Assembly (NCBI GenBank): GCA_964616145.1
Contig: CAZTRD010000002.1
Coordinates: 4,553 to 68,552 of the forward strand
Source of the DNA: an uncultured Candidatus Saccharibacteria bacterium
Lineage (GTDB): Bacteria; Patescibacteriota; Minisyncoccia; Minisyncoccales; PEYH01
Length of the DNA: 64,000 nucleotides
Direction: 5' to 3'
Part shown: positions 1-64,000 of the stretch, in pieces
How the letters are laid out: each line of letters opens with the position of its first letter
How positions within the stretch are numbered: the first letter of the stretch is position 1
Notes under the pieces: model-generated
Database searches by the model: none
What the model was told of the DNA's origin: nothing
What the model saw: only the letters and a program-made list of their open reading frames with translations
Translations under genes and position numbers: made by a program

Positions 1-141
1 TGTTTTTTCAAATTCCTTTTGGTTTAATGACAAGGTTTGGTTTTTCGTCTTGGGACCGTATAAAACAGCAGGTAATGAATCTGATTTTTTATCTTCTCTG
101 GCTTTTGCTTGCAAAGTTAAAATCTCCTGTTTATTTGTCAT
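1..141 (-). CDS. rplY: 50S ribosomal protein L25 / Ctc, N-terminal part; the gene runs off the window start
   Basis: Minus-strand translation from the ATG at 141 gives MTNKQEILTLQAKAREDKKSDSLPAVLYGPKTKNQTLSLNQKEFEKT, which matches the L25 N-terminal signature (..PAVLYG...KEFEK). Confidence 0.5.
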   Translation of the reverse strand, partial: MTNKQEILTLQAKAREDKKSDSLPAVLYGPKTKNQTLSLNQKEFEKT

Positions 142-268
142 ATGATTGGCTTGCTGTTGCTGACATGGTGTTAATTATTTCTTCCTGGGTTGGCTTCTGA
201 GCCGTAAAAACAAGCAATAACAGGATGATAAAGACCACTATTGTGATAAAATCTATTAATTTTGCCAT
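131..268 (-). CDS. small hypothetical membrane protein, 45 aa (MAKLIDFITIVVFIILLLLVFTAQKPTQEE...). Its 3' end overlaps the rplY start in another frame.
   Basis: ATG at 268 with a hydrophobic core. It falls below the ORF-track cutoff; I translated it by hand. Confidence 0.2.
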   Translation of the reverse strand: MAKLIDFITIVVFIILLLLVFTAQKPTQEEIINTMSATASQSYDK

Positions 269-362
269 AGTAAGTTGAATTATAGCAGAAAACGCAAAGG
301 AAATCAAGGGTTAACACAAAGAGCATCGTTAAGATGCTCCTTGATAGATTCTTAAAAAATAG

Positions 363-452
363 TTATTTCTTTTTCTTGAAAACAAAGAATATCGCAGCCA
401 CAGCTATTATGGCTAATACGATGAAGATAATCGCTGTAATAGTTGAATCCAT
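363..452 (-). CDS. 29-aa single-TM peptide MDSTITAIIFIVLAIIAVAAIFFVFKKKK
   Basis: ATG at 452 and a 30-codon ORF. It is followed on the minus strand by the hairpin GAGCATC-gttaa-GATGCTC (about 318-340) and a T-rich tail. Confidence 0.25.
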   Translation of the reverse strand: MDSTITAIIFIVLAIIAVAAIFFVFKKKK

Positions 453-541
453 TTTTTTGAATATTTAATGATTTAAGACGACCTTTCCAGATAAATTATC
501 ATATATTAATGATACTACAGTATTTCAAATGGTCAATCCAG

Positions 542-1876
542 TTATTCACCTTTAACCATCTGATCTGCTAAAAGATATATATCCCCTGCCCCCATAAAGA
601 CAATTATATCTCCGCTAAAGCTTTCTAAAATATATCTTTTGATATCTTTGAGATTGAAAAACGATATTGTTTTCTCTCCTCTGCTATCCAGCGTTTCTGA
701 AAGCTTTTTGGAAGAAACTTTTGCTTTTAATAGTTTGCTTTCCCTGCCAGCCACTTCATATATCGGAGCTAAAATCAAATTATCCAAATCCAATTTGGAT
801 AATACTCTCACAAAATCATTAAAGAGATAGTAAGTTCTCTGATATTGGTGGGGCTGGAATATTAACCATATCTTTTTCCCAGCATATTTTTCTTTAATGG
901 CGCTGACAGTCAAATCCACTTCTGTTGGATGATGGCCATAATCAGAGATTACAGTCACTTTTCTGTTTTTGAAGTTAATGACATGGGCTTCCATTCTTCT
1001 CCAGGCACCTGTATATGAAGATAGCGCCCGCAAGGTAACAGAATCCTTAATCTTTAAAGCTCTGGCGCAGGATAGAACAGCCAAGGCATTCGAAACATTA
1101 TGCACTCCGGGTATTTTTAATTTCTTTTTTAAGATTGGATTTTCTTTTTGCTTTAAAGAATAGTAAATTACCTTACCAATTCTTTCTTGTTTTTTGGCAA
1201 TTTCTAAAACATTTTCATTATCTTTATTAGCAATAAAAATTCCGTCTTTTTTTAAAAAAGAAATAAATTTAGAAAATGTTTTTAAGATATTTGATAGATT
1301 TTTGTAATAATCAAGATGTTCTGGCTCAATATTGGTTGTGATGATAATTTTGGGACGATAATTCAAAAAAGAAGCCTTGAATTCATCTGCTTCTATCAAA
1401 AGAATATCTTTGCCCATCCTGAAATTAGTATTACCAAACTCCCTTAATTTTGTTCCGATAATTACAGTGGGGTCCAACCCTGCTTTGATTAGAACATTAG
1501 CTAACATTGCCGTAGTCGTGCTTTTTCCATGAGCTCCGCTCACTGCGATGGTAAAATGTGATTTAGTAAGCTCTCCTAATGCTTTAGGATAGCTCATTGT
1601 TTTAATCTTTAATCTCTTTGCCTCTCTTAACTCCGGGTTGCTGTCTTCTATGGCTGGAGTGAAAATAACTAAAGAAATATCTTTTGATATGTTTTCTTTT
1701 TTCTGGCCGATAAAGATTTTAACTCCCTTTTTCTTTAAGAATTCGGTTATCTCAGAAAAAGAAACATCAGAGCCAGAAATATTAAATTCTTTAGCCAGAT
1801 AGTATTGAGCCAAAGAAGATGTCCCTATCCCTCCTATTCCGATAAAATGTACCCTATTCTTCATTTGATAGCTCAA
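542..1876 (-). CDS. murC: UDP-N-acetylmuramate--L-alanine ligase
   Basis: N-terminal HFIGIGGIGTS motif (MurC nucleotide-binding signature) and GKSTTTAM Mur-ligase Walker motif; 444 aa. Confidence 0.85.
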   Translation of the reverse strand: MSYQMKNRVHFIGIGGIGTSSLAQYYLAKEFNISGSDVSFSEITEFLKKKGVKIFIGQKKENISKDISLVIFTPAIEDSNPELREAKRLKIKTMSYPKALGELTKSHFTIAVSGAHGKSTTTAMLANVLIKAGLDPTVIIGTKLREFGNTNFRMGKDILLIEADEFKASFLNYRPKIIITTNIEPEHLDYYKNLSNILKTFSKFISFLKKDGIFIANKDNENVLEIAKKQERIGKVIYYSLKQKENPILKKKLKIPGVHNVSNALAVLSCARALKIKDSVTLRALSSYTGAWRRMEAHVINFKNRKVTVISDYGHHPTEVDLTVSAIKEKYAGKKIWLIFQPHQYQRTYYLFNDFVRVLSKLDLDNLILAPIYEVAGRESKLLKAKVSSKKLSETLDSRGEKTISFFNLKDIKRYILESFSGDIIVFMGAGDIYLLADQMVKGE

Positions 1877-2426
1877 AGGAATCCAGAATAGTATATTCTG
1901 GACCTCCTCTCTTTAATTCGCTTTCCATGATCTCTATTGTATTTACCTCAAACCTGATATTTAACATTTCATCAATTGTAGGCATTTCTTCCAATTTCTG
2001 AAATTCCCATTGCTTTATCCTGGCTAATGTAACATGAAAGAAAAATGGTTTGTTTTCTTTTTCCTTGTATTGAAAGGAATCCAGATTGAAGATTTTCTGT
2101 TCTAATTCTTTTTGCAGAGAAAAAAGATTGCTATCCCCTTCTCCTTCAATCCAAACCATTCTTGGAATACCTTTTTGGTTTTCACTAAAACAAGCTTTCT
2201 TCAAGTTAACAACAAAAGATTTTTGCTTTTCGCAAACTTCCTGAATAGTTTTAATTGTCTGGCTTAATTGATTATCATCAAGGTTTCCCAAAAACAGCAA
2301 AGTGATATGCAAATTATCCGGTTTTACCCATTTTGCCGGGATTTCCTGATATTTATCCTTGAATGTCAAAAGCTTTCTTTTAACATTTTCCGGGAGGTTA
2401 ATAGATAAAAATATCCTGTGAAGCAT
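1854..2426 (-). CDS. thpR: RNA 2',3'-cyclic phosphodiesterase (2H phosphoesterase, ThpR/LigT family)
   Basis: Two H-x-T-x motifs (LHITLLFLG and FHVTLARI) at the spacing typical of the 2H family; 190 aa. Overlaps murC by 23 nt. Confidence 0.65.
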   Translation of the reverse strand: MLHRIFLSINLPENVKRKLLTFKDKYQEIPAKWVKPDNLHITLLFLGNLDDNQLSQTIKTIQEVCEKQKSFVVNLKKACFSENQKGIPRMVWIEGEGDSNLFSLQKELEQKIFNLDSFQYKEKENKPFFFHVTLARIKQWEFQKLEEMPTIDEMLNIRFEVNTIEIMESELKRGGPEYTILDSFELSNEE

Positions 2427-2520
2427 ATATTTAACTTAACACAAATGGATAAAAAGAGAAGACCGAGCCACAATTCCGACATGTCTTTTTATCACTCCAA
2501 ATTTGTAGTAGAATAAAACA

Positions 2521-3537
2521 ATGCAAGAAGCATTGCTTTGGGAGAAAAAAGAATCAAGGAAGGTTAAATGCCTTAATTGTTCTCATTATTGCGTAATCAA
2601 CGAAGGCAATCTTGGAATTTGCAATGTAAGGCAGAATATCAAAGGCAAACTATACTCTTTAAACCATGGTTTGATCTGCGCTATTGGGATTGATCCAATA
2701 GAAAAGAAACCATTATTCCATTTTCTTCCGGGAACCAATACTTTTTCTTTTGCCGCTCCTGGGTGCAATTTTGCTTGCGCCAATTGCCAGAATTGGCAGA
2801 TATCTCAAGGGCCAAAAATATTAAAGAAGGTTAATGGAGAAACTATCTTGTCAAAAGAAATTGTAAACAAAGCAAAAGAGTCCAATTGTCCTTCTATCTC
2901 ATATACCTATACAGAACCGACAATCTTTTCTGAATACGCAATTGAAACAATGAAAATTGCAAAAAAAGCAGGTTTAAAAAACATCTGGATCAGCAATGGA
3001 TATTTTTCCAAAGAATTGTTAAAAGAGATAATTCCCCTGCTTGATGCGGTAAATATTGATTTAAAATCTTTTGATGAGAATTTCTATCAAAAGAACTGTT
3101 CTGCCAAGCTTTGGCCGATTATAGACAATTTAAGAACTTTAAAAAAGAAAGGTGTTTGGGTAGAAGTCACGACTCTTTTAATTCCTGGGGTGAATGATAA
3201 AAAGACGGAATTGAGGGAAATCGCCAAATACATCAGAGAAGAATTAGGATCAAATGTTCCATGGCATATTACCAGATTTTTCGGCCAGTATTCATGGAAG
3301 ATGAAGAATATACCTGATACAACCTTAGAAAAACTGGTTGAAGCCAGAAATATCGGTTTGGAAGAAGGATTATACTATGTATATCTTGGCAATGTTCCGG
3401 GAATTGATTCGGAAGATACATATTGCCCTCATTGCAAGGAAAAACTAATAGACAGAAACGGATATGATATTCAGCGCTATGATTTATCTGGAAAATGTTC
3501 GAATTGTTTGTATAAACTAGATGGATTAATTCAATAA
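2521..3537 (+). CDS. amrS: AmmeMemoRadiSam system radical SAM enzyme
   Basis: CNFACANCQNW CxxxCxxC radical-SAM cluster motif, an N-terminal Cys-rich region, and the S-B-A gene triad context. Confidence 0.75.
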   Translation: MQEALLWEKKESRKVKCLNCSHYCVINEGNLGICNVRQNIKGKLYSLNHGLICAIGIDPIEKKPLFHFLPGTNTFSFAAPGCNFACANCQNWQISQGPKILKKVNGETILSKEIVNKAKESNCPSISYTYTEPTIFSEYAIETMKIAKKAGLKNIWISNGYFSKELLKEIIPLLDAVNIDLKSFDENFYQKNCSAKLWPIIDNLRTLKKKGVWVEVTTLLIPGVNDKKTELREIAKYIREELGSNVPWHITRFFGQYSWKMKNIPDTTLEKLVEARNIGLEEGLYYVYLGNVPGIDSEDTYCPHCKEKLIDRNGYDIQRYDLSGKCSNCLYKLDGLIQ

Positions 3538-3539
3538 AC

Positions 3540-4373
3540 ATGTCTTTAGTATTTGCGGCATTTTGTCCTCATCCCCCTATAATAATTCCAACTATAGGGA
3601 GCAAAGAAGATTTAAGACAAATCAATAAAACGACTTTGGCTTTTAAATCCTTAACTCAGAAATTAAAGGATTCAAAAGCTGAAACTTTAATCGTTATCTC
3701 TCCTCATGGAAATATCTTTTCCAATGTTTTTTGCATAAACACTTCCAAGGAATTCTTTGGGGATTTTTCACTATTTGACGACTTTTCTTCTCAATTTTAC
3801 TTTAATAATGATTTGGAATTAAACAATCAGATTATTGCAGATTGTTTGGATAAAAAAATACCATTGAAGAAAATAGAAGAGAAATCTCTTGATCATGGGT
3901 CTTTGGTTCCTCTCTTTTTCTTGAGCCAGAAGAATAAATTCAAAATCATTCCTCTTGGTTATTCGTTTTTAAGCATTAAATCCCATTTCAATTTCGGCAA
4001 ATCAATCCAAAAAACAATAACAGAAGAGAGATTCAAAAAAACTCTAATCGGAAAAAGAATCTTAGACAAAAAAGTGGCGGTTCTAGCCAGCGGAGATATG
4101 TCCCATAGGTTAAATCAGTCCGCTCCGGCTGGCTATTCTCCTTTTGGCAGGATTTTTGACGAAGCAGTGATCAGCTCCCTATTAAGCAACAATGCGTCCA
4201 AAATACTTGATATAGATCCCAATCTTTCTGAAAAAGCTGGTGAATGCGGATTCAGATCATTGGCAATCCTTTTGGGAATCTTAGATGGATTAAAAGCAAA
4301 ACCAGAAGTATTATCATATGAAAATCCATTTGGCGTAGGATATTTGACTGTTAATTTTTCCTTAAAAAAATGA
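3540..4373 (+). CDS. amrB: AmmeMemoRadiSam system protein B (Memo / LigB-like extradiol dioxygenase fold)
   Basis: Sits between the radical SAM and AMMECR1 genes with 3-4 nt gaps or overlaps. Carries CPHPP...ISPHG motifs typical of the Memo/LigB fold. Confidence 0.5.
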   Translation: MSLVFAAFCPHPPIIIPTIGSKEDLRQINKTTLAFKSLTQKLKDSKAETLIVISPHGNIFSNVFCINTSKEFFGDFSLFDDFSSQFYFNNDLELNNQIIADCLDKKIPLKKIEEKSLDHGSLVPLFFLSQKNKFKIIPLGYSFLSIKSHFNFGKSIQKTITEERFKKTLIGKRILDKKVAVLASGDMSHRLNQSAPAGYSPFGRIFDEAVISSLLSNNASKILDIDPNLSEKAGECGFRSLAILLGILDGLKAKPEVLSYENPFGVGYLTVNFSLKK

Positions 4374-4882
4374 ACCTATACTGTCAATTAGCCAAAAATA
4401 CTGTTTTCTCCTTTATCAAGGATGATAAGAGGATAAAAACGGATAATAATTTGCCGAAAGATTTCAATAGAAGAGCAGGTGTATTTGTCAGTATATTCAA
4501 TAAAAATGATTTAAGGGGATGCGTAGGAACATTCTTGCCAACGCAAAAGAATATAGCAGAGGAGATAGTCTCAAGCGCAATAAGCGCATGCCAAGATACG
4601 AGATTTTTGCCTCTTCAAGAAAAGGAGCTTCCTTTTCTGTCTTTTGAGGTATATATTTTAGATAAGCCGGAACCGGTTAAAGATATCAAGGAATTAAATC
4701 CTAAAAAGTACGGCATTTTAATCCGGTCATTTAACAAATCAGGCCTGCTATTACCGGATCTGGAAGGAATAGATAATACAAATCAGCAGATAGACATAGC
4801 AGCAAGGAAGGCAGGAATAGATTTAAATGAAGAAGAAATTACAATATATAAGTTCCTAGCTAAAAAATATGTATCTGATTGA
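4370..4882 (+). CDS. amrA: AmmeMemoRadiSam system protein A (AMMECR1 domain)
   Basis: LRGCVG motif (AMMECR1 signature LRGCIG); 170 aa; start overlaps amrB by 4 nt. Confidence 0.75.
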   Translation: MNLYCQLAKNTVFSFIKDDKRIKTDNNLPKDFNRRAGVFVSIFNKNDLRGCVGTFLPTQKNIAEEIVSSAISACQDTRFLPLQEKELPFLSFEVYILDKPEPVKDIKELNPKKYGILIRSFNKSGLLLPDLEGIDNTNQQIDIAARKAGIDLNEEEITIYKFLAKKYVSD

Positions 4883-6755
4883 TGTAATCCCTTTAATTAA
4901 AATACCGTATCCGGGAGCTCAAACCTTTCAATACTTCTCAAGCAAAGAATTAAAGAAAGGTTCTTTAATCTCTATTCCTGTTGGAAAAGCAAAGGCTCAA
5001 GGAATTGTTTTCAATTGTTCTAATCTTCTGCAGAAGAAAATGGAAATCAAGAAATCAAATATCGCCCTAAGATCAATAAAGGAAATTATTTCTTCAGAGC
5101 CGATAGTAAATGAAGGCCAGATACAATTGTCCCAATTTGTTTCTGATAAATATCTGGAGCCATTAGGAATTTCTTTAAAGTCATTCATTCCTCCGAGCAT
5201 TTTAAAAAGGAAAAAATTTCCTTTAAATATTTTCCCAAAAGAAAATATAAAGAACAAAAAAAGATCCATGCCTATCCTTCTTTTAAAGGAGAATAGAATA
5301 AAAGAATATTCAAAAGCTATCAAAGAAACATTAGAAAAGAATCAAACTGTTCTTCTCCTCTGCCCGGAAATATTAAAAGCTGCTGTTTTTCTTAAGGACT
5401 TAAAAAAGATTTCTGCAAAAACAGCATTCTATCATGCTGAATTGAAAAATTCTCAAAAATTAAAGATCTGGCAGGATATCTGCCAGAATAATACAGATAT
5501 TGTTTTGGGAACAAGATCCAGTATCGGCCTCCCCTTCTCCAACCTTGGCCTTATCATAGTAGATGAGGAAGAAAGTGCTAGTTTTAAGTCCTGGGATCAG
5601 CATCCCAAATTAAATGCCAAAACCGCAGCAATCAAATTAGCAGAAATTCATGGAGTTAAAATCATTCTTGGAACGAACTTTTTAACAATAAATTCATACT
5701 ATCGCATTAAAAACAATGGGTTTGAATTCATAAATGATTTTAAGAAAGATAATTCCAAAATAGATATTATAGATATGCAAAAAGAAAGAAAATGGGGAAA
5801 TTTTTCTTTACTTTCTGAAAAATTAAAAAAAGATATTAAAAAGAATATTGAAGAGAAAAAACAAATTCTTCTTTTTGTTAATAGAAAGGGACTAGCAACC
5901 TCAATAATCTGCAAAAACTGCGGATATGTAGAAAAATGCCCTCATTGCGATTCTCCAATGGTATATCACAAGCAAAAAGATAAAGGAATATTGATATGCC
6001 ATTATTGCTTGTATTCCAAGAATCCTCCTGCATATTGCCCAAGTTGCAAAAGCACTAATATTAAATACATAGGAGCAGGAATAGATAAAGTTTTTCAAGA
6101 AATCAGTAATTTTCTTAAATTCAATCTTTTGGACGCAAAAGTAGCGATTTTACACAAAGAATTACTGGAAGATAAGCAAAAAAGAATAATTGATGGTTTT
6201 AAGAAGAAAAAAATAGATATTCTTTTGACTACGCAAATTGCTTTTAAATATCAGAATCTAAAAACTGATCTCTGCGCTGCTGTTCTTCCTGATTTCTTGC
6301 TTAATATTCCTGATTTCTCTGCCAATGAAAAGGCATTCAGAATATTTAATATTTTAAAGAATATCTCCAGAAAAACAATTATCCAAACCTACAAGCCGGA
6401 TTTAAGCATTTTCAAATATTTAAAAGATGATGATTTTGAGGGATTTATCAAGGAAGAATTGGAACTAAGAAAAATGTTTTCCTATCCTCCGTTCTCAGAA
6501 ATCATTAAATTAACATTAAGTAATAAATCATATAAGGTCTGCCTATTCAGAGCCAAAGAATTGGAAAAGAAATTATTAAATATATTTTCTCAAAAAGAAA
6601 TATTAGGCCCCTCCCCTGCTTTTATCTCTAAGATAAAGGGGCGATATATTTTCAATATTATTATCAAATCTGACAACCAAGAGAAGAAAAATAGATTAAA
6701 AGAGATTGTCTCTAACTTCTGGGAGATAGAAGTTGATCCAGAGAATATAATTTAG
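4869..6755 (+). CDS. priA: primosomal protein N' (PriA)-like protein with degenerate ATPase motifs
   Basis: Colinear with PriA: VLLLCPEI (ALVLVPEI), VLGTRSS, IIVDEEES (DEEH box) and the C-terminal Cys4 zinc fingers CPHCDSP...CHYC...CPSCKS. The Walker A GSGKT is absent (ENRIKEY in its place). Confidence 0.7.
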   Translation: MYLIDVIPLIKIPYPGAQTFQYFSSKELKKGSLISIPVGKAKAQGIVFNCSNLLQKKMEIKKSNIALRSIKEIISSEPIVNEGQIQLSQFVSDKYLEPLGISLKSFIPPSILKRKKFPLNIFPKENIKNKKRSMPILLLKENRIKEYSKAIKETLEKNQTVLLLCPEILKAAVFLKDLKKISAKTAFYHAELKNSQKLKIWQDICQNNTDIVLGTRSSIGLPFSNLGLIIVDEEESASFKSWDQHPKLNAKTAAIKLAEIHGVKIILGTNFLTINSYYRIKNNGFEFINDFKKDNSKIDIIDMQKERKWGNFSLLSEKLKKDIKKNIEEKKQILLFVNRKGLATSIICKNCGYVEKCPHCDSPMVYHKQKDKGILICHYCLYSKNPPAYCPSCKSTNIKYIGAGIDKVFQEISNFLKFNLLDAKVAILHKELLEDKQKRIIDGFKKKKIDILLTTQIAFKYQNLKTDLCAAVLPDFLLNIPDFSANEKAFRIFNILKNISRKTIIQTYKPDLSIFKYLKDDDFEGFIKEELELRKMFSYPPFSEIIKLTLSNKSYKVCLFRAKELEKKLLNIFSQKEILGPSPAFISKIKGRYIFNIIIKSDNQEKKNRLKEIVSNFWEIEVDPENII

Positions 6756-6761
6756 GGTAGT

Positions 6762-6798
6762 AGGTGGTTCCCACGGCTATATTCCGTGGGAACCACCT
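6762..6798. repeat. perfect 15-bp inverted repeat AGGTGGTTCCCACGG-ctatatt-CCGTGGGAACCACCT, 7 nt after the priA stop
   Basis: Read directly from the sequence. It forms the left edge of the high-GC island and overlaps the stop codon of the minus-strand 37-aa peptide. Confidence 0.8.
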
Positions 6799-6890
6799 CT
6801 CATTATCACCAGGGCCAAGATGCCCAAGAAAGCGAGGACGAATGCGCTAAACGAGATGATAATCCCCCACACCCTCCTTGTTTTCTTCAT
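6777..6890 (-). CDS. 37-aa single-TM peptide MKKTRRVWGIIISFSAFVLAFLGILALVIMRGGSHGI (high-GC island A)
   Basis: ATG at 6890 preceded by GGGAGGG, then a basic N-terminus and a 22-residue hydrophobic helix. The stop lies inside the palindrome. Not in the ORF track (<60 aa). Confidence 0.35.
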   Translation of the reverse strand: MKKTRRVWGIIISFSAFVLAFLGILALVIMRGGSHGI

Positions 6891-7074
6891 CTGCCCTCCC
6901 GTGATGGAAAGAATGAGGCCAATTCCTCATTCGAGCTATCTTTATTCTATCATCTTGAAAGGATTCTGCAAATTGAAGGACGCTCTTGATATTGACCAAG
7001 GGGAAATAATGTAATAATAAGAATGTAGCTCCTTGCGAGTTCACAACTATGCAAGGAAAGGGAGATGAGAAGTA

Positions 7075-7614
7075 ATGAAAAGAACTCGAGTGGCCATGGT
7101 TACTGTACCCCTTTTCGGAAGCTCTGGGGTTATCGAGGGAGAAGACGGAACAAGGTGGCCGTATATAGAGCTGGGGGAGCATACTTGCGTTCTCCCGATC
7201 TGTGCAACGGCTGGGTCAGTTCGTATTGGTCTCATTAGAGAGCTGAAGCCGATTCTTGAAGAGGTGCGAACCAAAGTGCCAAGCGACTTCAGAAGAGGTG
7301 AGCCGGACAACGAAGTAGTGGCCAGGGAAATCCTTGTCCGCAAGACAGGAATTGAACAGGGCGATATTCTCCATATTGTCCCGTTCAACTTCCAGACTCC
7401 CGGCTGGCCTCCGAACGTTGTCTTCGACAAATCGAAAAGGTGGCTGGCCTGGACTCGTAGTCAATGCGGGAGGAAAGTCAGCTGGTTTGATCTAGGAGAA
7501 ATCCAGGCCATGCTGACGGCTAGCGACACACCCATCAAGGATGCCCCGACGTGGCATCTGCTTGCCTGGATCGTCATGCAATACGACCAGGGGAGTCTTC
7601 CAGGTGAGCCGTGA
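7075..7614 (+). CDS. hypothetical 179-aa protein in a high-GC island; weak Nudix-box-like segment GEPDNEVVAREILVRKTGI
   Basis: Codon usage is high-GC, unlike the flanks. An AAAGGGAG SD-like element lies upstream. An intrinsic terminator follows immediately. The antisense and overlapping ORFs in this island are GC artefacts. Confidence 0.45.
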   Translation: MKRTRVAMVTVPLFGSSGVIEGEDGTRWPYIELGEHTCVLPICATAGSVRIGLIRELKPILEEVRTKVPSDFRRGEPDNEVVAREILVRKTGIEQGDILHIVPFNFQTPGWPPNVVFDKSKRWLAWTRSQCGRKVSWFDLGEIQAMLTASDTPIKDAPTWHLLAWIVMQYDQGSLPGEP

Positions 7615-7626
7615 ACTCAAACGAAG

Positions 7627-7667
7627 ACGGACCGCCCCAATTTCTAGGGTGGTCCGTTTCTTTTTTT
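7627..7667 (+). terminator. rho-independent terminator (ACGGACCGCCC...GGGTGGTCCGT followed by TTTCTTTTTTT)
   Basis: 11-bp GC-rich stem with one G-U pair and a 10-nt T tract, 13 nt after the stop of the 179-aa gene. Confidence 0.65.
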
Positions 7668-7684
7668 ATATCTCAATTTCGCTA

Positions 7685-10519
7685 TTAGAATCCAGGTAGG
7701 AATCTAAAAATAGAATAGAAAATAGATACGTACATGCTATCAAATATGGAGCTTGATTTGTTGCTTACAATCGTAATATCGGTTTCTACATATTTTTGGT
7801 TGTAGGCAGCGGGGATAGCATCAGACCACTTTCCTTGATTTTTCAATCCCTTATATTCTCCTATCCATATTTTGCAGGGATTTGTAAAATCCTTGTTTGT
7901 AGGAATCTTCCATGCGACGGATTTTTTAGAAGCTAATATGTTATTAGCTATTCTGTAGTAGGTATTGCTACAAACTGCAGCCACGCTCAATCTATCCACT
8001 CCAGCGCTATCCCAAGGTATAGTGTATCTGCTTCCCTGTATCCATGTACTGTTAGGCGCAATCCCTGAAGTTATATATCTGCCTGTCAAGGTAAAATAGT
8101 CATCGCTTACATCCCAATAACCATATATCAATGAAGATGAATCTCCTTCTATGCTTAATTTGTATTTCCCTGGCTTGAGATAACCGCCGTATGGACATAA
8201 TTGATTTTCAGCTAAAGTAAGAGTGTATTTGCCGCTTATTGCTGGGATATTTTCTGCCACATAGCAATTATTGTTATTCTCTAAACTAATCAACCCCATT
8301 TTTTTTATGGTCGTAATCTCCCCTGTGCTTTTCCATTTAACCGTAATTGGCGTATTAAAGGATAGTTTTTCTCCTCCATTGGGATAAACTACGGTTAAAC
8401 TTCTTGCCTGATAATCTTCGGAGAACCAACCTCCTACGCTTGCTTTTTTCATATCAAGGTTAAATGAACAAGTTGTGCTAGTTCCTAAATTAGAGCAATA
8501 ATCTCCCCAGAAACTATTAAATCTATAGCCCTGATTAGCTATGGCCGTTAATGTGACGGCAGTTCCCGAAGCAAGCGATACATCGCATTTAGTTCCGCAA
8601 TCTATTCCAATAGAATCACTGATAATTTTCCCCATCTTCTTGTATTGGCTAAGCAGTTCAATATTCAAATGGTTCAATTCTTCGTTATTATCTTTCTCAA
8701 AAATAGCTTTTGCATCAATATTTTGATTGATTATTCCATTGCATTTGTAATAATCGCCACTACAGTATCCCCCTGACCAGCTAACGAACTTTGATCCCTT
8801 ATCGGCATTTGCGGTCAGGGTAAATTTCGTTCCCCCTTTCAATGTTTCCGTACAATCGGCTCCGCAATCTATTCCAGCGCCTGTTATCCTCCCAGAGCCA
8901 GTCCCCGATGTAGTAGCATTAAGAACGTATGAACCGCCAGTAGAATAGAATGTTGCTGTTACTATTTTATCATTATCCATTGTAATTACGCACTTTCCAG
9001 TACCAGAACAATGACCAGACCATCCGGCAAAATATGAATAACCCCATTCGCTGGGCTCTGCTGTTAAGGTAACTACTGTTCCCGGCGTGAATTCGTCATA
9101 GCAAATACCACCGCAATCAATTTTCCCTACATTGCTTTTGACAACTCCAGCATTTTTAGCATCTCCTGTTTTCTCGATTTTTAGGGAATTTAAATCATTG
9201 TATATATAAGAAGATATACTGAAATAATTGTCGCTTTCATCTAATATCCTGCTAGTTAAGGCATCATATATCCTGATTCTGTATAGGGTGTTGAATTGAG
9301 GAGAATGATTCCTGACATTCCAAAGGTATTTGCCAGATTCGGTAGGATAATTAAAGGTTAGCATATATACTGCGATGGGCGTGGCGGAATTTCCGGTAAC
9401 CAGTTCTATATTAATCTTAGATATTTCTTTTTGTATCCATTTAATCTCGTAGTCATAGTATTCCTTTAATTGCTCTCCCCCATTAGGGGACAATATTTGC
9501 AATGACGGTTCAATATTGGCATTTGCTGCAGTAACCGTAAAATAATTATCAGAAAGATCATATACGGAAGTATTCTGCATTGATACGACCTTAACTTTTA
9601 ATTTCTGCCCGACATAGCTGGATTTCGGCTCTATATATAGTTTATATTCTCCTATAGTAGTATCTCCAAGAGCTCCTGTTGAAACTCCTCCTGTCGGGAA
9701 ATTAGGAATTAAAGAGCATGTTTTAAAAAGTGTTCCTTTACAGAAGTATATTTTTACTTTTCCGGGGTTTTGCATTTTCCAGATAATAGAATGGGTCTTC
9801 CCGGCCTGAAGCATTTCTCCTCCATTTGGAGAAACAACTTTAATAGAAGATGTTGTTGGAGTAGTAGCCGTCTTATTAAAAGTAACTATCACTGTCTTCA
9901 TGCCACTAACTGATATCGTGCAGGTTGCCCCGGAAGTGCTAGTGCATCCTGACCAATTAGCAAAAGTTGAACCAGACGAAGGAGCTGCTTCAAGGATTAC
10001 AGAGGTGGTACTTGAATATGTTTCAGTACAATCTGATCCGCAATTTATCTTTCCATCAGTACTGGTAACTGTCCCTGAACCTGTTCCGCTTCGTGAAACG
10101 GTCAATGAATTTGTAACCGTATTGGATCCTTCTATTATCAACTGCAAATTAGATGTTTTGGTTACTGATCCTCTATTGGCAGTAAATTGAATGTAATACT
10201 TTCCAGGAGAAACATTTGGAGATATTAAGATCTTGGCGGTGCTGGTGCAGGTCGGGCTGCAAGAACTTGGGCTCTTGCTTAAAGTTACTCCATTAGGCAA
10301 TCCTGAAACGGAAAAGCTGACTGATGAAGATTTCCCTGAAAGCAATGAGGTTTGAATGTATATCGTCTTAGTAATATTAGTTGTTGGCTTAGCTGTAGTT
10401 ATCGCTCCAGGCGTAAGTGTAATTGAGAAATTAAGGCTCGTCTGGGCTTTAACGGTAAAACTAAAAAATGTTATTCCCAAGATTAGGAATAAAACTGCAA
10501 AAATCGATTTTTTTGTCAT
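7685..10519 (-). CDS. large secreted surface protein with at least four B-repeat-like modules (G.IDCG..C.E....V.LTA....F..WSG)
   Basis: N-terminal signal/TM segment and S/T/G-rich linkers. The CGxxC...LTA...WSG module recurs about four times; 944 aa. Confidence 0.55.
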   Translation of the reverse strand: MTKKSIFAVLFLILGITFFSFTVKAQTSLNFSITLTPGAITTAKPTTNITKTIYIQTSLLSGKSSSVSFSVSGLPNGVTLSKSPSSCSPTCTSTAKILISPNVSPGKYYIQFTANRGSVTKTSNLQLIIEGSNTVTNSLTVSRSGTGSGTVTSTDGKINCGSDCTETYSSTTSVILEAAPSSGSTFANWSGCTSTSGATCTISVSGMKTVIVTFNKTATTPTTSSIKVVSPNGGEMLQAGKTHSIIWKMQNPGKVKIYFCKGTLFKTCSLIPNFPTGGVSTGALGDTTIGEYKLYIEPKSSYVGQKLKVKVVSMQNTSVYDLSDNYFTVTAANANIEPSLQILSPNGGEQLKEYYDYEIKWIQKEISKINIELVTGNSATPIAVYMLTFNYPTESGKYLWNVRNHSPQFNTLYRIRIYDALTSRILDESDNYFSISSYIYNDLNSLKIEKTGDAKNAGVVKSNVGKIDCGGICYDEFTPGTVVTLTAEPSEWGYSYFAGWSGHCSGTGKCVITMDNDKIVTATFYSTGGSYVLNATTSGTGSGRITGAGIDCGADCTETLKGGTKFTLTANADKGSKFVSWSGGYCSGDYYKCNGIINQNIDAKAIFEKDNNEELNHLNIELLSQYKKMGKIISDSIGIDCGTKCDVSLASGTAVTLTAIANQGYRFNSFWGDYCSNLGTSTTCSFNLDMKKASVGGWFSEDYQARSLTVVYPNGGEKLSFNTPITVKWKSTGEITTIKKMGLISLENNNNCYVAENIPAISGKYTLTLAENQLCPYGGYLKPGKYKLSIEGDSSSLIYGYWDVSDDYFTLTGRYITSGIAPNSTWIQGSRYTIPWDSAGVDRLSVAAVCSNTYYRIANNILASKKSVAWKIPTNKDFTNPCKIWIGEYKGLKNQGKWSDAIPAAYNQKYVETDITIVSNKSSSIFDSMYVSIFYSIFRFLPGF

Positions 10520-10587
10520 AATTATAAATTAATTATTAATATATTATATCTCTTTAGAGACAATATAGATAATATTAGTTATCCACA

Positions 10588-11655
10588 CTAGGCATTGCTC
10601 TTTATCTCTATTACATCCCCATCCTGAACTATATATTCTTTACCTTCTGTTCTGATCAATCCTTTTTCTCTTGCCTGGGCAAATCCTCCTGCACTTAACA
10701 ATGCTTCCCAATTGATAACTTCTGCTTTGATAAAATGAGATTCAAAATCGCTATGTATTACTCCCCCTGCCTGAGGAGCAGTGCTCCCCTTCTTAATTGT
10801 CCAGCTTCTTGTTTCATCTGGACCAGTAGTTAGAAAATTAATTAGATCAAGCAATTTATATGATTCTTTAATCAATGTTTCTATCTCCAATTTTTCAGGC
10901 AAACCAAATGTTTTTCTTTCTTCCAAACTAATTTCTGTGGCATCAAATTCATCTAAAATATTAGCTATGATATATGTTAAGTTCTTTTCTTTGAAATAAT
11001 CAGTAACTTCCTGCAGAACTTCTGCTTTTGAACCATTCAAAAGATATAATCGTTGCTTCATTGTAAGCAACTGATAATTGTTTATAGTTTTTCTTTCCTG
11101 CTCTTCCCAGGAAAAATCAGCTAGAAGATGTCCATCCTGCAAAATCTTTAATACTTTATCCAAAACCTCCATTTCTTTAACAGCTTCTTTTCTCATGGCT
11201 TTTACATCTTTCTCCACTGCTTCAATTCTTTTCTGGACTGTTTCTAAATCCTTTAAAGCCAGTTCTGTTTCTAGAATATCTTTTTCTCTGATTACATCAA
11301 TTTTTGTTTGAGTGTTTACAATATTTTCATTTTTAAAACAGCGCAATACATATACTATCGCATCTACTTCTCTGATATTAGCCAGAAATTTGTTTCCCAA
11401 GCCCTCTCCCTTGCTGGCTCCGGCAACAAGGCCAGCAATATCTACAAATTCAACAGTAGCATATATTTTTTTAGCGGAATTGGTTAATTCCGCTAATCTG
11501 TCTACCCTTTCGTCCGGAACAGCAACAACACCAACATTAGGATCTATGGTGCAAAAGGGATAATTTTCTCTAGCTACCTGTTTTTTAGTAATCGCCTGGA
11601 AAAGGGTTGATTTCCCCACATTAGGCAATCCTACGATTCCTATTCTTAAAGACAT
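10588..11655 (-). CDS. ychF: ribosome-binding ATPase YchF (Obg-family GTPase)
   Basis: IGIVGLPNVGKSTLF G1 motif, a coiled-coil insert and a C-terminal TGS-like domain; 355 aa. Confidence 0.85.
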   Translation of the reverse strand: MSLRIGIVGLPNVGKSTLFQAITKKQVARENYPFCTIDPNVGVVAVPDERVDRLAELTNSAKKIYATVEFVDIAGLVAGASKGEGLGNKFLANIREVDAIVYVLRCFKNENIVNTQTKIDVIREKDILETELALKDLETVQKRIEAVEKDVKAMRKEAVKEMEVLDKVLKILQDGHLLADFSWEEQERKTINNYQLLTMKQRLYLLNGSKAEVLQEVTDYFKEKNLTYIIANILDEFDATEISLEERKTFGLPEKLEIETLIKESYKLLDLINFLTTGPDETRSWTIKKGSTAPQAGGVIHSDFESHFIKAEVINWEALLSAGGFAQAREKGLIRTEGKEYIVQDGDVIEIKSNA

Positions 11656-11691
11656 ATATTAATTTCTAGCAGAACTTACCTATTCTTACAA

Positions 11692-13764
11692 TTATTGTAG
11701 CATTCCCGTTGTCAACGGATTATAGTTCATTTTCATCTCTTCTCCATCAGAATATCCATCTTTATCCGTATCTTTATTCTTCGGATCAGTCCCAAGATAT
11801 GCTTCAAAGGTATCGCTCAAACCATCTTTATCGCTGTCTATTTTATTCTGAGCTTTAGCCTCTAATGATACATCTGTTTTATCGCTGGTGTTCAATCCAG
11901 ATGCATAGATTAATCCTGAAGCACCGCTTTTATACAACAAATATGATAACCTGCTTCCTGGTTTGTATACAGGAATTACCATCTGATATGTTAATTTGTA
12001 ATTATCGTCAGCTGTCTTCTCATATCCGTATGCTTGCTTGGTAAAGATATCTTGAGGAATATTTTTCAATAATGGGCTGGAGTCCATCGATGAGCTGGTT
12101 GGATAAACTACTTCTAATGTATTCCCTGTCTTTTGAGCACCAGTATTTAATTTCTTTATCTCTCCCCTAGTCAGTTTTAATTGATCCAAGAAATCAGGAT
12201 ATTTCCCAGCTAGATTTTTGAAAGTGCTCAAATCGTATCTGAGGTCGTAAATATTATTCTCCTGCTGCTCAAACAAATATTCCTCTTTACTCATCCCAAC
12301 GATTGATAGATATGCATCTTCCATGCTCATTGATTCTGTGGGAATAATAATATTCGTATCTTTATTGATATTCTTCAAATTTATAACAAGGGATAGCACT
12401 ACCATATTTTCATTTTTAGAACCCTCCTCGGGAACTAAATTCAGGGAAAAAGATGCTTTTACCGGATATCCGGTACTTCTGGAAATATATACATCTACCA
12501 GATATTGCTGATTAAGATAATCAATCAATAATAATGTTGATTGAGAATTCAAAGAATCAAATATTTCCTGATCAAATTTGATAATTGTCTTGTCTTGGAA
12601 TTTAAGTTGCAAAGCATTAGTAATATTAGTGTAAAAAGAAGGTAGTTTGTCTTTATTCACTTTAAACTGGTAATGATACACTTTTTCTTTGTCTAATATC
12701 TCTTTTGTCGGTTCACCTGCCAATTGTATTATCTCATCTTGCTTCGCAATGTTACCGATAATCTTCAATTGTTCCGACAAAGAATCTACTTCTTCTTGTT
12801 TTTCCGAAAATTCTAATGGAATATATCCATAGGAAGAAACATTGTCTAAATCATCTTTTGATATTTTAATCCATTTTTCCTTGATGCCAGATAAATTAAT
12901 GAATGGTAATCCCGGGAAAGCGTTTAATTTAAAATATATCTCATCATTTTTAACCAATGATTCCGCCTCTATATTCAAAATTAGATCCTCGTAATTGATA
13001 TTTGCCCCTATTTTTAATGTTGCGGCATTATCCTTTTGCAAGCTTCCCGATGTGCTGCCCGTAAATGAGAAATCGCCAGGTAAGTTTCCGGCTAATCCGA
13101 TCAATGCATCATACCAATATATTAAAAATGGTTTTGGGGGAGTAAGGGTTGTCGTATATGGACCATATGATTTCTCATTGAAAGTTATTTTTGTATTATC
13201 TTTTGAAGCATAATAATATACCCTATCTAACGCTGCTTCTGTTTCAAAAGTAACTATCAATGAGAAAGTTTTTCCGTCAGAAGAATATTGATATGGTTGT
13301 CCGCTGGGATCTTGCAACTCAATCCCTGCATCTATTAATGTCTTAGGATATTTTTTCTTTGAAAATTGATATGTTCCTAATTGGGAAATTATATCTCTGG
13401 TATTTAATAACCTAACACTATCTCTCTGGTATATCATTGATAAAGCATCGTATTCAGAATCAGAGAACACAAAGACCTTTGAATTAGCATCTTTTGCGGC
13501 TGATTTAAGATTTATTGAAAAATCATATGTTAATGTTTCTATCGTTGATAGTCTTTCTACCGCTTTGTTTAATAATGCAGCGTAATTAGAGTCGACAAAG
13601 GGCCATATCTTAAGAAAATATGCCGCAGCTACTAATCCAACCAGTAATATCACAGCCGCTCCAACGAATATAAGGCCAAGTGTTAAATGTTTATCTCTTT
13701 TAATCTTTGGCCTTGAAGCTAAAGGATTATTAGGATTAAATGAGTAATATTGATCGTTTTCCAT
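11692..13764 (-). CDS. hypothetical membrane-anchored extracytoplasmic protein with C-terminal Asp-rich calcium-binding repeats
   Basis: TM helix near the N-terminus. C-terminal DSDKDGLSD...DKDGYSDGEE repeats (thrombospondin type 3-like); 690 aa. Confidence 0.45.
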   Translation of the reverse strand: MENDQYYSFNPNNPLASRPKIKRDKHLTLGLIFVGAAVILLVGLVAAAYFLKIWPFVDSNYAALLNKAVERLSTIETLTYDFSINLKSAAKDANSKVFVFSDSEYDALSMIYQRDSVRLLNTRDIISQLGTYQFSKKKYPKTLIDAGIELQDPSGQPYQYSSDGKTFSLIVTFETEAALDRVYYYASKDNTKITFNEKSYGPYTTTLTPPKPFLIYWYDALIGLAGNLPGDFSFTGSTSGSLQKDNAATLKIGANINYEDLILNIEAESLVKNDEIYFKLNAFPGLPFINLSGIKEKWIKISKDDLDNVSSYGYIPLEFSEKQEEVDSLSEQLKIIGNIAKQDEIIQLAGEPTKEILDKEKVYHYQFKVNKDKLPSFYTNITNALQLKFQDKTIIKFDQEIFDSLNSQSTLLLIDYLNQQYLVDVYISRSTGYPVKASFSLNLVPEEGSKNENMVVLSLVINLKNINKDTNIIIPTESMSMEDAYLSIVGMSKEEYLFEQQENNIYDLRYDLSTFKNLAGKYPDFLDQLKLTRGEIKKLNTGAQKTGNTLEVVYPTSSSMDSSPLLKNIPQDIFTKQAYGYEKTADDNYKLTYQMVIPVYKPGSRLSYLLYKSGASGLIYASGLNTSDKTDVSLEAKAQNKIDSDKDGLSDTFEAYLGTDPKNKDTDKDGYSDGEEMKMNYNPLTTGMLQ

Positions 13765-13791
13765 AATAATTGATAATCATTTATTATATCA

Positions 13792-14217
13792 TTATTTCAA
13801 AAAGAGAAAACAACAAATAGCTATTAAAAATCCAAGTTCTACAATCCAACCCCAAGAAAATTCATTCTGTATTCCTAGATGAAAATCAAAGAAAATGCGT
13901 TTCAATAGTTTTTTTCCTGTAAAAATTTCTATAATAAAGAAGAGGTCTGGAAAAAGAGATAGGATGAATACCCCTATTATTAAATATATGGACGGAGAAA
14001 AGTAAAGAATAAAACGAACTAGAAGTATTATTGAAAGGATTAAATCCGTACTGCCTAAAATTATCTTTTTAGATTTTGATATCTTTGGAATATCAAAATG
14101 GGGTATCATATCAACCACCCAATGGCTTAAAAAAGCCAATATTAGAACCTGAAAAGGATTATTGGGAAATAATTTTACGATTAGTAATCCTATCGCTGTG
14201 TGTAAAAGAAAAGTCAT
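13792..14217 (-). CDS. integral membrane protein (YdjM/DUF457-like metal-dependent hydrolase family)
   Basis: About four TM helices and conserved His residues (HTAIG...SHWVVDMIPHFD). Confidence 0.4.
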   Translation of the reverse strand: MTFLLHTAIGLLIVKLFPNNPFQVLILAFLSHWVVDMIPHFDIPKISKSKKIILGSTDLILSIILLVRFILYFSPSIYLIIGVFILSLFPDLFFIIEIFTGKKLLKRIFFDFHLGIQNEFSWGWIVELGFLIAICCFLFLK

Positions 14218-14223
14218 ATTTTT

Positions 14224-14862
14224 CTATTTCTTTAAAATAAAGCTGTTAGCAATATTGGAGAAGGTTTCTGTATAACCAGCCCAATCGCTTGCTGTAGTAT
14301 TAAAAGATATTACCCAAACATCATCCCCCTTCCCCTGAATAACCACTATTAAAACCTTAAAGTTTACATTTTGTTGAATTAGCTCTGCCTCTATTGCATA
14401 GGCGGAGCTTTCATTTATCACAAGCTCTTTTTCATTTGAGAAAATAATGTTTGAAATTGTTTTTCCTAATCCATCTTTAACAGCCTGCATGTATTCTTTT
14501 AATGATTTACCTCCTAAGGCATCTTTACTTACAGCAACATAGCTTTTGAAATTAATAGCTTTGGCTGCCGGATCTGTGATATTTTCTTTAGAATTAACAG
14601 CCATTGCAGTTATACCTTCAATCGCATCCGTTTTTATCCAACCGGCTGGCAGATTTAAAGAGAAATCGTTTGTTACTAGTTTGTTTTCGGTTTGTTCTGT
14701 ATTCGAAGAATCCCCTTCCTCAATATTTTCTTGATTATTCGGTGAAATTTCGTTTTGATCGATACTCTCTGGTTTGTTTTGTCTAAAAACAAAAAAACCA
14801 ATCAAGATTAATACTGCGACAATTAATATAATAATAGCTAAAATTATATTTTTGTTTTTCAT
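14224..14862 (-). CDS. hypothetical secreted/membrane-anchored protein
   Basis: N-terminal TM/signal anchor; no recognisable motif. Confidence 0.35.
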   Translation of the reverse strand: MKNKNIILAIIILIVAVLILIGFFVFRQNKPESIDQNEISPNNQENIEEGDSSNTEQTENKLVTNDFSLNLPAGWIKTDAIEGITAMAVNSKENITDPAAKAINFKSYVAVSKDALGGKSLKEYMQAVKDGLGKTISNIIFSNEKELVINESSAYAIEAELIQQNVNFKVLIVVIQGKGDDVWVISFNTTASDWAGYTETFSNIANSFILKK

Positions 14863-14867
14863 GTTTT

Positions 14868-15905
14868 TTAATTAATGGTTCGTTCAGGAAATATTGTTTT
14901 CCCAGTATTAATTATCAGCATCTTTCTATCCTTTGGCAATTTATCTTCAATCTGAAGCATTAAAGCTAATCCAGCTATACCAGAAGGTTCGCAATCAACT
15001 CTATTTCCCCTGGCTATTTCCATAGCCTTATCCAGGTAAATTTCTTGGATAATGAATACATTCGATTCAGCTCCTATATATCCCTTTTGTATGGCTAGTT
15101 TGATCCATCTGGTATCAAAATGCACAAAAGGACGATGGGGAGAATATAGTTTATCAGCTTTAGTATTCGGATTGTTAGTAGTAGCTCCAAGGAAATTACA
15201 ATTTTTAATATGTTTTGGATCTGTTTTTAGGCGTTTATCATGAAAAAATAAATTCTTTGCCTCCTTCACTGCTATATTTACGATGTTCTCATAAAGATTA
15301 CCTGTCCCGTACGGGATAAAAACATAATCAGCAGTTTCATTGAATATTTCATAGCTCATCCAGTCGTAGAAAACATCAAACGGTCCCAAAGATATGTCAG
15401 AAGTAATATCAATCCCATTGATATTGTTTGTTATTTCTAAAATATCATTTGTAGATAAAACACTTTTAGAAAGATCTGTTTCATATATCTCACATCCTAT
15501 TTTTTCTAGCCCGTTTTTTATCTCTTTCTTTGTTCTGTAATCAATAAGAACTTTAAGATTCGGTAGATTATATTTTTTAAACATTTGCTGAACCGCATTA
15601 GCGGCCGAGCCAGAACTGATAATAGACATCCTAGGCAATTCTTCAATTCTTCCTGCCTTTTTAGATTCTAATAATCTTTTATACGTTACAACCATTTCCC
15701 AAGCCATTCTGTCTTTATGAGTTCCTGTTGGATTAACACTTTCATCTTTTAGATAAACATTATTAAAACCAGGAACAGAAATCTTTTTGGTTGGGGTTGA
15801 GGGCCAATGAGGATTATCTGGAGGAAACTCCGGTTTATCCGGCTGATCTTCAGACGGCACCTTAATAGATTTTAGAATATTTTCTTCTATTTCTGTTAAA
15901 GCCAT
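14868..15905 (-). CDS. PLP-dependent enzyme, fold type II (Trp-synthase-beta / threonine-synthase superfamily)
   Basis: NPTGTHKDRMA matches the PLP-lysine motif xPTGSFKDR; 345 aa. Confidence 0.55.
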   Translation of the reverse strand: MALTEIEENILKSIKVPSEDQPDKPEFPPDNPHWPSTPTKKISVPGFNNVYLKDESVNPTGTHKDRMAWEMVVTYKRLLESKKAGRIEELPRMSIISSGSAANAVQQMFKKYNLPNLKVLIDYRTKKEIKNGLEKIGCEIYETDLSKSVLSTNDILEITNNINGIDITSDISLGPFDVFYDWMSYEIFNETADYVFIPYGTGNLYENIVNIAVKEAKNLFFHDKRLKTDPKHIKNCNFLGATTNNPNTKADKLYSPHRPFVHFDTRWIKLAIQKGYIGAESNVFIIQEIYLDKAMEIARGNRVDCEPSGIAGLALMLQIEDKLPKDRKMLIINTGKTIFPERTIN

Positions 15906-15910
15906 ACGTT

Positions 15911-16486
15911 TTAGAAACTGTCCTTTATCTTCAAAACCATTTCTTCTAGATTCTTTTCTATATCAGGATTAAAGCCATTTTCAAAAATATCATTTAAATT
16001 TCCATTCAATTCGCTTTTTGATTGAAAACTTTTAGCAGCAATGATATTAACTCCTAAAGTTTTAACAAAATTATCCGTCAGATTTTTTAAACAAACGTCT
16101 ATTTCTTGAATAACATCTGCTCCAATAGCGATAACTATTGCTTTTTTATTCGATAAATCGGTTTTTGAAGTAAAAAGGATACTACATCTGTCTATAAAAT
16201 TCTTGAATAAACCTGTGGGCATCTTAAAATAATTTGGTGAGATAAATACATAGCCATCGGCGTTTTTCATTTTTTCAAGAATCTCTGACATATCGTCTTT
16301 TTTAGAACAACCCAGATTTTTATTACAAAATTCAACACAACCGTCACATTTTTCAATGTTCTTTTCCCGTAATAGGATAATTTCATTATCTATTCCCTCT
16401 TTTTCAAATATTTCCTTAAGCTTATTTAAAATTGTTTCTGAATTCCCTTTTCTTGGACTGCCACAGATACTTAATATTTTTGGCAT
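15911..16486 (-). CDS. flavodoxin-like NAD(P)H-dependent FMN reductase / iron-sulfur flavoprotein family
   Basis: N-terminal ILSICGSPRKGNS flavodoxin-like FMN-binding loop; CDGCVEFC cysteines. Confidence 0.55.
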   Translation of the reverse strand: MPKILSICGSPRKGNSETILNKLKEIFEKEGIDNEIILLREKNIEKCDGCVEFCNKNLGCSKKDDMSEILEKMKNADGYVFISPNYFKMPTGLFKNFIDRCSILFTSKTDLSNKKAIVIAIGADVIQEIDVCLKNLTDNFVKTLGVNIIAAKSFQSKSELNGNLNDIFENGFNPDIEKNLEEMVLKIKDSF

Positions 16487-16773
16487 ATTTTTAAAAAGAT
16501 TGCTTTGGATATTTGCGAAATACTAAAACTTACAATGAAAATTTATATCTTGAAATATTTTTCGGGAATATCGAAATGATCTCTATCATCATTAATTCTT
16601 GTTAATTTTATTCCGAAAACCGAAAATGTTAGAAGGTATTCCATGATATCAGTATGATTAATATATCTTTATGCATGTTGAACGCTATGTGTGTATAAAC
16701 CTATTGACCCATATTCTTAGTATGTTATACTTAAATTGGTCGAGGGGAAATCCTCGCCCATCAAAAACGGACT

Positions 16774-17604
16774 TCATCCATAAAAACGGAAGTCTTTTTT
16801 TGTTTCTTTCGGAAAAAATTTTAATCCAATCCCATCTATTTGAGGTCCTAATCTATCTTGATCGGACGAAGCGATAATGGTGGAATGATAATAAAGTTTT
16901 GGGGAGGAAATTTTATCGAACCATTCATATTCTCCTGCTTTTTTATTGTATTCAAAAACATTATAAATCGGATAACAAAATAAATCCGCAATTTGTATTC
17001 CTACTGTTAGTTCTGAATCTGAAAACAGAATCTTTTCTATAATTCGCGGGCAAGGTTTCCAAAAACCTCCTTTTTGCCACCTCAATAATTGGTGGGTATT
17101 ATTGAGCTCCTTATCTATTTGCTTTTTATCAACTACCCTACCCTCTCTTGGATCAATAATACACAAACCAAGAGCGTTTTTATATTGTAAAAAAGTTTGA
17201 AATCTTTCCAAGAGAAAAATATATGCGATCTCGTATGGGTTTTGAGATGGATATTGAGTCCAATAACCCTTTTTATCAATTATTGAAGAAATTAAAATGA
17301 CAGGGATAGATTTAAGAAAAGCCTGAATATCTTTTTGCAAAGCAGCATATTGAACTTTATCGTACAATTTTATAGGAGAAGACTTATTGGGGTCGGTAAT
17401 ATTTGGGTTTGCATATCTTAAAAAATTAGATTTTATTTCTATATCGGGATTCTGGTAATATTTTTTCTTTATACATCTAAGTTGTGCCTCAATCTCTTGT
17501 TTATCTTTTTCATCGATAATACACCCAGAAACAACTAAAACCTTGCTGCCACCTTGTTCAAGCATTGAGGTATCCCCGGATTCATCTATATACATTAAAT
17601 ACAT
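16774..17604 (-). CDS. DUF3800 family protein
   Basis: MYLMYIDESGDTS N-terminus is the DUF3800 hallmark. A bidirectional hairpin (GACTTC/GAAGTC with T tracts) sits at its 3' end. Confidence 0.6.
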   Translation of the reverse strand: MYLMYIDESGDTSMLEQGGSKVLVVSGCIIDEKDKQEIEAQLRCIKKKYYQNPDIEIKSNFLRYANPNITDPNKSSPIKLYDKVQYAALQKDIQAFLKSIPVILISSIIDKKGYWTQYPSQNPYEIAYIFLLERFQTFLQYKNALGLCIIDPREGRVVDKKQIDKELNNTHQLLRWQKGGFWKPCPRIIEKILFSDSELTVGIQIADLFCYPIYNVFEYNKKAGEYEWFDKISSPKLYYHSTIIASSDQDRLGPQIDGIGLKFFPKETKKDFRFYG

Positions 17605-17773
17605 AAATTGGATTTAATTTCTTCTTTTACAAACTCTCGTTAACCGCTCTGCTTATCCCCTGTTAACTTCTATCAACGATGCTAACCATCGTGAACAACG
17701 TTAAAACCATAATCCAGAGGTCAAATGGGTATGTTTACATACCAGATCTGAATCTAAAATGATTATTAGGGAA

Positions 17774-18508
17774 TTAAGGACCATAGGAGTCTACCTTATC
17801 TTGCTTTATTTCTCTCCTTTTCTTTTCCATCTCCTTTTTCTCTTTATCATTATAAAAGAAAATTGCTTTGTCTATTTCTTGCATATCCAAATTAATACAG
17901 TCAAGAAACTCTTTAAATTGAGTTATTGAAACCAATTCGATAAAGTACCTACGGTTTGGCGAGCCGTAAACATTACCTATTGTTTCTTTTTGAAGAATAG
18001 CATTTTCTAGATAAATCTTATCATTCTCGTTTTTACAAAATACTTTCCCATCGAAAACAACTACCAAATAATAAATTCCTCTTTCCTCTGATGTGTCCTT
18101 TCTAAAAGCAGAAAAGGATTGTAAGTTTTGATTAATCGCTTTATATAAGTCGTCACGGCCATCCTTAATTTTAAATATATTTTTATAATCATAAAAATGG
18201 AGTTTTCCATGCTCCTCTATCTCCGAAATTACATCGCAGGAAATGTTATAATTCAATATAAAATTTCCGATTTCATTTACCCTATCATCGCCTAAATATA
18301 TTTCCGTTTCTTGCGGTAATTCTTTACACTCAATAAACAACCTAGAAACATATTTAATATCATCATTATTCTCTAATCCGAAACGTGTTGCAACTATGTC
18401 TTTTTCTCGTGGCTTACTCGTAACAGGATCTTTATAATCCGCCCCTGATAATATTTTCCAACCTTCCCTTTTTAGGATTAATTCTGTTTGTTTTTCTAGA
18501 TTAGCCAT
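17774..18508 (-). CDS. hypothetical protein
   Basis: ORF only. Confidence 0.35.
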   Translation of the reverse strand: MANLEKQTELILKREGWKILSGADYKDPVTSKPREKDIVATRFGLENNDDIKYVSRLFIECKELPQETEIYLGDDRVNEIGNFILNYNISCDVISEIEEHGKLHFYDYKNIFKIKDGRDDLYKAINQNLQSFSAFRKDTSEERGIYYLVVVFDGKVFCKNENDKIYLENAILQKETIGNVYGSPNRRYFIELVSITQFKEFLDCINLDMQEIDKAIFFYNDKEKKEMEKKRREIKQDKVDSYGP

Positions 18509-18598
18509 AAAAATTTAGATTAAGAATATAGATTTCCATATTTATATCCCAGACTTAAGCTCTCAGCTCTAATTTATTATAGTTTACTCTTTTTCGAA

Positions 18599-20098
18599 TT
18601 AAATTCCCAGATTAACAATAGGTCTTTGTTTAGTCCAAGGAAAAGAAATAATTAGCTGTAACCCCGAAACATTTTTCGGAACCTCCCAAAAAATAGAACC
18701 TATCGCGACAGATGCAAACGTATAGCTCTCTGGCTGCACGGTTCCAAAGTCAAGCGAAGGAGATTGTAATGGAAGAGTCATATTTTGGGCTTTATTTTCT
18801 TGATCTATCAATACAAAACACGAAGATGTATAAGAAATCGGTTCGTTGCTAATGTCTACGATACTTATCTCAGCTGCGACATATTTATATCCATCTTTCG
18901 GTTTATAGAGATCCAAATTGGACGCATCAAAGTCGGAAAATCTATGTACCCTAATGGCTAATTTGTCTTCTATTTGGATTCTGTCTCCGAGATTATAAAT
19001 TTTAGGCAGTTCTTGTTTAACTTCACTAGATTTATTGGTTGTTGGTTTCTCGACGGATGGTTGGATGGGCTCCAATAAAACCTTATATATTTCATTAGTT
19101 CCAGTTTTGCCTATATTCAGACTATAATTTATAGCATCTTTTGGTATTTCATAGACAAAAAATCCATTTTCTTTTATATCAGGCGATAGTTTTCGTTGTT
19201 CAAAATAATTATCGATGCCTCCTATCACACCATCATACTCTTCATATTGTCGTCCCTTATCGTCAATCAGAAGAGCCCCATTAGTATTAGTAAATACGAA
19301 AGGCATATTTGTGGTATTGGTGATATCTAAGTTTATTACGACAAATTTTGTGTTTTCTTTAGCTACTTTCGGCGTCCCATAACTGCTACTTATTGTCTGT
19401 TTTTCTTCTACCTTATTTACTCTAAACTTTAAGGTAGTCAGCTGAATTTCATCTCCTATGTTTTTTTCTATAATGATAGATTTTTTGGGCTCCGTTTGTC
19501 CGTTTTCTTCTGTTGAAGTTGATCCCGATTGGGACTCATTAGGCATAAGGTTTGCAAACCTTTCTATTCTTGAAATTATCCAATATCGTTCTCCCACCTT
19601 CTTGGTAAAAACAATTCTAGCATCGTTGGGTAATTCGATATAAGCGGAACCACCTTGTTTCTTAAGATTCTTTTGTTGCCAAGTGTTGAGCCAAAAATTT
19701 CCTTTTAAGCTAATAGTTTCTCCTTCTGTTGGAATCGCAAACCAACTTTCTACGCCTTTTTCTACTTGTTCTTTCACAACAGGTTTCATGCTTTCAGCTA
19801 TCTGAAATCCAAACATCATATCAAGCGCTTCAAATCCTTGTATCCCAGAAGTATCGTTTACAAACTTACTTTTCAAATCCGTCCATACACCTTCAGATAT
19901 CGCGTCAATATCTATATATTTAAATCCTAAATCTGTGTTATGTGTTTCGATAGCTTTTTTAATCTGTCCAACGCTATATTCTGGTGTTCCCATAAACCGA
20001 TAGTGCCTGACGCCAATCGTTCCTAACACAACAACAATTATTACTATTATTATTAAAGCAATTTTAATTTTTTTATTTATGATTTGTCGTTTAAACAT
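18599..20098 (-). CDS. hypothetical membrane-anchored protein; likely start at MFKRQIINKK
   Basis: The 29 N-terminal residues of the tracked ORF are encoded by the antisense of repeat 20109-20281. A TM helix follows the internal Met. Confidence 0.4.
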   Translation of the reverse strand: MFKRQIINKKIKIALIIIVIIVVVLGTIGVRHYRFMGTPEYSVGQIKKAIETHNTDLGFKYIDIDAISEGVWTDLKSKFVNDTSGIQGFEALDMMFGFQIAESMKPVVKEQVEKGVESWFAIPTEGETISLKGNFWLNTWQQKNLKKQGGSAYIELPNDARIVFTKKVGERYWIISRIERFANLMPNESQSGSTSTEENGQTEPKKSIIIEKNIGDEIQLTTLKFRVNKVEEKQTISSSYGTPKVAKENTKFVVINLDITNTTNMPFVFTNTNGALLIDDKGRQYEEYDGVIGGIDNYFEQRKLSPDIKENGFFVYEIPKDAINYSLNIGKTGTNEIYKVLLEPIQPSVEKPTTNKSSEVKQELPKIYNLGDRIQIEDKLAIRVHRFSDFDASNLDLYKPKDGYKYVAAEISIVDISNEPISYTSSCFVLIDQENKAQNMTLPLQSPSLDFGTVQPESYTFASVAIGSIFWEVPKNVSGLQLIISFPWTKQRPIVNLGI

Positions 20099-20108
20099 AA
20101 CTTTTTTT

Positions 20109-20281
20109 ACGATGGCTGTGTGCCCCGGTCTAGAACTTGTACCTATCAGGCCGTTAAAGGGTCCTTGAGCCATAATTCTATCCAAGGATTAACCCGTCTC
20201 GGTCGGGGTCCATATTTAGATTCTAGCATAAAATGAGACAAATGAGACACGGGAAGGGGGTATATCGAAGTGTCTCATTTT
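20109..20281 (+). repeat. about 173-nt repeat element, copy 1. Conserved blocks GCTGTGTGCCCCGGTCTAGAA and GACCCGTCTCGGTCGG, then a terminal 12-bp-stem hairpin AAAATGAGACAC...GTGTCTCATTTT preceded by a TGAGACA direct repeat
   Basis: About 80% identical to 44948-45118 in the same orientation. The hairpin stem is identical in both copies while the loop differs. Confidence 0.8.
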
Positions 20282-20318
20282 CCTTAAACTTCTAGATATA
20301 ATATAGCAAAATAGGATA

Positions 20319-20951
20319 TCATGAGAAAATATGGTGTGTCTCATTCTGAATTATCGAAGATATTCTTTTTATATGGTTTTCTGGTTTAATAAACTTATTT
20401 TTATCATGAACTACTTCCTTGTATTTTCTAACAAGAGATTGGCCCTCCTTTTTTCCTAAATGTAGTAAGATATATTGCCCTAAACCAAAAGGGAAATTAT
20501 TATCAAAACGGTCTGTACTAAAACCATAAGCATGCTGACTAAATATGGGGTGAAACTTACTAAATTTATAACCCGACGGACACCAAGTAGACCGTCTGGG
20601 GTGATACATGTGAAAATACAAAATATCCCAATGCTTGCCTTCCATACAAACAGTTTCATAAATATCAATAGGATCGTTTATTTTTTCGATATTCATAGAA
20701 TATAATCGATGACATAAAAGACCAGAACCGCATTCGCACCTTAACCTATTTAAATATTTTATTTCACCCAAAACCCCATTAACTGGAATGGGATTATCGG
20801 GACTATGACCAAAATCTTTTCTATCATTAAATAGAGAGTCGCAATCCTTTCCTTTAATTGCTAAAGAATAAAGTCCCGGGTGTTCCCTTTTCAGGTCTTC
20901 ATTTTGTTTTCCTAGAGATTCCTCAACAAATTTATTTTTTAAGAAATTCAT
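20319..20951 (-). CDS. hypothetical protein (Cys/His-rich)
   Basis: ORF only. Confidence 0.35.
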   Translation of the reverse strand: MNFLKNKFVEESLGKQNEDLKREHPGLYSLAIKGKDCDSLFNDRKDFGHSPDNPIPVNGVLGEIKYLNRLRCECGSGLLCHRLYSMNIEKINDPIDIYETVCMEGKHWDILYFHMYHPRRSTWCPSGYKFSKFHPIFSQHAYGFSTDRFDNNFPFGLGQYILLHLGKKEGQSLVRKYKEVVHDKNKFIKPENHIKRISSIIQNETHHIFS

Positions 20952-20969
20952 ATTATTAGCTAAGGCTAA

Positions 20970-21470
20970 CTAGATCTTTTTCTGCTTTTGGCTTGCTCCT
21001 CTAAAGAACGTTACCTCCCATTCCCCCTCCTCCTCTAGTTCCTCTTCTGAGTATTTGCTAATTTCTGCTCTTATTATTCTCTCTATCTTCTCCGATTCGG
21101 CCAACCCCTTCAGCATAAGATTTCCCGTACCCTTGACGCTAGGATTTATCTTATCTATCGTTTTGAAATACATGTTTCGTATTTCAACATCCGCTATTTT
21201 ACAAAGCACGTCAGCAAACGAATCATAACTTTTTATTTCTATTTTTTCTGATTTTTTATAAATAAAATTGCTGGCATTATCTTTATCTTCCAAAAATTCC
21301 CAATCCTTGCGATACGATAATGTCACCTTAACTAATTCATTAAAATTCACATCAGGATTCTGGGATTTAGCCCTAAAGATACCCGTCTTCATAGCAAAAA
21401 TTAACCCTTTAGCATAGCTGCTAACTTCTCTTTCTCTAATCCTACTAAAAATCTTGTTTAGAAAAGCCAT
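20970..21470 (-). CDS. hypothetical protein
   Basis: ORF only. Confidence 0.35.
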   Translation of the reverse strand: MAFLNKIFSRIREREVSSYAKGLIFAMKTGIFRAKSQNPDVNFNELVKVTLSYRKDWEFLEDKDNASNFIYKKSEKIEIKSYDSFADVLCKIADVEIRNMYFKTIDKINPSVKGTGNLMLKGLAESEKIERIIRAEISKYSEEELEEEGEWEVTFFRGASQKQKKI

Positions 21471-21667
21471 TTTGTTATTATGTTAAACTTTAATTGTGTC
21501 TTTTATTAACTCCCTTTTTTCTATTATCATCTAAAAGTATCGGGAGGGCAATGTTTGCACCTCTCATTTTCCTTGATTTTTAGATAAAATAGGGCGGGAT
21601 AAGACATTATAGATGAATATACTGTGTCTTATTTATTGCTTGGGAGTTGTAGGTTATTTTGATCTCA

Positions 21668-22258
21668 TTATGTCTTAATAATTTTATCTATTTGTTTCAA
21701 TTCTTCAGAAAAATGATTCGCTAATAAAAACATCCCCGAGAAAGATATAAAGTCATTAAAAACTGTCTTGCCTTGAAGCTTCCTATTTATTTCTTGGTTT
21801 TTCCATTTAATGATCTCATTTTCTTCTAATGTCCACTCCCCCTTTCTATTTTTAAAATAGAATTTATTATTGTGCGCTGCCCCATTCCTTATATGTCTTA
21901 AAAACTTGAATTCTTCTGCATTTTTGATGCCGTCACAATATTCTGAGAACAATAAGAGCTCATACGTGGATATTGCCATTATTTTCCCTATAACAATGGA
22001 ACTGTTTAGTACATTTAACTTTGAAGTATATCTATTATTAATATAATCAATTTCTATGTGTAAATTAACCCATTTGTTGTATTTATCTAACATAGACAAT
22101 AAATAAGGCGCTCCTACCCCCTTGCTTTTTACTAAGTCTTGGATATTCGGATCGGCTAATACGTTATTGGAAAAAATATAAAACCAAAAAATGTTTTCTA
22201 TATCCTGCAGAACTTTGTGAAAGCTCGTATTGATATCTAAATTAACTTTTTTATTCAT
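21668..22258 (-). CDS. HEPN-domain (Abi-like) protein
   Basis: RHIRNGAAHN contains the Rx4H HEPN motif in a helical context; 196 aa. Confidence 0.5.
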   Translation of the reverse strand: MNKKVNLDINTSFHKVLQDIENIFWFYIFSNNVLADPNIQDLVKSKGVGAPYLLSMLDKYNKWVNLHIEIDYINNRYTSKLNVLNSSIVIGKIMAISTYELLLFSEYCDGIKNAEEFKFLRHIRNGAAHNNKFYFKNRKGEWTLEENEIIKWKNQEINRKLQGKTVFNDFISFSGMFLLANHFSEELKQIDKIIKT

Positions 22259-22270
22259 GAATTATATTTT

Positions 22271-22780
22271 CTATTTATTATTGGGGGATTTAATAATCTC
22301 TTCGATACGAGTTCTGATTTTCTGAATATCGTAAGATGCAACACATTTAATTCTTAACAATGGTACTCCTGCGTTTTTAAATACATCTTCAACAAAATTA
22401 TCTCTATCTATTCTATTTTTATAATTGTGCGAATTATCATCTAGCTCTATGGCTAGCACAGGAGTTAGGTTATTCTTTTCTGCAAGTACAAAATCAACTG
22501 ATTTTCTATCTATTTTGTTAAAATATTTGTAGTATTCTCCCCTGCTTGATTTAACATAAACTAAATCTGATAAATGAACTTGGGGAAAGATATAGTACTT
22601 ATTTCCTATTGCTTGTTCCAATACTCTAAAAAATGATGTTTCTGCTTTAGATAGAAGATAATCCTTTTTTGAATATGGATATTTTGATTTGCCCTTCGCT
22701 TTTTTTATATAAACTAACAACCATAATGAAATTAGAATAAATAATACGGTAATAATAATGATTATTTCATTTTTATTCAT
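22271..22780 (-). CDS. DUF2726 (PD-(D/E)xK-like) protein with an N-terminal TM helix
   Basis: SVDFVLAEK...AIELDDNSH...RDNFV...AGVPLLRI follows the DUF2726 pattern. Confidence 0.55.
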   Translation of the reverse strand: MNKNEIIIIITVLFILISLWLLVYIKKAKGKSKYPYSKKDYLLSKAETSFFRVLEQAIGNKYYIFPQVHLSDLVYVKSSRGEYYKYFNKIDRKSVDFVLAEKNNLTPVLAIELDDNSHNYKNRIDRDNFVEDVFKNAGVPLLRIKCVASYDIQKIRTRIEEIIKSPNNK

Positions 22781-22795
22781 AAAAAAATAATTCTT

Positions 22796-23077
22796 TTATC
22801 CTTTTTCTAGAAATCGGGTACCAAGAGTATATCCTATGATCCCGCTCAAGATAGCTCCAGCAACTGCGCTATCTAAAATATTTAACACTGCTAATGCTAG
22901 CGTACCTACCGTCACAAAGATTATTGCTACGCTTTTTATAACGTTATCGGGAGTTAACCAAAGTTTTAATTCCCCGGTTGTTTTTCTCATCGTAACCATT
23001 AACCAACACCAGCAAACAGTGATGGCAAGAAGTGGGATGCCTAATATTATGATTAAAAGAGAAATTTTTGTGTCCAT
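22796..23077 (-). CDS. small three-TM membrane protein
   Basis: Hydrophobic, 93 aa. Confidence 0.35.
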   Translation of the reverse strand: MDTKISLLIIILGIPLLAITVCWCWLMVTMRKTTGELKLWLTPDNVIKSVAIIFVTVGTLALAVLNILDSAVAGAILSGIIGYTLGTRFLEKG

Positions 23078-23098
23078 ATTTTTATTTTAATTATTTTC

Positions 23099-23641
23099 TT
23101 ATTTTTTAGGACCTTCCAAAATTTGTAATTTATTCTTTTTCTCCTTGGCTCTAAGTTTTCTCGCCAGATAAAATGTCCCGTACTGTATAGATCGAAGTAA
23201 CGGATAGGAAGATTCATCTATCGCGCAATACCATGGATCTATTCTAGAAAGCTCATCTGCGATAGATGAAACAAATTCTGGGATAAGGATGGTTTTTATA
23301 CCATTACCCAGATCCATTTTTTTCTCGGAATTTTGGCGAGGAACAGAAAAACCCGTAATTGCTATTTTCTTTATTTTTTTCTTATTAAAACTAAATACTT
23401 CCTCATAATATTTTTCGGCATTTTGGAATTTCTTAGTAAACACCTTTTTCTTTTCTTTCCACGACCATGCATCAGTTGAACATTCAATGTGAATAAACTC
23501 TTTTGTTTTTGGATGGTATGCTATTACATCCATTTCTCCGATATGACCACCGTGTCCAGTTTTACCAAATCGGATGTTTGTTCGACAAAAATATCCCTTA
23601 TATTCATACCATTCAGCTGTTAATTGTTCTAAAAAATTCAT
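23099..23641 (-). CDS. hypothetical protein (possible nuclease-like fold)
   Basis: ORF only. Confidence 0.3.
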   Translation of the reverse strand: MNFLEQLTAEWYEYKGYFCRTNIRFGKTGHGGHIGEMDVIAYHPKTKEFIHIECSTDAWSWKEKKKVFTKKFQNAEKYYEEVFSFNKKKIKKIAITGFSVPRQNSEKKMDLGNGIKTILIPEFVSSIADELSRIDPWYCAIDESSYPLLRSIQYGTFYLARKLRAKEKKNKLQILEGPKK

Positions 23642-23680
23642 ATTATTAATTATAAAGCCTATTATTAATATTAAACCACT

Positions 23681-24310
23681 ATGAGCTTACCTAAACAAGC
23701 GATAAATGAATTTAAAGAGATTTATAAAGATCAATACAACAAAGAGTTAAGTGATGCTGAAGCTAGTGAAGCAGCTAATAATCTAGTAGATTTCTTTAAA
23801 CTTCTATACGATTGCCATATAAAAGAATTAAAAAGGAAAAGACGACTCAAAAAAGAACCTGAGGGGTTTCATCTAACCGATGGAGAATATAACTGTTGTA
23901 TTTGTCATAAACTGATTTCTAGAGAAGAAACATGGTATGACAAATGGGGTATCAAATGCCTATATTGTCAGAAAGCCGTAAAAGAAGGATTAATCCCCTC
24001 TTTTGTTTGCCATGATAGAGATAGTTGGTATGCAATGTGGGAATTAGAGAGTAAGTTTGGAATTAAAAATCAAACTGTAAGAAAATTAGTTAGAGAAGGT
24101 AAGCTTATAGCGAGAATAGTTCCATATGAAAATGGTAATCCCTATGAATATATCTTCTTAAAAAAGGAAAACTCTGATCTTATAGATCCGGATAGAAAAT
24201 CTCCGGCAAGAAAATCATATGATAAAAATTATAATAGGATTATGGATGCAAGAATTCGAGAGGAGAAGAAAAAAGAATATAAAATTAGTGGAAAAAATAT
24301 TTCATTATGA
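23681..24310 (+). CDS. hypothetical Cys-rich protein. Its N-terminal roughly 40-aa domain is paralogous to the 61-aa ORF at 28430-28615.
   Basis: INEFKEIYKDQYNKELSDAEASEAANNLVDFFKLLY vs LNKFKQIYKKRFNKDLSDQKALKKATRLLRLVEIVY; CCICH...CLYCQ zinc-ribbon-like motifs. Confidence 0.4.
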   Translation: MSLPKQAINEFKEIYKDQYNKELSDAEASEAANNLVDFFKLLYDCHIKELKRKRRLKKEPEGFHLTDGEYNCCICHKLISREETWYDKWGIKCLYCQKAVKEGLIPSFVCHDRDSWYAMWELESKFGIKNQTVRKLVREGKLIARIVPYENGNPYEYIFLKKENSDLIDPDRKSPARKSYDKNYNRIMDARIREEKKKEYKISGKNISL

Positions 24311-24313
24311 TCT

Positions 24314-25705
24314 TTATATTATTTTTCCCGCAAGATAGTTTCTAACAATATCATCAATTATCCTATCCTCAATACTGAGAAAATCAAATAGTTCAAATAA
24401 CGGCGTTGTGAATTTAAGCACTAAGTTGGTTGTGTTTTCCTCAATTTCTTTTATAGTTGTTACAATTGTAGTGCTGATTTGATTTTCTACACTTTTATAT
24501 TCAGAAGTAATTAGTCTGTTGCCAGTAGCACCCATGATTTTACCCTTTAATCCGCCGTGCTTTATGATTATTGTTATTAGTTCTTCCTTGCCTAGTTTAA
24601 GATTAGAATAGAGGTTTCTAGCATACATCAATGTTTCTGTTATTCTTATTGTTCTAGTATCAAAAAATAAATAGTTAGGCTTTCTTTTTTCTTCGAATAT
24701 GCTTTTTAGTAAATAAAAGGACCCATCTTGCTTAATTGACCAGTAATCAAAACTTTTATCTTCTTTTGTCGCTATCTCTGTAACTATGCCATCATCATTT
24801 GGTTTTGGGCTATATTCTCCATCTCTTGCGCCAGGCGCAATAGGCCAACCGAATGTATGTATCTGTGAATTAATGGCTGCGTCTCTTAATTCTCTTTTTG
24901 ATATATTCAAATTAGACATTGGAAGATACATCTTAATTTCCATAAAAATATCGATATCAAAAGCATGTAAATGCGCAAAAGCTTTTTCAATATTTTTATC
25001 AAACCAATTATTTGATTCCTCTCGAATTTCTTTCTCGATTGTTTCAAATTTTTCAGCTGTAATTGTTTTTATTTTTAATATTTCTTCTACTAGACCCTTG
25101 GTTTCTTCTTTACTTTTCATTTTAACTAAATCCCAAAGGCCTTCACAACCATAAAGAATATCTGACACAGCCATTGAAAGAACTTGCGGTTCTCCTTCCT
25201 TTCCTTTTTTATATAAATATTTTGTATCTTGAATTGCCCAAGCATTTCCCAAGATGGTTCTTGATTGTATCTCGCAATATAACTTTTCTTTATTTCCATC
25301 TATATCGAATTCTTTGGCGAAATTAAAATGATAAGCCCTGTATGGACCTTCATTCTTTTCTTCTGCCATTACATCAATAAATTGTTTTTTTAATTCTCCG
25401 AATAAAATATCGCGGATGGCTTCTCTATCACTTCGACAATGGCACGTTATTCTGTCACCAGCGATGTCTTTAATTTCTATTAGTTTACTTATTTTTTTAT
25501 ATTTTTTCGGATTTTCTCCAATATTTTTGATTATAGAATCAAACTCCTTAATTTTGTTATTTGGTCTTTGTGATACCTCATAGATATCTATCGATTCTTT
25601 CCTCTGTTCTTTGAACTTAGACAAAAAATCATAAACTTCTTGTTGTAGTTGTTCATAATAAGATTTATATTTCTCGTAATCTTTTTTTATTTCTTCTAAT
25701 TCCAT
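24314..25705 (-). CDS. RelA/SpoT-domain (small alarmone synthetase-like nucleotidyltransferase) protein with a long C-terminal extension
   Basis: IKDIAGDRITCHC and GPYRAYHF resemble the RSD synthetase motifs (DxxGxRIxC and YRSxH); 463 aa. Confidence 0.5.
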   Translation of the reverse strand: MELEEIKKDYEKYKSYYEQLQQEVYDFLSKFKEQRKESIDIYEVSQRPNNKIKEFDSIIKNIGENPKKYKKISKLIEIKDIAGDRITCHCRSDREAIRDILFGELKKQFIDVMAEEKNEGPYRAYHFNFAKEFDIDGNKEKLYCEIQSRTILGNAWAIQDTKYLYKKGKEGEPQVLSMAVSDILYGCEGLWDLVKMKSKEETKGLVEEILKIKTITAEKFETIEKEIREESNNWFDKNIEKAFAHLHAFDIDIFMEIKMYLPMSNLNISKRELRDAAINSQIHTFGWPIAPGARDGEYSPKPNDDGIVTEIATKEDKSFDYWSIKQDGSFYLLKSIFEEKRKPNYLFFDTRTIRITETLMYARNLYSNLKLGKEELITIIIKHGGLKGKIMGATGNRLITSEYKSVENQISTTIVTTIKEIEENTTNLVLKFTTPLFELFDFLSIEDRIIDDIVRNYLAGKII

Positions 25706-25776
25706 TTTCTTTTATACCTCAATAGTTTTACCTATTTGTTTTGATTCTTCAGAAAAACGATTCGCTAATAAAAACA

Positions 25777-27669
25777 CTATAATCCTATTTCTTCTAGAAA
25801 TCTACTCTTTCTTTTACCTAGCATTGTCCTGCCAGAAACTTTATGTATTTCTGGTCCTGACCTCTGTTTTGCCCAAGACAGCAATAAACCAAATTTAGCA
25901 CGAGTCATAGAAACATAGAGTAATCGTCTTTTCTCTTCTATATTGGCAGCATTTCCTGGCATAATATCATCTTCTAGCGCAGGGACAATTACGGTGCCAG
26001 CATCTAATCCTTTTGCGGAATGCATAGTCATTATACGCACAGCATTTTCATTTACCTCATTATTATTTTCCAATTCTCCAGACTCCATATTAAATTCAAA
26101 ATCATCTAAAATTTCTTTGAATGAGATAAATTCGCCCGCCTTACTAAATTGTTGGAAATAATCATATAAAATTTTACTTCCTTTGTCATTTTTAAATTCC
26201 GTAAAGTGCGAAAAAATCTTTTTAATAATTTCGTATAAATCTGGTGTTTCTAATAAATCCTTCAAAAAAATGCAAACTTTTGATACGTTTTTCCTAAGTT
26301 TAATTTTTTTAAATGCTTCTTGATTCTCAGTTATATTGTTTATAACATCCCAAAAGGAGCAATTGCTAGCAATCGCATTAAATTTTATTTGGCGAACAGT
26401 CTCTAATCCTATTCCTTTCCAAAAAACTAAAAATTGGCGTAAGCTCAAATTATCATTAGTATTATTTAAAAAACGAATTAATGAAATTAATCCAAGAAAT
26501 TCTGGTGATTCAAATAGATGGGCAACTTTCAATGAAACATTTATAGGAACATCGTTTTCTCTTAGAGCAAAAACGTAATCTTTCGCGATATCTCCATCGG
26601 GGAATAAGATCATTATCTCTTTCGGTGATACTTTCTTTCTAAGCAACTCCTTAACCTTAGACACGAGCCATTCTTTTTCCTTAGTCTTACTTTTATGAGC
26701 GAAAGATACTACAAAACCGTTTCTTTCGCTTTCCCTTTCAAGGGGTATTAGCTCTTTTTTGACTCTATTAATATTGTTTTTTATTAATTTGCTGGCATAT
26801 CTTATTACTTCAGGAAAACATCTTCTACAAATGGTAATGAAGAAAGATTTTCCAGTACTATGATTGTCTAAAAAATTTTTAGTTATACCACTTGGATCTG
26901 CGAATCTAAAACTTTCATAAATACTTTGATCGTCATCGCCGACTACGCATAAACCATCGCAATTACCACAAACCTTATCGACAAAACCCTGCTCAATTGG
27001 ACTTAAATCTTGGTATTCGTCAACCAATAAATATTGTGTTTTCTCATGAACTTCTTTTCTGATATAAGAAAAATTATCAATTAAATCCATTGTTTTTTTT
27101 AATGCATCCACCCAATTCATTGCATTATAAAAATCTAGATGCTCTTGAAAAGTAGCAGAAAAATAACTTAATACTTTAAGCTTTCGCTGATTGTTTATTA
27201 TTTCACCCGGCAAACCAGCTCCTGCCCTTTCCTGAAAATGAGCTTTTTTATATATTGCCAAATCTTCTCTTGAAATCTTAATCCCCCTGGTTTTAAGATT
27301 GTGAGCTACGTCTTTTATTAAAATGTTTGCTATATTATTACTGATAGGACGAAATCCTGGTTTTAAGATTGCCTGTTTTTGATATTTTTGTAAAATAGAC
27401 ATTGCGAAACCGTGTACAGTATTTGTATAAGGCATAAGATCTGATTTTATGCCTGATTTTAATAAATCGCTCCTTAGCTTATTGGCTGCAGTATTGGTGA
27501 AGGTTATCGCACAAATTTCTTTATATAATACTTTTTTGTTGTTAATCAAAAAGTGTACTCTTTTAGTTAAACATAGGGTCTTGCCGGTTCCGGGTCCTGC
27601 CAAAACACACATAGGTGCGCCTGAAAATTCGACTATTTCCTTTTGCTCTTTACTTAAAATACAATTCAT
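25777..27669 (-). CDS. UvrD/PcrA-like superfamily I DNA helicase
   Basis: Walker A AGPGTGKT, and C-terminal TMHSAKGLD and YVSMTRAK motifs. Confidence 0.75.
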   Translation of the reverse strand: MNCILSKEQKEIVEFSGAPMCVLAGPGTGKTLCLTKRVHFLINNKKVLYKEICAITFTNTAANKLRSDLLKSGIKSDLMPYTNTVHGFAMSILQKYQKQAILKPGFRPISNNIANILIKDVAHNLKTRGIKISREDLAIYKKAHFQERAGAGLPGEIINNQRKLKVLSYFSATFQEHLDFYNAMNWVDALKKTMDLIDNFSYIRKEVHEKTQYLLVDEYQDLSPIEQGFVDKVCGNCDGLCVVGDDDQSIYESFRFADPSGITKNFLDNHSTGKSFFITICRRCFPEVIRYASKLIKNNINRVKKELIPLERESERNGFVVSFAHKSKTKEKEWLVSKVKELLRKKVSPKEIMILFPDGDIAKDYVFALRENDVPINVSLKVAHLFESPEFLGLISLIRFLNNTNDNLSLRQFLVFWKGIGLETVRQIKFNAIASNCSFWDVINNITENQEAFKKIKLRKNVSKVCIFLKDLLETPDLYEIIKKIFSHFTEFKNDKGSKILYDYFQQFSKAGEFISFKEILDDFEFNMESGELENNNEVNENAVRIMTMHSAKGLDAGTVIVPALEDDIMPGNAANIEEKRRLLYVSMTRAKFGLLLSWAKQRSGPEIHKVSGRTMLGKRKSRFLEEIGL

Positions 27670-27681
27670 TGATTCAGAGAT

Positions 27682-28332
27682 TTATTTTTTAATTTGGCAG
27701 ACACAGTTACGATAAATACACCATTTACAATTAGGATTTTCCGGTGGCATGGGACTATTTAACAGAGCTGATATTCCGGAAATAAAGTCATAAAATCTAT
27801 CCATATCTTCCTTAATCTCGAACCAGTAAGGTTTTGCTTTGAAAATAACATCTTCTCCTGGAAAAGAAATATCTTCTGGATTAATAGCGATAACTCCCAT
27901 CTTACTAATTTTTTTTGGTTCGCCAAAGGCAGGATTTTCTAGGGCAAATTTATATCCGTGTAGCTGAGAAAAAAATTTACTTATTTTGTCTTCTTTTGGA
28001 TCCGTAATTTTAAAATCAATAACCGCATATGTACCATCGTCTAAATGAGAAGCGATATCAAATCTACCACTTATATAGCAATCGTTAGATGGCGGAATGA
28101 TTTTTGACTTAAGAAATCCCTCTTTCACTTCAATTTTTCCAGCTGGTAATCTAGAGTTAATCTCTCTTAAATCCATCCCAATAATTGCATTTTGCAATAA
28201 TGAATTCATCTTTGAGAAAATCCCTGGCATACCAATTGATGGCAATGTAATTCCATTTTTTACCTTTTCGTAATAACAGTGTTTACAATCTTCGTAAAGA
28301 TATTTAAAATCTGATGGGCTTAGTTTATACAT
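27682..28332 (-). CDS. Cas4/RecB-like PD-(D/E)xK nuclease with a Cys cluster
   Basis: IDFKIT...QLHGY nuclease core, an N-terminal CxxC, and a C-terminal CKWCIYRNCVC cluster; 12 nt upstream of the helicase. Confidence 0.5.
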   Translation of the reverse strand: MYKLSPSDFKYLYEDCKHCYYEKVKNGITLPSIGMPGIFSKMNSLLQNAIIGMDLREINSRLPAGKIEVKEGFLKSKIIPPSNDCYISGRFDIASHLDDGTYAVIDFKITDPKEDKISKFFSQLHGYKFALENPAFGEPKKISKMGVIAINPEDISFPGEDVIFKAKPYWFEIKEDMDRFYDFISGISALLNSPMPPENPNCKWCIYRNCVCQIKK

Positions 28333-28429
28333 AGGTTATTTATTTTTAGGTTTTTCCTTATTAAATTTTAACTGCGGAATAAAAATCTTCGCTAATTTCT
28401 CGGCTGCTTCATCTCTCGATTCCTCTTTC

Positions 28430-28615
28430 TTATTTTGTATCTTCTCTTCTTTTTTGCAGGACATTATATTCTTTTTGAGTCATTGGTTTATAAACGATTT
28501 CCACTAAACGTAACAACCTGGTCGCTTTTTTTAAAGCCTTCTGATCTGATAGATCTTTATTAAAACGTTTTTTATAAATCTGCTTAAATTTATTTAATCG
28601 TTCCTCAGAAATCAT
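28430..28615 (-). CDS. small helical protein, paralogous to the N-terminus of 23681-24310
   Basis: See the 23681-24310 entry. Confidence 0.35.
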   Translation of the reverse strand: MISEERLNKFKQIYKKRFNKDLSDQKALKKATRLLRLVEIVYKPMTQKEYNVLQKRREDTK

Positions 28616-28773
28616 ATATCTATAATTTTATATCCTTTCGGCATCCATTAAATGCCTTTTTGGGTACAAATAAAGCATCAATCCTCAAATATTTCTAATT
28701 TTGGCTTCTTTTTCATATGGGCACTTTGACACGGAGAGTCCTAATTCATCGCGGAATGGAGTGTTATTTAGCA

Positions 28774-29328
28774 CTAACCGTTGCCGATGCTTATAATATC
28801 AGCGTCAGGAGGAATAACGGGTTCTGCGATACTGGAAATAAATCCTTTGGCTTTTGCTTGTTCTGCGGTTAATATCTTGCCACCATCAATCATCAAACTT
28901 TCAATATCGTTCAATAAGATACCTGAATATGTACTTATGGCCTTTGCTATATTTTCTTTTGATCGCATAGACCCTTCGTAAAATTCCTTGAGCTGTGATT
29001 CAAGATAGTTTGCGGCTTGCAGACTAGTCGCAATTCCATGGAACATAAATGAAGCGTTTTTACTCCCAACTCTTTCTTTACCGCTAGCAAAGATAGCGGT
29101 TGCTACCGAATCAATCCGGCCTATATTATGCATAGTCGTTTTTATGGACAATGCGTTTATATAAGCCGCTAAACTTAACCCTTCGGATACATTTCCGCCA
29201 CCAGACGAGATTAAAAAATAAAGCCCCTCATATTTTTGGTTTACGCAGTCAGTAATTACCTGCCTGAGTTTAGCAGATTGTGTAGTTTGAACATCGGCCG
29301 TGAAAACAATATATTTGGTTCTTGCCAT
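28774..29328 (-). CDS. ClpP-like (S14/S49 crotonase-fold) serine peptidase family protein
   Basis: ISSGGGNVSEGLSLAAYINAL...GRIDSVATAIFAS aligns with ClpP INSPGG.V.AG.AIYDTM...GQAASMGA; 184 aa. Confidence 0.5.
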   Translation of the reverse strand: MARTKYIVFTADVQTTQSAKLRQVITDCVNQKYEGLYFLISSGGGNVSEGLSLAAYINALSIKTTMHNIGRIDSVATAIFASGKERVGSKNASFMFHGIATSLQAANYLESQLKEFYEGSMRSKENIAKAISTYSGILLNDIESLMIDGGKILTAEQAKAKGFISSIAEPVIPPDADIISIGNG

Positions 29329-29376
29329 GCTATTAATATTAATTGTTATGATAATATAGTTTTTCTTATATCCTTT

Positions 29377-29628
29377 TTATTTGCGCAAGGTAATGGTAAT
29401 TCCGATAATTTGGAAAATGAAACCCATAATAAACAAACCAAAACCAAAAATGCCCAATAGTCTATCCTTCTTGTGTTTTTTTTGCGTGTATTTTCCATCC
29501 TTATCCATGCTTAAAATAAGATCATTTTCAACATTTCTAGTTATTTTTAAATACGGGAATAACATTATTAAGGAAGCTAAAGTATTTATGCAAAGACCAA
29601 TTACTGTTAAAAGTTGTGATGCATTCAT
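29377..29628 (-). CDS. small two-TM membrane protein (start MNASQLL)
   Basis: ATGA-type overlap with the upstream gene; hydrophobic. Confidence 0.3.
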   Translation of the reverse strand: MNASQLLTVIGLCINTLASLIMLFPYLKITRNVENDLILSMDKDGKYTQKKHKKDRLLGIFGFGLFIMGFIFQIIGITITLRK

Positions 29629-29888
29629 AAGGTTAAAATTATTTGTATAACCAAAACTACAAGCGTGATAATTGTTAAACCAACAATCCCCCAAGTCAGT
29701 CGAATCATTTTTTGGGTTTGTTTTGACGATTGCTCATTAAATATCTGCATTGTTTCTTGTAATCCCTTTAGCGCACGCCTGGTCAACTCGTCGGAAGCAA
29801 GTGGAACAACGCGAAAATCATATTCGTTTATCCAAAGTTTTAGTTGTTCGTTCGTAGCGTCTTCTAATTTTGGAGAAAAATTACTCAT
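29625..29888 (-). CDS. small tail-anchored membrane protein
   Basis: Soluble N-terminus and a C-terminal TM helix; 87 aa. Confidence 0.3.
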   Translation of the reverse strand: MSNFSPKLEDATNEQLKLWINEYDFRVVPLASDELTRRALKGLQETMQIFNEQSSKQTQKMIRLTWGIVGLTIITLVVLVIQIILTL

Positions 29889-29896
29889 AATTTTAT

Positions 29897-32800
29897 TTAT
29901 TTTTTGCCGCCAAATAAAGTTGGGATAGTTCCAGACGAGATGACCTTATCTATTTCGCCCATTATACGAATTGTCTCGCGGAGCGCGACGATTATTTTTA
30001 TATAGTTTTTTAGATCGTCGGTAGAAAGTGCGCGCTCGGCCTTTTTACGATCTTTGAGCCACTTTTCGCATACTTGGTAGCTACCTATCATAAACTCCCA
30101 CACTTCTTTTTCCACACCTTCAAAGTATTGTTCCTTATTCACATAAACACGTTTATCTTTCTCATTATAGCGGACATCCGTGACTTGCCAATCGGGAAGA
30201 TCGGTTGGTTTCTCGCCACCGATTTTTATATCCCACTTTTCCTGTTTGTCAAAAATAGTTTTTGATTTATCAAACGGATTTTCGCCGAGAAGATGGAGAT
30301 TCGCTAATTCCTTTCCAAGCGCGACGAGTTGAACAAAAAGTTTTTTATCACCGGTAAGCGGTAGGCGCGGAAAATCTATTTTAAGTTGCTCGGCATAACG
30401 CAAGCGGTAAGTTGGGGAATGAAATATCGCATATGCATAGTAGAAAATTTCTTCCGGCGCGAGACGGGTATCACCATCTTTAGTTTGACATTCTGCTACC
30501 GGATAATATACTCTACCGATTTTCTCGGCTATCTTGCGCGCCACAAGTAAATCAATATTTGCTTGTCGGACCGCTGGAATATTACCCACCGCACCAACAA
30601 ATAACGACTCACCTTTATCGAGGTAAAGATAAAGCGGAAAAACATAGCCCACCTCTTTTGTTTTAATAGATACCAAACAACGCTCACTAATATTTTTTGA
30701 TATATAGATATGATGAAAGCCATCAATAGCAAGTTGTCTACAAGTCAGTAAAGATAGATTCTCTTTTAACATTTGCTCCATAATTTCTGCTCTTGGATAC
30801 GCTATAAATCCTTTTGATTTGCCGGTAAAAAGTGTATAGCGATAGTCAAACGGACGATATTGAATTTTAGTTATTGCTTTTTGGTGGGTTTTTACATCCT
30901 CTCTCGCTAAATTAAACTTCCAATCCCGTGAATCAGAAATTTGGTATTTCTGCTTGAATGTTTCATCTGAAAGATTGATTATGTCTTTTACAATAGTTTC
31001 TAATTTCTCATTACTAAATTGAATAGCGACATTATCTTTCTGTGTTTCTATGCCACTATTTTTAATAGGAAAAATATCTGATACTCCCAGAAACTGATTG
31101 TATTCTTGTTCAACACCTGTATCTCTCGCCACAAAAAACCAATTAGGCTGTTTGGGCGATAAAACCTGCCATTTTGTCTCTTCAAAGTTTTCATCCAAAA
31201 GTGTAGCGAATTTATCTTCGCGTAAGCCCCATAGATCGCAGTATTTTACGATTGTCTCATTTTGTTTTTCAGGACGCTTTACAAAAATATTTATTGAAAC
31301 GCCTTGTTGGATGTCAAAAACATTTTCATCTTTTCCGCCGTTAGGCGCAGTTTCTCCTTTGCGGCTGTTGCCGTGAAGATTGTAAATATAAATCTCGTCA
31401 AAGGTATCCATCAAAGAACAGCGCATTTGGCGGTGAGTCATGCCGTCAATGAAAGTGTTGCTCGTAATCATTGCGAAAATCCCTTGTCCGGTCTCGCTCA
31501 ACTTCCATTGAGCAAAGCGAATAAACTTGATAAAGTCATCGTCAAGGTTAATTTTTTTCTCTTTCAAGTCCTTTTTATAATCCTTCAAGAGATTCAAAAT
31601 CCACTCGCCTCGATTCATCCGGCCAAAGTTGGAATAGGGCGGGTTGCCGATGATCGCCAAAATCGGCGCATTCTTTTTCACCTTCCGTGCATCTTTACTT
31701 TCTTGCGGTATGGATGGAAAAGCAATTGCTCCAAAATCAGATGTGGCTCTACCTTGTACTGCTTCGGCATTCGGGTCGTCTAAAGTATTTGCGAGATATA
31801 CTTTGAAACGGTCGTTGTCTTTGTCGTTATCGTTTTTAGTATTTGCGAAATCAAAACCGAGTCGTTCCACCTCAAGCGTTAGTTTAAGGTGTGCAATGGC
31901 ATACGGGGCGATAAGAAGTTCAAAACCGTAGAAGCGTTTAAGAATGTGTGAGAGGACGACGCGGTTAAACTCCCGCTTGACCATTTCTTCGCCAAGCGAT
32001 GAATTTTCCTTTTTGATATTCGCATAAATTTCTTGAATTGCGGACATCAAGAATGTCCCCGTGCCGGTTGCCGGATCAAGGAGGTGAACTGATTCATCGG
32101 CAAGGCCTTTTATTTTTTTGAATCTATTGCGTAAAAGCCAATCAACGCTTTTGACAATATAGTCTACTACCGGCTTAGGCGTGTAATACACTCCGCGCGC
32201 TTCGCGTTCTTTCGGGTCATATTCCTTCAAAAACGGCTCATAGAATTGGATAACAGGGTCTTCGCCCGGTTTATGCTCCACAAGTTTTTGATGGATTCGA
32301 TTAATTTCCGAAGCGTTCAGTTGATCTACTAAGAGTCGAGTTGCTTCGTAAATGGTTGGGATAGTACTTGATACCTTTTTGATAAGCGAATAGAGGTCGG
32401 CAAGAATCGGCACATTGGTCGGAAGGTAATCAATCGCGTTTGTTAGCGTAAGCTCTGCTCCATCGCGGCGCGAATGTTCAAGCGCGGCGAGAAACAATGA
32501 GTAAGCCATTGTTTCGGCCACCATATTGGCGAATTGATGTTCGGAAGTATCTTGGATAAGAGTTCTTTCAAACGTCTCTTTAAGTTTTCTCAAATCGGAA
32601 TCTGCTTCACTTTTTCCCAACGCTTCTTCTACTTGTTGAGATAATAGTCGCGTCTTTTTAGCGAGTGCAAGAGCAAGTTGTTTCGGTGTTCGCGTTTGAT
32701 AAGCGTGACCTTCGAAAAACTTTATCAAGAAACGTTCAAATTCTTCGCTCGGCGCGCTATCAATAGCGGTAAGATCAAACAAGGTTTCTGCCATCTTTTT

Positions 32801-33193
32801 TGCCTCGCCTTCTTGCCATTGCCACAACTGCCACTCGCGGAGATTAGTGAAAATAATATTTTCAAGTGACTCCTTATATTTTAAAAATTGCTCTTGGAAT
32901 TTTTCTGCGTTGAGATTTTCCTGTGAAGTTTTTACTTCAATCCAGCCAATAAGATCGTTGCCATTGCGGATAGTAATATCGGGAAATCCGACCTTGTGTT
33001 CGTATTGAGTTGATGTTTCCTCTGGTGTGGCCTGCGGAGTACGTAATTTCAGCGTGCCACTTTTCGCATACTCCTCAAAGAAAGCGCATAAGAGCGGGTA
33101 ATACGACCGCTCCGTAGCCGTATCTTTTATCTTCGCAATTTTCTGTTTTAGTAGCTCAACTGTTATGTTCATAAACTTTTTATGAAATGACAT
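29897..33193 (-). CDS. large N6-adenine DNA methyltransferase (type IIG / PglX-like architecture)
   Basis: IIGNPPYSNFG (NPPY motif IV) and FLMSAI-type AdoMet region; 1098 aa. Confidence 0.65.
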   Translation of the reverse strand: MSFHKKFMNITVELLKQKIAKIKDTATERSYYPLLCAFFEEYAKSGTLKLRTPQATPEETSTQYEHKVGFPDITIRNGNDLIGWIEVKTSQENLNAEKFQEQFLKYKESLENIIFTNLREWQLWQWQEGEAKKMAETLFDLTAIDSAPSEEFERFLIKFFEGHAYQTRTPKQLALALAKKTRLLSQQVEEALGKSEADSDLRKLKETFERTLIQDTSEHQFANMVAETMAYSLFLAALEHSRRDGAELTLTNAIDYLPTNVPILADLYSLIKKVSSTIPTIYEATRLLVDQLNASEINRIHQKLVEHKPGEDPVIQFYEPFLKEYDPKEREARGVYYTPKPVVDYIVKSVDWLLRNRFKKIKGLADESVHLLDPATGTGTFLMSAIQEIYANIKKENSSLGEEMVKREFNRVVLSHILKRFYGFELLIAPYAIAHLKLTLEVERLGFDFANTKNDNDKDNDRFKVYLANTLDDPNAEAVQGRATSDFGAIAFPSIPQESKDARKVKKNAPILAIIGNPPYSNFGRMNRGEWILNLLKDYKKDLKEKKINLDDDFIKFIRFAQWKLSETGQGIFAMITSNTFIDGMTHRQMRCSLMDTFDEIYIYNLHGNSRKGETAPNGGKDENVFDIQQGVSINIFVKRPEKQNETIVKYCDLWGLREDKFATLLDENFEETKWQVLSPKQPNWFFVARDTGVEQEYNQFLGVSDIFPIKNSGIETQKDNVAIQFSNEKLETIVKDIINLSDETFKQKYQISDSRDWKFNLAREDVKTHQKAITKIQYRPFDYRYTLFTGKSKGFIAYPRAEIMEQMLKENLSLLTCRQLAIDGFHHIYISKNISERCLVSIKTKEVGYVFPLYLYLDKGESLFVGAVGNIPAVRQANIDLLVARKIAEKIGRVYYPVAECQTKDGDTRLAPEEIFYYAYAIFHSPTYRLRYAEQLKIDFPRLPLTGDKKLFVQLVALGKELANLHLLGENPFDKSKTIFDKQEKWDIKIGGEKPTDLPDWQVTDVRYNEKDKRVYVNKEQYFEGVEKEVWEFMIGSYQVCEKWLKDRKKAERALSTDDLKNYIKIIVALRETIRIMGEIDKVISSGTIPTLFGGKK

Positions 33194-36100
33194 TAAATTT
33201 TACTGAAGCTATACGCTCGTGGCTAAAACTCATTTGTAGCTTGTTGCGCAAGTCGGCAACCTTTTTATCCTTATCTACAAATTGCTCCTGTTGCGCTTGA
33301 ATGTATCGTTTCTGTGCTTTAAAAAGTTCCTTTTGTTTTTTGTCTATGTCCGCCTGTATCTGATCGCGCTCGTGCGCGCCAAGTGTTCGAGAAGCACGCA
33401 TCGTTTTCTGTAATTCCCTTATCTCTTTTTCTCGCTTATCCATTTCTTGTCTAAATCTTAGCAAAGATTCTTCCACAAATTGGTCAAGGCGATCCATTTC
33501 TTCAAATATATATTTTTCATTTTCAGAATTTACATCTTCCTGCGCACTTTTCAGTTGTGTGGACGAGGCGTCTTCTAATTCATCACGGAGGCGAGATTCG
33601 TTTTTGTCTTCGCTCACAACATCAAGATCAAATAATCGTTCTAACCGAGAAGCTGGTATTTGTTCCCACTTTGCGCCCTGATTTACAAAACCCGTAAGAA
33701 TTATTTTTTCAAACTCCTCCTTTGTGTTGTTTATAGTTTTACGTTCGCACTTCAAGAGTTCGACGACTAGCTGGCACTCTTTGCCAATTAAATCATCAAA
33801 GGGCCGGTGTTCTTTACTGCTATCGTGGCGGAGAGAAACTTGCCTCAAAAGAGATTTTATTTTCCTATCTGCTTCGAGACGCTCTTTAATAAACGGCTCT
33901 TTTATATGTGCCGGTTTATATCCTTTTTCTTTGTCTTTATCAGCAAGGCGGCCGAGAAAGTAAGTAGTACCGTTGTAATCAAACACATTGCCAGAAATCG
34001 GATGGATATCATCTCCAAAAGAGACTGTTAGATATTTTTTCAGTTGTGCATCAAAACGATCAAGCGAATCGGTAAGCTCTTTTTGTCTGATTCGCAATTT
34101 AAGACGGACTTCCTCGTCAAAATGTTGAATAACTTTTCGTTGAGCGTCTTCAATCTTTTCTTTAATAATATCCGAAAGCTCCAGTTGCAGTTGCTGGAAG
34201 CCGTGTTCTATTTCCTGTTCCGTGCGACAATGGCGATAAATATCAAGAATTTTTCTTTCAAAATCAAGGCCTGCGCCCAAACCGCCTAGAGCAATTTCTC
34301 TTACCTCATAGCCATCGTCGGTTAATTGCTCTGTTCCAAGCATCTTATCGCTAAAGTCAAAAAGATTCCCGAATAATTTTATTTTCTCCGATAGCAACTC
34401 ATAAACACGTTGGTCGGCATAATTCTTTTTATTGAGAAAATTGATAACAAGTACATCAAGCTTTTGTCCGTAGCGATGGCAACGGCCAATGCGCTGTTCA
34501 ATCCTTTGAGGATTCCATGGTAAGTCGTAGTTAATAACGATATTCGCAAATTGGAGATTCAAACCTTCCGCGCCCGCCTCTGTTGTTATCAAAATACCTT
34601 TTTTAATGTCTTTGAATTTCCATATAAGAGCTTTGCGTAAATTGATGCCTTTTGTTCCCCTTTCGGCTTCTTTAGGAAACTCTTTTTGCCACTCGGCAAA
34701 AATTTCTTGGGCGTGGTTACTCGCATTACTACCGTTAAAAAGAATAAGATCGTGACCTACGCCACCCAGCAGTTTTTCAAGATGATCTTGCGTGCGGCGC
34801 GATTCGGTGAAAATCACCGCCTTTTGCGGCCACTGCTTCTTATCAGCGTATTTAAATACTTTATCAAGAACACGAACCAATGCCTGACTTTTTTGATTTT
34901 TATCAATTGTGTTTGCGAGATGGTGATATGAGAGAACATCCTTGAACTCTTGTAGCACTTCTTCTTTCGTAAACTTATGGTCAATTTCTCTCTCCTCAAA
35001 CTTTTTAGTTTCGTCGGAAAGTAACTCGTCTTCACCAAGATCATCGGCGTCTTGATTTTCTTCTGCCAGTTTTTCCAAATTCGCTTCTACATCATCCAGG
35101 CCGGACAAAACTTCTTGCTCGGCTTCAGGAGTAATTTTTTCATATTTTGGAAAAACTATTTTTTGATGTTCTTTTCCACTCCTAACCGCGAATTCACTTC
35201 GTAAGTTATCAACTACTCGATTGACTTCATCTACCGACACGGCAAATTCAATTTGAAGACGCTTGGCTAAAAAATGAGCAACATTGTAGAGTGTTCCTGC
35301 TATGGCAAAGCTTGAGCTTGCGAGAATCTTCCGATAAACAAGCTCCATCATATTTCGCTGGGTTGCCCTTGTGGAGGCAAGAAACGGGCGGCGCAAGTAA
35401 TTGCCTACCGCATCATATAGCTCTATTTCGTCTTCGTTCGGCGCAAAATCTTCTGTAATGCTATATCTGTTTGTGAAGACCACAAGCCCAGCAACTTGCT
35501 TGCGCAATGTGCGGGTTAAAATACCGCCACTTATTGCTCCGGTGGTGGGATTAATAGTTCCCATCAGTCGCTCTCTTAATTGTTTAAGTCGGTCAATTTC
35601 GCCCCGTTTCTTCACTGGATTAGCAAAAAGAGTTTTGAATGAAAACTCTGTGCCAAGATAGTTTTCGTCAAGAAAACTCGTCAAGCCGTATAACTCCATA
35701 AGATTATTTTGAAGCGGGGTCGCGGTGAGTAATACTTTCGGCCTGTTCTTAATTACTTCTCTTATTTTCTTTGCCGTTTTATTCGTTTTCCGCCAGACAT
35801 TTCTCATTCGGTGCGCCTCATCAATGACTACTAAGTCCCACACAATATTCGCGCAAATATAGTCATAGCGATATGCGAAATTATGCGAGGCAATAAAAAT
35901 TCCCCCCTCTTTCAAAGGGTTTTCTGTCATTCGTTCTTTTTGTTTCTTTTTCAAAATAGAGCCATCTATTATTTCGCTCGGCAGACTAAACCGATTGAGT
36001 AATTCATCTTGCCATTGTGTGCGAAGTGAAGCGGGAACTAATATCAGAATGTTTTGGCGACCTTCCGTATAAAGCTGGTCGATAATCAACCCTGCTTCAA

Positions 36101-36302
36101 TCGTTTTTCCTAAACCAACTTCGTCAGCGAGAATCGCGCCCCTTGAGAGAGGACTCTTAAACGCAAAAATTGCCGCATCAACTTGGTGTGGGTTCAAATC
36201 AATATTTGCCGAACGAATGGAATTATTCAGTTTCTCTGGATCGGAAACCGGTCTCTTTTCTGTCAGTTTATGTGCAAGATATGTTCGCAAAAAATCAGAC
36301 AT
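33180..36302 (-). CDS. SNF2-family helicase
   Basis: LADEVGLGKT, VIDEAHRMRN and QRIGRCHRYGQ motifs; 1040 aa; its 3' end overlaps the methyltransferase start by 14 nt. Confidence 0.75.
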   Translation of the reverse strand: MSDFLRTYLAHKLTEKRPVSDPEKLNNSIRSANIDLNPHQVDAAIFAFKSPLSRGAILADEVGLGKTIEAGLIIDQLYTEGRQNILILVPASLRTQWQDELLNRFSLPSEIIDGSILKKKQKERMTENPLKEGGIFIASHNFAYRYDYICANIVWDLVVIDEAHRMRNVWRKTNKTAKKIREVIKNRPKVLLTATPLQNNLMELYGLTSFLDENYLGTEFSFKTLFANPVKKRGEIDRLKQLRERLMGTINPTTGAISGGILTRTLRKQVAGLVVFTNRYSITEDFAPNEDEIELYDAVGNYLRRPFLASTRATQRNMMELVYRKILASSSFAIAGTLYNVAHFLAKRLQIEFAVSVDEVNRVVDNLRSEFAVRSGKEHQKIVFPKYEKITPEAEQEVLSGLDDVEANLEKLAEENQDADDLGEDELLSDETKKFEEREIDHKFTKEEVLQEFKDVLSYHHLANTIDKNQKSQALVRVLDKVFKYADKKQWPQKAVIFTESRRTQDHLEKLLGGVGHDLILFNGSNASNHAQEIFAEWQKEFPKEAERGTKGINLRKALIWKFKDIKKGILITTEAGAEGLNLQFANIVINYDLPWNPQRIEQRIGRCHRYGQKLDVLVINFLNKKNYADQRVYELLSEKIKLFGNLFDFSDKMLGTEQLTDDGYEVREIALGGLGAGLDFERKILDIYRHCRTEQEIEHGFQQLQLELSDIIKEKIEDAQRKVIQHFDEEVRLKLRIRQKELTDSLDRFDAQLKKYLTVSFGDDIHPISGNVFDYNGTTYFLGRLADKDKEKGYKPAHIKEPFIKERLEADRKIKSLLRQVSLRHDSSKEHRPFDDLIGKECQLVVELLKCERKTINNTKEEFEKIILTGFVNQGAKWEQIPASRLERLFDLDVVSEDKNESRLRDELEDASSTQLKSAQEDVNSENEKYIFEEMDRLDQFVEESLLRFRQEMDKREKEIRELQKTMRASRTLGAHERDQIQADIDKKQKELFKAQKRYIQAQQEQFVDKDKKVADLRNKLQMSFSHERIASVKFNVIS

Positions 36303-36307
36303 AGCTT

Positions 36308-36490
36308 TTATTTCATCCTTAGCATATTTAAAATATCTTCTTTTTTATATCGCCTATCCCTACGACTGCCAAAACGAATAGCCTTTAATATACCTTTGTT
36401 GTCCCAGTTACGAAGAGTATTTGGGTGGACGTTCAAAAGTTCAGAGGCTTGCTTCATTGTTAGAATTTCTGGTAATTTGTCTTTATCCAT
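36308..36490 (-). CDS. excisionase/MerR-family HTH DNA-binding protein
   Basis: LTMKQASELLNVHPNTLRNWDNKGILKAIR is a typical HTH_17 pattern. Confidence 0.5.
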   Translation of the reverse strand: MDKDKLPEILTMKQASELLNVHPNTLRNWDNKGILKAIRFGSRRDRRYKKEDILNMLRMK

Positions 36491-36564
36491 AACTCAGAAT
36501 ATAATTGAAATATGACTTACCATTAGTTTACAATTATAAAAAGCAAAAGTAAAGCAAAAAAATT

Positions 36565-37341
36565 ATGAATAATAATTGGTATTTAAAAATCCTAGATCAG
36601 TATCATGAAGAGCGGCATACTGCTGCGTTCTATAAAACGCAAGCTTTTCGCAAATTATGGAATGCTACTCAAGGGCTTATTGCAAAAGAAACATTTCAGG
36701 AAAAAATTAAAGGTTTGCGCGTTAAACATAAAATTCCGGAGAATGGATTCTTTGTTTCCGACAAAGTACGTACTCATCCCCCCAAAGAATGGGTTTTATA
36801 CGAAAGCAACTTTTCTAAAAGACTCTATTCTATGATGACGATACAGAAAGATATAGAAAAAATATGTCCCGATGGTTTTCCAAAAAAAGATTTTGTGTCT
36901 ATATTCGAAGACTATTTGTTTTATAATCATTTATTTCTGTCGCCAGAACCAAATTCTCATAACCTAATTTATATAACTGATTTAAAGACGAAATCTGATT
37001 CACTCGGTCATAGACTTAATAATAACGACGTAACCACCTATCCTGTAGCTATTTTGATAAGTCCGTACGCTGGAGAAAGAGATATCCTAGACTTTATTAA
37101 AAGATTATATAAGATTGAGATTAAGCCAATTCAAGAAAAATACAAAAAATCAGATAGTTTAATCGGTAAATCAAGAAAGCGTAATAAAACTAAAAGGATA
37201 AGAAATCAATTTATTTATGAAAATAGACGCCTTCCTTATAAAACAATATCTGCCTTGGTGGGTAAAAAATTTCCCGAACATGATGTAGACGAAGGATCAG
37301 TTGGTAAAATTATTTCGCTAGAAACAAAAAGGCGAAAATAA
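36565..37341 (+). CDS. hypothetical protein
   Basis: ORF only; a basic C-terminus. A hairpin with T tract at about 37391-37415 follows. Confidence 0.3.
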   Translation: MNNNWYLKILDQYHEERHTAAFYKTQAFRKLWNATQGLIAKETFQEKIKGLRVKHKIPENGFFVSDKVRTHPPKEWVLYESNFSKRLYSMMTIQKDIEKICPDGFPKKDFVSIFEDYLFYNHLFLSPEPNSHNLIYITDLKTKSDSLGHRLNNNDVTTYPVAILISPYAGERDILDFIKRLYKIEIKPIQEKYKKSDSLIGKSRKRNKTKRIRNQFIYENRRLPYKTISALVGKKFPEHDVDEGSVGKIISLETKRRK

Positions 37342-37434
37342 GTGTAGTACAGAAAATTCTTACACAAAGAATAATTAATTTTATAAGCTGGCATAATAAG
37401 CCAGTTTTTTATTAATTAAGACATTTATAAAACT

Positions 37435-38709
37435 ATGGAAAAACTTCAATGGCATAACGAAAAAAGAAAAGTTAATAGCCTTAAATATTATGGCAAAAAT
37501 CCTCGCATCATGCCGGATAAAAACATGAAAGATCTAACGAATAGTTTGCAGAAGATGGGCCTGGCGGAAATACCAGCAATTGATATTGACGGGACCATAG
37601 TTGCTGGAAACCAAAGAGTCAAAGCTCTTCAGGTTCTTGGTCGTGGTCAAGAAGAAATCGATGTAAGAATCCCTAATAGAAAACTTACAAAAACAGAATT
37701 TAAGTTCTACCTGCTCGCCAGTAATCGTATAAGTGGCCTCTGGGATTTTGATGCCTTAAAGACTAACTTTAATATTGAAACTCTCCTGGCAACCAGTTTC
37801 GACACAGAAGACCTTAGTAGAATATTTGATGATAATCTCGAAATAGAAGACGACCATTTTGATGAAAATACCGAGCTAAAAAAGATTAAGAAAACAGATA
37901 TTAAGCCCGGGGATTGTTTTGCTCTTGGTCGCCATCGCTTACTTTGCTCCAATGCCCTTGACCCTGCCACTGCTAAAACACTCATGGCTGGAGTCCAGGC
38001 AGATATGATTAATGATGATTTGCCTTACAATATCGGGCTTTCGTACGACAAGGGTGTTGGAAATAAGGGTCGCTATGGCGGAACAACAAATGACAATAAA
38101 AGCGATGAGGAATATAGGGCTTTTGTAAGGACGATCATGCAAAACGCTCTTTCAGTGGCAAAGACGGATGCGCATATATTTTTCTGGTGCGATGAAAGAT
38201 ACGTGTGGCTGTTTCAAGAGCTATATAAAGAATTCGGGCTTGATTCAAAACGCCTTTGCATCTGGATTAAAGATAATGCTTCCCCTACTCCGCAGATTGC
38301 TTTTAATAAGGTGACTGAGTTTTGCGTTTACGGAACCAGGGGCAGGCCATTCTTATCGGATAAAGTAAACAATCTGAATGAATTGTTAAACAAAGAGATA
38401 ACCAGTGGCAATAGATTGTCAGATGATATTTTGGATTTATTGAATATATGGCTAGTAAAAAGATTACCTGGTAATGAATATCAACACCCGACGCAGAAAA
38501 ATCCTCAGGTTCACGAAAAAGCTTTGCGACGCTGCACCCGTCCAGGCGATGCAGTTCTCGATTTAACCTGCGGATCTGGCAGTATTTTATCAGCTTGCCA
38601 TCAGCTTAAACGCAGAGCCTATGTTTGTGATTGCGAACCGATCTTCTGCCAGCTTACTATTAATCGTTTTAAACAAATCTCACATGACGAAATCAAGAAA
38701 CTTAATTAA
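37435..38709 (+). CDS. ParB-like nuclease domain fused to an N4/N6 DNA methyltransferase
   Basis: N-terminal ParB/Srx-like region (EIPAIDIDGTIVAGNQRVKAL), D-L-P-Y motif IV and C-terminal LDLTCGSGS motif I. Confidence 0.6.
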   Translation: MEKLQWHNEKRKVNSLKYYGKNPRIMPDKNMKDLTNSLQKMGLAEIPAIDIDGTIVAGNQRVKALQVLGRGQEEIDVRIPNRKLTKTEFKFYLLASNRISGLWDFDALKTNFNIETLLATSFDTEDLSRIFDDNLEIEDDHFDENTELKKIKKTDIKPGDCFALGRHRLLCSNALDPATAKTLMAGVQADMINDDLPYNIGLSYDKGVGNKGRYGGTTNDNKSDEEYRAFVRTIMQNALSVAKTDAHIFFWCDERYVWLFQELYKEFGLDSKRLCIWIKDNASPTPQIAFNKVTEFCVYGTRGRPFLSDKVNNLNELLNKEITSGNRLSDDILDLLNIWLVKRLPGNEYQHPTQKNPQVHEKALRRCTRPGDAVLDLTCGSGSILSACHQLKRRAYVCDCEPIFCQLTINRFKQISHDEIKKLN

Positions 38710-39454
38710 ATATGGAACAATCTTTAAGCTAGGCAACCATTACTTAGCATATGGCGATAGTCGCGATAAAGAATTGGTAGCACGGCTTGTTGGTCAATTT
38801 AAAGTCAAGGCTGTCATTTGTGATGTTCCATTTGGTATTGCCGTGGTTGAATCAAAAGAGAAATTTCAGCCACTTTCTAAAAACAAACCTATCATTAATG
38901 ACCATTTCCAGAGCGATGCAGAGTATCAGAAATTTACTCAGGATTGGATCGAAGGGATCAAGCCCCACCTTGCTAGAAAAAATGTTTTCTACATCTTCAA
39001 TTGCGATAAAATGATTTTTGCTCTGCGCCAAGGAATGATTCAGGCAGGATTAAAATTTGGACAACTTTTGATATGGGTTAAAACGCATGCTGTTTTAGCT
39101 CGCATGGACTATGCCCCGCAGCATGAGCTTATTGCTTATGGCTGGTATGGTACCCACGAATTTCTCAAATCAAAAGACAAAAGTATTATTGTGTATCCAA
39201 AACCCAATAAAAGTCCTAACCACCCTACCACAAAACCTATTGGCCTTATTCGCAGACTCATTCTAAACAGCACCTGGATCGGAGACGTGGTATTTGACGG
39301 GTTCCTAGGATCAGGCACTTGTTTATTGGCTTGCGAGCAAACCAAACGCATATGTTTTGGAGTGGAAATTGATCTAGAATATGTTGAAACGTCGATTCGA
39401 CAGTTCGAGGTATCAACAAACATTAAAGCAAAAATAATACATGAAAAAAGATAA
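38684..39454 (+). CDS. N4/N6 DNA methyltransferase; start probably at MTKSRN
   Basis: ICDVPFG motif IV and FDGFLGSGT motif I (beta-class order). Confidence 0.55.
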   Translation: MTKSRNLIKYGTIFKLGNHYLAYGDSRDKELVARLVGQFKVKAVICDVPFGIAVVESKEKFQPLSKNKPIINDHFQSDAEYQKFTQDWIEGIKPHLARKNVFYIFNCDKMIFALRQGMIQAGLKFGQLLIWVKTHAVLARMDYAPQHELIAYGWYGTHEFLKSKDKSIIVYPKPNKSPNHPTTKPIGLIRRLILNSTWIGDVVFDGFLGSGTCLLACEQTKRICFGVEIDLEYVETSIRQFEVSTNIKAKIIHEKR

Positions 39455-39845
39455 AACAAAAAACTTATTAATTGAACAGCTTAAAAAGACTCCCGTCGCA
39501 CAAATTGCCTGTGAAAAAGTTCAGGTTGCGAGAGCATCATTCTATCGCTGGAAAATTGAAGATAAGGAATTCGCAAAAGCAGTTGAGGAGGCATTACTTG
39601 AAGGAGAAACTTTTATTACAGAGATGAGCGAGTCACAACTAATTTCTATGATTCGAAATGGTAATTTTCAGGCAGTTCAGATGTGGTTGCGTCATCATAA
39701 TCCTAAATATGGTCAGAAGATAGAGATTTCGGGAAATATAAATCAACCACAAGAGGAATTAAATCCCGAGCAAGAGGCAGTGGTCCGGGAAGCCCTACGT
39801 CTTGCATCATTACTCCCCGAACAAAAATCAGAAGAAAACAATTAA
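39441..39845 (+). CDS. terminase small subunit-like HTH protein
   Basis: Small helical protein directly upstream of terminase large subunit; ASFYRW-type HTH. Confidence 0.4.
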   Translation: MKKDKTKNLLIEQLKKTPVAQIACEKVQVARASFYRWKIEDKEFAKAVEEALLEGETFITEMSESQLISMIRNGNFQAVQMWLRHHNPKYGQKIEISGNINQPQEELNPEQEAVVREALRLASLLPEQKSEENN

Positions 39846-39863
39846 TTAAATTTAAATAAAAAT

Positions 39864-41345
39864 ATGACAGAAATAGACTATCAACAACTTCTCAAAAAGT
39901 ACAATTGTAATCACCTATCTTTAGATTTGGTGGAACGAATGATAAAAGATCGCAAAATCCGTACTGCAATCTGCAAACAAAGTTTCTTTATATTTTTTCA
40001 TTTTTACTTTGCCCATTACGTGAAATATATGACAGCCTCATTTCAGCGCGAAATATTTCATCTCGTAGAGCAGGAAAAAGACAAAAATCTTTTTGTGATC
40101 GCTTTCAGAAATTCAGGGAAATCAACGATTCTTACAACCGCCTATCCTATCTGGGCAATTATTGGTAACCAACAGAAAAAATTCGTATTGATACTTTGCC
40201 AGACAAGAAGTCAAGCAAAACAACACATGATGAATTTAAAACGAGAACTTGAAGGGAATCAACTTCTCAAAGATGACCTTGGGCCCTTCAAGGAAGAAAG
40301 CGATGAATGGGGTTCAACCTCTCTCGTTTTTGCTAGATTAAATGTGCGCATTACCGCAGCCTCAACCGAACAAAGCATCAGAGGATTGAGACATGACCAG
40401 TATCGTCCAGATCTTATTATCGGAGATGATGTTGAAGATCTCAATTCGACCAGAACAATGGAAAGCAGACAGAAAACCTATCAATGGCTCACTGGTGAGG
40501 TGATCCCAGCCGGAGACAAGAGTACTAGGCTTATTATTGTTGGTAATCTTTTACACGAAGATTCGCTCCTTATGCATCTAAAACATGACATAGAAGAAGA
40601 ACGAATTAACGGTTTGTTCAAAGAATATCCACTGTTTGATAAACAAGGAATAATTGCATGGCCGGGAAAATATGCTACCGAGAAAGATATTGAAAATGAA
40701 AAGAAAAAATCCGGGGACGAAATTGCCTGGCAGAGAGAGTATCTTCTCCGCATAGTTTCTGACGCCGGAAGAGTCGTTCATCCCGAATGGATCCATTATT
40801 ACGATTACGATAAAGATCTTCCAAACGACGAACATTTTATTCAAACTTACGTTGGCGTTGATTTAGCGATATCCGAGAAGGATAGCGCACATCGTACAGC
40901 TATTGTTGCAATGAAGATTTATCGACGAGAGGATAGGGACTACGCATATGTCATGCCCTTCCCCTTTAACGATACTATAGGGTTTCCAGAACAAGTAAAT
41001 CAAATAAAGCTACTAGTGTCAGATACTAAGAAATATCGTTATCCGAGAATCTTTGTTGAAAAAGTTGCATATCAAGCATCTATTATCCAGCAGTGTCAAA
41101 ATTTAGGTATTGTGATAGAGGGAGTTCCTCCGCATGGAGATAAACGTGAGAGGCTTGCGCTTACTACCGCAGCGATAAAAGAAGGGCTTATTCTATTTCC
41201 AAACAAAGGAGCAGAGGAACTTATCGCTCAGCTTACTGGATTTGGTACAGAAAAGTATAACGATTTGGCAGATGCATTCTCGTTGGTTGCAAATCAATTT
41301 ATAGCCTATTCTAATCAATCTGGACCAATGCTTACAATTTTTTGA
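39864..41345 (+). CDS. phage terminase large subunit
   Basis: Walker A FRNSGKST, Walker B LIIGDDVED, C-terminal RNaseH-like nuclease (VGVDLAIS). Confidence 0.7.
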   Translation: MTEIDYQQLLKKYNCNHLSLDLVERMIKDRKIRTAICKQSFFIFFHFYFAHYVKYMTASFQREIFHLVEQEKDKNLFVIAFRNSGKSTILTTAYPIWAIIGNQQKKFVLILCQTRSQAKQHMMNLKRELEGNQLLKDDLGPFKEESDEWGSTSLVFARLNVRITAASTEQSIRGLRHDQYRPDLIIGDDVEDLNSTRTMESRQKTYQWLTGEVIPAGDKSTRLIIVGNLLHEDSLLMHLKHDIEEERINGLFKEYPLFDKQGIIAWPGKYATEKDIENEKKKSGDEIAWQREYLLRIVSDAGRVVHPEWIHYYDYDKDLPNDEHFIQTYVGVDLAISEKDSAHRTAIVAMKIYRREDRDYAYVMPFPFNDTIGFPEQVNQIKLLVSDTKKYRYPRIFVEKVAYQASIIQQCQNLGIVIEGVPPHGDKRERLALTTAAIKEGLILFPNKGAEELIAQLTGFGTEKYNDLADAFSLVANQFIAYSNQSGPMLTIF

Positions 41346-41424
41346 AATTAGATCAAAAAATTTATTAAACAAGCGGCAAAAATAATCAAGAATTTACTAA
41401 CTGTAACGGTCTGGACTTACTCGC

Positions 41425-42780
41425 ATGGTTGCGTCATCCTTGCCTTGTATGAATACACCAACCATAGGGCTACCAGGGGCTATAGCCCAAACACATATCC
41501 AAGCCCCAGAAAAGGTAAAATATGTGCTTTATGCTCGTAAATCGACCGAATCTGACGAAAAACAAGCCCTTTCCGTGGACTCACAGATAAAAGAAATGCT
41601 TCAAATAGCAGAAAGAGAGGGTTTAGAAATCGTTGATATCCGCCGAGAATCCCATTCAGCCAAAGATTCCGGCCAAAGACCTGTGTTCAACGAGATGATA
41701 AAAGATATCCGAAGTAGTAGATATACCGGGATTTTAACTTGGGCACCGGATCGACTTTCCAGGAACGCCGGCGACCTAGGGGTGTTGGTCGACCTTATGG
41801 ATCAAAAATTATTGGTAGAAGTAAGAACATTCGGCCAAAGATTTACAAATTCGCCAAGCGAAAAATTCTTGCTCATGATTCTCGGAGCCCAAGGCAAACT
41901 GGAAAACGACCAAAAAAGCGTGAATGTAAAACGAGGATTAAGAATGAGAGTAGAAATGGGTCTTTGGCCTAGCACTGCCCCAACGGGCTATCTTAATGAA
42001 AAACGTATAGATAGAAAAGGCTATGTGATGACTGATCCAGAAAGATCCTCTGTTATCAAGCAAATGTTTGAAAAAGTTGCGTACGAAAAATGGAGCGGTA
42101 GAAAAATATATCATTGGTTAAAATTTGACCTAAATTTCAGGACTAAAAGTAATCATCACCTATCGTTGAGTAACGTTTATCTCATTCTTCAAAATCATTT
42201 CTACTATGGCATATTTGAATTTCCCAGAAAAAGTGGCAATTGGTATACTGGAAAACATCAACCAATCATTAATCAAGCTTTATTCGATGGAGCTCAAGAA
42301 CAATTAAAAAGAGACATTCTTAAGCACGAAAGCAAAGAATTTGCCTTCACCAAGTTGATGAAATGTGGATTGTGCGGTTCCGGAATTACCGCTGATGAAA
42401 AATTCAAGAATCTAGTTGATGGATCAACAAGACGGCATGTTTATTATGGGTGTACCAAAAGCAAGGATAAGAATTGCAAGTGCGGTTATATCAGCGAGGA
42501 AAGTCTAATTGAACAACTTGTTAAGATTATAGATGATATCAGTTTAGATGAATTGGGTATAAAAAAGACATTGGAAGAAGATATCAAGAAATATTATAAA
42601 TTCAAACAAATTGTATTGGGATTAACTGATAAAGACGATTTAGCAGTTAAAGAAATAGATATCAAGAATTACGTAAAATATATCCTAAAAGAAGGTAGAA
42701 TCTTTGAAAAGCGAGATATTCTTGATAATCTTAAGAGTCGGTTGGTATTAAAAGAAAAGCAAATTTATCTGGAAAAATAG
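41425..42780 (+). CDS. large serine recombinase/integrase
   Basis: YARKSTESDEKQALSVDSQ catalytic-Ser resolvase N-domain, a recombinase domain and a C-terminal zinc ribbon (CGLCGS...YYGCTKSKDKNC). Confidence 0.75.
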   Translation: MVASSLPCMNTPTIGLPGAIAQTHIQAPEKVKYVLYARKSTESDEKQALSVDSQIKEMLQIAEREGLEIVDIRRESHSAKDSGQRPVFNEMIKDIRSSRYTGILTWAPDRLSRNAGDLGVLVDLMDQKLLVEVRTFGQRFTNSPSEKFLLMILGAQGKLENDQKSVNVKRGLRMRVEMGLWPSTAPTGYLNEKRIDRKGYVMTDPERSSVIKQMFEKVAYEKWSGRKIYHWLKFDLNFRTKSNHHLSLSNVYLILQNHFYYGIFEFPRKSGNWYTGKHQPIINQALFDGAQEQLKRDILKHESKEFAFTKLMKCGLCGSGITADEKFKNLVDGSTRRHVYYGCTKSKDKNCKCGYISEESLIEQLVKIIDDISLDELGIKKTLEEDIKKYYKFKQIVLGLTDKDDLAVKEIDIKNYVKYILKEGRIFEKRDILDNLKSRLVLKEKQIYLEK

Positions 42781-42997
42781 GTAGGGATTAGATATAATAG
42801 TAGTATTAACAATCTATGTTGCCTAAACCTCGTAAGAGGCATGGCACAAAAACCGATCAAGGCATTAAGCTCGTCGTCAGAGCGCCTTGATCGGTCATAG
42901 CTCGAAAGGGTTATGGGTGGTCGTAAGACCATCGCTGGCGGCGAGCTTTATGTTATGCCACCGAAAAAAGTCATATAAATTTAATTAATAAAAACAT

Positions 42998-43312
42998 ATG
43001 GGAATTTGGAAAACCTTAAACACAAATACAAAAGAATTAGCTAATGGATTGGATAAAAAAACTAAAGGGCCTAAGGACATAAAAGAAACAAAGTGTACAT
43101 GTAGCGCTTGCGGAAATATTTGGTATTATGGCAAACAAGAAGCTTGGGAGCAGAAATCCAATGTCATGAGCAATGCTGGAAAATCAATGATGTGCTGCAG
43201 TGGCTGTCTACCAGCACTTTTAATCTCTCGCAAAAAAACTATGGATCTTGATAAATGCTCTAAGTGTGGATCAAGGGCGGTTAAAAAAGAGGAAATAATA
43301 CATCATGTTTAA
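42998..43312 (+). CDS. small zinc-ribbon protein
   Basis: CTCSACGN...CSKCGS. Confidence 0.3.
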   Translation: MGIWKTLNTNTKELANGLDKKTKGPKDIKETKCTCSACGNIWYYGKQEAWEQKSNVMSNAGKSMMCCSGCLPALLISRKKTMDLDKCSKCGSRAVKKEEIIHHV

Positions 43313-43523
43313 TATAATCATTTTCGCAATAAAGATTTATCAGAAATTAATTTCTCCAATATTGAAACGTATGGGAGTAAGATGTCGTTTTTATCCAACT
43401 TGTTCCCAATACTCGATAATGGCTATCAAAAAATACGGCCTACTAGTTGGTACGCGAAAAACATATTTCAGATTAAAAAAATGCAGACCAGATAATCTTG
43501 ATAGTTGCATAGATTTTCCATAA
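43305..43523 (+). CDS. yidD: membrane protein insertion efficiency factor YidD
   Basis: CRFYPTCSQYSIMAIKKYG matches the YidD signature. Confidence 0.7.
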   Translation: MFNIIIFAIKIYQKLISPILKRMGVRCRFYPTCSQYSIMAIKKYGLLVGTRKTYFRLKKCRPDNLDSCIDFP

Positions 43524-43538
43524 ATAATAAAAAATTAA

Positions 43539-44615
43539 ATGGCTATAATCATCTCAAAAAACGGTAAAAATGCTAAGAAGATTGATAAATCAGCTTTCGA
43601 AAAAGAGGATTATCTACAGAGATATATTCAAAACAACCCCGAAAGCATACCTCTTTACGACATTAAAGAAGATATTCATCTTTTAATTTTAGCGAGAGAA
43701 TTCTCTACAGATAGCGGTCCGATTGACGCATTGGGAGTGGATAAGGATGGTGAAATTTATCTCGTAGAAACCAAGCTTTACAAAAATCCCGATAAAAGAT
43801 TAGTGGTTGCCCAAGTTTTGGACTATGGTGCTTTTCTCTGGCACTCTTATAATAATTTTGACGAATTAGCTAGGATTTTAGATGAAAAAGTGAATAAAAA
43901 ATTTGGCATAGGTCTCAACCAAAAACTTAAAGATTTCTTTAAAATTGATGATGAGGAAATTTTGATTCTAATCGAAAGCTTTAAAAAGAATCTCAATGAA
44001 GGAAATTTTAAATTCGTCGTACTAATGGATAAATTACATAATCAGCTAAAAGATCTGATTATTTTTATCAATGAAAACAGCCGATTCGATATTTTCGCGG
44101 TAGAAATGGAATATTATAAATATGATGATTATGAAATAATGATTCCTAAATTATTCGGGGCAGAGGTTAAAAAAGACATTGGAGTTTCATCATCCAGCGC
44201 CAGAAGAAAATGGGAAGAAAAGAGTTTTTTTGAAGATGTCGTGGCAAATCTAAGCGAAGAGGAAATCGATGCGGTAAAAAAACTATATGAATTTTCTAAA
44301 AATAATGCAGAGCATATAAGTTGGGGGACGGGAGTTGCTCGTGCGTCTTTCAGTGTAAAATTTTCAAGGATTAGCGAAACAAAATCTCTTTATACGGTTA
44401 AGAGTGATGGCAAATTAAGCCTCAACTTTGGATGGCTTAATGCTAATGATATAGTTATTAGATACAGAGACAATTTTAAAAACATACTAGAAAAAGAAAA
44501 ATTATTCTCTATCCCGAAAAATTATAAAACTCTTTCTCCTGGATATAAAATAGATGTTTGGTATAAAAAAACTGATGAGTTTATTAAAGCGATAGAAGGT
44601 TTAATAGAAAAATAA
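43539..44615 (+). CDS. hypothetical protein with a PD-(D/E)xK-like core (DALGVDKDGEIYLVETK)
   Basis: Motif only. Confidence 0.35.
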   Translation: MAIIISKNGKNAKKIDKSAFEKEDYLQRYIQNNPESIPLYDIKEDIHLLILAREFSTDSGPIDALGVDKDGEIYLVETKLYKNPDKRLVVAQVLDYGAFLWHSYNNFDELARILDEKVNKKFGIGLNQKLKDFFKIDDEEILILIESFKKNLNEGNFKFVVLMDKLHNQLKDLIIFINENSRFDIFAVEMEYYKYDDYEIMIPKLFGAEVKKDIGVSSSSARRKWEEKSFFEDVVANLSEEEIDAVKKLYEFSKNNAEHISWGTGVARASFSVKFSRISETKSLYTVKSDGKLSLNFGWLNANDIVIRYRDNFKNILEKEKLFSIPKNYKTLSPGYKIDVWYKKTDEFIKAIEGLIEK

Positions 44616-44947
44616 TTCGGGCGTGTAAGAACATCTAATAGTGAACGCTTTTTTAGTTTAATCTACACCATAAATTAAACTATCGAATTTGAGCATTCTC
44701 TACCACTGAAAAACTTATTATAAAACTAAAACCGGCTGGAGTGCAGCACTTGTTATATTGCGCTACTTAACGCAGCACAGCACAACAGAACGCATCGCAA
44801 TTCCAACCGGCAATTTTATTTTACCAACTCAATAACACTTGTCAAGATTCCAACTCTTCATCTTGATATTTTCATGTCTAAGGATGACAGTGTAATTTAT
44901 CTTCTGGCAAGCAAAACTACCCCTCCCGGTCGCCAGAACGATGCTCA

Positions 44948-45118
44948 ACGATGCTGTGTGCCCCGGTCTAGAATTTACACCTATCAAGTCATAGAGGGTC
45001 TTCAAGTTATAATTTCATTCAAGATTTGACCCGTCTCGGTCGGAGCATATATTTCAATTCTAGCACAAAATGAGACAAATGAGACACAGGAAAGGGATAT
45101 ATTGGGGTGTCTCATTTT
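44948..45118 (+). repeat. about 171-nt repeat element, copy 2, directly abutting high-GC island B
   Basis: See 20109-20281. Confidence 0.8.
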
Positions 45119-45126
45119 AAGACAAA

Positions 45127-45160
45127 GCCCCTAGCCTCGGTTTACACCTTAGCTAGGGGC
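45127..45160 (-). terminator. GC-clamp hairpin GCCCCTAGC...GCTAGGGGC, 30 nt after the stop of the 607-aa gene
   Basis: 9-bp stem; a weak T-rich tail on the minus strand. Confidence 0.45.
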
Positions 45161-45189
45161 GGGATCTCTGATCAAGTGGAAATAGCGAC

Positions 45190-47013
45190 TCATCCTTGCG
45201 CACGCTCGAGGTTCGCGTTGACGGTTTTGTACAACTCCGCCAACTCCGGAGACAACGGATCGGGAGCGAACTCCGCAACCACTGCAAGTGCTTGAGCGAG
45301 GCCTTCTTCACCCTGTCCGTTGAAGGCGGTTTGATACGCCTTCGTGAGACGAGCAAGAGGCTCTTCCAGAAGTGCAACCAAGGCTTCTGCATCTTGGCAG
45401 AGTTCCTGGTTAAGCTCTAGCTTGCCGTCTTGGATGTAGAGAATGCCCGCTCCCATGAAGCACGTTGCGATGGTCTTGGCTTCGTTGTAGTAGGGCCTGA
45501 ACGTTGAGTTGGCAGCCATGTTCTTGGCGAATCTTCGTAGAATCTCGCCAATTAGGTAAGCTACCATCTCTGGCCCAAGCTGGCCTTCGAAGCTCGCTTT
45601 GATACCCAGCATAGCCTTCAAGCCCAAGATCGTCGCCTTGGTCTCCTCGAAGCTCGGCTTGTGAGCTCCAAAGGCTGGTTTGATCTTGGCGTTGATGAGC
45701 CATGGGTGTCCAAGCTCGTGAGCGATGACAGCGATGAGATGGGCAAGCAGACTGAAGTGCTTCTCAAGCCACTGTAGAGTCTTCTGCCCGAAGCACGTTC
45801 GAATCAGGTGCTCGAACTGTGCTTGACGAATCTTCATCGTGAGCACGTCGAGGATAGCCTTCATCCCCTGCTCTTGGACCTCCGATCTGTTCGGAACCGA
45901 TTGCCCCGCAAGTCGGAAATCCACCGTCCCACCAGCCATGAGGATGAACGCGTCAGCGTCGATCCCCTCGAGCTTCTTGACGTATTCACTGTCGCCGGCT
46001 TCTGCCCCGAACGGTGCGATCGCCCTACGCAAAGCAGTGATAAGACGAGCAAGTTCCGTAGAACGATAGAGCACGCGGAACTCCGGAGCGACGGTGGTTG
46101 GATGTTGATACCCATCCTCCATCATGTGAACCGGCATCACTCTCTGGTTTGGACCGATCTTCAACCAGGCCCAGTCGACATCCGCCCAGACCTCCTCAGT
46201 GTCTGAAAGATTGGATTCAACGATAGCGTCCTTGAGAGCTCGGAAGTAGTTCCGATATGCTCTCGCCACAGATACTTGTTCGAGGGGAAGCCCGGTGTCT
46301 CCCATAGCGTCACGAAGGGATCGAATCAGGACTTCAAGAATTCCTGTGATCTCTCCGATCTCCTCGGGAAATGCGATCACGAATGGGACTTCGCATAGTT
46401 GAGCAACGACGTCCCTGGAAAGCTTGCCCTCGAAGAACCCACCTTCGGACCTGACCAGCACACTGTAGTGATTTGGACAGGCCTGGCTCACGACTTCCTT
46501 GAGTCCAGGATCTTCCCTCAACCCGAGCTGATACGGCACGACGACCTTCGCTCGCCACGCGAAGAATAGCCGATCGAATGCAGCGGCAAGCGGTAGCATG
46601 CCTCTCAGCAGAATCCCCTCGAGAATCGAGAGGCCGTCTGAACGATCAGCTAAGGCAAGCATCATCGTATCTTGAGCTCGAACAACTGGCCAGACAACGA
46701 GCTCGAAGAACTGTTGAAGCTTGACTGGATCGTCTTGAGGAAGCTCACCGAGAGTAGCAGTCCTCTGCGCTGCGTACTGCACCGCAAGATCGAGGGGTAT
46801 TGCCAACCCGATTTCCTCAAGCAATCCGTAGATGTGGGCGCGCGAATCGGGACGTGTCATCACGAAACGCTCGCTTGCCTCCAAAGCTTGCTTGAGATCC
46901 CCTTCGAAATCGCGATTCCCGGTAGAGATTGATACGCCACCTGAACGTCCTGGGTGTAAATCTGCCAAAAAGGCAGCCCATTCTTGACTCCGTCTTGATC
47001 GTGGGATCATCAA
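45190..47013 (-). CDS. high-GC 607-aa gluzincin-type zinc metallopeptidase-like protein (HELGH...E), possibly M3/M32-like
   Basis: IAHELGHPW HExxH with a Glu 24-25 residues downstream; GGAAGGAG SD 5 nt before the ATG; GC-rich codon usage. The internal antisense ORFs are artefacts. Confidence 0.5.
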   Translation of the reverse strand: MMIPRSRRSQEWAAFLADLHPGRSGGVSISTGNRDFEGDLKQALEASERFVMTRPDSRAHIYGLLEEIGLAIPLDLAVQYAAQRTATLGELPQDDPVKLQQFFELVVWPVVRAQDTMMLALADRSDGLSILEGILLRGMLPLAAAFDRLFFAWRAKVVVPYQLGLREDPGLKEVVSQACPNHYSVLVRSEGGFFEGKLSRDVVAQLCEVPFVIAFPEEIGEITGILEVLIRSLRDAMGDTGLPLEQVSVARAYRNYFRALKDAIVESNLSDTEEVWADVDWAWLKIGPNQRVMPVHMMEDGYQHPTTVAPEFRVLYRSTELARLITALRRAIAPFGAEAGDSEYVKKLEGIDADAFILMAGGTVDFRLAGQSVPNRSEVQEQGMKAILDVLTMKIRQAQFEHLIRTCFGQKTLQWLEKHFSLLAHLIAVIAHELGHPWLINAKIKPAFGAHKPSFEETKATILGLKAMLGIKASFEGQLGPEMVAYLIGEILRRFAKNMAANSTFRPYYNEAKTIATCFMGAGILYIQDGKLELNQELCQDAEALVALLEEPLARLTKAYQTAFNGQGEEGLAQALAVVAEFAPDPLSPELAELYKTVNANLERAQG

Positions 47014-47209
47014 TACTCCTTCCCTTCTTCATTTTCCACTTGTATCAGATTGACAAGGTGCGCTATCACCCCCTCCTTTAGAAGGTGATTGTTTTGTGAT
47101 TTTAGAATAATCTCTAGAAATAGTCAACGAAGGTTTTTAAATGCTTAGGATTATAAAAAAACTGTTATTTACAAGCATTTTTATTAATTAATAAAAAAAA
47201 TAAATTAAG

Positions 47210-47725
47210 CTACCAATACCAAGGTGGAAGTTTTAACTTTAAAGATTTAATATTCCTTTCTAATAAAATATTACGTGCGACTTCTTCTATTTTTATGTCT
47301 CCCCTATCTAATTTAGTATGACAATTTGGGCACAACTTAATGATATTCATAAAACAATTTGGCCCCCCTTTTTCTTTTGGAATAAAATGAGCTTCTTCTA
47401 GATATGTTTCTTCGCCGCAAATTTCACAAAGTTTTAATTCTGATAATTTTTTATTATTTGCTTTCAATAAATTTTCGCTATCCTTTTTCTTCAGTCCAAG
47501 TATTCCAATCCATCCTTGTCGACTACCAAAACCACTTAAGGTTGGCCTTCTGATCATCCATCTATCAGCCATTTTTTTCAAGCCCCAGTTTTTATCGTGA
47601 TAAAATTCTTGCCAATCTTGTTCCAAAGTATGGCCAAGTCTTTTTTCTACATCAAGCATCTTAGATGTTTTAGTTCCTTTTGGTTGAGGTAAAAATTTGT
47701 GGTTTTTTGGACTTCTAATAGTCAT
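47210..47725 (-). CDS. HNH endonuclease
   Basis: CEICGEE...EAHFIPKEKGG...CPNCH HNH motif. Confidence 0.6.
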   Translation of the reverse strand: MTIRSPKNHKFLPQPKGTKTSKMLDVEKRLGHTLEQDWQEFYHDKNWGLKKMADRWMIRRPTLSGFGSRQGWIGILGLKKKDSENLLKANNKKLSELKLCEICGEETYLEEAHFIPKEKGGPNCFMNIIKLCPNCHTKLDRGDIKIEEVARNILLERNIKSLKLKLPPWYW

Positions 47726-47768
47726 AATTTGATTCCTCTCGGACTTTCTCGATACTACAACCTGATTG

Positions 47769-47839
47769 CTGCGGGGCTAGGATTCGGACCTAGATTAATT
47801 GGTTCAGAGCCAATCGTGCTACCATTACACTACCCCGCA
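47769..47839 (-). tRNA. tRNA-Gln (anticodon CUG)
   Basis: Hand fold: U1-A72 acceptor TGCGGGG/CCCCGCA, T-arm CTAGG-TCCGAAT-CCTAG, anticodon stem ATTGG/CCAAT with loop CTCTGAA. Confidence 0.7.
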
Positions 47840-47844
47840 ATTAC

Positions 47845-48753
47845 TTACACTCTTAAATACTTTCTAATGGCAATGATGCTGGAAATGACGCTCAAACCAA
47901 TACTAACAGATATTTGCAAAAAGAAAAGCAGAATAGCATTTGAAGAAAACCAGCCAAAAGAATTAAATCCTCCTGTTACTGTCATAATCTTGGGAGCTCC
48001 GAAATAGCTGATAACAAAGAATACAAAGAAACAGATCAAAGACGCTATCAAGCCGCACAAAGCGGCTTGTACGATAAAAGGACCCTGTACATACCAATTG
48101 GAAGCTCCAACCAGCTTCATTACTCCTATCTCTTCCGCATTGTCTTTTATCGCAGTCCTTATCGTATTAAAAGCTATTAAAACAGAAATCAAGCCCAAAA
48201 TTAAGACTGAAAGAATGCCAAAAAGATTAATATTTGAAGCCAAAGAAAATACTTTTTCTATCACCGCCTTTTTCTCCAGATAATCTACTCTGTAAACGAT
48301 ATCTTTAAAGATATCTCTTTCTAATAATCCGATTACGGTAGCATATTGCCCGGAGCTCTTGGCTCTGACATTAAAAGAGGGGTAAAAAGGATTTGATCCG
48401 ACTACTTCTAATGATTGTAAGATAATAGTATCGTTTTCATGCCTTTTCTTGAAATCCTCTAGGGCCTCTTCTGCCGTGATATATTCTACGCTTTTAACTT
48501 CTTCTAAAGTCATCAATTGGGTTTTAATCTCTTCTGATTTTTCCAAACTCAATTCCTCTTGCAGATATATGCTCATATCTACCTTTTTTTCAATCTCTGA
48601 AACTACATGGTTTAAAGAACTCTTTAATAGAAACAAAGAAGTTAAAATCACAATGGCGATAAAAAGAATGAATATGGTTGCTAGATTTAATGATTTTTGC
48701 CTTCTGAAGTTGAGCGTTCCTAATTTTAAGATTCTTTTTAATGGTGTAAACAT
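47845..48753 (-). CDS. ftsX: cell division permease FtsX
   Basis: Four TM helices and a large periplasmic loop; downstream of ftsE. Confidence 0.7.
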   Translation of the reverse strand: MFTPLKRILKLGTLNFRRQKSLNLATIFILFIAIVILTSLFLLKSSLNHVVSEIEKKVDMSIYLQEELSLEKSEEIKTQLMTLEEVKSVEYITAEEALEDFKKRHENDTIILQSLEVVGSNPFYPSFNVRAKSSGQYATVIGLLERDIFKDIVYRVDYLEKKAVIEKVFSLASNINLFGILSVLILGLISVLIAFNTIRTAIKDNAEEIGVMKLVGASNWYVQGPFIVQAALCGLIASLICFFVFFVISYFGAPKIMTVTGGFNSFGWFSSNAILLFFLQISVSIGLSVISSIIAIRKYLRV

Positions 48754-48758
48754 ATTTT

Positions 48759-49439
48759 TTAAAAAATTAAACTGCCTTCTTCCTGATCTCTGATTAATTT
48801 GCCCGCATCTAAAGAAATTACTCTTTCCTTCAAGCTATCAATAACTGCTTTGTTATGAGTAGAAAGGATAACAGTAGTCCCAAAGCTGTTAATCTTGGAA
48901 AACAATTCAATTATATCTTTGGTATGATATGGGTCCAGATTACCAGTTGGCTCATCTGCCACTATTACTCTTGGCCTAGTAGCCAAAGCTCTAGCTATGG
49001 CTACTCTCTGTTTTTCTCCCCCGGATAATTCTTTTGGGAAGTTCTGGGCTCTTTCAGTTAGACCAACCAAATCTAAAAGATTTGGAATGTCTTTTGATAT
49101 TTCTTCTGGATCAGCCCCCACAACCTCCATGGCATAGGCAATGTTTTCGTAAACATTCTTGCTCTGCAATAATTTGTAATCCTGGAATACCACTCCTATC
49201 TGCTGGCGATATTCGGCAATATCATGATCAGGTATCAAAGAAATATCTTTCCCGTCAAAAAATATCTTCCCCGATGTCGGTTTCTCTTCTAAAAGCAGTA
49301 AACGTATTAAAGTAGTCTTCCCAGAGCCGGACCTTCCCACGACAGAAACAAAATCCCCTTCTTTTACCTCAAAGCTAACATTATCCAGAGCGGTAATATG
49401 GGAAGAATACTTTTTAGTAATATTCTCAAATTTAATCAT
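48759..49439 (-). CDS. ftsE: cell division ATP-binding protein FtsE
   Basis: GRSGSGKTT Walker A, LSGGEKQRVAIARAL ABC signature. Confidence 0.85.
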   Translation of the reverse strand: MIKFENITKKYSSHITALDNVSFEVKEGDFVSVVGRSGSGKTTLIRLLLLEEKPTSGKIFFDGKDISLIPDHDIAEYRQQIGVVFQDYKLLQSKNVYENIAYAMEVVGADPEEISKDIPNLLDLVGLTERAQNFPKELSGGEKQRVAIARALATRPRVIVADEPTGNLDPYHTKDIIELFSKINSFGTTVILSTHNKAVIDSLKERVISLDAGKLIRDQEEGSLIF

Positions 49440-49448
49440 ACCTATATT

Positions 49449-50550
49449 TTACCTTAATTTCACTTCCGCTTCTATAAACAAATCAAGATTGCCTTCTAAG
49501 ACGTCTTCCGGGTCTTTGGATTCCACTTCTGTTCTGTAATCTTTAACTAATTTATAAGGATGGATAATATATGAACGAATCTGATTCCCCCACTCCGGAG
49601 AAACTCTTTTTCCTCTTATATCTCGTATCTTTTTTTCTTCTTCCAGCTGTTTTTTCTGAAAAATCTTGGCTAAAAGAATTTCTATGGCTTTTTCTTTATT
49701 CAAAGACAATGATCTTTCGCTCTGGCAAGTTACAGTAATATTGGTTGGAATATGAACAATTCTTATAGCGGTTTCTCTTTTATTTACATACTGGCCTCCT
49801 GGCCCGGATGCTCTGTACGTATCTATCTTCATCTCATCTGGCTTTAAATCAATCGATTTTAACTGGGTTTTTGGCAAAATAGGGGTTATCTCAATAGAAG
49901 CAAAAGAAGTATGCCTTAATTGCTGAGCGGAAAAAGGAGAAATGCGGACTAAACGATGCACCCCTTGTTCCCTTTTCAAGAATCCGTAAGTAAATTTCCC
50001 TGAAATTTCTAAGACAGCTTCTTTAATTCCGGTTTTTCCATCGGAACTTGCTTCTCCAAAATCCTGATCAATTATTTTACTCTTCCAGCCCTTCTTTTGA
50101 ACGTATCTTTGATACATTCTCAAGAGCATTCCTGCCCAATCTTGGGCATCTCTTCCTCCTGCTCCAGAATTAATCTCTAAAATTGCATCTGATTTGTCAT
50201 ATGGCCCAGAAAGAAAGAGAATTTTTTCTTCTTGGGAAATCTTTTTTTGCAAATCATTGAATTTATCCTCTAATTCCTGATAGAAAGCAAAATCCTGATT
50301 CGTCAGCTTATGCAATTCAATATAGTCAGAAATTTCTTTTTCCAATAATTCTATCTTCTTGATAGTTTCTTCCAATTCAAAGAATTTCTTTGATAATTCC
50401 GTCTGTAATTTTAAATCCTCCCAGGTCCTACCTGATTCTAAATCCTTTTTTAATTCTTGGCTTTCAATTTTCTTGCTGGCAATGTCAAAGACAGTCAATT
50501 AATTTTTGAAAGCGTTCCTTAAGTTCCTGTATTTTAGCTGTATCTGGCAT
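49449..50550 (-). CDS. prfB: peptide chain release factor 2 with a programmed +1 frameshift (frame 0 from ATG 50550; shift at CTT TGA C about 50484-50490)
   Basis: SPF and GGQ motifs. The upstream in-frame segment MPDTAKIQELKERFQKLIDCL ends at TGA. The ORF track starts the downstream frame at an artificial TTG. Confidence 0.8.
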
Positions 50551-50631
50551 ATTGACAATATTTTTAAAGGATATATAATTAAAATACTAGACGTGAGGCG
50601 AATTCTATACGAGTTCGCCTCTTGATTTCTG

Positions 50632-51252
50632 TTACTCCATTTCTAGTATATATTTTAAATATTCAAAATCTCTGAAATTAGAACCAGCGAATTGACGAAT
50701 TTCCTTTGCAGTTCTCTCACTCCTGGCTAAAATAACAACTTCTTTTTTTAATTCTTTTAAATGTTTTAATATCGGCAGGAAATCACCGTCGCCAGATAAG
50801 ATAATAACTCTATCAAATTTATCTTTTTGTTGCATCAGATGAAAAGCCATATCGACATCGCAATTAGCTTTTCTTTTGATCATATCTTCTTGATGATATC
50901 TTTTAACCGGTTTAAGATGTAATTCGTAGCCGAATTGTTTAATCTTGATATAAAACTTTATTCTACTAATATGACGGCTTAAAAGAGTAAGCAATGCTTC
51001 GTCTAAATTTTTATCTTCGTCCTCAATTTTTTTTAATAAGAACTCATATACATCTAGCAGAGGCACCGTTTCATTATCTAAATAATCATACTGAAAATCG
51101 TAAATCTCTACGCCTCCAAAATACAAAAATTTAGAAGCATTATATTTGTCTTTTAAATAATTTAAAAGTTTCTGATAGTCTATTTTCCACCCTAAGCTTT
51201 TTTCACCACCATAAAATAAATTTGATGCGTCTATAAATACAAACGTTTTCAT
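50632..51252 (-). CDS. NYN-domain (LabA-like PIN-fold) protein; start at MKTFVFIDASN
   Basis: FIDASNL...ILSGDGDF motifs. The longer tracked ORF overlaps the tRNA. Confidence 0.6.
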   Translation of the reverse strand: MKTFVFIDASNLFYGGEKSLGWKIDYQKLLNYLKDKYNASKFLYFGGVEIYDFQYDYLDNETVPLLDVYEFLLKKIEDEDKNLDEALLTLLSRHISRIKFYIKIKQFGYELHLKPVKRYHQEDMIKRKANCDVDMAFHLMQQKDKFDRVIILSGDGDFLPILKHLKELKKEVVILARSERTAKEIRQFAGSNFRDFEYLKYILEME

Positions 51253-51267
51253 AAGATTAGAAGTCCG

Positions 51268-51339
51268 AGCCGATGGTCGGACTTGAACCGACAACCTATC
51301 GCTTACGAAGCGATTGCTCTGCCATTGAGCTACATCGGC
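51268..51339 (-). tRNA. tRNA-Thr (anticodon CGU)
   Basis: Hand fold: acceptor GCCGATG/CATCGGC, T-arm GTCGG-TTCAAGT-CCGAC, anticodon loop TTCGTAA. Confidence 0.75.
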
Positions 51340-51395
51340 AGATTATTGCCTTTATTATATCTAAAACAGAGGGTTTTGCAATAAAGAAGACGTTT

Positions 51396-51480
51396 GAGCG
51401 GGTTAGTGGATGACATTAGAACCTGTTGGGAGGATATGGAAAAAAGTTTTTTAGTTCCAAATTATTTTTATAACAATTGA
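51396..51480 (+). repeat. cassette-junction repeat, copy a (GAGCGGGTTAGTGGATGACATTAGAACCTGTT...), a degenerate tRNA-Gly 3'-half-like segment
   Basis: Direct repeat of 52138-52215, 52655-52735 and 53786-53870. Confidence 0.7.
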
Positions 51481-51590
51481 AAAAGCCCTTTTGTGAGAGG
51501 GGCCAGCTCTGTGCTAGGCGGTGCTTGCGATCTCTTCATTAGAGACCTCCCTTCCCGAGTTTACGCAACCTCGGGTCAAAGTACATCGGC

Positions 51591-51710
51591 TTAATCATCT
51601 TCCGTTGATCTGCCCGTTTCTCTCTGGAATCTCAGCGCAAGAAAAGCGATAAGACTCCCGAGCAACATTCCAGCCAGCAGAAGTAGCTCGATTCGCACAT
51701 AGTCCGACAC
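51591..51710 (-). CDS. 39-aa single-TM peptide VSDYVRIELLLLAGMLLGSLIAFLALRFQRETGRSTEDD (GTG start, high-GC)
   Basis: AAGGAGGTG SD 6 nt before the GTG, immediately after the stop of the 86-aa ORF. Not in the ORF track. Confidence 0.35.
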   Translation of the reverse strand: MSDYVRIELLLLAGMLLGSLIAFLALRFQRETGRSTEDD

Positions 51711-51723
51711 TCGGACCACCTCC

Positions 51724-51984
51724 TTACCTGCTATCGATGTAATCCGGGAGACCAAGTCTTTTTCTTAATCTCTCGGCCCTTCCAGAGTTCCTCTTCCCGA
51801 CGTAGAAGATGATCGGATCTGGGCCACCAATTGCATGATTGATCCCGGCCTTCGTGAGGGCTCTATTGAACACCTCCCCATGCCTATAGGTGGCCTGACG
51901 ATCAAAACCATCGTTGCGCCAAACCACAAGCGCAGTCGGATGACAGAACGTCTTCTTCCAAACTATTCTGGTCTGGTCTATCAT
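51724..51984 (-). CDS. high-GC 86-aa hypothetical protein (cassette 1)
   Basis: GAGGAG SD 4 nt before the ATG. Sits between two junction repeats. Confidence 0.4.
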   Translation of the reverse strand: MIDQTRIVWKKTFCHPTALVVWRNDGFDRQATYRHGEVFNRALTKAGINHAIGGPDPIIFYVGKRNSGRAERLRKRLGLPDYIDSR

Positions 51985-52048
51985 TCCGGTCTCCTCTCTG
52001 CCGTAGCAGATCTTTTCTTAATTTTGATCCTAATCTTTTTTATCTATT

Positions 52049-52215
52049 AGTCAACCCCTTTACTTCCCTCTTTCTTAAATACAACAAACTCTTTATAGAA
52101 ACAAAAAATCGCTATTCCAGCGACTTGACTTTACCCTGAGCGGGTTAGTGGATGACATTAGAACCTGTTTTGAGGATAAAGAAGAAGGGTTTTTGATTCC
52201 GAACTTCTAAAATAA
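52049..52215 (+). repeat. cassette-junction repeat, copy b (leader ...AAAAATCGCTATTCCAGCGACTTGACTTT + tRNA-Gly 3'-like segment + distal part)
   Basis: Read from the sequence. Confidence 0.7.
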
Positions 52216-52218
52216 TCT

Positions 52219-52256
52219 TTGCAAAAAGGAAAACGCCCAGATGAAGCAGCGTTTCC
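52219..52256 (-). terminator. hairpin AAACGC-12 nt-GCGTTT plus TCCTTTTTG, downstream of the 67-aa gene
   Basis: Read from the sequence. A related hairpin (GAACGC...GGCGTTT) follows the 117-aa gene at 53876-53901. Confidence 0.5.
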
Positions 52257-52317
52257 CAACGATGTCCAACCGGGCGAGAACGAGCTACTGTCCGTTCGAC
52301 TTGGTCTGACAGAATGG

Positions 52318-52521
52318 TTAGATCATTTCTTTCGGCGGGGCACTTCTCTCCCACCTCTTGAGCTGGTCTTCCATCTCGAAGTAGCGCCTGACCAAATCTA
52401 CTCGAACCGTCAACCCAACCAATGCCGCCTCCGTGGCGCCATCCCATTCTCCGAGAGTGATCTCATCGTTCGGATCGAATCCATTCTCTCGGAGCCATTT
52501 CTGAAACTGCTCTAGACTCAT
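52318..52521 (-). CDS. high-GC 67-aa protein with a peptidoglycan-binding-domain-like motif (cassette 2)
   Basis: GTGGAGGTG SD 5 nt before the ATG. FQKWLRENGFDPNDEITLGEWDGATEAAL resembles PG_binding_1 (L..GY...DG.FG..T..AV). Confidence 0.4.
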   Translation of the reverse strand: MSLEQFQKWLRENGFDPNDEITLGEWDGATEAALVGLTVRVDLVRRYFEMEDQLKRWERSAPPKEMI

Positions 52522-52569
52522 TTGGTCACCTCCACATACTTTCTACAATAGTATTTTTAATATTGCAAT

Positions 52570-52735
52570 ACTTTACTTCTCGCAATCTAAAACTCGATTT
52601 ATCCTCTCCCTAAACAAAAATCGCTTTCCAGCGACTTGACTTTAACCCTGAGCGGGCTAGTGGATGACATTAGAACCTATTGGGAGGATAGTTATAATTG
52701 TTTATTAGTACCGGACTACCCTTTTAACTGATTGC
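52570..52735 (+). repeat. cassette-junction repeat, copy c
   Basis: Read from the sequence. Confidence 0.7.
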
Positions 52736-52789
52736 CCTATCGTACTATTTATTATATATTTTTTATAGAAAAGCATTCGAAATTCTATG

Positions 52790-53731
52790 TTATCTTTTCC
52801 TTTCACGATTCTTCAGATATCTATTAAGAGCTTCTTTAGAAGAAACCCAAATCCTACCTTCTTTATGGGCCTCTAGTTTTCCGGCTCTGGCTAACAGGTT
52901 AAGATACTTAGAAGAAAAGCCCGTACTCTTGCTAAGAATTGACAATGGAATAGATTTCTCTTTAGATTGGCTGGAAGGAGTTAATGTTTCAAGATATATA
53001 TCAAGAGATCTTTCCACTGATTGAGCGATAAATTGAATAAATGATTCTGGGTTTTGTTTATCTGCCTTTGATAGCGCTTCATAATATTTCTTTCTGTCAT
53101 TCTTTAAGACAATAGATAATGGATAACCGGCTTGTAAAAGGATAACATTCATCATTAGCCTAGCAGTCCTACCATTACCATCAAAAAATGGGTGAATCGC
53201 AACTATCTTATAATGTACCATAGCTGCTAATTCCACAGGATCAAGTTTATTTCTATTCTTGCCAATCCAAGATACTAAATCCGCCATTAATATTGGAACA
53301 TTAATGGCCTCTGGTGGTTTATAATCAGTACCACCAATAAACACTGAACTGTTTCTATATTTTCCAGCCCATTCTTTATCAACATCCTGAACAACAAGTT
53401 GATGTAATGATCTTATTAATCTTTCTGATATTGTGTTTCTTTTATCATGGGCGATCAATTCATATAAATAATCTAAGGCTTCTTTATGGTTTTTTGCCTC
53501 TAGGTGATCTTTTAATGGTTTCCCCTTTATCGTAATCCCCTCATTTATGACCAGATAGGTTTCTTTTAGAGTTAAACTGTTTCCTTCTATGGCATTAGAA
53601 TTATATGTCATTTCTACCTCAAATCTCTCTTTTATCTTTTGTAGAGCTGTTTTTGGTAAGGGCCTATATGAATTAAGCTTATGCAACTTTTTTTCTAACC
53701 TCTCTTTTATTTTTTTATCTAAATAGATCAT
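52790..53731 (-). CDS. Fic/Doc family protein (AMPylation-type toxin family)
   Basis: HPFFDGNGRTARLMMN Fic motif; host-like AT content; occupies one cassette slot. Confidence 0.8.
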   Translation of the reverse strand: MIYLDKKIKERLEKKLHKLNSYRPLPKTALQKIKERFEVEMTYNSNAIEGNSLTLKETYLVINEGITIKGKPLKDHLEAKNHKEALDYLYELIAHDKRNTISERLIRSLHQLVVQDVDKEWAGKYRNSSVFIGGTDYKPPEAINVPILMADLVSWIGKNRNKLDPVELAAMVHYKIVAIHPFFDGNGRTARLMMNVILLQAGYPLSIVLKNDRKKYYEALSKADKQNPESFIQFIAQSVERSLDIYLETLTPSSQSKEKSIPLSILSKSTGFSSKYLNLLARAGKLEAHKEGRIWVSSKEALNRYLKNRERKR

Positions 53732-53785
53732 ATAATCTTAATATGGTTTAACTATATTTATAGTATATACCATATTAAGGAAAAT

Positions 53786-53870
53786 GGATAGAGTGGATGA
53801 TATTAGAAACTGTTTTGAAGAAAATAAAGTTGAGTTTTTAATTCCGAGTTTCTAAAATTCTGATTATTAA
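53786..53870 (+). repeat. cassette-junction repeat, copy d (more diverged)
   Basis: GAGTGGATGATATTAGAAACTGTTTTGAAG...TTTTTAATTCCGAGTTTCTAAAAT. Confidence 0.55.
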
Positions 53871-53935
53871 ATGAGAAACGCCCAAACAAGAGAGCGTTCC
53901 TCGATAGAGATGCTTCTTGCTGGGCGGAGAACGTG

Positions 53936-54289
53936 CTAAACAACGAGCTCATCCTTCTTGATGGTTCCGTGTCCTATGATCTCGAATTGAAGCTGATCGA
54001 TGTGGGGACACGGATCGGTCGAAGAAGGATCGCAGGAGAAACAGACGGCTCCGAACTCCGCAACTTGAATCCGTTCGGATGACCCGAGAGAAACCTTCAG
54101 CTTCTCTACCTCGGCCAACACCTGGCCTTCTGATATCCGCTCCTTCTTCAACTCTGGCCCCTTGATCGTTCTTTCGCCAACTTTGATCTCGGAAACCAAT
54201 GCCCACTCTGGCGTCAACCTTTCTTGTTTGAGCCACTCCCCAGAAGCCACGTACAGACTGTACAGACGAATCTTCCTTCCATCGGGCAT
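53936..54289 (-). CDS. high-GC 117-aa hypothetical protein with a CFSCDPSSTDPCPH Cys/His cluster (cassette 4)
   Basis: GAAGGAGGT SD 7 nt before the ATG; GC-clamp terminator 53876-53901. Confidence 0.4.
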   Translation of the reverse strand: MPDGRKIRLYSLYVASGEWLKQERLTPEWALVSEIKVGERTIKGPELKKERISEGQVLAEVEKLKVSLGSSERIQVAEFGAVCFSCDPSSTDPCPHIDQLQFEIIGHGTIKKDELVV

Positions 54290-54419
54290 AAGGACAACCT
54301 CCTTCTAAATATACTTTAATTATTTTAACCGAAAAGTCAACCTCTTTACTTTCCTTATTCCTAAATCCAATAAACCCTTATTAGAAACAAAAAATCGCTC
54401 TTCCAGCGACTTGACTTTG

Positions 54420-54490
54420 AGCGGGTGAGCGGAATCGAACCGCCACATTCTCCTTGGGAAGGAGACGCTCTGCCACTAAGCCACACCCGC
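54420..54490 (-). tRNA. tRNA-Gly (anticodon CCC)
   Basis: Hand fold: acceptor GCGGGTG/CACCCGC, T-arm GGCGG-TTCGATT-CCGCT, anticodon stem TCTCC/GGAGA with loop TTCCCAA. Confidence 0.75.
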
Positions 54491-54494
54491 AGAA

Positions 54495-54911
54495 TTATCG
54501 GCCGAATAGGCTGCCAAAGAAATCTTTTAATGTGTCCAGAAAACTTGCTTTAGCATTTACAACAGTTTCTTCTTCCAGTTGCTCATTGCCAAGAATTACT
54601 ACCACCTCCTCCCCCGCCTTTTTATACAATCCTTCTTCTCTCATAATATTCTCTGCATATTCTTGCTGAGATGCTTCATAGAAAATCTTGTTCAATTCTG
54701 CATTCTTTTCCGCCAATTTAGTGACTTCTGTGTTTAAATCAACTAGTTGGGCTTGCATGTCCTGTTTCTTTAAAAACAACCTTACATTTCCAACTATCAA
54801 GAAAAGAATTATGGAAACATTAACGCAGACAATCAAAGCAATGGATATTATTGAATCCCAGTCATGATTTTCTTTTTTTCTTTTTTTTGTTATCATATTG
54901 GTATGAAGCAA
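54495..54911 (-). CDS. septum formation initiator (FtsB/DivIC-like) protein
   Basis: Single TM helix followed by a coiled coil; 138 aa. Confidence 0.45.
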   Translation of the reverse strand: MLHTNMITKKRKKENHDWDSIISIALIVCVNVSIILFLIVGNVRLFLKKQDMQAQLVDLNTEVTKLAEKNAELNKIFYEASQQEYAENIMREEGLYKKAGEEVVVILGNEQLEEETVVNAKASFLDTLKDFFGSLFGR

Positions 54912-55055
54912 ATGAAATCAAAAGATGTTGTAAGAATTGTTTGGATAGTAATAGTAATCTTAGTGGTAATTTCTATGATAGTCCTGACAATCTCTCCTCT
55001 ATTTAGATAATATCCCGGTTATCATTTAAAATCAACTGTCAATAATTAACAGATT

Positions 55056-56843
55056 TTAATCTGTTTTTATTATCTCCCAAAATGTCTCTGGGGGAATAGA
55101 AATCTGCCCTCTTTCTTTTAATTTCTTCTTCCCCTTCTTTTGCTTTTCCAAAAGCTTTCTTTTCCTGGTATAGTCACCTCCATATAGAGGAGCTGTAACA
55201 TCTTTTCTTTTGGCTCTGATCGTTCTCCTGACAATTATCCTTCCATCACATTGAATTTGAATAGGTAATTCAAATAACTGAGCTGGAAGAACTTTTTCCA
55301 GTTTCTCAGCCATTTTTTTAGATTCCCGCATGGATAGATTCCTTGGAACTATTTTTGAGATGGTCTCTTCCACTTTTCCGAGAATCAATATCTCTAATTT
55401 CACCAGATCTGATTTCTGCCAGCCAATGATTCTGTAATCCATTGAAGCATATCCCTGGCTTACGCTTTTTAATCTGTCGTAAAAACCGATGATTATCTCT
55501 CTTAAAGGCATTCTGGCTTGGATAATCAATCTTTCAGGGCTTAAAACATTGGTAGTGGATTCTCTTCCTGTGATTAATTTCAATATCTGATTTAAAAACA
55601 TTGTAGGGGTGATGATCTTTAAATCAACATACTGTTCATATATTTCCTGTATTTCGGAATAGTGGGGCCAATCCTTGGAACTGTATATTATTTCCTCCTG
55701 ATTATTCTTCCTCATTATCTTATACGATACTGAAGGAGAAGAAATTATTAAATCCAGATTAAATTCTCTTTTTAATCTTTCCGTAGTTATCTCTGCATGC
55801 AAAAGCCCCAAAAACCCGCATCTAAAACCTTTTCCTAAAACAGATTTTGATTCCGGCTCAAAAGACAAGGAAGAATCATTCAATTTCAAGCGCAATAGAG
55901 AATCCCTTAAAGTATCCCAATCCTTGGCATCTCTTGGGAAAATACTGGTAAAAACAACTTGCTGGGCCTCCCTGTATCCGGGTAAAGGTTCTACTTTGTT
56001 ATCCGGATCATAGTTAGTTATCGTTTCTCCTATTCTTACTAAACTGGGGTCTTTAATTCCCAAAGCTACATATCCTATCTCCCCGTCTTCAAGTTTTTGT
56101 TTGGCTACTAATTTAGGAGAAAACCAACCAACTTCTTTGGCTTTGACTCTCATGTTCTGCCTTATCAAAAACAAATCATCTTGAATTTTAATTTCTCCCT
56201 GGAATATCCTCACATATGCGATAACTCCTAAAAAAGAATCATATTTGGAATCAAAAATCAAAGCTTTTAATATTTCTGATCCTTCCTTTTTAGGAGGAGG
56301 AATTCTTTTGATCACTTCTTGGATGATTAATGGTACATTTTGTCCTGTTTTGGCTGAAATTTTTAAAATATCATTGTCATCAACAGGCAAAATTTCTTTG
56401 ATTTCTTCTATTGCTTCATCTACTCTTGCCTGAGGCATGTCAATCTTATTCACCACCGGGATTATCTTCAAATCTTCCTTTTCAGCCAACTCCAGATTAG
56501 CCAATGTCTGGGCCTGCACTCCTGTAGCCGCATCTATCAAAAGAATGGCTCCTTCTACAGCAGCCAAGCTCCTTGATACTTCATATGAAAAGTCAACATG
56601 TCCCGGAGTATCAATTAGGTTAAGGATGTATTCTTCTTTTGAATCATCAATGTAATGCATCCTTACAGGATGCATTTTGATGGTAATCCCCTTCTCATAT
56701 TCCAAATCCATTGAATCCAAAAACTGGGGCCTTAATTTTGCCTTTTCTATTGTATGAGTTAATTCCAAAAGCCGATCTGCTAATGTAGATTTTCCATGAT
56801 CAATATGGGCTATAATGCTGAAATTCCTAATTCTTTTTTCCAT
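55056..56843 (-). CDS. lepA: elongation factor 4 (LepA)
   Basis: NFSIIAHIDHGKSTLADRLLE G1 motif; 595 aa; LepA C-terminal domain. Confidence 0.9.
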   Translation of the reverse strand: MEKRIRNFSIIAHIDHGKSTLADRLLELTHTIEKAKLRPQFLDSMDLEYEKGITIKMHPVRMHYIDDSKEEYILNLIDTPGHVDFSYEVSRSLAAVEGAILLIDAATGVQAQTLANLELAEKEDLKIIPVVNKIDMPQARVDEAIEEIKEILPVDDNDILKISAKTGQNVPLIIQEVIKRIPPPKKEGSEILKALIFDSKYDSFLGVIAYVRIFQGEIKIQDDLFLIRQNMRVKAKEVGWFSPKLVAKQKLEDGEIGYVALGIKDPSLVRIGETITNYDPDNKVEPLPGYREAQQVVFTSIFPRDAKDWDTLRDSLLRLKLNDSSLSFEPESKSVLGKGFRCGFLGLLHAEITTERLKREFNLDLIISSPSVSYKIMRKNNQEEIIYSSKDWPHYSEIQEIYEQYVDLKIITPTMFLNQILKLITGRESTTNVLSPERLIIQARMPLREIIIGFYDRLKSVSQGYASMDYRIIGWQKSDLVKLEILILGKVEETISKIVPRNLSMRESKKMAEKLEKVLPAQLFELPIQIQCDGRIIVRRTIRAKRKDVTAPLYGGDYTRKRKLLEKQKKGKKKLKERGQISIPPETFWEIIKTD

Positions 56844-58470
56844 ATTTTAATCCGATCGTATGAAGAAATATTTTCAACTCTTTAATTCGCAAAACAAAAC
56901 TCATGAAAAGATATGAAAGGATTCCGAAAATTGTTGTAACGATTGCTTGAATCAGAACTCCTTTGGCTGTTAAAACATTAATACATTGGGCCATTAAAGT
57001 CATGCAGATATACATAATGCCAGACATTACCAAACTGGCTATCAATATCTTTCTTGCTGATTCCCAAACATCCCAAATGGGAAGATTTTTTACTTTTCTT
57101 AATAAAAGAAACAGTAAGAACCCAAACTGCAGGAATCCTGTGATCGTAATGGACAAAGGCAAGCCGATTACTCCAATATTTGATATGTCTTCCAAGCTTA
57201 ACAGCCGGGCAAAGAAATTAGAAAAGAAATTAGAAAAGCTGAATGCCCAGGTTAAAAGCCAGGATAGTCCAACATTTATCGCTAAAGCCAAAACACTATT
57301 GAAGAACGGGGTTTTGGTATCTTTAACGGCAAAAAACATTCTTTGGAAAAATGGGATTAAGGTATATGTAAATATCCCTAAACTGAATAATCCAAGACAG
57401 GCAGCTGTTAATCTTGTATCTATCCAACCAAACTTGCCAGTCCCCAACACAATCCTTACCACCGGACCTCTTAAAAGAAACAAAGCAAAACTTATCGGAA
57501 GAACTAAGAATAATGTCTGTCTGAATGTAGAAGAAAAACTGTCACAGAATTTATCTTTTTCTCCTTCTGCCCAGAATCTGGCTAAAAAAGGATAGGCAGC
57601 TACCGCAAACGATCCTCCAATTATACTTATCGGAAATGATCTCAAATTTTCCGAAAAACTGAAGATTGATATATTCCCTACTCCTATCATGGAAGCAATA
57701 GCTGTCACTATTATCAAATTAAAATGGGATGCCACAGCGCTGAAAGTTCTTGGGATCATCAGCCAGAATATTTTTCTTAAACCAGGAGATTTTAAATTAA
57801 ATATCGGCTTGTACCTAAATCCACTGGATATGACTGATGGAAGTTGCACAAACCAATGCAAAAACGCTCCCAAAACAGCTCCAAAAGCAAGCCCCTTTAA
57901 TCCAAAAATTGGCAAAAAGAAAAATATTCCAAATATTATCCCGAGATTATAAAAGATCGGAGCAATGGCAAAAGAAATAAATCTATTGAAATATTGGAGA
58001 ACGCTGGAAAATATATTCGATATACCAAAAAATATCGGGCTTAAAAATAGGATTCTTGTCAAAGCTACTGCCTGAGCCATATTATCAGGAGTAAATCCGG
58101 GAACTATCAGCTTCATCAGATAAGGGGTGAAAATGAATAGTAATCCGCAGATTATAATTGAAAAAACTAAAAACACATTCAGCAGATTATTTGTTAGCTC
58201 CCAGGCCTTTTTTTCATCTTTGCAGTAGTGCTCAGAAAAGATAGGCAGAAATGCAGCGATTATTCCTCCGGAAATTAAAATCGCAAAAACAAGATTAGGG
58301 ATTCTAAAAGCAGCATAATATATATCTAATTCCTGGCTGGCTCCGAATTTCCCAGCCAGTAATCTATCTCTTAAAAATCCTAACAATCCGCTAGCAATAC
58401 TAGATACGGAAAGAATAATGGCTGCTGAAGTTATGCTTTTTGAAGTTTTTCCTAAAACTCTTTTAATCAT
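56827..58470 (-). CDS. murJ: lipid II flippase MurJ/MviN
   Basis: About 14 TM helices; N-terminal ...LGFLRDRLLAGKFGAS...FRIPNL MurJ pattern; 547 aa. Confidence 0.75.
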   Translation of the reverse strand: MIKRVLGKTSKSITSAAIILSVSSIASGLLGFLRDRLLAGKFGASQELDIYYAAFRIPNLVFAILISGGIIAAFLPIFSEHYCKDEKKAWELTNNLLNVFLVFSIIICGLLFIFTPYLMKLIVPGFTPDNMAQAVALTRILFLSPIFFGISNIFSSVLQYFNRFISFAIAPIFYNLGIIFGIFFFLPIFGLKGLAFGAVLGAFLHWFVQLPSVISSGFRYKPIFNLKSPGLRKIFWLMIPRTFSAVASHFNLIIVTAIASMIGVGNISIFSFSENLRSFPISIIGGSFAVAAYPFLARFWAEGEKDKFCDSFSSTFRQTLFLVLPISFALFLLRGPVVRIVLGTGKFGWIDTRLTAACLGLFSLGIFTYTLIPFFQRMFFAVKDTKTPFFNSVLALAINVGLSWLLTWAFSFSNFFSNFFARLLSLEDISNIGVIGLPLSITITGFLQFGFLLFLLLRKVKNLPIWDVWESARKILIASLVMSGIMYICMTLMAQCINVLTAKGVLIQAIVTTIFGILSYLFMSFVLRIKELKIFLHTIGLKYGKKN

Positions 58471-59164
58471 TGCTTTTTCTTAAAATAATTATCGGGGTTT
58501 GCTGTTCACCCTGCCCTGAAGGATTGTCTTTTAATATTTCTAACATTAAAAATTCTTTTCCTTTTAAATTGCTACTGGTTCCCAGAATATTTCCTCCTAA
58601 ATCATTTACATCAGCAATAATATTCTCAAAACCATACTTTCCTTTTATCCTATCGCACCATTCATTACAATTCTCCGGTCCAAGTATTCCCATCTCCAAA
58701 TATTCCTTAAAGGCCTCCCCATAGAACCCGTCCAATTCATTAACTTGATGGCCAGCTACTTTGTAAAACACTCCCCTCTTTCCAATCAACTTTCCTAAAA
58801 TGCTTAAAAATCCAGCTAGAAATATTCTTGGAAGTCCTGCCATGTTAATAGCTACCTGCATTTTTAAAGGATTCCCTACAGAAAATCCATATGGAGTTTT
58901 TGTCACGAATTTTGAGAGAAATTTAGCCCAAAAACCAACTTTAAGATCTTTTTTGTAAATTACTTTGTTTTGAACCAAAGAAACTATTTTTTGAGAAAAA
59001 GAAACTATATCTGTTTCTTTAATGTTTCCGATAATATATTTCTCAATAATATTATCAATATTTTCCCCCGGTCTGACAAAGTGCGTTTTAACTGGAAATC
59101 TCTGCCAGATTTCCTGGCTCGTCTGAATTTCTATTTTTTTACCATCATTAGCTGAAAAATCCAT
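58463..59164 (-). CDS. CofE-like (F420-0:gamma-glutamyl ligase family) protein
   Basis: DIVSFSQKIVSLVQNKV resembles the CofE N-terminal pattern; weak. Confidence 0.3.
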   Translation of the reverse strand: MDFSANDGKKIEIQTSQEIWQRFPVKTHFVRPGENIDNIIEKYIIGNIKETDIVSFSQKIVSLVQNKVIYKKDLKVGFWAKFLSKFVTKTPYGFSVGNPLKMQVAINMAGLPRIFLAGFLSILGKLIGKRGVFYKVAGHQVNELDGFYGEAFKEYLEMGILGPENCNEWCDRIKGKYGFENIIADVNDLGGNILGTSSNLKGKEFLMLEILKDNPSGQGEQQTPIIILRKSND

Positions 59165-59204
59165 ATATAATCATTCATTCTAATCATATTCTGCCATATA
59201 TTCA

Positions 59205-59240
59205 ATGGATAGAGAAACGGGAAGGCCGTGCCTTCCCGTT
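59205..59240 (-). terminator. GC hairpin AACGGGAAGG-ccgtg-CCTTCCCGTT with TTCTCT tail (high-GC island F)
   Basis: Perfect 10-bp stem. Confidence 0.45.
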
Positions 59241-59268
59241 GCGATCCGCAATGTAGAGCGCTGCTGCC

Positions 59269-59400
59269 CTACGTAGCGCCTCTCGTCTGCGTCCATGCGC
59301 CACGACCTCGAGCGCCGGGGCCGTTACGCGACGTCGTCGGTCTGCCGCTTCCTCCCGTGAGTGCAGTCTGCTTCTTGTTGATAATCTGGCGATACTTCAC
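59269..59400 (-). CDS. high-GC 43-aa Gly/Arg-rich basic peptide VKYRQIINKKQTALTGGSGRPTTSRNGPGARGRGAWTQTRGAT (GTG start)
   Basis: AAGGGGGG SD 5 nt before the GTG; terminator hairpin about 30 nt after the stop. The plus-strand ORF 59228-59446 starts inside the hairpin without an SD and is rejected. Confidence 0.3.
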   Translation of the reverse strand: MKYRQIINKKQTALTGGSGRPTTSRNGPGARGRGAWTQTRGAT

Positions 59401-59479
59401 CGTATCCCCCCTTCGACAGATCGACATGACCAATCTGCTGATTTAATTCTAGCTCTAATTAGTTTTTTTAACAATAAAA

Positions 59480-59800
59480 TTACTTTTTGAATCGAGAGTA
59501 TATTTTATTAAAATCAGAATCCTTGTAGATTATTACGAACCTATCTTTGTACTTTAATCCTTGAATTATTGAACCCGAAAAAAATCCTAATAAAATTGGG
59601 TTATAAATTTTTAGAATTAATAAAATTATCAGTACTATCAAACAATAAATCCAATGATGCATATGTATTCTATAACCACAAATTAAAGGTCTTATTGATT
59701 TTTTAACTTTATCTCCTGCAAATTTTCCCGAGAATACATTACAAAAGGTAAATCCGATTATTAAAGAAATAATAAATAATATTATAAAAAGATAATCCAT
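59480..59800 (-). CDS. small multi-TM membrane protein
   Basis: Hydrophobic, 106 aa. Confidence 0.35.
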   Translation of the reverse strand: MDYLFIILFIISLIIGFTFCNVFSGKFAGDKVKKSIRPLICGYRIHMHHWIYCLIVLIILLILKIYNPILLGFFSGSIIQGLKYKDRFVIIYKDSDFNKIYSRFKK

Positions 59801-59825
59801 ATTCTAATTTTATAGACCCATCTAA

Positions 59826-60908
59826 TTATTTCTTACCTAAATACCAAACATCATTTACTCTTGCTCCACTAGTAATCATCCCTCCCATAATCCATATCTT
59901 TTCATCATATACCATGCATACCGGATCCTCTCTTCCGTCTAAAGTAGTTGTTGTGTTCAATTTAGTGAAATTAATAGCGTCATCAGAATACCACACATCA
60001 TTATATCCTTTGGCATATCCCGACCATCCAGCTAGAATCCAGAATTTATCCTTAAACACCAAAGCACAATGACCGTGTCTTCCCGGATAGTCAGCTTTTT
60101 CTTTTTCTAAAACCCAATCTTTTCCATTAGTTGTGCTCCAAATATCTTTTCTGCCCATAAAGCCGGGGTTTATCCCTCCATGCAGCCACATTTTTCCATC
60201 AAATACCGTTACTGTCTGATCATATCTGGCCAACCATGGAGCATTCTCTATTATTAATTCCCAAGTTATCCCGTCAGAAGAACTCCAGACGTCATTTTTT
60301 GCTCCTTTATCATCAACTCCTCCTATCAGCCATAGCTTATCCTCAAAAGCAACTAAAGAATGCCCTTTTCTGGCAGACCAAGGAGTTGTTGAAGCAACTT
60401 CTGTCCAATTAATTCCATCTACAGAACTCCATACATCATTATGGAATTTCCAATCATCTTTTACCCATCCACCGGCAAGGTATAGTTTGTCTTTTAGAAT
60501 AGTAACAGCATGAGCTCTTCTCTTTCCCCAAGAAGCAGTAGCATTTTCCAGATTCCAAGTGATTCCGTCTATAGAACTCCATATATCGCTTTCATGAACA
60601 TGGCTTTCATATGATAATGCTTTGCTTCCATCTCTCACTCCTCCAAAAACCCAAAGCTTCCCATTAAAAGCTATTCCTGTATGGGCATCTCTCTTCTGCC
60701 AATTGGCAGAAGATGTAGCTTCATTCCAAGTAAGCAATGTTGGATCAAAAACTTCCGCTATTTCCTCTGTAGTTGTAGATTCTTCATTAGTTACATTTAA
60801 AATATCTTCATTCGTATCTTTTTTAAAAAGAGAAAGGATAGAGAAAAGAATTATACAAAAAACACATAGGCCAACCACAATCAAGAAAGATTTAAATGCT
60901 TTATTCAT
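59826..60908 (-). CDS. Kelch-repeat (beta-propeller) protein with an N-terminal TM anchor
   Basis: Six repeats of the W..GG....ND.WSS.DG..W pattern. Confidence 0.6.
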   Translation of the reverse strand: MNKAFKSFLIVVGLCVFCIILFSILSLFKKDTNEDILNVTNEESTTTEEIAEVFDPTLLTWNEATSSANWQKRDAHTGIAFNGKLWVFGGVRDGSKALSYESHVHESDIWSSIDGITWNLENATASWGKRRAHAVTILKDKLYLAGGWVKDDWKFHNDVWSSVDGINWTEVASTTPWSARKGHSLVAFEDKLWLIGGVDDKGAKNDVWSSSDGITWELIIENAPWLARYDQTVTVFDGKMWLHGGINPGFMGRKDIWSTTNGKDWVLEKEKADYPGRHGHCALVFKDKFWILAGWSGYAKGYNDVWYSDDAINFTKLNTTTTLDGREDPVCMVYDEKIWIMGGMITSGARVNDVWYLGKK

Positions 60909-60924
60909 ATATTTATTCTAGCAC

Positions 60925-60958
60925 AAAAGCACAAGGGCAGGACTAAGGTCCTGCCCTT
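60925..60958 (-). terminator. GC hairpin AAGGGCAGGAC-taag-GTCCTGCCCTT with T-rich tail (high-GC island G)
   Basis: Perfect 11-bp stem. Confidence 0.5.
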
Positions 60959-60969
60959 CTCTCTGCGGA

Positions 60970-61293
60970 TCACGGGATCGAGAACGAGAGATCGGTCGTC
61001 TTGCCCGGAAGGATCGGGAGGCCATCCAGGATCATCACTACGTGTCGCTGGTACATGGATGGCAACCCCATCCGACTGAGGCATTGTCCGATAGACCCCA
61101 CGATGATCGCCCTCGAGCAATCGGGCACTTCAAAACTCATCATGAGTTCATTCCCTGGCCCAGTTAGCAGTTCAGGTATCGCTCTGGGCTGCCAACCACC
61201 TTGATCCAACTCTTCAGGTGTTTGGCTCAGCGCGATGGCTCCCGAAGTCTTCGTTTGGTGCCCGTCTGGACATATTGCGACATAGAAGTCCAC
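60970..61293 (-). CDS. high-GC 107-aa hypothetical protein (GTG start); faint HicB-like N-terminal pattern
   Basis: AAGGGGGT SD 5 nt before the GTG at 61293; terminator 12 nt after the stop. Confidence 0.4.
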   Translation of the reverse strand: MDFYVAICPDGHQTKTSGAIALSQTPEELDQGGWQPRAIPELLTGPGNELMMSFEVPDCSRAIIVGSIGQCLSRMGLPSMYQRHVVMILDGLPILPGKTTDLSFSIP

Positions 61294-61374
61294 TCCCTAC
61301 CCCCTTTCTTTAGTTCCAAGATCCGCAAAAGGATCCAAGCCTATTCTATCTCTTTGATTCTTCTTTTGTCAATT

Positions 61375-61917
61375 TTATTCAAATTTTATCGGTACTCTCA
61401 AAAAATCATCGTTTTCCGGCAATCCGGAAGGATTGTCTTTCAAAAGCATGAGGTCTGCCTTTTTAATTCCAGGATTTGTGAATTCAATTTTAGCTTCAAA
61501 TGGAACAAAATCTTCTGTCATCCAATCAGATTTTGCAGTAGCTATCGCAGCAGCTAATTCATTCTCATTCTCATCAATTAATTTTATCGGAAAGCTTGCT
61601 TCAAAAAACCATGATCCCTTGGCTTGACCATTAATTTCTATTGTATTCCCTACAATAGCGTTAGGTCGTGGATTATCTATCCTTATCACGTTCTGTTTTT
61701 CCATTTCATTTCCGATATCCTGAGTAAAACTTTTTCCATCTTTAGTCATACATCTAGCAGGATAGCTTTCCATGATAGGATTGCCTGCGGCAGCGCATTC
61801 ATCAAAATTAGTAATATCGTTTTGAGGAGCATGCGTACTATATGTAGAAACTAGCCAAACGATCAAAGCAATTATTATTACTCCTAGAATATATATTAAT
61901 ATTTTTTTAGTATTCAT
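61375..61917 (-). CDS. secreted hypothetical protein
   Basis: N-terminal signal/TM segment. Confidence 0.4.
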   Translation of the reverse strand: MNTKKILIYILGVIIIALIVWLVSTYSTHAPQNDITNFDECAAAGNPIMESYPARCMTKDGKSFTQDIGNEMEKQNVIRIDNPRPNAIVGNTIEINGQAKGSWFFEASFPIKLIDENENELAAAIATAKSDWMTEDFVPFEAKIEFTNPGIKKADLMLLKDNPSGLPENDDFLRVPIKFE

Positions 61918-62079
61918 ATTTTTAATTATTTTAATTTTATTGTTCAGTTTTTAATCAAGATCCTCAATCCTTCCAATATTGTTTACTCTCCGGAGGAATG
62001 AAGATACTTGATATCATTGTACAAATCAGTATAATGGAAATATCTTACAGTACGTCCTGACGCGAGCCGGGACGGTTTT

Positions 62080-62943
62080 TTATTTCTCCTTAACGAGCGA
62101 AAATATTGATCTTAATAATTCATTTATATAGTCCATGGAAGAATCATTTGTTATTACGATATCATAGTTAAAAAGATAAAGTTTTAAATTTTCTTCTATA
62201 TTTTCATTTAAAAATCCGATTTTTATTAAATTATCATGACTAAAGCTTTTAACCATATTGATGTCTTCTATGTTATCTCCTAATAGTATAATATTTTTTC
62301 TATCTTTTAGCTCCTCAAAAACAAGGTAATTTCTGATATTTATCTCTTCTTTATTCAGAGCATGAATTATCGGTTCATTGAAACCAGTAGCGTTCCCATT
62401 GCCATCCCATTCATATGAATTAGATATGATATGAATATTATCATACAGTCTATTTTCTCTTTTAAAAAACATGGAGATAGGATCCCTTCCTAAGCCACTG
62501 GAAGATATAATTAATAAAGGGATTCTATGTTCGTTTAAGAAGTCTAAGAATTCCAGGGCTCCTTCTCTAAATCTTATCTTTTTAGAATTAATAATATTCC
62601 TTAAATCTTTTTTATTTAAGCCTGAGTTAATCAATAAGCTGGAATGAGTCGTCCACCATTCATGCATTGCTTCCTTCCTCTTTTCTAAAGGAATCTTAAG
62701 ATCAATTTCAATCGGATGGTACTTATCATAGAGGGCATGCGCTTTCTCAGCGTAATCTGGGGTTAGATAATTTCCATCGCGTAAGATTGAGATTAAAGAA
62801 GGTATGTTTTTCCTATCAATAAATGCCTTTGTTAAAGTTCTATCAAAATCAGTCAAAATATAAAGTTTTGAAACTCCATCTTCGGAGATTGACTTCTTTA
62901 GGCTGTCTAATCTCTCTGGCTTTGGAATAAAAACATTATCCAT
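62080..62943 (-). CDS. HAD-superfamily hydrolase (5'-nucleotidase-like)
   Basis: ILTDFDRTLT motif I (DxDxT). Confidence 0.45.
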   Translation of the reverse strand: MDNVFIPKPERLDSLKKSISEDGVSKLYILTDFDRTLTKAFIDRKNIPSLISILRDGNYLTPDYAEKAHALYDKYHPIEIDLKIPLEKRKEAMHEWWTTHSSLLINSGLNKKDLRNIINSKKIRFREGALEFLDFLNEHRIPLLIISSSGLGRDPISMFFKRENRLYDNIHIISNSYEWDGNGNATGFNEPIIHALNKEEINIRNYLVFEELKDRKNIILLGDNIEDINMVKSFSHDNLIKIGFLNENIEENLKLYLFNYDIVITNDSSMDYINELLRSIFSLVKEK

Positions 62944-63014
62944 TACATTATCCTATCAAAAATCTTTTAGTTAATCCATTTAAAACTTAAAAACCGCATT
63001 TTGCGGTTCTTAAG

Positions 63015-63384
63015 TTGCCCAAGTAGATAGTAAGCCGAATTCTGTTTCCAATAAATTGGACGGCAATCATTTGTCTTGGCCAAAAATCTCTTTTTGGCTC
63101 CAGCGAGTTACCTTTACCCTGATAAATTTGATAAATCAAATTTTTAGGGATTTACTCTTGCACCCAGGTAGGGATTTAGCCGTTTCATTGCCTAAGTTAC
63201 CTTAGACACTTATCCTTTTTCAAGGATAGTTTCTGATTCTCACCAGAAACCGTCTCTGTTCGCACCCCTCTATTACTAGGGACGGGTATTGCCCGCTACC
63301 ATTTCTAGTTTTAAAAACTAGGCGAGTGTTCGGACTTTCCTCGATGAATTAAATTCACCGCGATTGCCTAATCTACTTGAGCAA
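63015..63384 (-). ncRNA. rnpB: RNase P RNA (bacterial type A)
   Basis: GAGGAAAGUCCG (P4 5' strand) and ACAGAAUUCGGCUUA (P4 3' strand). P1 forms between CUCAAGUAGAU and AUCUACUUGGG. A terminator hairpin AACCGCAAAAUGCGGUUUUU lies at about 62985-63005. Confidence 0.7.
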
Positions 63385-63389
63385 TAGCA

Positions 63390-63417
63390 ATTATATCAGA
63401 ATAAATTATAATGTCAA
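63390..63417 (-). promoter_or_regulatory. consensus sigma70-type promoter TTGACA-N16-TATAAT for rnpB
   Basis: Exact -35 and -10 hexamers 16 nt apart; the -10 ends about 6 nt before the predicted RNase P RNA 5' end. Confidence 0.5.
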
Positions 63418-63786
63418 GCTGCTGTTTTTAGAAAAAATCAATTTTTAAGATTCTTGGCCTATTTAAACAAAAACAGTTCTAATTTTTAGAGCTGTTTTTG
63501 TTTTCTAATCATATATCCGCTTATTCAGTTGGATTTTCAACTGGTGTTTCTGGAGTTGTTTGATCTTCTCCATCCATGTAAAATTTCATGATATTGTAAA
63601 CCACAGAATTTAAAAAACCCTGCGATAAGATTAATTTTCTAACGACCTTTCGATCTCCATCATTTGTAGAATAAAAAACTCAAAACAATTTTTAACGATT
63701 CCTTGTTTGAGTTCTACGCTATTATCCTATTATAATCTCCTTTTTTTGTCAATACACTGCGTAATTCTTTACCTATCATTTATTTA

Positions 63787-64000
63787 TTAAAACAAACTCT
63801 TAACCTCTTTATCCAGCGCTTCATTGGCAGCCCTGTCAGCTTTTCTGTTTTCTTCTCTTGGAATTAATGTAAAAGATGTTTTCCCAATTTCAACTCTTAA
63901 ATTCCAAACTTGCATGAAAAGAGATTGGATCTTCGGTTCCATTATCTTGTACTCCCCTTTCAACTGCGAAACCATCAATTGGGAATCAGACCTTACTTCA
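63787..64000 (-). CDS. 3' end of a gene resembling the ribonuclease HI C-terminus (gene continues past the window end)
   Basis: ...IPREENRKADRAANEAL resembles the RNase HI C-terminal G..NE.AD.LA..A pattern; weak. Confidence 0.3.
   Translation of the reverse strand, partial: EVRSDSQLMVSQLKGEYKIMEPKIQSLFMQVWNLRVEIGKTSFTLIPREENRKADRAANEALDKEVKSLF

What the first reader, a model, noticed from the sequence alone, without database searches (positions are those of the whole stretch)
44948..47060. Island B: high-GC 607-aa HExxH...E (gluzincin, M3/M32-like) protein inserted between repeat copy 2 and an HNH endonuclease/tRNA-Gln
A single self-contained gene (SD GGAAGGAG, GC-clamp terminator) with a composition totally unlike its neighbours.

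Upstream on the minus strand lie an AT-rich HNH endonuclease gene (47210-47725) and tRNA-Gln (47769-47839). Downstream the gene abuts the 170-nt repeat hairpin. The tRNA-HNH-cargo-repeat order suggests a tRNA-linked mobile insertion, and the HNH protein could be a homing or mobilising nuclease.
Basis: partly seen in the sequence, partly recalled or inferred. Interest (0 to 1): 0.6.

Follow-up and report, generated by a model that had tools for sequence, protein, structure and literature searches.

The report
Foreign peptidase gene in tRNA-Gln island
A single, intact gene for a zinc peptidase-like enzyme (DPP III fold, distant relative of Campylobacter CiaB) with 55% GC sits as horizontally acquired cargo in a 33-kb variable island next to tRNA-Gln in a 35%-GC Paceibacterota (CPR) genome. 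This is an ordinary kind of event, though the gene family is unusually rare, diverse and compositionally foreign wherever it occurs.

Summary
ORF 45190-47010 (minus strand, 606 aa) has 55% GC (GC3 0.61) against about 35% (GC3 0.32) for the other ORFs, with GC steps at about 45128 and 47085. It is not a misassembly: three other assemblies match the window at 100% across the junctions.

The protein is not M3/M32-like. It belongs to Pfam DUF7897 and is distantly related to CiaB. Its AlphaFold model (pLDDT 90.7) matches only dipeptidyl-peptidase III (M49) structures. HELGH and EETKAT align with the two M49 zinc motifs.

Sibling genomes show that window 14379-47734 is a hypervariable island directly 3' of tRNA-Gln. 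One sibling has 0.5 kb there, and others carry different cargo. None has the peptidase, so "tRNA-linked insertion" holds at island scale. There is no tRNA-fragment repeat.

The HNH gene is not tied to the peptidase. It sits by tRNA-Gln in another genome with different cargo, and none of 17 homologous loci has an HNH.

The family is rare (183 clusters in 1.84 billion proteins) and lacks conserved neighbours. It is GC-richer than its contig in 17 of 18 loci. Two sibling genomes carry 47%-identical versions at the same site.

Verdict: horizontally acquired accessory peptidase; a new member of known kinds; moderate interest.

The parts
45190..47010 (-). CDS of a 606-aa DUF7897/CiaB-superfamily protein with a DPP III (M49)-like fold. 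Zinc site: HELGH (aa 432-436) and EETKAT (aa 456-461).
   Evidence: ORF. Pfam PF25448 at 53.6 bits against a cut-off of 27. 183 homologous clusters, nearly all with HExxH at the same place. AF2 pLDDT 90.7. Foldseek top 15 hits are all DPP III. Motif alignment to 5zum and 6eom.
47016..47023 (-). Shine-Dalgarno GGAAGGAG, 5 nt before the ATG at 47010. It lies inside the GC-rich block.
   Evidence: Read from the sequence.
47099..47127 (-). Promoter-like site TTGACT-17-TAAAAT in an AT-rich (about 19% GC) spacer, roughly 90 nt upstream of the ATG. It lies outside the GC-rich block.
   Evidence: Consensus scan, 10 of 12 matches. This is a pattern match only.
45128..45159 (-). GC-clamp hairpin (CCCCTAGC, 16-nt loop, GCTAGGGG) followed on the minus strand by CTTTGTCTT. 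It is the likely intrinsic terminator carried in with the gene and marks the low-coordinate end of the GC-rich block.
   Evidence: Sequence; GC profile.
44953..45125 (.). Copy 2 of a roughly 170-nt element (copy 1 at 20115-20285). It ends in the hairpin AAAATGAGACAC...GTGTCTCATTTT. The same element occurs in the tRNA-Gln islands of sibling genomes.
   Evidence: No Rfam match. Folding is not better than shuffles.
47210..47725 (-). 171-aa HNH endonuclease gene, AT-rich. It is a separate, independently spread module at the tRNA-Gln flank.
   Evidence: Pfam HNH. The same gene in L025 is 89.5% identical in amino acids and 92.6% in nucleotides, against 75-80% nucleotide identity for prfB, ftsE and ftsX. 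Absent from L021, L022, L024 and L026.
47768..47839 (-). tRNA-Gln(CTG). Its 3' end faces the island.
   Evidence: ARAGORN and Rfam. Conserved in all sibling loci.
14379..47734 (.). A 33.4-kb hypervariable island between tRNA-Gln and the conserved PsbP-like / 141-aa / TSP3 / YchF block. It holds a Type ISP R-M enzyme, an SNF2 helicase, two methylases, small and large terminase subunits, a large serine recombinase with a LOOT RNA, YidD, a PDC-S11-like nuclease, the peptidase and the HNH.
   Evidence: blastn against siblings: L022 is collinear with window 50309->47735 and then jumps to 14378->9775. Gene content.

Best explanation
The 45.13-47.09 kb block is a single, intact, horizontally acquired gene. 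It arrived with its own ribosome-binding site and terminator and is read from an AT-rich, host-type promoter.

It encodes a soluble zinc metallopeptidase-like enzyme of the DUF7897/CiaB superfamily. The enzyme has the two-lobed DPP III (M49) architecture. By alignment, H432, H436 and E457 bind the metal and E433 acts as the general base.

The gene is one module of a 33-kb mosaic island that fills a recombination hot spot immediately 3' of tRNA-Gln in a Paceibacterota genome. Close relatives have the same core genes on both sides but carry nothing, or entirely different cargo, at this site.

Shown here: the composition, the intactness of the gene, the fold, the motif homology, the absence from siblings, and the independence from the HNH gene.

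Inferred, not shown:
- The donor genome was about 55% GC and the transfer was recent, because all three codon positions agree with about 51-60% GC.
- The gene entered by recombination between shared flanks (tRNA-Gln/HNH on one side, the 170-nt element on the other) after DNA uptake.
- The enzyme trims oligopeptides in the cytoplasm, as DPP III does.
For: Composition:
- GC 0.549 against 0.352, z 3.3.
- GC1, GC2 and GC3 imply a home genome of 60, 51 and 55% GC, using regressions recalled from Lawrence & Ochman 1997.

Not a chimera:
- Three independent contigs are 100% identical across the junctions.

Protein identity:
- Pfam DUF7897 above threshold.
- phmmer finds 183 clusters, and bona fide CiaB proteins are among the distant hits.
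- Invariant residues include H296, E299, Y302, G370, Q371, P374, H432, E433, H436, E456, E457, K459 and A460.
- The AF2 model has pLDDT 90.7 and pTM 0.91.
- The Foldseek top 15 hits are all DPP III at probability 1.0; the best is 6eom at E 2.6e-11.
- A profile search of PDB sequences hits only two DPP III chains. HELGH aligns to HELMH/HEISH and EETKAT to EEAKAD/EECKAD.

Island:
- L022 (FtsX 92% identical) has about 0.5 kb where the window has 33.4 kb.
- L021 and L024 have 3.3 kb of other genes there. L025 and L026 carry yet other cargo.

Family mobility:
- No neighbour is conserved across 17 loci. Neighbours are assorted housekeeping genes.
- The gene is GC-richer than the other ORFs of its contig in 17 of 18 loci.
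- L015 and L016 share 92-94% nucleotide identity in their flanks, but their peptidases at the same site are only 47% identical. Homology resumes within about 10 nt of the stop codon.
- HGT and genomic islands are documented as common in Patescibacteria (PMC12455944).
Against: - No donor is known. The nearest relative is only 41-42% identical (P0003/L029), and it too is a GC-rich outlier in an AT-rich contig.
- The island shows no integrase-type att duplication and no tRNA fragment repeat. The entry mechanism is therefore inferred, not shown.
- Peptidase activity is untested. Pfam Peptidase_M49 itself does not match.
- The second motif ends in T rather than E or D.
- The same fold is also used by non-peptidase Fe/pterin enzymes (PolE, E about 1e-5).
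- Functional context is ambiguous. In this window the gene lies in a defence/mobile island. In L003 and L016 it lies next to M42 and M20 peptidases.
Confidence: 0.78

Rival explanations
1. The GC-richness is a maintained property of a hyper-diverse gene pool, not a by-product of a one-off transfer. CiaB-like peptidases would be conflict or interaction genes, for example effectors of the episymbiotic lifestyle. They would be swapped again and again between AT-rich CPR genomes from a GC-rich reservoir (host organisms, or GC-rich CPR), or kept GC-rich by GC-biased gene conversion at a recombination hot spot.
For: - GC is higher than the other ORFs of the contig in 17 of 18 loci, by more than 10 points in 8.
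- The whole clade around the window protein (L001, L003, L006, L013, L029) sits in 30-38% GC hosts and is still elevated.
- L015 and L016 are siblings with 47%-identical alleles, both 55-56% GC, and each is the other's nearest relative in the library.
- In the ten clusters looked up, each 90%-identity cluster has 1-2 members among 15 billion proteins.
- CiaB is a secreted invasion-associated protein in Campylobacter (PMC11633169).
Against: - Regression to the mean may explain the sign bias. Most sampled hosts are very AT-rich, so any incoming gene looks GC-rich. In hosts of 41-59% GC the difference is small and takes either sign (L009, L010, L019, L020).
- There is no signal peptide and no secretion-system neighbour.
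- No hits in phage or plasmid collections.
- No GC-rich non-CPR donor was found.
Confidence: 0.15
2. The HNH endonuclease is a homing or mobilising nuclease that carried the peptidase gene to the tRNA-Gln site.
For: - The HNH lies between the tRNA and the cargo.
- The HNH gene is itself unusually similar between two genomes, at 92.6% nucleotide identity against 75-80% for the core genes. That is consistent with a selfish, recently spread gene.
Against: - L025 has tRNA-Gln and the HNH followed by a different gene. Homology with the window ends at 47178, 32 nt past the HNH stop.
- None of the 16 homologous loci tested has an HNH homologue near the peptidase. The short contig L029, fetched later, has no HNH-sized gene.
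- The HNH is AT-rich and the cargo GC-rich, so their histories differ.
Confidence: 0.04
3. The GC-rich block is an assembly chimera or contaminating DNA from a GC-richer organism stitched into a CPR contig.
For: - The GC jump of about 20 points is abrupt.
- The genome is a metagenome-assembled genome.
Against: - Three further contigs from other assemblies or runs are 100% identical across both junctions.
- The GC steps coincide with the RBS and the terminator of one intact gene.
- The same pattern occurs in at least 8 unrelated contigs for homologues.
Confidence: 0.02
4. The region is a GC-rich structured non-coding RNA rather than a protein gene, as is usual for GC-rich patches in AT-rich genomes. 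Alternatively, the protein is a non-peptidase metalloenzyme of the DPP III-like fold, such as the Fe/pterin-dependent PolE.
For: - Mean folding z-score is -1.6 on the sense strand, with some windows near -2.8.
- PolE structures are the second group of fold hits, at E about 1e-5.
Against: - The 1.8-kb ORF is conserved as protein at 25-42% identity in 183 clusters, with invariant catalytic motifs and a confident fold.
- No Rfam hit lies within the gene.
- The antisense strand and a control gene give z of -1.2 and -0.6, so the signal is weak.
- The HExxH and EExKA motifs align to the zinc ligands of DPP III.
Confidence: 0.05

Closest known systems
Dipeptidyl-peptidase III, MEROPS family M49 (closest solved structure: Caldithrix abyssi DPP III, PDB 6eom; also 5zum, 5na8, 3fvy)
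   Same: - Two-lobed fold: Foldseek probability 1.0, E 2.6e-11, TM 0.52/0.60.
- The motifs are collinear. HELGH aligns with the first zinc motif; it is the pentapeptide HExxH variant seen in 6eom (HEISH) and 5zum (HELMH). EETKAT aligns with EE(A/C)KAD.
- An upstream ...PN... strand motif also aligns.
- Similar size, 524-720 aa.
   Different: - Sequence identity is only 12-15%.
- Pfam Peptidase_M49 does not match.
- The last residue of motif 2 is T, not E or D.
- Activity is untested.
CiaB (Campylobacter invasion antigen B; NCBIfam NF033805) and Pfam DUF7897 (PF25448)
   Same: - Same Pfam family, above threshold.
- Genuine CiaB proteins are retrieved by phmmer from the window protein. They have the same length (about 600 aa) and HExxH at the same position.
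   Different: - The CiaB equivalog score is 46.9 bits against a cut-off of 250, so this is not an orthologue.
- The host is a CPR bacterium without flagellar export.
- CiaB's own biochemical role is still described as unclear (PMC11633169).
tRNA-adjacent genomic islands and horizontally transferred genes in Patescibacteria (PMC12455944)
   Same: - A variable, mosaic island at the 3' end of a tRNA gene, absent from siblings.
- It carries R-M systems, prophage remnants and individually transferred genes.
   Different: - No tyrosine integrase and no tRNA-derived direct repeat.
- The only recombinase is a large serine recombinase 5 kb away.
- The cargo is GC-richer than the host, the reverse of the usual AT-rich islands.
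   Same: An HExxH motif plus a downstream Glu ligand in a protein of about 600 aa that is mostly helical.
   Different: - No Pfam or NCBIfam match to M3 or M32.
- No M3 or M32 structure is among the 21 Foldseek hits with E <= 1e-3.

Membership tests
Pfam DUF7897 (PF25448) / CiaB superfamily | Score above the Pfam gathering threshold | tested here: met
   53.6 bits against 27, E 1.7e-14. Only profile positions 188-286 of 595 align.
Pfam DUF7897 (PF25448) / CiaB superfamily | Full-length homology with family members, including bona fide CiaB | tested here: met
   phmmer finds 183 clusters of 550-650 aa. P0136, P0137, P0142, P0143 and P0145 score 582-786 bits on the CiaB model and are hit by the window protein at E 2.5e-7 to 3e-6.
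CiaB (NCBIfam NF033805 equivalog) | Score of at least 250 bits on the equivalog model | tested here: not met
   46.9 bits. A distant paralogue or homologue, not CiaB.
MEROPS M49 (DPP III) | DPP III two-lobe fold | tested here: met
MEROPS M49 (DPP III) | First zinc motif: HExxGH, or the HExxH variant | tested here: met
   HELGH (432-436) aligns to HELMH of 5zum and HEISH of 6eom. Invariant in 16 homologues.
MEROPS M49 (DPP III) | Second zinc motif EExR(K)AE(D) | tested here: inconclusive
   EETKAT aligns to EEAKAD and EECKAD. E, E, K and A are conserved; the final acidic residue is T.
MEROPS M49 (DPP III) | Match to the Pfam Peptidase_M49 profile | tested here: not met
   No Pfam hit other than DUF7897 at E <= 0.01.
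MEROPS M49 (DPP III) | Zinc-dependent release of N-terminal dipeptides | not testable with these tools
   Needs an enzyme assay.
M3/M32 gluzincins | Profile or fold match to Peptidase_M3 or Peptidase_M32 | tested here: not met
   No hit in Pfam or NCBIfam, and none among the significant Foldseek hits.
tRNA-linked genomic island | Directly flanks the 3' end of a tRNA gene and is absent from close relatives | tested here: met
   Homology with L022, L021 and L024 stops at window 47735-47767, next to the tRNA-Gln 3' end at 47768, and resumes at 14378.
tRNA-linked genomic island | Direct repeat of the tRNA 3' end at the far boundary (att duplication) | tested here: not met
   The best other match to the tRNA is 15 nt with one mismatch at 19026-19040, E 0.76. 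Near 45.1 kb there are only 8-nt chance matches at E 47.
tRNA-linked genomic island | Integrase or recombinase at the island end | tested here: inconclusive
   A large serine recombinase lies at 41425-42780 inside the island, with terminase genes and a LOOT RNA. It belongs to an inner 24.8-kb module, is not at the tRNA end, and there is no tyrosine integrase.
Homing-HNH-mobilised cassette | HNH gene co-occurs with the cargo in other genomes | tested here: not met
   None of the 16 homologous loci tested has an HNH near the gene, and L029, fetched later, has no HNH-sized gene. L025 has the HNH without the peptidase.

The most novel reading that the evidence does not exclude
CiaB-like, DPP III-fold peptidases form a hyper-diverse, persistently GC-rich pool of single-gene cassettes. 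AT-rich CPR bacteria would exchange them repeatedly at hot spots, often beside tRNA genes, and whole alleles would be replaced between sibling genomes (L015 against L016). This would point to a conflict or host-interaction role, such as a symbiosis effector analogous to CiaB. It would also require an unrecognised reservoir, or a mechanism such as GC-biased gene conversion or a GC-rich partner organism, that keeps the genes compositionally foreign.
Probability: 0.15. Interest if true: 0.6.

Novelty: new member of a known kind. Interest (0 to 1): 0.35.

Why it matters
The result gives a structural and mechanistic reading for a domain of unknown function. DUF7897 becomes a DPP III/M49-like zinc site, and by homology this extends to Campylobacter CiaB, whose biochemical role is still called unclear.

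It also documents, at base-pair resolution, a tRNA-Gln recombination hot spot in Paceibacterota. Its content ranges from 0.5 to 33 kb between near relatives.

The family-wide pattern is a small but concrete puzzle about how streamlined, AT-rich CPR genomes acquire and turn over genes. The family is rare, every variant is nearly unique, it is almost always GC-richer than its host, and it can be replaced wholesale between sibling genomes. If it reflects more than sampling bias, it could point to an interaction factor of the episymbiotic lifestyle.

Tried and rejected
- **M3/M32 assignment:** no profile or fold support.
- **tRNA-Gln fragment repeat as att site:** none found beyond chance.
- **HNH as mobiliser of the cargo:** rejected.
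- **Conserved operon partners:** all-against-all clustering of neighbours in 17 loci found none. tblastx between loci found similarity only within the gene itself, except for the L015/L016 pair.
- **Phage or plasmid carriage:** no relatives in IMG/VR, INPHARED or PLSDB. No PHROG or PADLOC hit for the peptidase.
- **The 170-nt repeat as a known or structured RNA:** no Rfam hit even at E <= 5. Folding is no better than shuffles. Four copies give no compensatory support.
- **Structured-RNA reading of the GC-rich block:** z-scores are weak.
- **Assembly chimera:** rejected by three independent identical contigs.
- **Second homologue search with the alignment:** unproductive because of the word index, with only 2 hits.
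- **Literature:** no paper mentions DUF7897, and none found links CiaB to a peptidase fold.
Full report
**1. The observation**

The window is AT-rich, 30-40% GC in nearly every kilobase. Two adjacent kilobases stand out: 45-47 kb at 53-55% GC. One ORF fills them, 45190..47013 on the minus strand.

The probable start is the ATG at 47010. It is preceded by GGAAGGAG five nucleotides upstream, and the 606-aa product is identical to database protein P0001.

The gene has GC 0.549 (GC1 0.64, GC2 0.41, GC3 0.61). Its neighbours (HNH, FtsX, FtsE, PrfB, the NucS-like gene) have GC 0.32-0.38 and GC3 0.24-0.35. Against the 55 other ORFs of at least 100 aa in the window, it lies 3.3-3.4 sd above the mean.

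A fine profile puts the GC steps at about 45128 and about 47085. The foreign block therefore comprises the CDS, its RBS and a GC-clamp hairpin (45128-45159). The promoter-like TTGACT-17-TAAAAT at 47127-47099 lies in 19%-GC DNA outside the block.

**2. Not an artefact**

Contigs from three other assemblies are 100% identical to the window. These are ENA ERZ27248920 and ERZ27248937 and Logan SRR8437217, matching over 5231, 3667 and 2140 nt. One of them spans FtsE-FtsX-tRNA-HNH-peptidase-repeat and runs into the next gene.

**3. What the protein is**

- Pfam gives a single hit, DUF7897 (53.6 bits against a cut-off of 27). NCBIfam gives a sub-threshold hit to invasion protein CiaB (46.9 against 250).
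- An exhaustive phmmer search of 1.84 billion representatives finds only 183 clusters (105 at E <= 1e-10). Nearly all are 550-650 aa with HExxH at the same relative position.
- Five distant hits are bona fide CiaB by the NCBIfam cut-off. The window protein is therefore a remote member of the CiaB superfamily, not CiaB itself.
- In an alignment of 16 homologues the invariant residues include H296, E299 and Y302 (PVHMMEDGY); G370, Q371 and P374 (AGQSVPN); H432, E433 and H436 (HELGH); and E456, E457, K459 and A460 (EETKAT).
- AlphaFold2 on that alignment gives a confident model, pLDDT 90.7 and pTM 0.91.
- Foldseek against the PDB returns DPP III (MEROPS M49) for all of the top 15 hits at probability 1.0. 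The best is Caldithrix abyssi DPP III, 6eom, at E 2.6e-11. Next come Fe/pterin-dependent PolE enzymes at about 1e-5, and nothing else is significant.
- A profile search of PDB sequences independently hits only two DPP III chains. It aligns HELGH with HELMH/HEISH, EETKAT with EEAKAD/EECKAD, and the upstream ...PN... segment with the corresponding DPP III strand.

This is an M49-like fold and zinc site in a family that Pfam still lists as a DUF. From my own knowledge of DPP III, the second Glu of the EExxAE motif is the third zinc ligand, and the Glu of HExxH is the catalytic base. By alignment these are E457 and E433. No signal peptide or membrane segment is visible in the sequence.

**4. The locus in relatives**

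I searched with FtsX to find sibling genomes and fetched their contigs. L021, L022 and L024 are Candidatus Paceibacterota with FtsX 92% identical. They are collinear with the window from 64 kb down to 47735-47767, the 3' end of tRNA-Gln. Collinearity resumes at window 14378 (PsbP-like, 141-aa, TSP3, YchF, PriA).

Content of the same slot in each genome:

| Genome | Content between tRNA-Gln and the conserved block |
|---|---|
| Window | 33.4 kb |
| L022 | about 0.5 kb |
| L021, L024 | 3.3 kb: a 447-aa protein and an acyltransferase |
| L025 (FtsX 77%) | the HNH gene, then an AAA_15/DUF2813 ATPase |
| L026 (FtsX 64%) | LexA-methylase, DUF3800 and DUF2130 genes |

None of these has the peptidase. 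The window's island also carries:
- a Type ISP restriction enzyme, an SNF2 helicase and two methylases;
- small and large terminase subunits;
- a large serine recombinase with an adjacent LOOT RNA;
- YidD and a PDC-S11-like nuclease.

The peptidase is thus one module in a mosaic hot spot at tRNA-Gln. "tRNA-linked insertion" is right at that scale. However, there is no tRNA-derived direct repeat and no integrase at the tRNA end.

**5. The HNH gene**

In L025 the HNH gene occupies the same position beside tRNA-Gln. Homology with the window ends at 47178, 32 nt after the HNH stop, and different cargo follows.

No HNH lies near the peptidase homologue in the 17 other loci. Searches tested 16 of them directly, and the 3.6-kb contig L029, fetched afterwards, holds no HNH-sized gene. 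The HNH is AT-rich. It is therefore not a mobiliser of this cargo.

It does look independently mobile. It is 92.6% identical in nucleotides between the window and L025, while prfB, ftsE and ftsX next to it are 75-80% identical. It is absent from L021, L022, L024 and L026.

**6. The 170-nt repeat**

The element recurs in the tRNA-Gln islands of L021 and L024, between the cargo and the first core gene, and in L026. It has no Rfam match, folds no better than shuffled sequence, and shows no compensatory changes.

It ends in a hairpin plus a U-run that would terminate minus-strand transcripts.

The two window copies bracket the 24.8-kb inner module that contains the terminases and the serine recombinase. 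The GC-rich block begins within 3-10 nt of the end of copy 2.

I infer, but have not shown, that shared sequences such as tRNA-Gln/HNH and this element provide the homology for cassette exchange by recombination.

**7. The family elsewhere**

Scans of GTDB genomes and JGI metagenomes gave 16 further loci, and two more came from exact look-ups. All eight genome-scan loci are CPR-type MAGs. Six are named Patescibacteria-group lineages (Patescibacteria group, Saccharibacteria, Kaiserbacteria), and two are labelled only "bacterium".

- No neighbour is conserved. Flanks are assorted housekeeping genes. An M42 aminopeptidase sits next to the gene in L003, and an M20 peptidase sits upstream in L016.
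- A tRNA gene lies within 350 bp in 5 of 17 loci. By my rough estimate this is only modestly more than expected, p about 0.02 with a 10% background.
- The gene is GC-richer than the other ORFs of its contig in 17 of 18 loci, and by more than 10 points in 8: the window, L001, L006, L013, L015, L016, L029 and nearly L008.
- In the window, L015, L016 and L029, all three codon positions are self-consistent with a home genome of about 55% GC. This suggests transfers too recent for amelioration (the regressions are recalled from Lawrence & Ochman 1997).
- L015 and L016 are sibling genomes, with flanks 92-94% identical in nucleotides and 88-98% in amino acids. Their peptidases at the same site are only 47% identical, both at 55-56% GC. 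DNA homology resumes within about 10 nt of the stop codon. Each is the other's nearest relative in the whole library.
- In the ten clusters looked up, each 90%-identity cluster has one or two members among 15 billion proteins.
- No relatives occur in phage or plasmid collections.

**8. Interpretation**

The best-supported reading is an accessory zinc peptidase gene of the DUF7897/CiaB superfamily with an M49 fold. It was recently acquired by horizontal transfer and lodged in a tRNA-Gln recombination hot spot (confidence about 0.78).

Much of the family-wide GC excess can be explained as follows. A frequently transferred gene is being sampled mainly in very AT-rich recipients, where any incoming gene looks GC-rich. 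In hosts of 41-59% GC the difference is small and takes either sign. Horizontal transfer and genomic islands are already documented as common in Patescibacteria (PMC12455944).

Some facts are not fully explained:
- no donor has been sampled;
- the whole clade around the window protein is elevated in AT-rich hosts;
- an allele has been replaced wholesale between siblings.

These leave room, about 0.15, for a maintained GC-rich and hyper-diverse cassette pool with a conflict or interaction role.

Function beyond "DPP III-like metallopeptidase" is inferred. Cytoplasmic trimming of oligopeptides is the default reading, and it is weakly supported by the M42 and M20 neighbours in two loci. In the window the gene sits among defence and mobile genes, but it has no PADLOC hit.

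**9. Verdict**

- Novelty: a new member of known kinds, namely genomic-island cargo and a DUF7897 family member.
- One useful by-product is that DUF7897, and therefore CiaB, carries a DPP III-like fold and zinc site.
- Interest: 0.35.

Noticed in passing
window 42820-42933 (+), next to 41425-42780 (+): A LOOT RNA (Rfam RF03000, 93.8 bits against a gathering score of 46.4) lies 40 nt downstream of a large serine recombinase gene. That gene follows the small and large terminase subunit genes (39441-41345). The arrangement looks like a prophage or satellite remnant inside the island.
   Followed up: partly
window 20115-20285 and 44953-45125; L021 13616-13734; L024 4790-4908; L026 15715-15846: A roughly 170-nt conserved element ending in an AAAATGAGACAC...GTGTCTCATTTT hairpin recurs at cargo/core junctions of the tRNA-Gln island in several Paceibacterota genomes. 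The two window copies bracket a 24.8-kb module containing the recombinase and terminases. There is no Rfam hit and no covariation. It may be a shared terminator or a recombination substrate.
   Followed up: partly
window 47210-47725 (-) and L025 3653-4168: The HNH gene is 92.6% identical in nucleotides between two genomes whose adjacent prfB, ftsE and ftsX are only 75-80% identical. It is absent from closer siblings. This is the signature of a recently spread selfish (homing-type) gene at the tRNA-Gln flank.
   Followed up: partly
L015 4566-6308 and L016 5959-7701: Two sibling genomes (flanks 92-94% identical in nucleotides) carry 47%-identical, 55-56%-GC versions of the peptidase at the same site. 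Homology resumes within about 10 nt of the stop codon. L016 also has tRNA-His, an M20 peptidase and HisRS inserted upstream.
   Followed up: partly
window 7001-7700, 51450-52500, 53850-54350, 59050-59500, 60850-61350: Further small GC-rich patches (48-56% GC) occur in the AT-rich genome. Some have short ORFs (179, 100, 117 and 107 aa) with no Pfam match, and there is no significant Rfam match. Several fall in gaps of homology with sibling L021.
   Followed up: partly
window 51395-51484, 52137-52226, 52649-52738: There are three copies of a 90-nt direct repeat that starts TGAGCGGGTTAGTGGATGACATTAGAACC. They lie in a roughly 3-kb segment (51388-54416) between tRNA-Thr and tRNA-Gly, where sibling L021 has only about 0.4 kb. 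The segment also holds a Fic-domain gene, and a NYN-domain gene lies just outside it at 50632-51294.
   Followed up: no
window 43539-44615 (+): A 358-aa protein with a weak NucS-like nuclease signature matches the PADLOC candidate defence family PDC-S11 (E 1.7e-17). It converges on the peptidase gene across repeat copy 2.
   Followed up: no
L003 4649-5614 (-): An M42 glutamyl aminopeptidase gene lies divergently next to the L003 peptidase homologue. At 49% GC (GC3 0.51) in a 36%-GC contig, it too is a GC-rich outlier.
   Followed up: no

Follow-up and report, generated by a model that had tools for sequence, protein, structure and literature searches.

Within the window (the whole 64 kb stretch of DNA that was analysed), genes for tRNA-Thr and tRNA-Gly(CCC), on which ARAGORN and Rfam agree, bracket four minus-strand slots with repeated junctions between them (Table 1). 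A repeat-delimited array at this place was the core observation of the original prediction, and both the array and its tRNA brackets were confirmed. The units have the order LE (terminator hairpin, promoter-like site and Shine-Dalgarno sequence, SD), one ORF, RE, and a core of 9–11 nt that repeats the tRNA-Gly 3' end. The whole array is flanked by an 11 nt direct repeat that equals the tRNA-Gly 3' end, and the distal junction, J0, is without an LE and adjoins native DNA carrying the tRNA-Thr promoter. Three slots have a GC fraction of 0.50–0.535 versus 0.36 for the window, and an ORF scan found no recombinase within the array, as had been noted before. The array is 99.96–100% identical over five contigs from four samples, with its order reproduced in independent assemblies, and it is therefore not a one-off assembly chimera; no variation was seen among the contigs spanning it.

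Table 1. Features of the tRNA-Gly(CCC) array and of the nearby phage-like remnant (window positions)
Feature	Position	Strand	Evidence
ParB-methylases, terminase small and large subunits (phage-like remnant beside recombinase)	37435–41345		
Large serine recombinase (candidate only), in phage-like remnant	41425–42780	+	Domain architecture
tRNA-Thr(CGU), native flank	51267–51339	-	ARAGORN, Rfam
Native flank, promoter-like TTGCAA-N16-TATAAT (51354–51381) ahead of tRNA-Thr; array ends here	51267–51381	-	
J0, distal junction: RE 51405–51424; core ACCCGCTCAAA 51393–51403 (11 nt); terminator hairpin 51480–51503	51393–51503	-	Repeat, motif and core matches
Cassette 1, 39 aa single-TM peptide; GTG start at 51710, SD AAGGAGG	51591–51710	-	
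Cassette 1, 86 aa orphan ORF, GC-rich (cargo 51591–51984)	51724–51984	-	
LE of cassette 1: hairpin 52106–52126; GGAAGTAAAGGGG motif; TTGACT-N16-TAGGAT 52027–52054; 5'-UTR hairpin; SD	51985–52136	-	
J1: RE 52147–52166; core AACCCGCTCA 52137–52146; terminator hairpin 52228–52256	52137–52256	-	Repeat and motif matches
67 aa orphan ORF, GC-rich	52318–52521	-	
LE of cassette 2: hairpin 52618–52637; AAGTAAAG motif; promoter-like TTGCAA..TAGAAA; GGAGG SD	52522–52648	-	
J2, 3' module of Fic slot: extended RE; RE motif 52659–52678; core AGCCCGCTCA 52649–52658	52649–52760	-	Repeat and motif matches
Fic/DOC gene, AT-rich, 313 aa (slot 52790–53779)	52790–53731	-	Pfam E = 8e-24
14 nt inverted repeat 5' of Fic gene	53737–53750 / 53766–53779	-	
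J3, truncated: RE 53792–53811 (AGTTTCTAATATCATCCACT), then CTATCC; no LE after	53786–53870	-	Repeat matches, RE search, shuffle test
GC-clamp terminator hairpin of 117 aa cassette; resembles that of 67 aa cassette	53874–53903	-	Read from sequence; 74% repeat family
117 aa orphan ORF, GC-rich, CxxC...CPH motif	53936–54289	-	
LE of cassette 4 (tRNA-proximal): hairpin 54392–54412 and T-run; AAGTAAAGAGG motif; promoter-like TTGACT-N16-TAAAGT 54313–54340; GGAGG SD	54290–54418	-	82% to 52031–52132
tRNA-Gly(CCC), array head; 3' end ...CACCCGCTCAAA, source of the 9–11 nt core at J0–J2	54419–54490	-	ARAGORN; Rfam, 67 bits; core matches

The RE is a conserved 20 nt motif, AGGTTCTAAyATCATCCACT, sometimes extended to about 115 nt. 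Three repeat families were recovered, at 51395–51484, 52137–52226 and 52649–52738 (71–78% identity), at 52031–52132 and 54317–54418 (82%), and at 52147–52253 and 53792–53898 (74%), which bears out the proposed division into separate slots by junction repeats. A 28 nt motif has three occurrences (0, 0 and 1 mismatch) against none expected in shuffles, and a relaxed RE search of the whole 64 kb returned the four sites of the array only. Every repeat had been thought to carry a copy of the tRNA-Gly T-stem/loop and acceptor end. This holds for the last ~16 nt of J0–J2, which are significantly similar to tRNA-Gly (score reached by 0–42 of 2000 shuffles), but the T-loop part needs a 5 nt indel and is not significant alone, and J3 lacks GAGCGGG, ends in ...ATCATCCACTCTATCC and has no significant tRNA-Gly similarity. 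The CTATCC after the J3 RE is what is left of an Asn-type core, not of a Gly core. The repeated ~100 nt that adjoin tRNA-Gly, formerly read as a leader, are its 3' trailer, made up of the terminator hairpin and the promoter of the first cassette. A covariance model rejected the junction as a recognisable (pseudo-)tRNA. On inspection, the junction sequences also lack the dyad symmetry usual for recombinase core sites, which counts against the best explanation given below.

Since the ends of the junctions look like the 3' end of tRNA-Gly and its trailer, the locus could be the outcome of local history, with tRNA-Gly and its trailer duplicated in tandem, the copies decayed, unrelated genes between them and no mobility. 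This is scarcely tenable and is already contradicted by conservation across tRNAs: the same RE, with its 5 nt insertion relative to the T arm, recurs in arrays headed by tRNA-Asn and at the His-type junctions of locus L019, and cassettes that are identical turn up in separate arrays and genomes.

The high-GC mini-genes with GGAGG-type SD sequences that had been described (ORFs of 86, 39, 67 and 117 aa) are present, as are the GC-clamp terminators of their slots and the AT-rich Fic slot. The latter alone among the slots has no LE, and the inverted repeat 5' of the Fic gene is a possible operator. A PG-binding-like character had been suggested for the 67 aa ORF; its match to PG_binding_1 is sub-threshold (E = 0.027, 15 bits versus a cut-off of 23), and no homologue was found among 5.8e9 proteins. 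The dN/dS values of the 117 aa gene (0.31–0.36) and of a second GC-rich family (0.32) indicate that the cargo is real coding sequence. Across related arrays the cargo consists of AT-rich accessory genes (Fic, NYN, HD, NUDIX) or of ~52% GC orphan ORFs, the latter under purifying selection.

The four-cassette array, carried by a small-genome bacterium of the Paceibacterota type, is one member of a family found in Paceibacterota. Its LE/RE architecture recurs in no fewer than 10 further loci from metagenomes and in one Candidatus Paceibacterota MAG; an LE pattern search gave 14 metagenomic loci that do not look like chance, as well as two contigs from a Paceibacterota MAG, whereas 2.9 million viral contigs gave no match. 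The catalogue of RE junctions holds 28 distinct examples from 11 sources. Related arrays are headed by tRNA-Gly(CCC/GCC/UCC) and tRNA-Asn, and a tRNA-His locus adds a third kind of core. The Gly, Asn and His types all have the same RE and LE, and only the short core varies, matching the head tRNA of the array: ACCCGCTCA behind tRNA-Gly, CTCCGGAGCA behind tRNA-Asn (L027, plus junctions of L016, L020 and L024), and CACCCAGCCAA, the tRNA-His end in L010, which recurs at the junctions of L019. A minimal array, L011, reads tRNA-Gly(GCC), LE, one GC-rich ORF, RE, ACCCGCTCA and native DNA, the single insert being flanked by a 9 nt repeat; its LE is 90% identical to that of cassette 2 in the window until 5 nt before the start codon.

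Where the sequence was inspected, the ORFs are tightly packed, co-oriented and mostly one per cassette, often with the RE right after the stop codon, and no integrase fragments were found in the catalogued arrays (28 junctions from 11 sources, sequence inspected in part), which argues for an organised system and not for decay. The graveyard of tRNA-targeted elements that had been offered as one reading, in which the slots are decayed larger islands or prophages, each once bearing an integrase and serially integrated into tRNA-Gly, is thus very improbable. There is good precedent for serial integration that leaves partial-tRNA repeats and decayed elements, for instance in tycheposons (10.1101/2020.12.28.424599), Dehalococcoides ssrA islands (PMC3146451) and CIMEs (PMC5704250), but the compact architecture is uniform over the catalogue, with the promoter directly before the gene, structural-gene fragments are absent as well, and LE and RE are conserved across arrays behind different tRNAs. 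An integron-like system had also been proposed. Co-oriented single-ORF cassettes with 60–170 nt repeats between them and no integrase in the array would suit a true integron or a CALIN (an attC cluster without an integrase), but in this strict sense the idea is not supported: no IntI-type tyrosine recombinase is found among the scanned window ORFs, the R''/R' GTTRRRY pair and any attC-type imperfect palindrome are absent, the junctions, terminator hairpin aside, fold no better than shuffled sequences (RNA z = +0.7 to -1.5; DNA folds were also computed), and each cassette has its own promoter-like site. We regard it as extremely unlikely.

Cassettes are shared between arrays, and the contents of the same tRNA site differ from one related genome to another, a variability that the original prediction had suggested looking for. 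The orthologous tRNA-Gly(CCC) site in L012 holds different cargo, and a 177 aa cassette that lies directly after tRNA-Asn in L027 has further GC-rich cassettes ahead of it in L016 and L020, which reads as insertion between a tRNA and an older cassette. The 117 aa cassette is found in the Gly array of the window and in the Asn-type arrays of L020 and L008 (85–86% nt identity), and its RE in the window ends in CCACTCTA, like Asn-type REs. The core can be carried with a cassette into an array of another type, as at J3 and at position 2404 of L026. Since the cores of different arrays are not homologous, transfer between Gly, Asn and His arrays is not simple conservative recombination within an identical overlap. 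L024 and L027 have 992 nt in common at 99.3% identity, with unrelated cassettes on either side. Circular forms, empty sites and excision products were not seen, which, like the lack of homology between cores, weighs against the best explanation given below. The tail of L032 is the one possible case of population heterogeneity, and may be an assembly cross-join through 60 nt common to the tRNA-Gly(CCC) and tRNA-Gly(UCC) loci.

The break points between shared blocks lie inside conserved junctions and have no single fixed position, a pattern for which homologous recombination is no worse an explanation than site-specific exchange. Homologous recombination alone would use the junction module (RE-core-hairpin-promoter) as a resident, portable homology region for RecA-dependent double crossovers after DNA uptake, as in Neisseria minimal mobile elements, with no dedicated recombinase, and searches within and beside the arrays found none. 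It would also suit the junctions being more alike than cargo within one genome or array, and the 117 aa cassette, where the hairpin type follows the genome and the promoter follows the cargo. We nevertheless consider it unlikely as the whole explanation, since it does not account for the exact landing of the first cassette at the tRNA 3' end, for a core that matches each head tRNA while RE and LE stay constant, or for the direct repeat of the tRNA end that bounds the array. Those direct repeats, around the single insert in L011 and around the whole array, are target-derived and differ between tRNAs, and could instead be 9–11 bp target-site duplications of non-autonomous, transposon-like elements whose transposase, acting in trans, recognises the tRNA gene end; the RE resembles the T-loop/acceptor region and could therefore mimic it as a secondary target. 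However, terminal inverted repeats are lacking (LE AAAGTMAAG versus RE reverse complement AGTGGATGA), no transposase was found, the repeat length varies (9, 10 or 11 nt) with partial similarity extending upstream of it, and cores that move with cassettes are unexpected of pure target-site duplication, so that this origin appears distinctly improbable.

Copies of the head-tRNA 3' end together with variable filling are the expected footprint of serial insertion by small, integrase-less cassettes. Serial integration at the 3' half of the tRNA gene, as originally proposed, is supported in part, by the tRNA-end copies at the junctions, the distal junction at native DNA and the variable filling, but not in its strict integron and graveyard variants. 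Judging from these sequences, the arrays probably, if by no means certainly, consist of mini-cassettes that have no recombinase of their own and have accreted at tRNA 3' ends through a site-specific recombinase acting in trans, and with similar, modest confidence we interpret the interval in the window as four cassettes of this kind, all very small and in one orientation, accreted at the tRNA-Gly(CCC) 3' end. A free, circular cassette would carry RE-core-LE, an attP-like site, which the trans-supplied recombinase would join to the tRNA 3' end or to an existing junction, regenerating an intact tRNA, pushing older cassettes outward and leaving RE-core beside native DNA at the far end. The intrinsic-terminator-like hairpin of the LE would then insulate the cassette from upstream transcription, its sigma-70-like promoter and SD would drive the ORF, and junction homology might later permit further shuffling by homologous recombination. 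In this scheme the circular intermediates are inferred, as are the enzyme at work and the sequence in which the cassettes went in. The large serine recombinase of the phage-like remnant, 9 kb from the array, is only a candidate for the enzyme acting in trans. Its homologues (58–67% identity) abut tRNA-Asp and tRNA-Gln 3' ends in viral contigs; none was seen at the other array loci, which are short contigs, and the relaxed search of the 64 kb placed no RE or LE near the resident recombinase element.

Among the closest parallels are the ssrA-specific islands of Dehalococcoides, which lie in tandem downstream of the tmRNA gene, their single target locus, and are described as lying in the size range of phage genomes, mostly with a 6-gene integration module whose integrase, DsiB, is a CcrB-like large serine recombinase (PMC3146451). 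Like the array, they are tandem units of atypical composition behind a small stable-RNA gene, bounded by short direct repeats of its 3' end; a conserved motif just upstream of the repeat does not align with the target gene, as with the RE, and some units without an integration module are proposed to be mobilised in cis or trans. The cassettes described here are only 0.4–1.2 kb, usually with one gene, integration genes are found in no unit, and one family of junctions is used behind at least three types of tRNA, each time with a matching core. Prochlorococcus tycheposons are multi-gene elements defined by an integrase and replication/packaging hallmark genes, and their partial tRNAs are plain att repeats (10.1101/2020.12.28.424599). 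There too, flexible genes gather beside tRNA genes in a streamlined genome, with partial tRNA copies between serial integrations and newer elements pushing older ones outward, but our cassettes have one gene, no hallmark genes and conserved LE/RE junction modules. CIMEs, by definition ICE/IME decay products, are large and heterogeneous (PMC5704250). They share with the array att boundaries, the lack of recombination genes, tandem placement at a target gene 3' end and, as proposed here, dependence on a recombinase from a related autonomous element, whereas our units are minimal, of uniform build and self-expressed, with no known parent element. Pseudo-SCC elements at rlmH are grouped with CIMEs as att-bounded accretion elements lacking recombination genes. 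Integrons and CALINs also have co-oriented, mostly single-ORF cassettes with largely orphan cargo, repeated recombination-site-like elements, lineage-homogeneous junctions and a fixed anchor; in our arrays this anchor is a tRNA 3' end and not attI, and the cassettes bring their own promoter and terminator rather than rely on Pc. Phage morons are likewise self-contained promoter-gene-terminator units of deviant GC between resident genes, and Neisseria minimal mobile elements swap cargo between conserved flanks, but neither has a tRNA-derived junction or tRNA-anchored arrays. Given that the same kind of array stands behind other tRNAs in related genomes, it seems to be a means, not described before, of stockpiling accessory genes without an integrase, a tRNA-targeted accretion with integron-like organisation.

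The array lies on the minus strand between tRNA-Gly(CCC) and tRNA-Thr(CGU), and three of its four slots have a GC content of about 50–53%, against an average of 36% for the window. The junction repeats of the original prediction were recovered by a repeat finder as three families (see table). A 28-nt junction motif is present in three copies in the window and in none in shuffled sequences, while a relaxed search for the conserved 20-nt motif that follows the ORF of a cassette (RE) gave four sites in the whole 64 kb, every one of them in the array. The array is 99.96–100% identical in five contigs from four independent samples, so the cassette order is not a chimera of a single assembly; such a chimera would have undone the prediction. 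The head tRNA-Gly is directly followed by the LE of the first cassette (LE being the hairpin, promoter-like site and Shine-Dalgarno sequence that precede a cassette's ORF). At the last junction (J0), the core, a 9–11 nt copy of the 3' end of the head tRNA, runs into native DNA that has no LE and carries the promoter-like TTGCAA-N16-TATAAT of tRNA-Thr, and the array is therefore bounded by an 11-nt direct repeat (ACCCGCTCAAA) found at the tRNA-Gly 3' end and at J0. The array has in this the placement of a tRNA-targeting integrative element, starting where the tRNA gene ends and closing, at its distal boundary, with a repeat of that end.

The grammar of one cassette unit was obtained by alignment of the junctions. 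The LE starts with AAAGTCAAGTCGCTGGAAnAGCGATTTTTT, flagged by a scan as an intrinsic-terminator-like hairpin, and continues with a AAGTAAAG(A/G)GG motif, a TTGACT-N16-TAnnnT promoter-like site and a GGAGG Shine-Dalgarno sequence. By sequence scan, promoter-like sites and terminator-like hairpins are present in each LE and are conserved across loci, and the sequence of the hairpin varies (types a and b), as expected of a terminator. The cargo is one ORF per unit, except for slot 1, which has two (an 86-aa protein and a 39-aa TM peptide with a GTG start at 51710). After it come the RE motif, AGGTTCTAATGTCATCCACT, preceded in some cassettes by 40–95 further conserved bases, and the core, A(A/G)CCCGCTCA, which copies the end of tRNA-Gly (...CACCCGCTCA). 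GC-rich cassettes each have their own GC-clamp terminator; in AT-rich cassettes the RE often starts a few bases past the stop codon, and the hairpin of the next LE is then the terminator. All inspected ORFs point the same way as the tRNA. Junction J3, which separates the 117-aa cassette from the Fic gene, is truncated, with CTATCC after its RE; in place of an LE, a palindromic element of its own precedes the Fic gene. Just 5' of the Fic gene start is a 14-nt inverted repeat (CTTAATATGGTTTA / TATACCATATTAAG, 93% complementary); the Fic protein has a weak match to HTH_17 at its C-terminus and might regulate its own gene through this repeat as an operator. An extended RE, with about 115 nt conserved (TATAGTGAGTAGCAYGGTRGGGTAA ... 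AATAGTTCTAACGTTGTTCACGATGCGGAGCA), is seen between some cassettes, sometimes behind another RE, and looks like an empty or degenerate cassette.

Coordinates of features in the window and on related contigs
Feature	Sequence	Position (strand)	Remarks
tRNA-Gly(CCC)	window	54490-54419 (-)	ARAGORN and Rfam
tRNA-Thr(CGU)	window	51339-51267 (-)	ARAGORN and Rfam
Distal copy of 11-nt direct repeat	window	51393-51403	
Repeat family	window	51395-51484 / 52137-52226 / 52649-52738	repeat finder
Repeat family	window	52031-52132 / 54317-54418	repeat finder; 82% identity
Repeat family	window	52147-52253 / 53792-53898	repeat finder; 74%
14-nt inverted repeat	window	53737-53779	
Extended RE	window	52649-52760	
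Extended RE	L008	588-706; 1283-1400	
Extended RE	L013	1633-1520 (-)	
Extended RE	L016	738-856	
Extended RE	L020	5611-5730	
Tandem REs	L026	2404-2485	reverse complement
tRNA-Asn 3' fragment, 24 nt	L020/L007	4420-4443	same as L006 5234-5257
NYN-domain (LabA-like nuclease) gene	window	50632-51255 (-)	
NYN-domain gene	L014	1188-1667	
NYN-domain gene	L027	about 7900 onward	
Cassette ORF with EF-Tu-like G1 region	L019	about 700-1086	
GC-rich cassette past LE hairpin	L032	18560-18931	
Phage-like remnant	window	36565-42933	
ParB-like/N6_N4 DNA methylases (two)	window	37435-39454	in remnant
Terminase, small	window	39441-39845	in remnant
Terminase, large	window	39864-41345	in remnant
Large serine recombinase (candidate enzyme)	window	41425-42780	Resolvase, Recombinase and zinc-ribbon domains
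LOOT RNA	window	42820-42933	93.8 bits
Region of HNH endonuclease gene (171 aa)	window	47210-47839	
GC-rich islands	window	7075-7614 (+); 6847-6960 (-)	179-aa ORF beside small TM peptide
GC-rich island	window	45190-47013 (-)	607-aa DUF7897 protein
GC-rich island	window	60970-61293 (-)	107-aa ORF
Accessory/defence-like cluster	window	16774-24310 (-)	

Search patterns were derived for the LE (AAAGTMAAGTCGC-N5-9-GCGATTTT) and the RE (AGGTTCTAAYATCATCCACT). The LE pattern gave 16 matches in JGI metagenomes, two of them chance-looking, and among the GTDB species representatives it was found on two contigs (2 and 5 copies) of the MAG Candidatus Paceibacterota bacterium STA_67, with a further lone match in an Enterococcus genome. 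Metagenomic arrays with the same grammar as that of the window include L019 (4 cassettes in 2.7 kb), L024 (at least 7 cassettes) and L027 (at least 8 cassettes, 3' of dnaG-rpoD-tRNA-Asn). RE and LE are constant, and the roughly 10 nt between them is always the 3' end of the head tRNA: ACCCGCTCA behind tRNA-Gly (CCC, GCC and UCC), CTCCGGAGCA behind tRNA-Asn(GUU), and CACCCAGCCAA, which is the tRNA-His(GUG) end in L010 and is repeated at the junctions of L019. The minimal case is contig L011, where tRNA-Gly(GCC) is followed by a single cassette, an RE, ACCCGCTCA and native DNA, the insert being flanked by ACCCGCTCA. On contig L026 two REs stand in tandem, an Asn-type RE with its core (..CATCCACTCTCCGGAG) and, 18 nt on, a second RE with the core CCACCCATGGA, which indicates that cores can move with cassettes into arrays of another type. 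The array of L020/L007 begins right after a Sua5/YrdC gene and is headed by a perfect 24-nt tRNA-Asn 3' fragment (GGTCCGAGTCCTGGCTCCGGAGCA, with identity from the T stem/loop) in place of an intact tRNA, which suggests either that the locus was rearranged or that a second integration, of T-loop type, took place. A DGR-type pair of bAvd and reverse transcriptase genes is located about 3 kb upstream of this fragment.

The junctions had been read as diverged copies of the tRNA-Gly T-arm and 3' end. This holds for the last ~16 nt, whose alignment score was reached by 0–42 of 2000 shuffles, and is not supported further upstream, where the likeness is not significant. Rfam at E <= 10 gave no tRNA match in the junctions or the extended RE, and ARAGORN found three tRNAs in the entire window and no others, so a junction that is itself a tRNA or pseudo-tRNA was rejected. 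An origin of the extended RE from a complete tRNA by decay, with relics of the D-arm and anticodon loop, was not supported, as its local alignment is within the range of shuffles (p about 0.06–0.8). A likeness to integrons had also been proposed, and in the strict sense was not borne out. Apart from a terminator hairpin of 5–9 bp, the junctions fold no better than shuffles, either as RNA or as DNA of either strand, which argues against a structured RNA or an attC-like hairpin; the imperfect inverted repeats and single-strand folding of attC sites were not seen, the junction alignment has no GTTRRRY pair, and no intI was found, the Pfam scans of 59 window ORFs, every ORF of the array and its surroundings among them, giving no tyrosine recombinase. 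There is no inverted repeat joining LE to RE, whereas a MITE or an IS200/IS605-type PATE would have terminal inverted repeats or a matching subterminal hairpin at either end, and the single-gene cassettes lack the integrase with a replication/packaging module that marks a tycheposon. The array does resemble CIMEs and pseudo-SCC elements, in that it has att-like repeats as bounds and no recombination or transfer genes.

Comparison with a related genome revealed different cargo at the same tRNA-Gly(CCC) site, as anticipated. Contig L012 is the orthologous locus (divIC 75% nt identity); its tRNA-Gly(CCC) and LE hairpin are identical, and the hairpin is followed by an AT-rich Cys-repeat gene. The 117-aa cassette, which occupies the first slot behind tRNA-Gly in the window, is found with 85–86% nt identity in the Asn-type arrays L008 and L020/L007, in the latter after the tRNA-Asn fragment, and the window copy retains CCACTCTA at the end of its RE, like Asn-type REs. 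A 177-aa cassette adjoins tRNA-Asn directly in L027, but has a 198-aa GC-rich cassette ahead of it in L016 and the 117-aa and 110-aa cassettes in L020; in both, identity resumes at the core, and from these alignments the extra cassettes appear to have been inserted ahead of the older 177-aa cassette. L024 and L027 have two cassettes in common (992 nt at 99.3%) among unrelated neighbors, with break points inside the junction sequence, and this sharing is recent. From position 64000 of the window down to 54385, contig L032 has 100% identity to it; past the LE hairpin it then has another GC-rich cassette, and the window arrangement is present in its sample too. The tRNA-Gly(UCC) locus has tRNA end and hairpin in common with it over about 60 nt, and the L032 tail is 86% like the tRNA-Gly(UCC) LE of L017; the tail is either from a strain that differs in its tRNA-proximal slot or the product of an assembly cross-join to the tRNA-Gly(UCC) locus, and L032 was left out of the evidence for movement.

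The simplest model for the array is serial site-specific integration, because docking is exactly at tRNA 3' ends and the core copies the head tRNA, and because the distal RE-core adjoins native DNA and internal junctions read RE-core-LE. Circular, recombinase-less cassettes would carry RE-core-LE as an attP-like site and would be integrated, one after another, at tRNA 3' ends by an enzyme acting in trans. Transposition with duplication of the target site seems quite improbable. The variable break points, together with the homogeneity of junctions within a genome, point to homologous recombination between junctions as a further way in which the arrays are reshuffled, and on the same grounds it could be the main mode of cassette exchange. 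Serial integration has larger counterparts. Dehalococcoides ssrA islands show the same arrangement at larger scale, where a conserved motif that is not part of the gene immediately precedes the repeat and the enzyme is a large serine recombinase (PMC3146451), and like arrangements, also at larger scale, are found in tycheposons (10.1101/2020.12.28.424599) and in the accretion of CIMEs (PMC5704250). A recognised class of integrases uses the asymmetric 3' ends of tRNA genes (10.1101/2020.11.02.365908).

In agreement with the original prediction, Pfam scans found no integrase or transposase in the array, or in any of the 59 window ORFs outside 41425-42780. None was present in the 10 kb past the window end, and a scan of 10 proteins from the cargo of related arrays gave no integrase or recombinase, i.e., neither the window cassettes nor the scanned cargo encode an integrase of their own. 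The protein encoded at 41425-42780, 9 kb from the array and at the end of a phage-like remnant, has all the features of a large serine recombinase, with matches to PF00239 (1e-19), PF07508 (7e-14), PF13408 (9e-8) and a PHROG integrase (3e-61). Homologues with 58–67% identity occur in six IMG/VR contigs, two of which have the gene adjoining a tRNA 3' end: tRNA-Asp in L035, where part of the T-arm is copied 70 nt downstream, and tRNA-Gln in L040, with a hairpin resembling the LE hairpin. Since two of these homologues abut tRNA 3' ends, the clade is plausible as a tRNA-end-targeting enzyme, and the recombinase of the window is a candidate for the trans-acting partner of the array. The window search gave no RE or LE near its gene, no homologue was found in the other array loci, the contigs of which are short, and scans of viral contigs found no parent element with RE/LE. 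A prophage at tRNA-Gln was rejected, as no direct repeat of the tRNA-Gln 3' end on the right strand bounds the recombinase region. A LOOT RNA lies directly after the recombinase gene, and in L040 one is found 2.5 kb from the homologous recombinase; this RNA, on which the literature searched held nothing, may belong to these recombinase elements.

The AT-rich cargo is of the kind typical of accessory genes or defence islands. The slot 3 protein belongs to the Fic/DOC family (PF02661, 84.7 bits against a cut-off of 24), and Pfam scans of AT-rich cargo gave Fic, RhuM-Fic, NYN, NUDIX, radical SAM and HATPase+DUF4325, while HD, histidine-phosphatase-like, methyltransferase-like and membrane proteins were recognised by eye. 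NYN-domain genes recur: that of the window is directly after tRNA-Thr, at the distal end of the array, and those of L014 and L027 are bona fide cassettes in Asn-type arrays. Two that were compared have 26% identity, and the recurrence may be a coincidence or a functional link. The GC-rich orphan ORFs are protein-coding, with a dN/dS of 0.31–0.36 for the 117-aa gene, the ORF of which is intact in three genomes, and 0.32 for the 110/114-aa family. Their reading as non-coding RNAs was rejected, given dN/dS values of about 0.3, the preserved ORFs and zero Rfam matches. The 86- and 67-aa proteins have no relatives among 5.8e9 sequences; the 117-aa protein has two, both from these arrays, to which a profile search of 1.84e9 representatives added nothing credible, and its AlphaFold model, with a pLDDT of 62, is too uncertain for a fold search. 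A phage source of junctions or cargo was rejected after searches of IMG/VR with the LE, RE and extended-RE patterns and the 117- and 86-aa proteins gave nothing convincing (zero LE matches, and four RE matches that look like chance). In L019, a GC-rich cassette ORF has an EF-Tu-like N-terminal G1 region (KPHLNIGTIGHSDHG), the rest of the ~130-aa protein being unrelated.

Some cassettes share their frame and differ in their ORF. Between slot 2 and L011, the LE is ~90% identical until 5 nt before the start codon and the last ~55 nt, including the RE, are conserved, but the GC-rich ORFs between them are unrelated. The JGI sample of L011 also yields contigs identical to the window, and we infer that L011 may be from the same genome. 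Slot 1 and a cassette of L026 have promoter and 5'-UTR in common and different ORFs. Other single-gene islands of ~50–56% GC are found in the window, with an AT-rich promoter-like site and their own terminator but without LE/RE, and GC-rich 'moron-like' genes thus also occur outside the tRNA array. About 40 nt 3' of tRNA-Gln(CUG) there is an HNH endonuclease gene, and then the GC-rich DUF7897 gene; the HNH gene is another accessory insertion behind a tRNA, in which no RE/LE signature and no direct repeat of tRNA-Gln was detected. The window also has an accessory/defence-like cluster with DUF3800, DUF2726/REase-like and several ORFs without a Pfam match.

The principle that elements accrete at the 3' end of a tRNA and leave partial-tRNA repeats is already known. 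The literature searched did not describe the present combination of mini-cassettes with one gene each, predicted to be self-expressed and devoid of integration genes, a single family of junctions that fits its core to each of several tRNA species, presence in Paceibacterota, and a conserved frame with swapped ORFs in ~52% GC orphan genes, and it held no paper linking CPR/Patescibacteria, tRNA and cassette arrays. It is possible, if rather doubtful, that these arrays are a dedicated gene-capture platform of Paceibacterota, analogous in function but unrelated to integrons. If so, tRNA 3' ends would be the docking sites, RE-core-LE, mimicking the tRNA end, would take the role of attC, and each cassette would bring its own terminator and promoter. 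There would also be a second modularity, in which orphan ORFs of ~52% GC are swapped almost exactly between an AT-rich promoter/SD frame and a 3' frame, as exemplified by the identical frames of slot 2 and L011, and this would imply a mechanism that loads new ORFs into expression-ready frames. Such arrays would offer a comparison case for the origin of integron-type cassettes, with a junction visibly derived from a tRNA-end docking site and cargo ORFs held in reusable promoter/terminator frames, and the LE and RE motifs are a simple handle for mining metagenomes for arrays and small orphan proteins. Bacteria of the Candidate Phyla Radiation have tiny genomes, and their gain and turnover of accessory genes are poorly understood. 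Recombinase-less cassettes at several tRNA genes, with cargo spanning Fic, NYN, HD, NUDIX and many small orphan proteins, would be a concrete route by which they acquire such genes.
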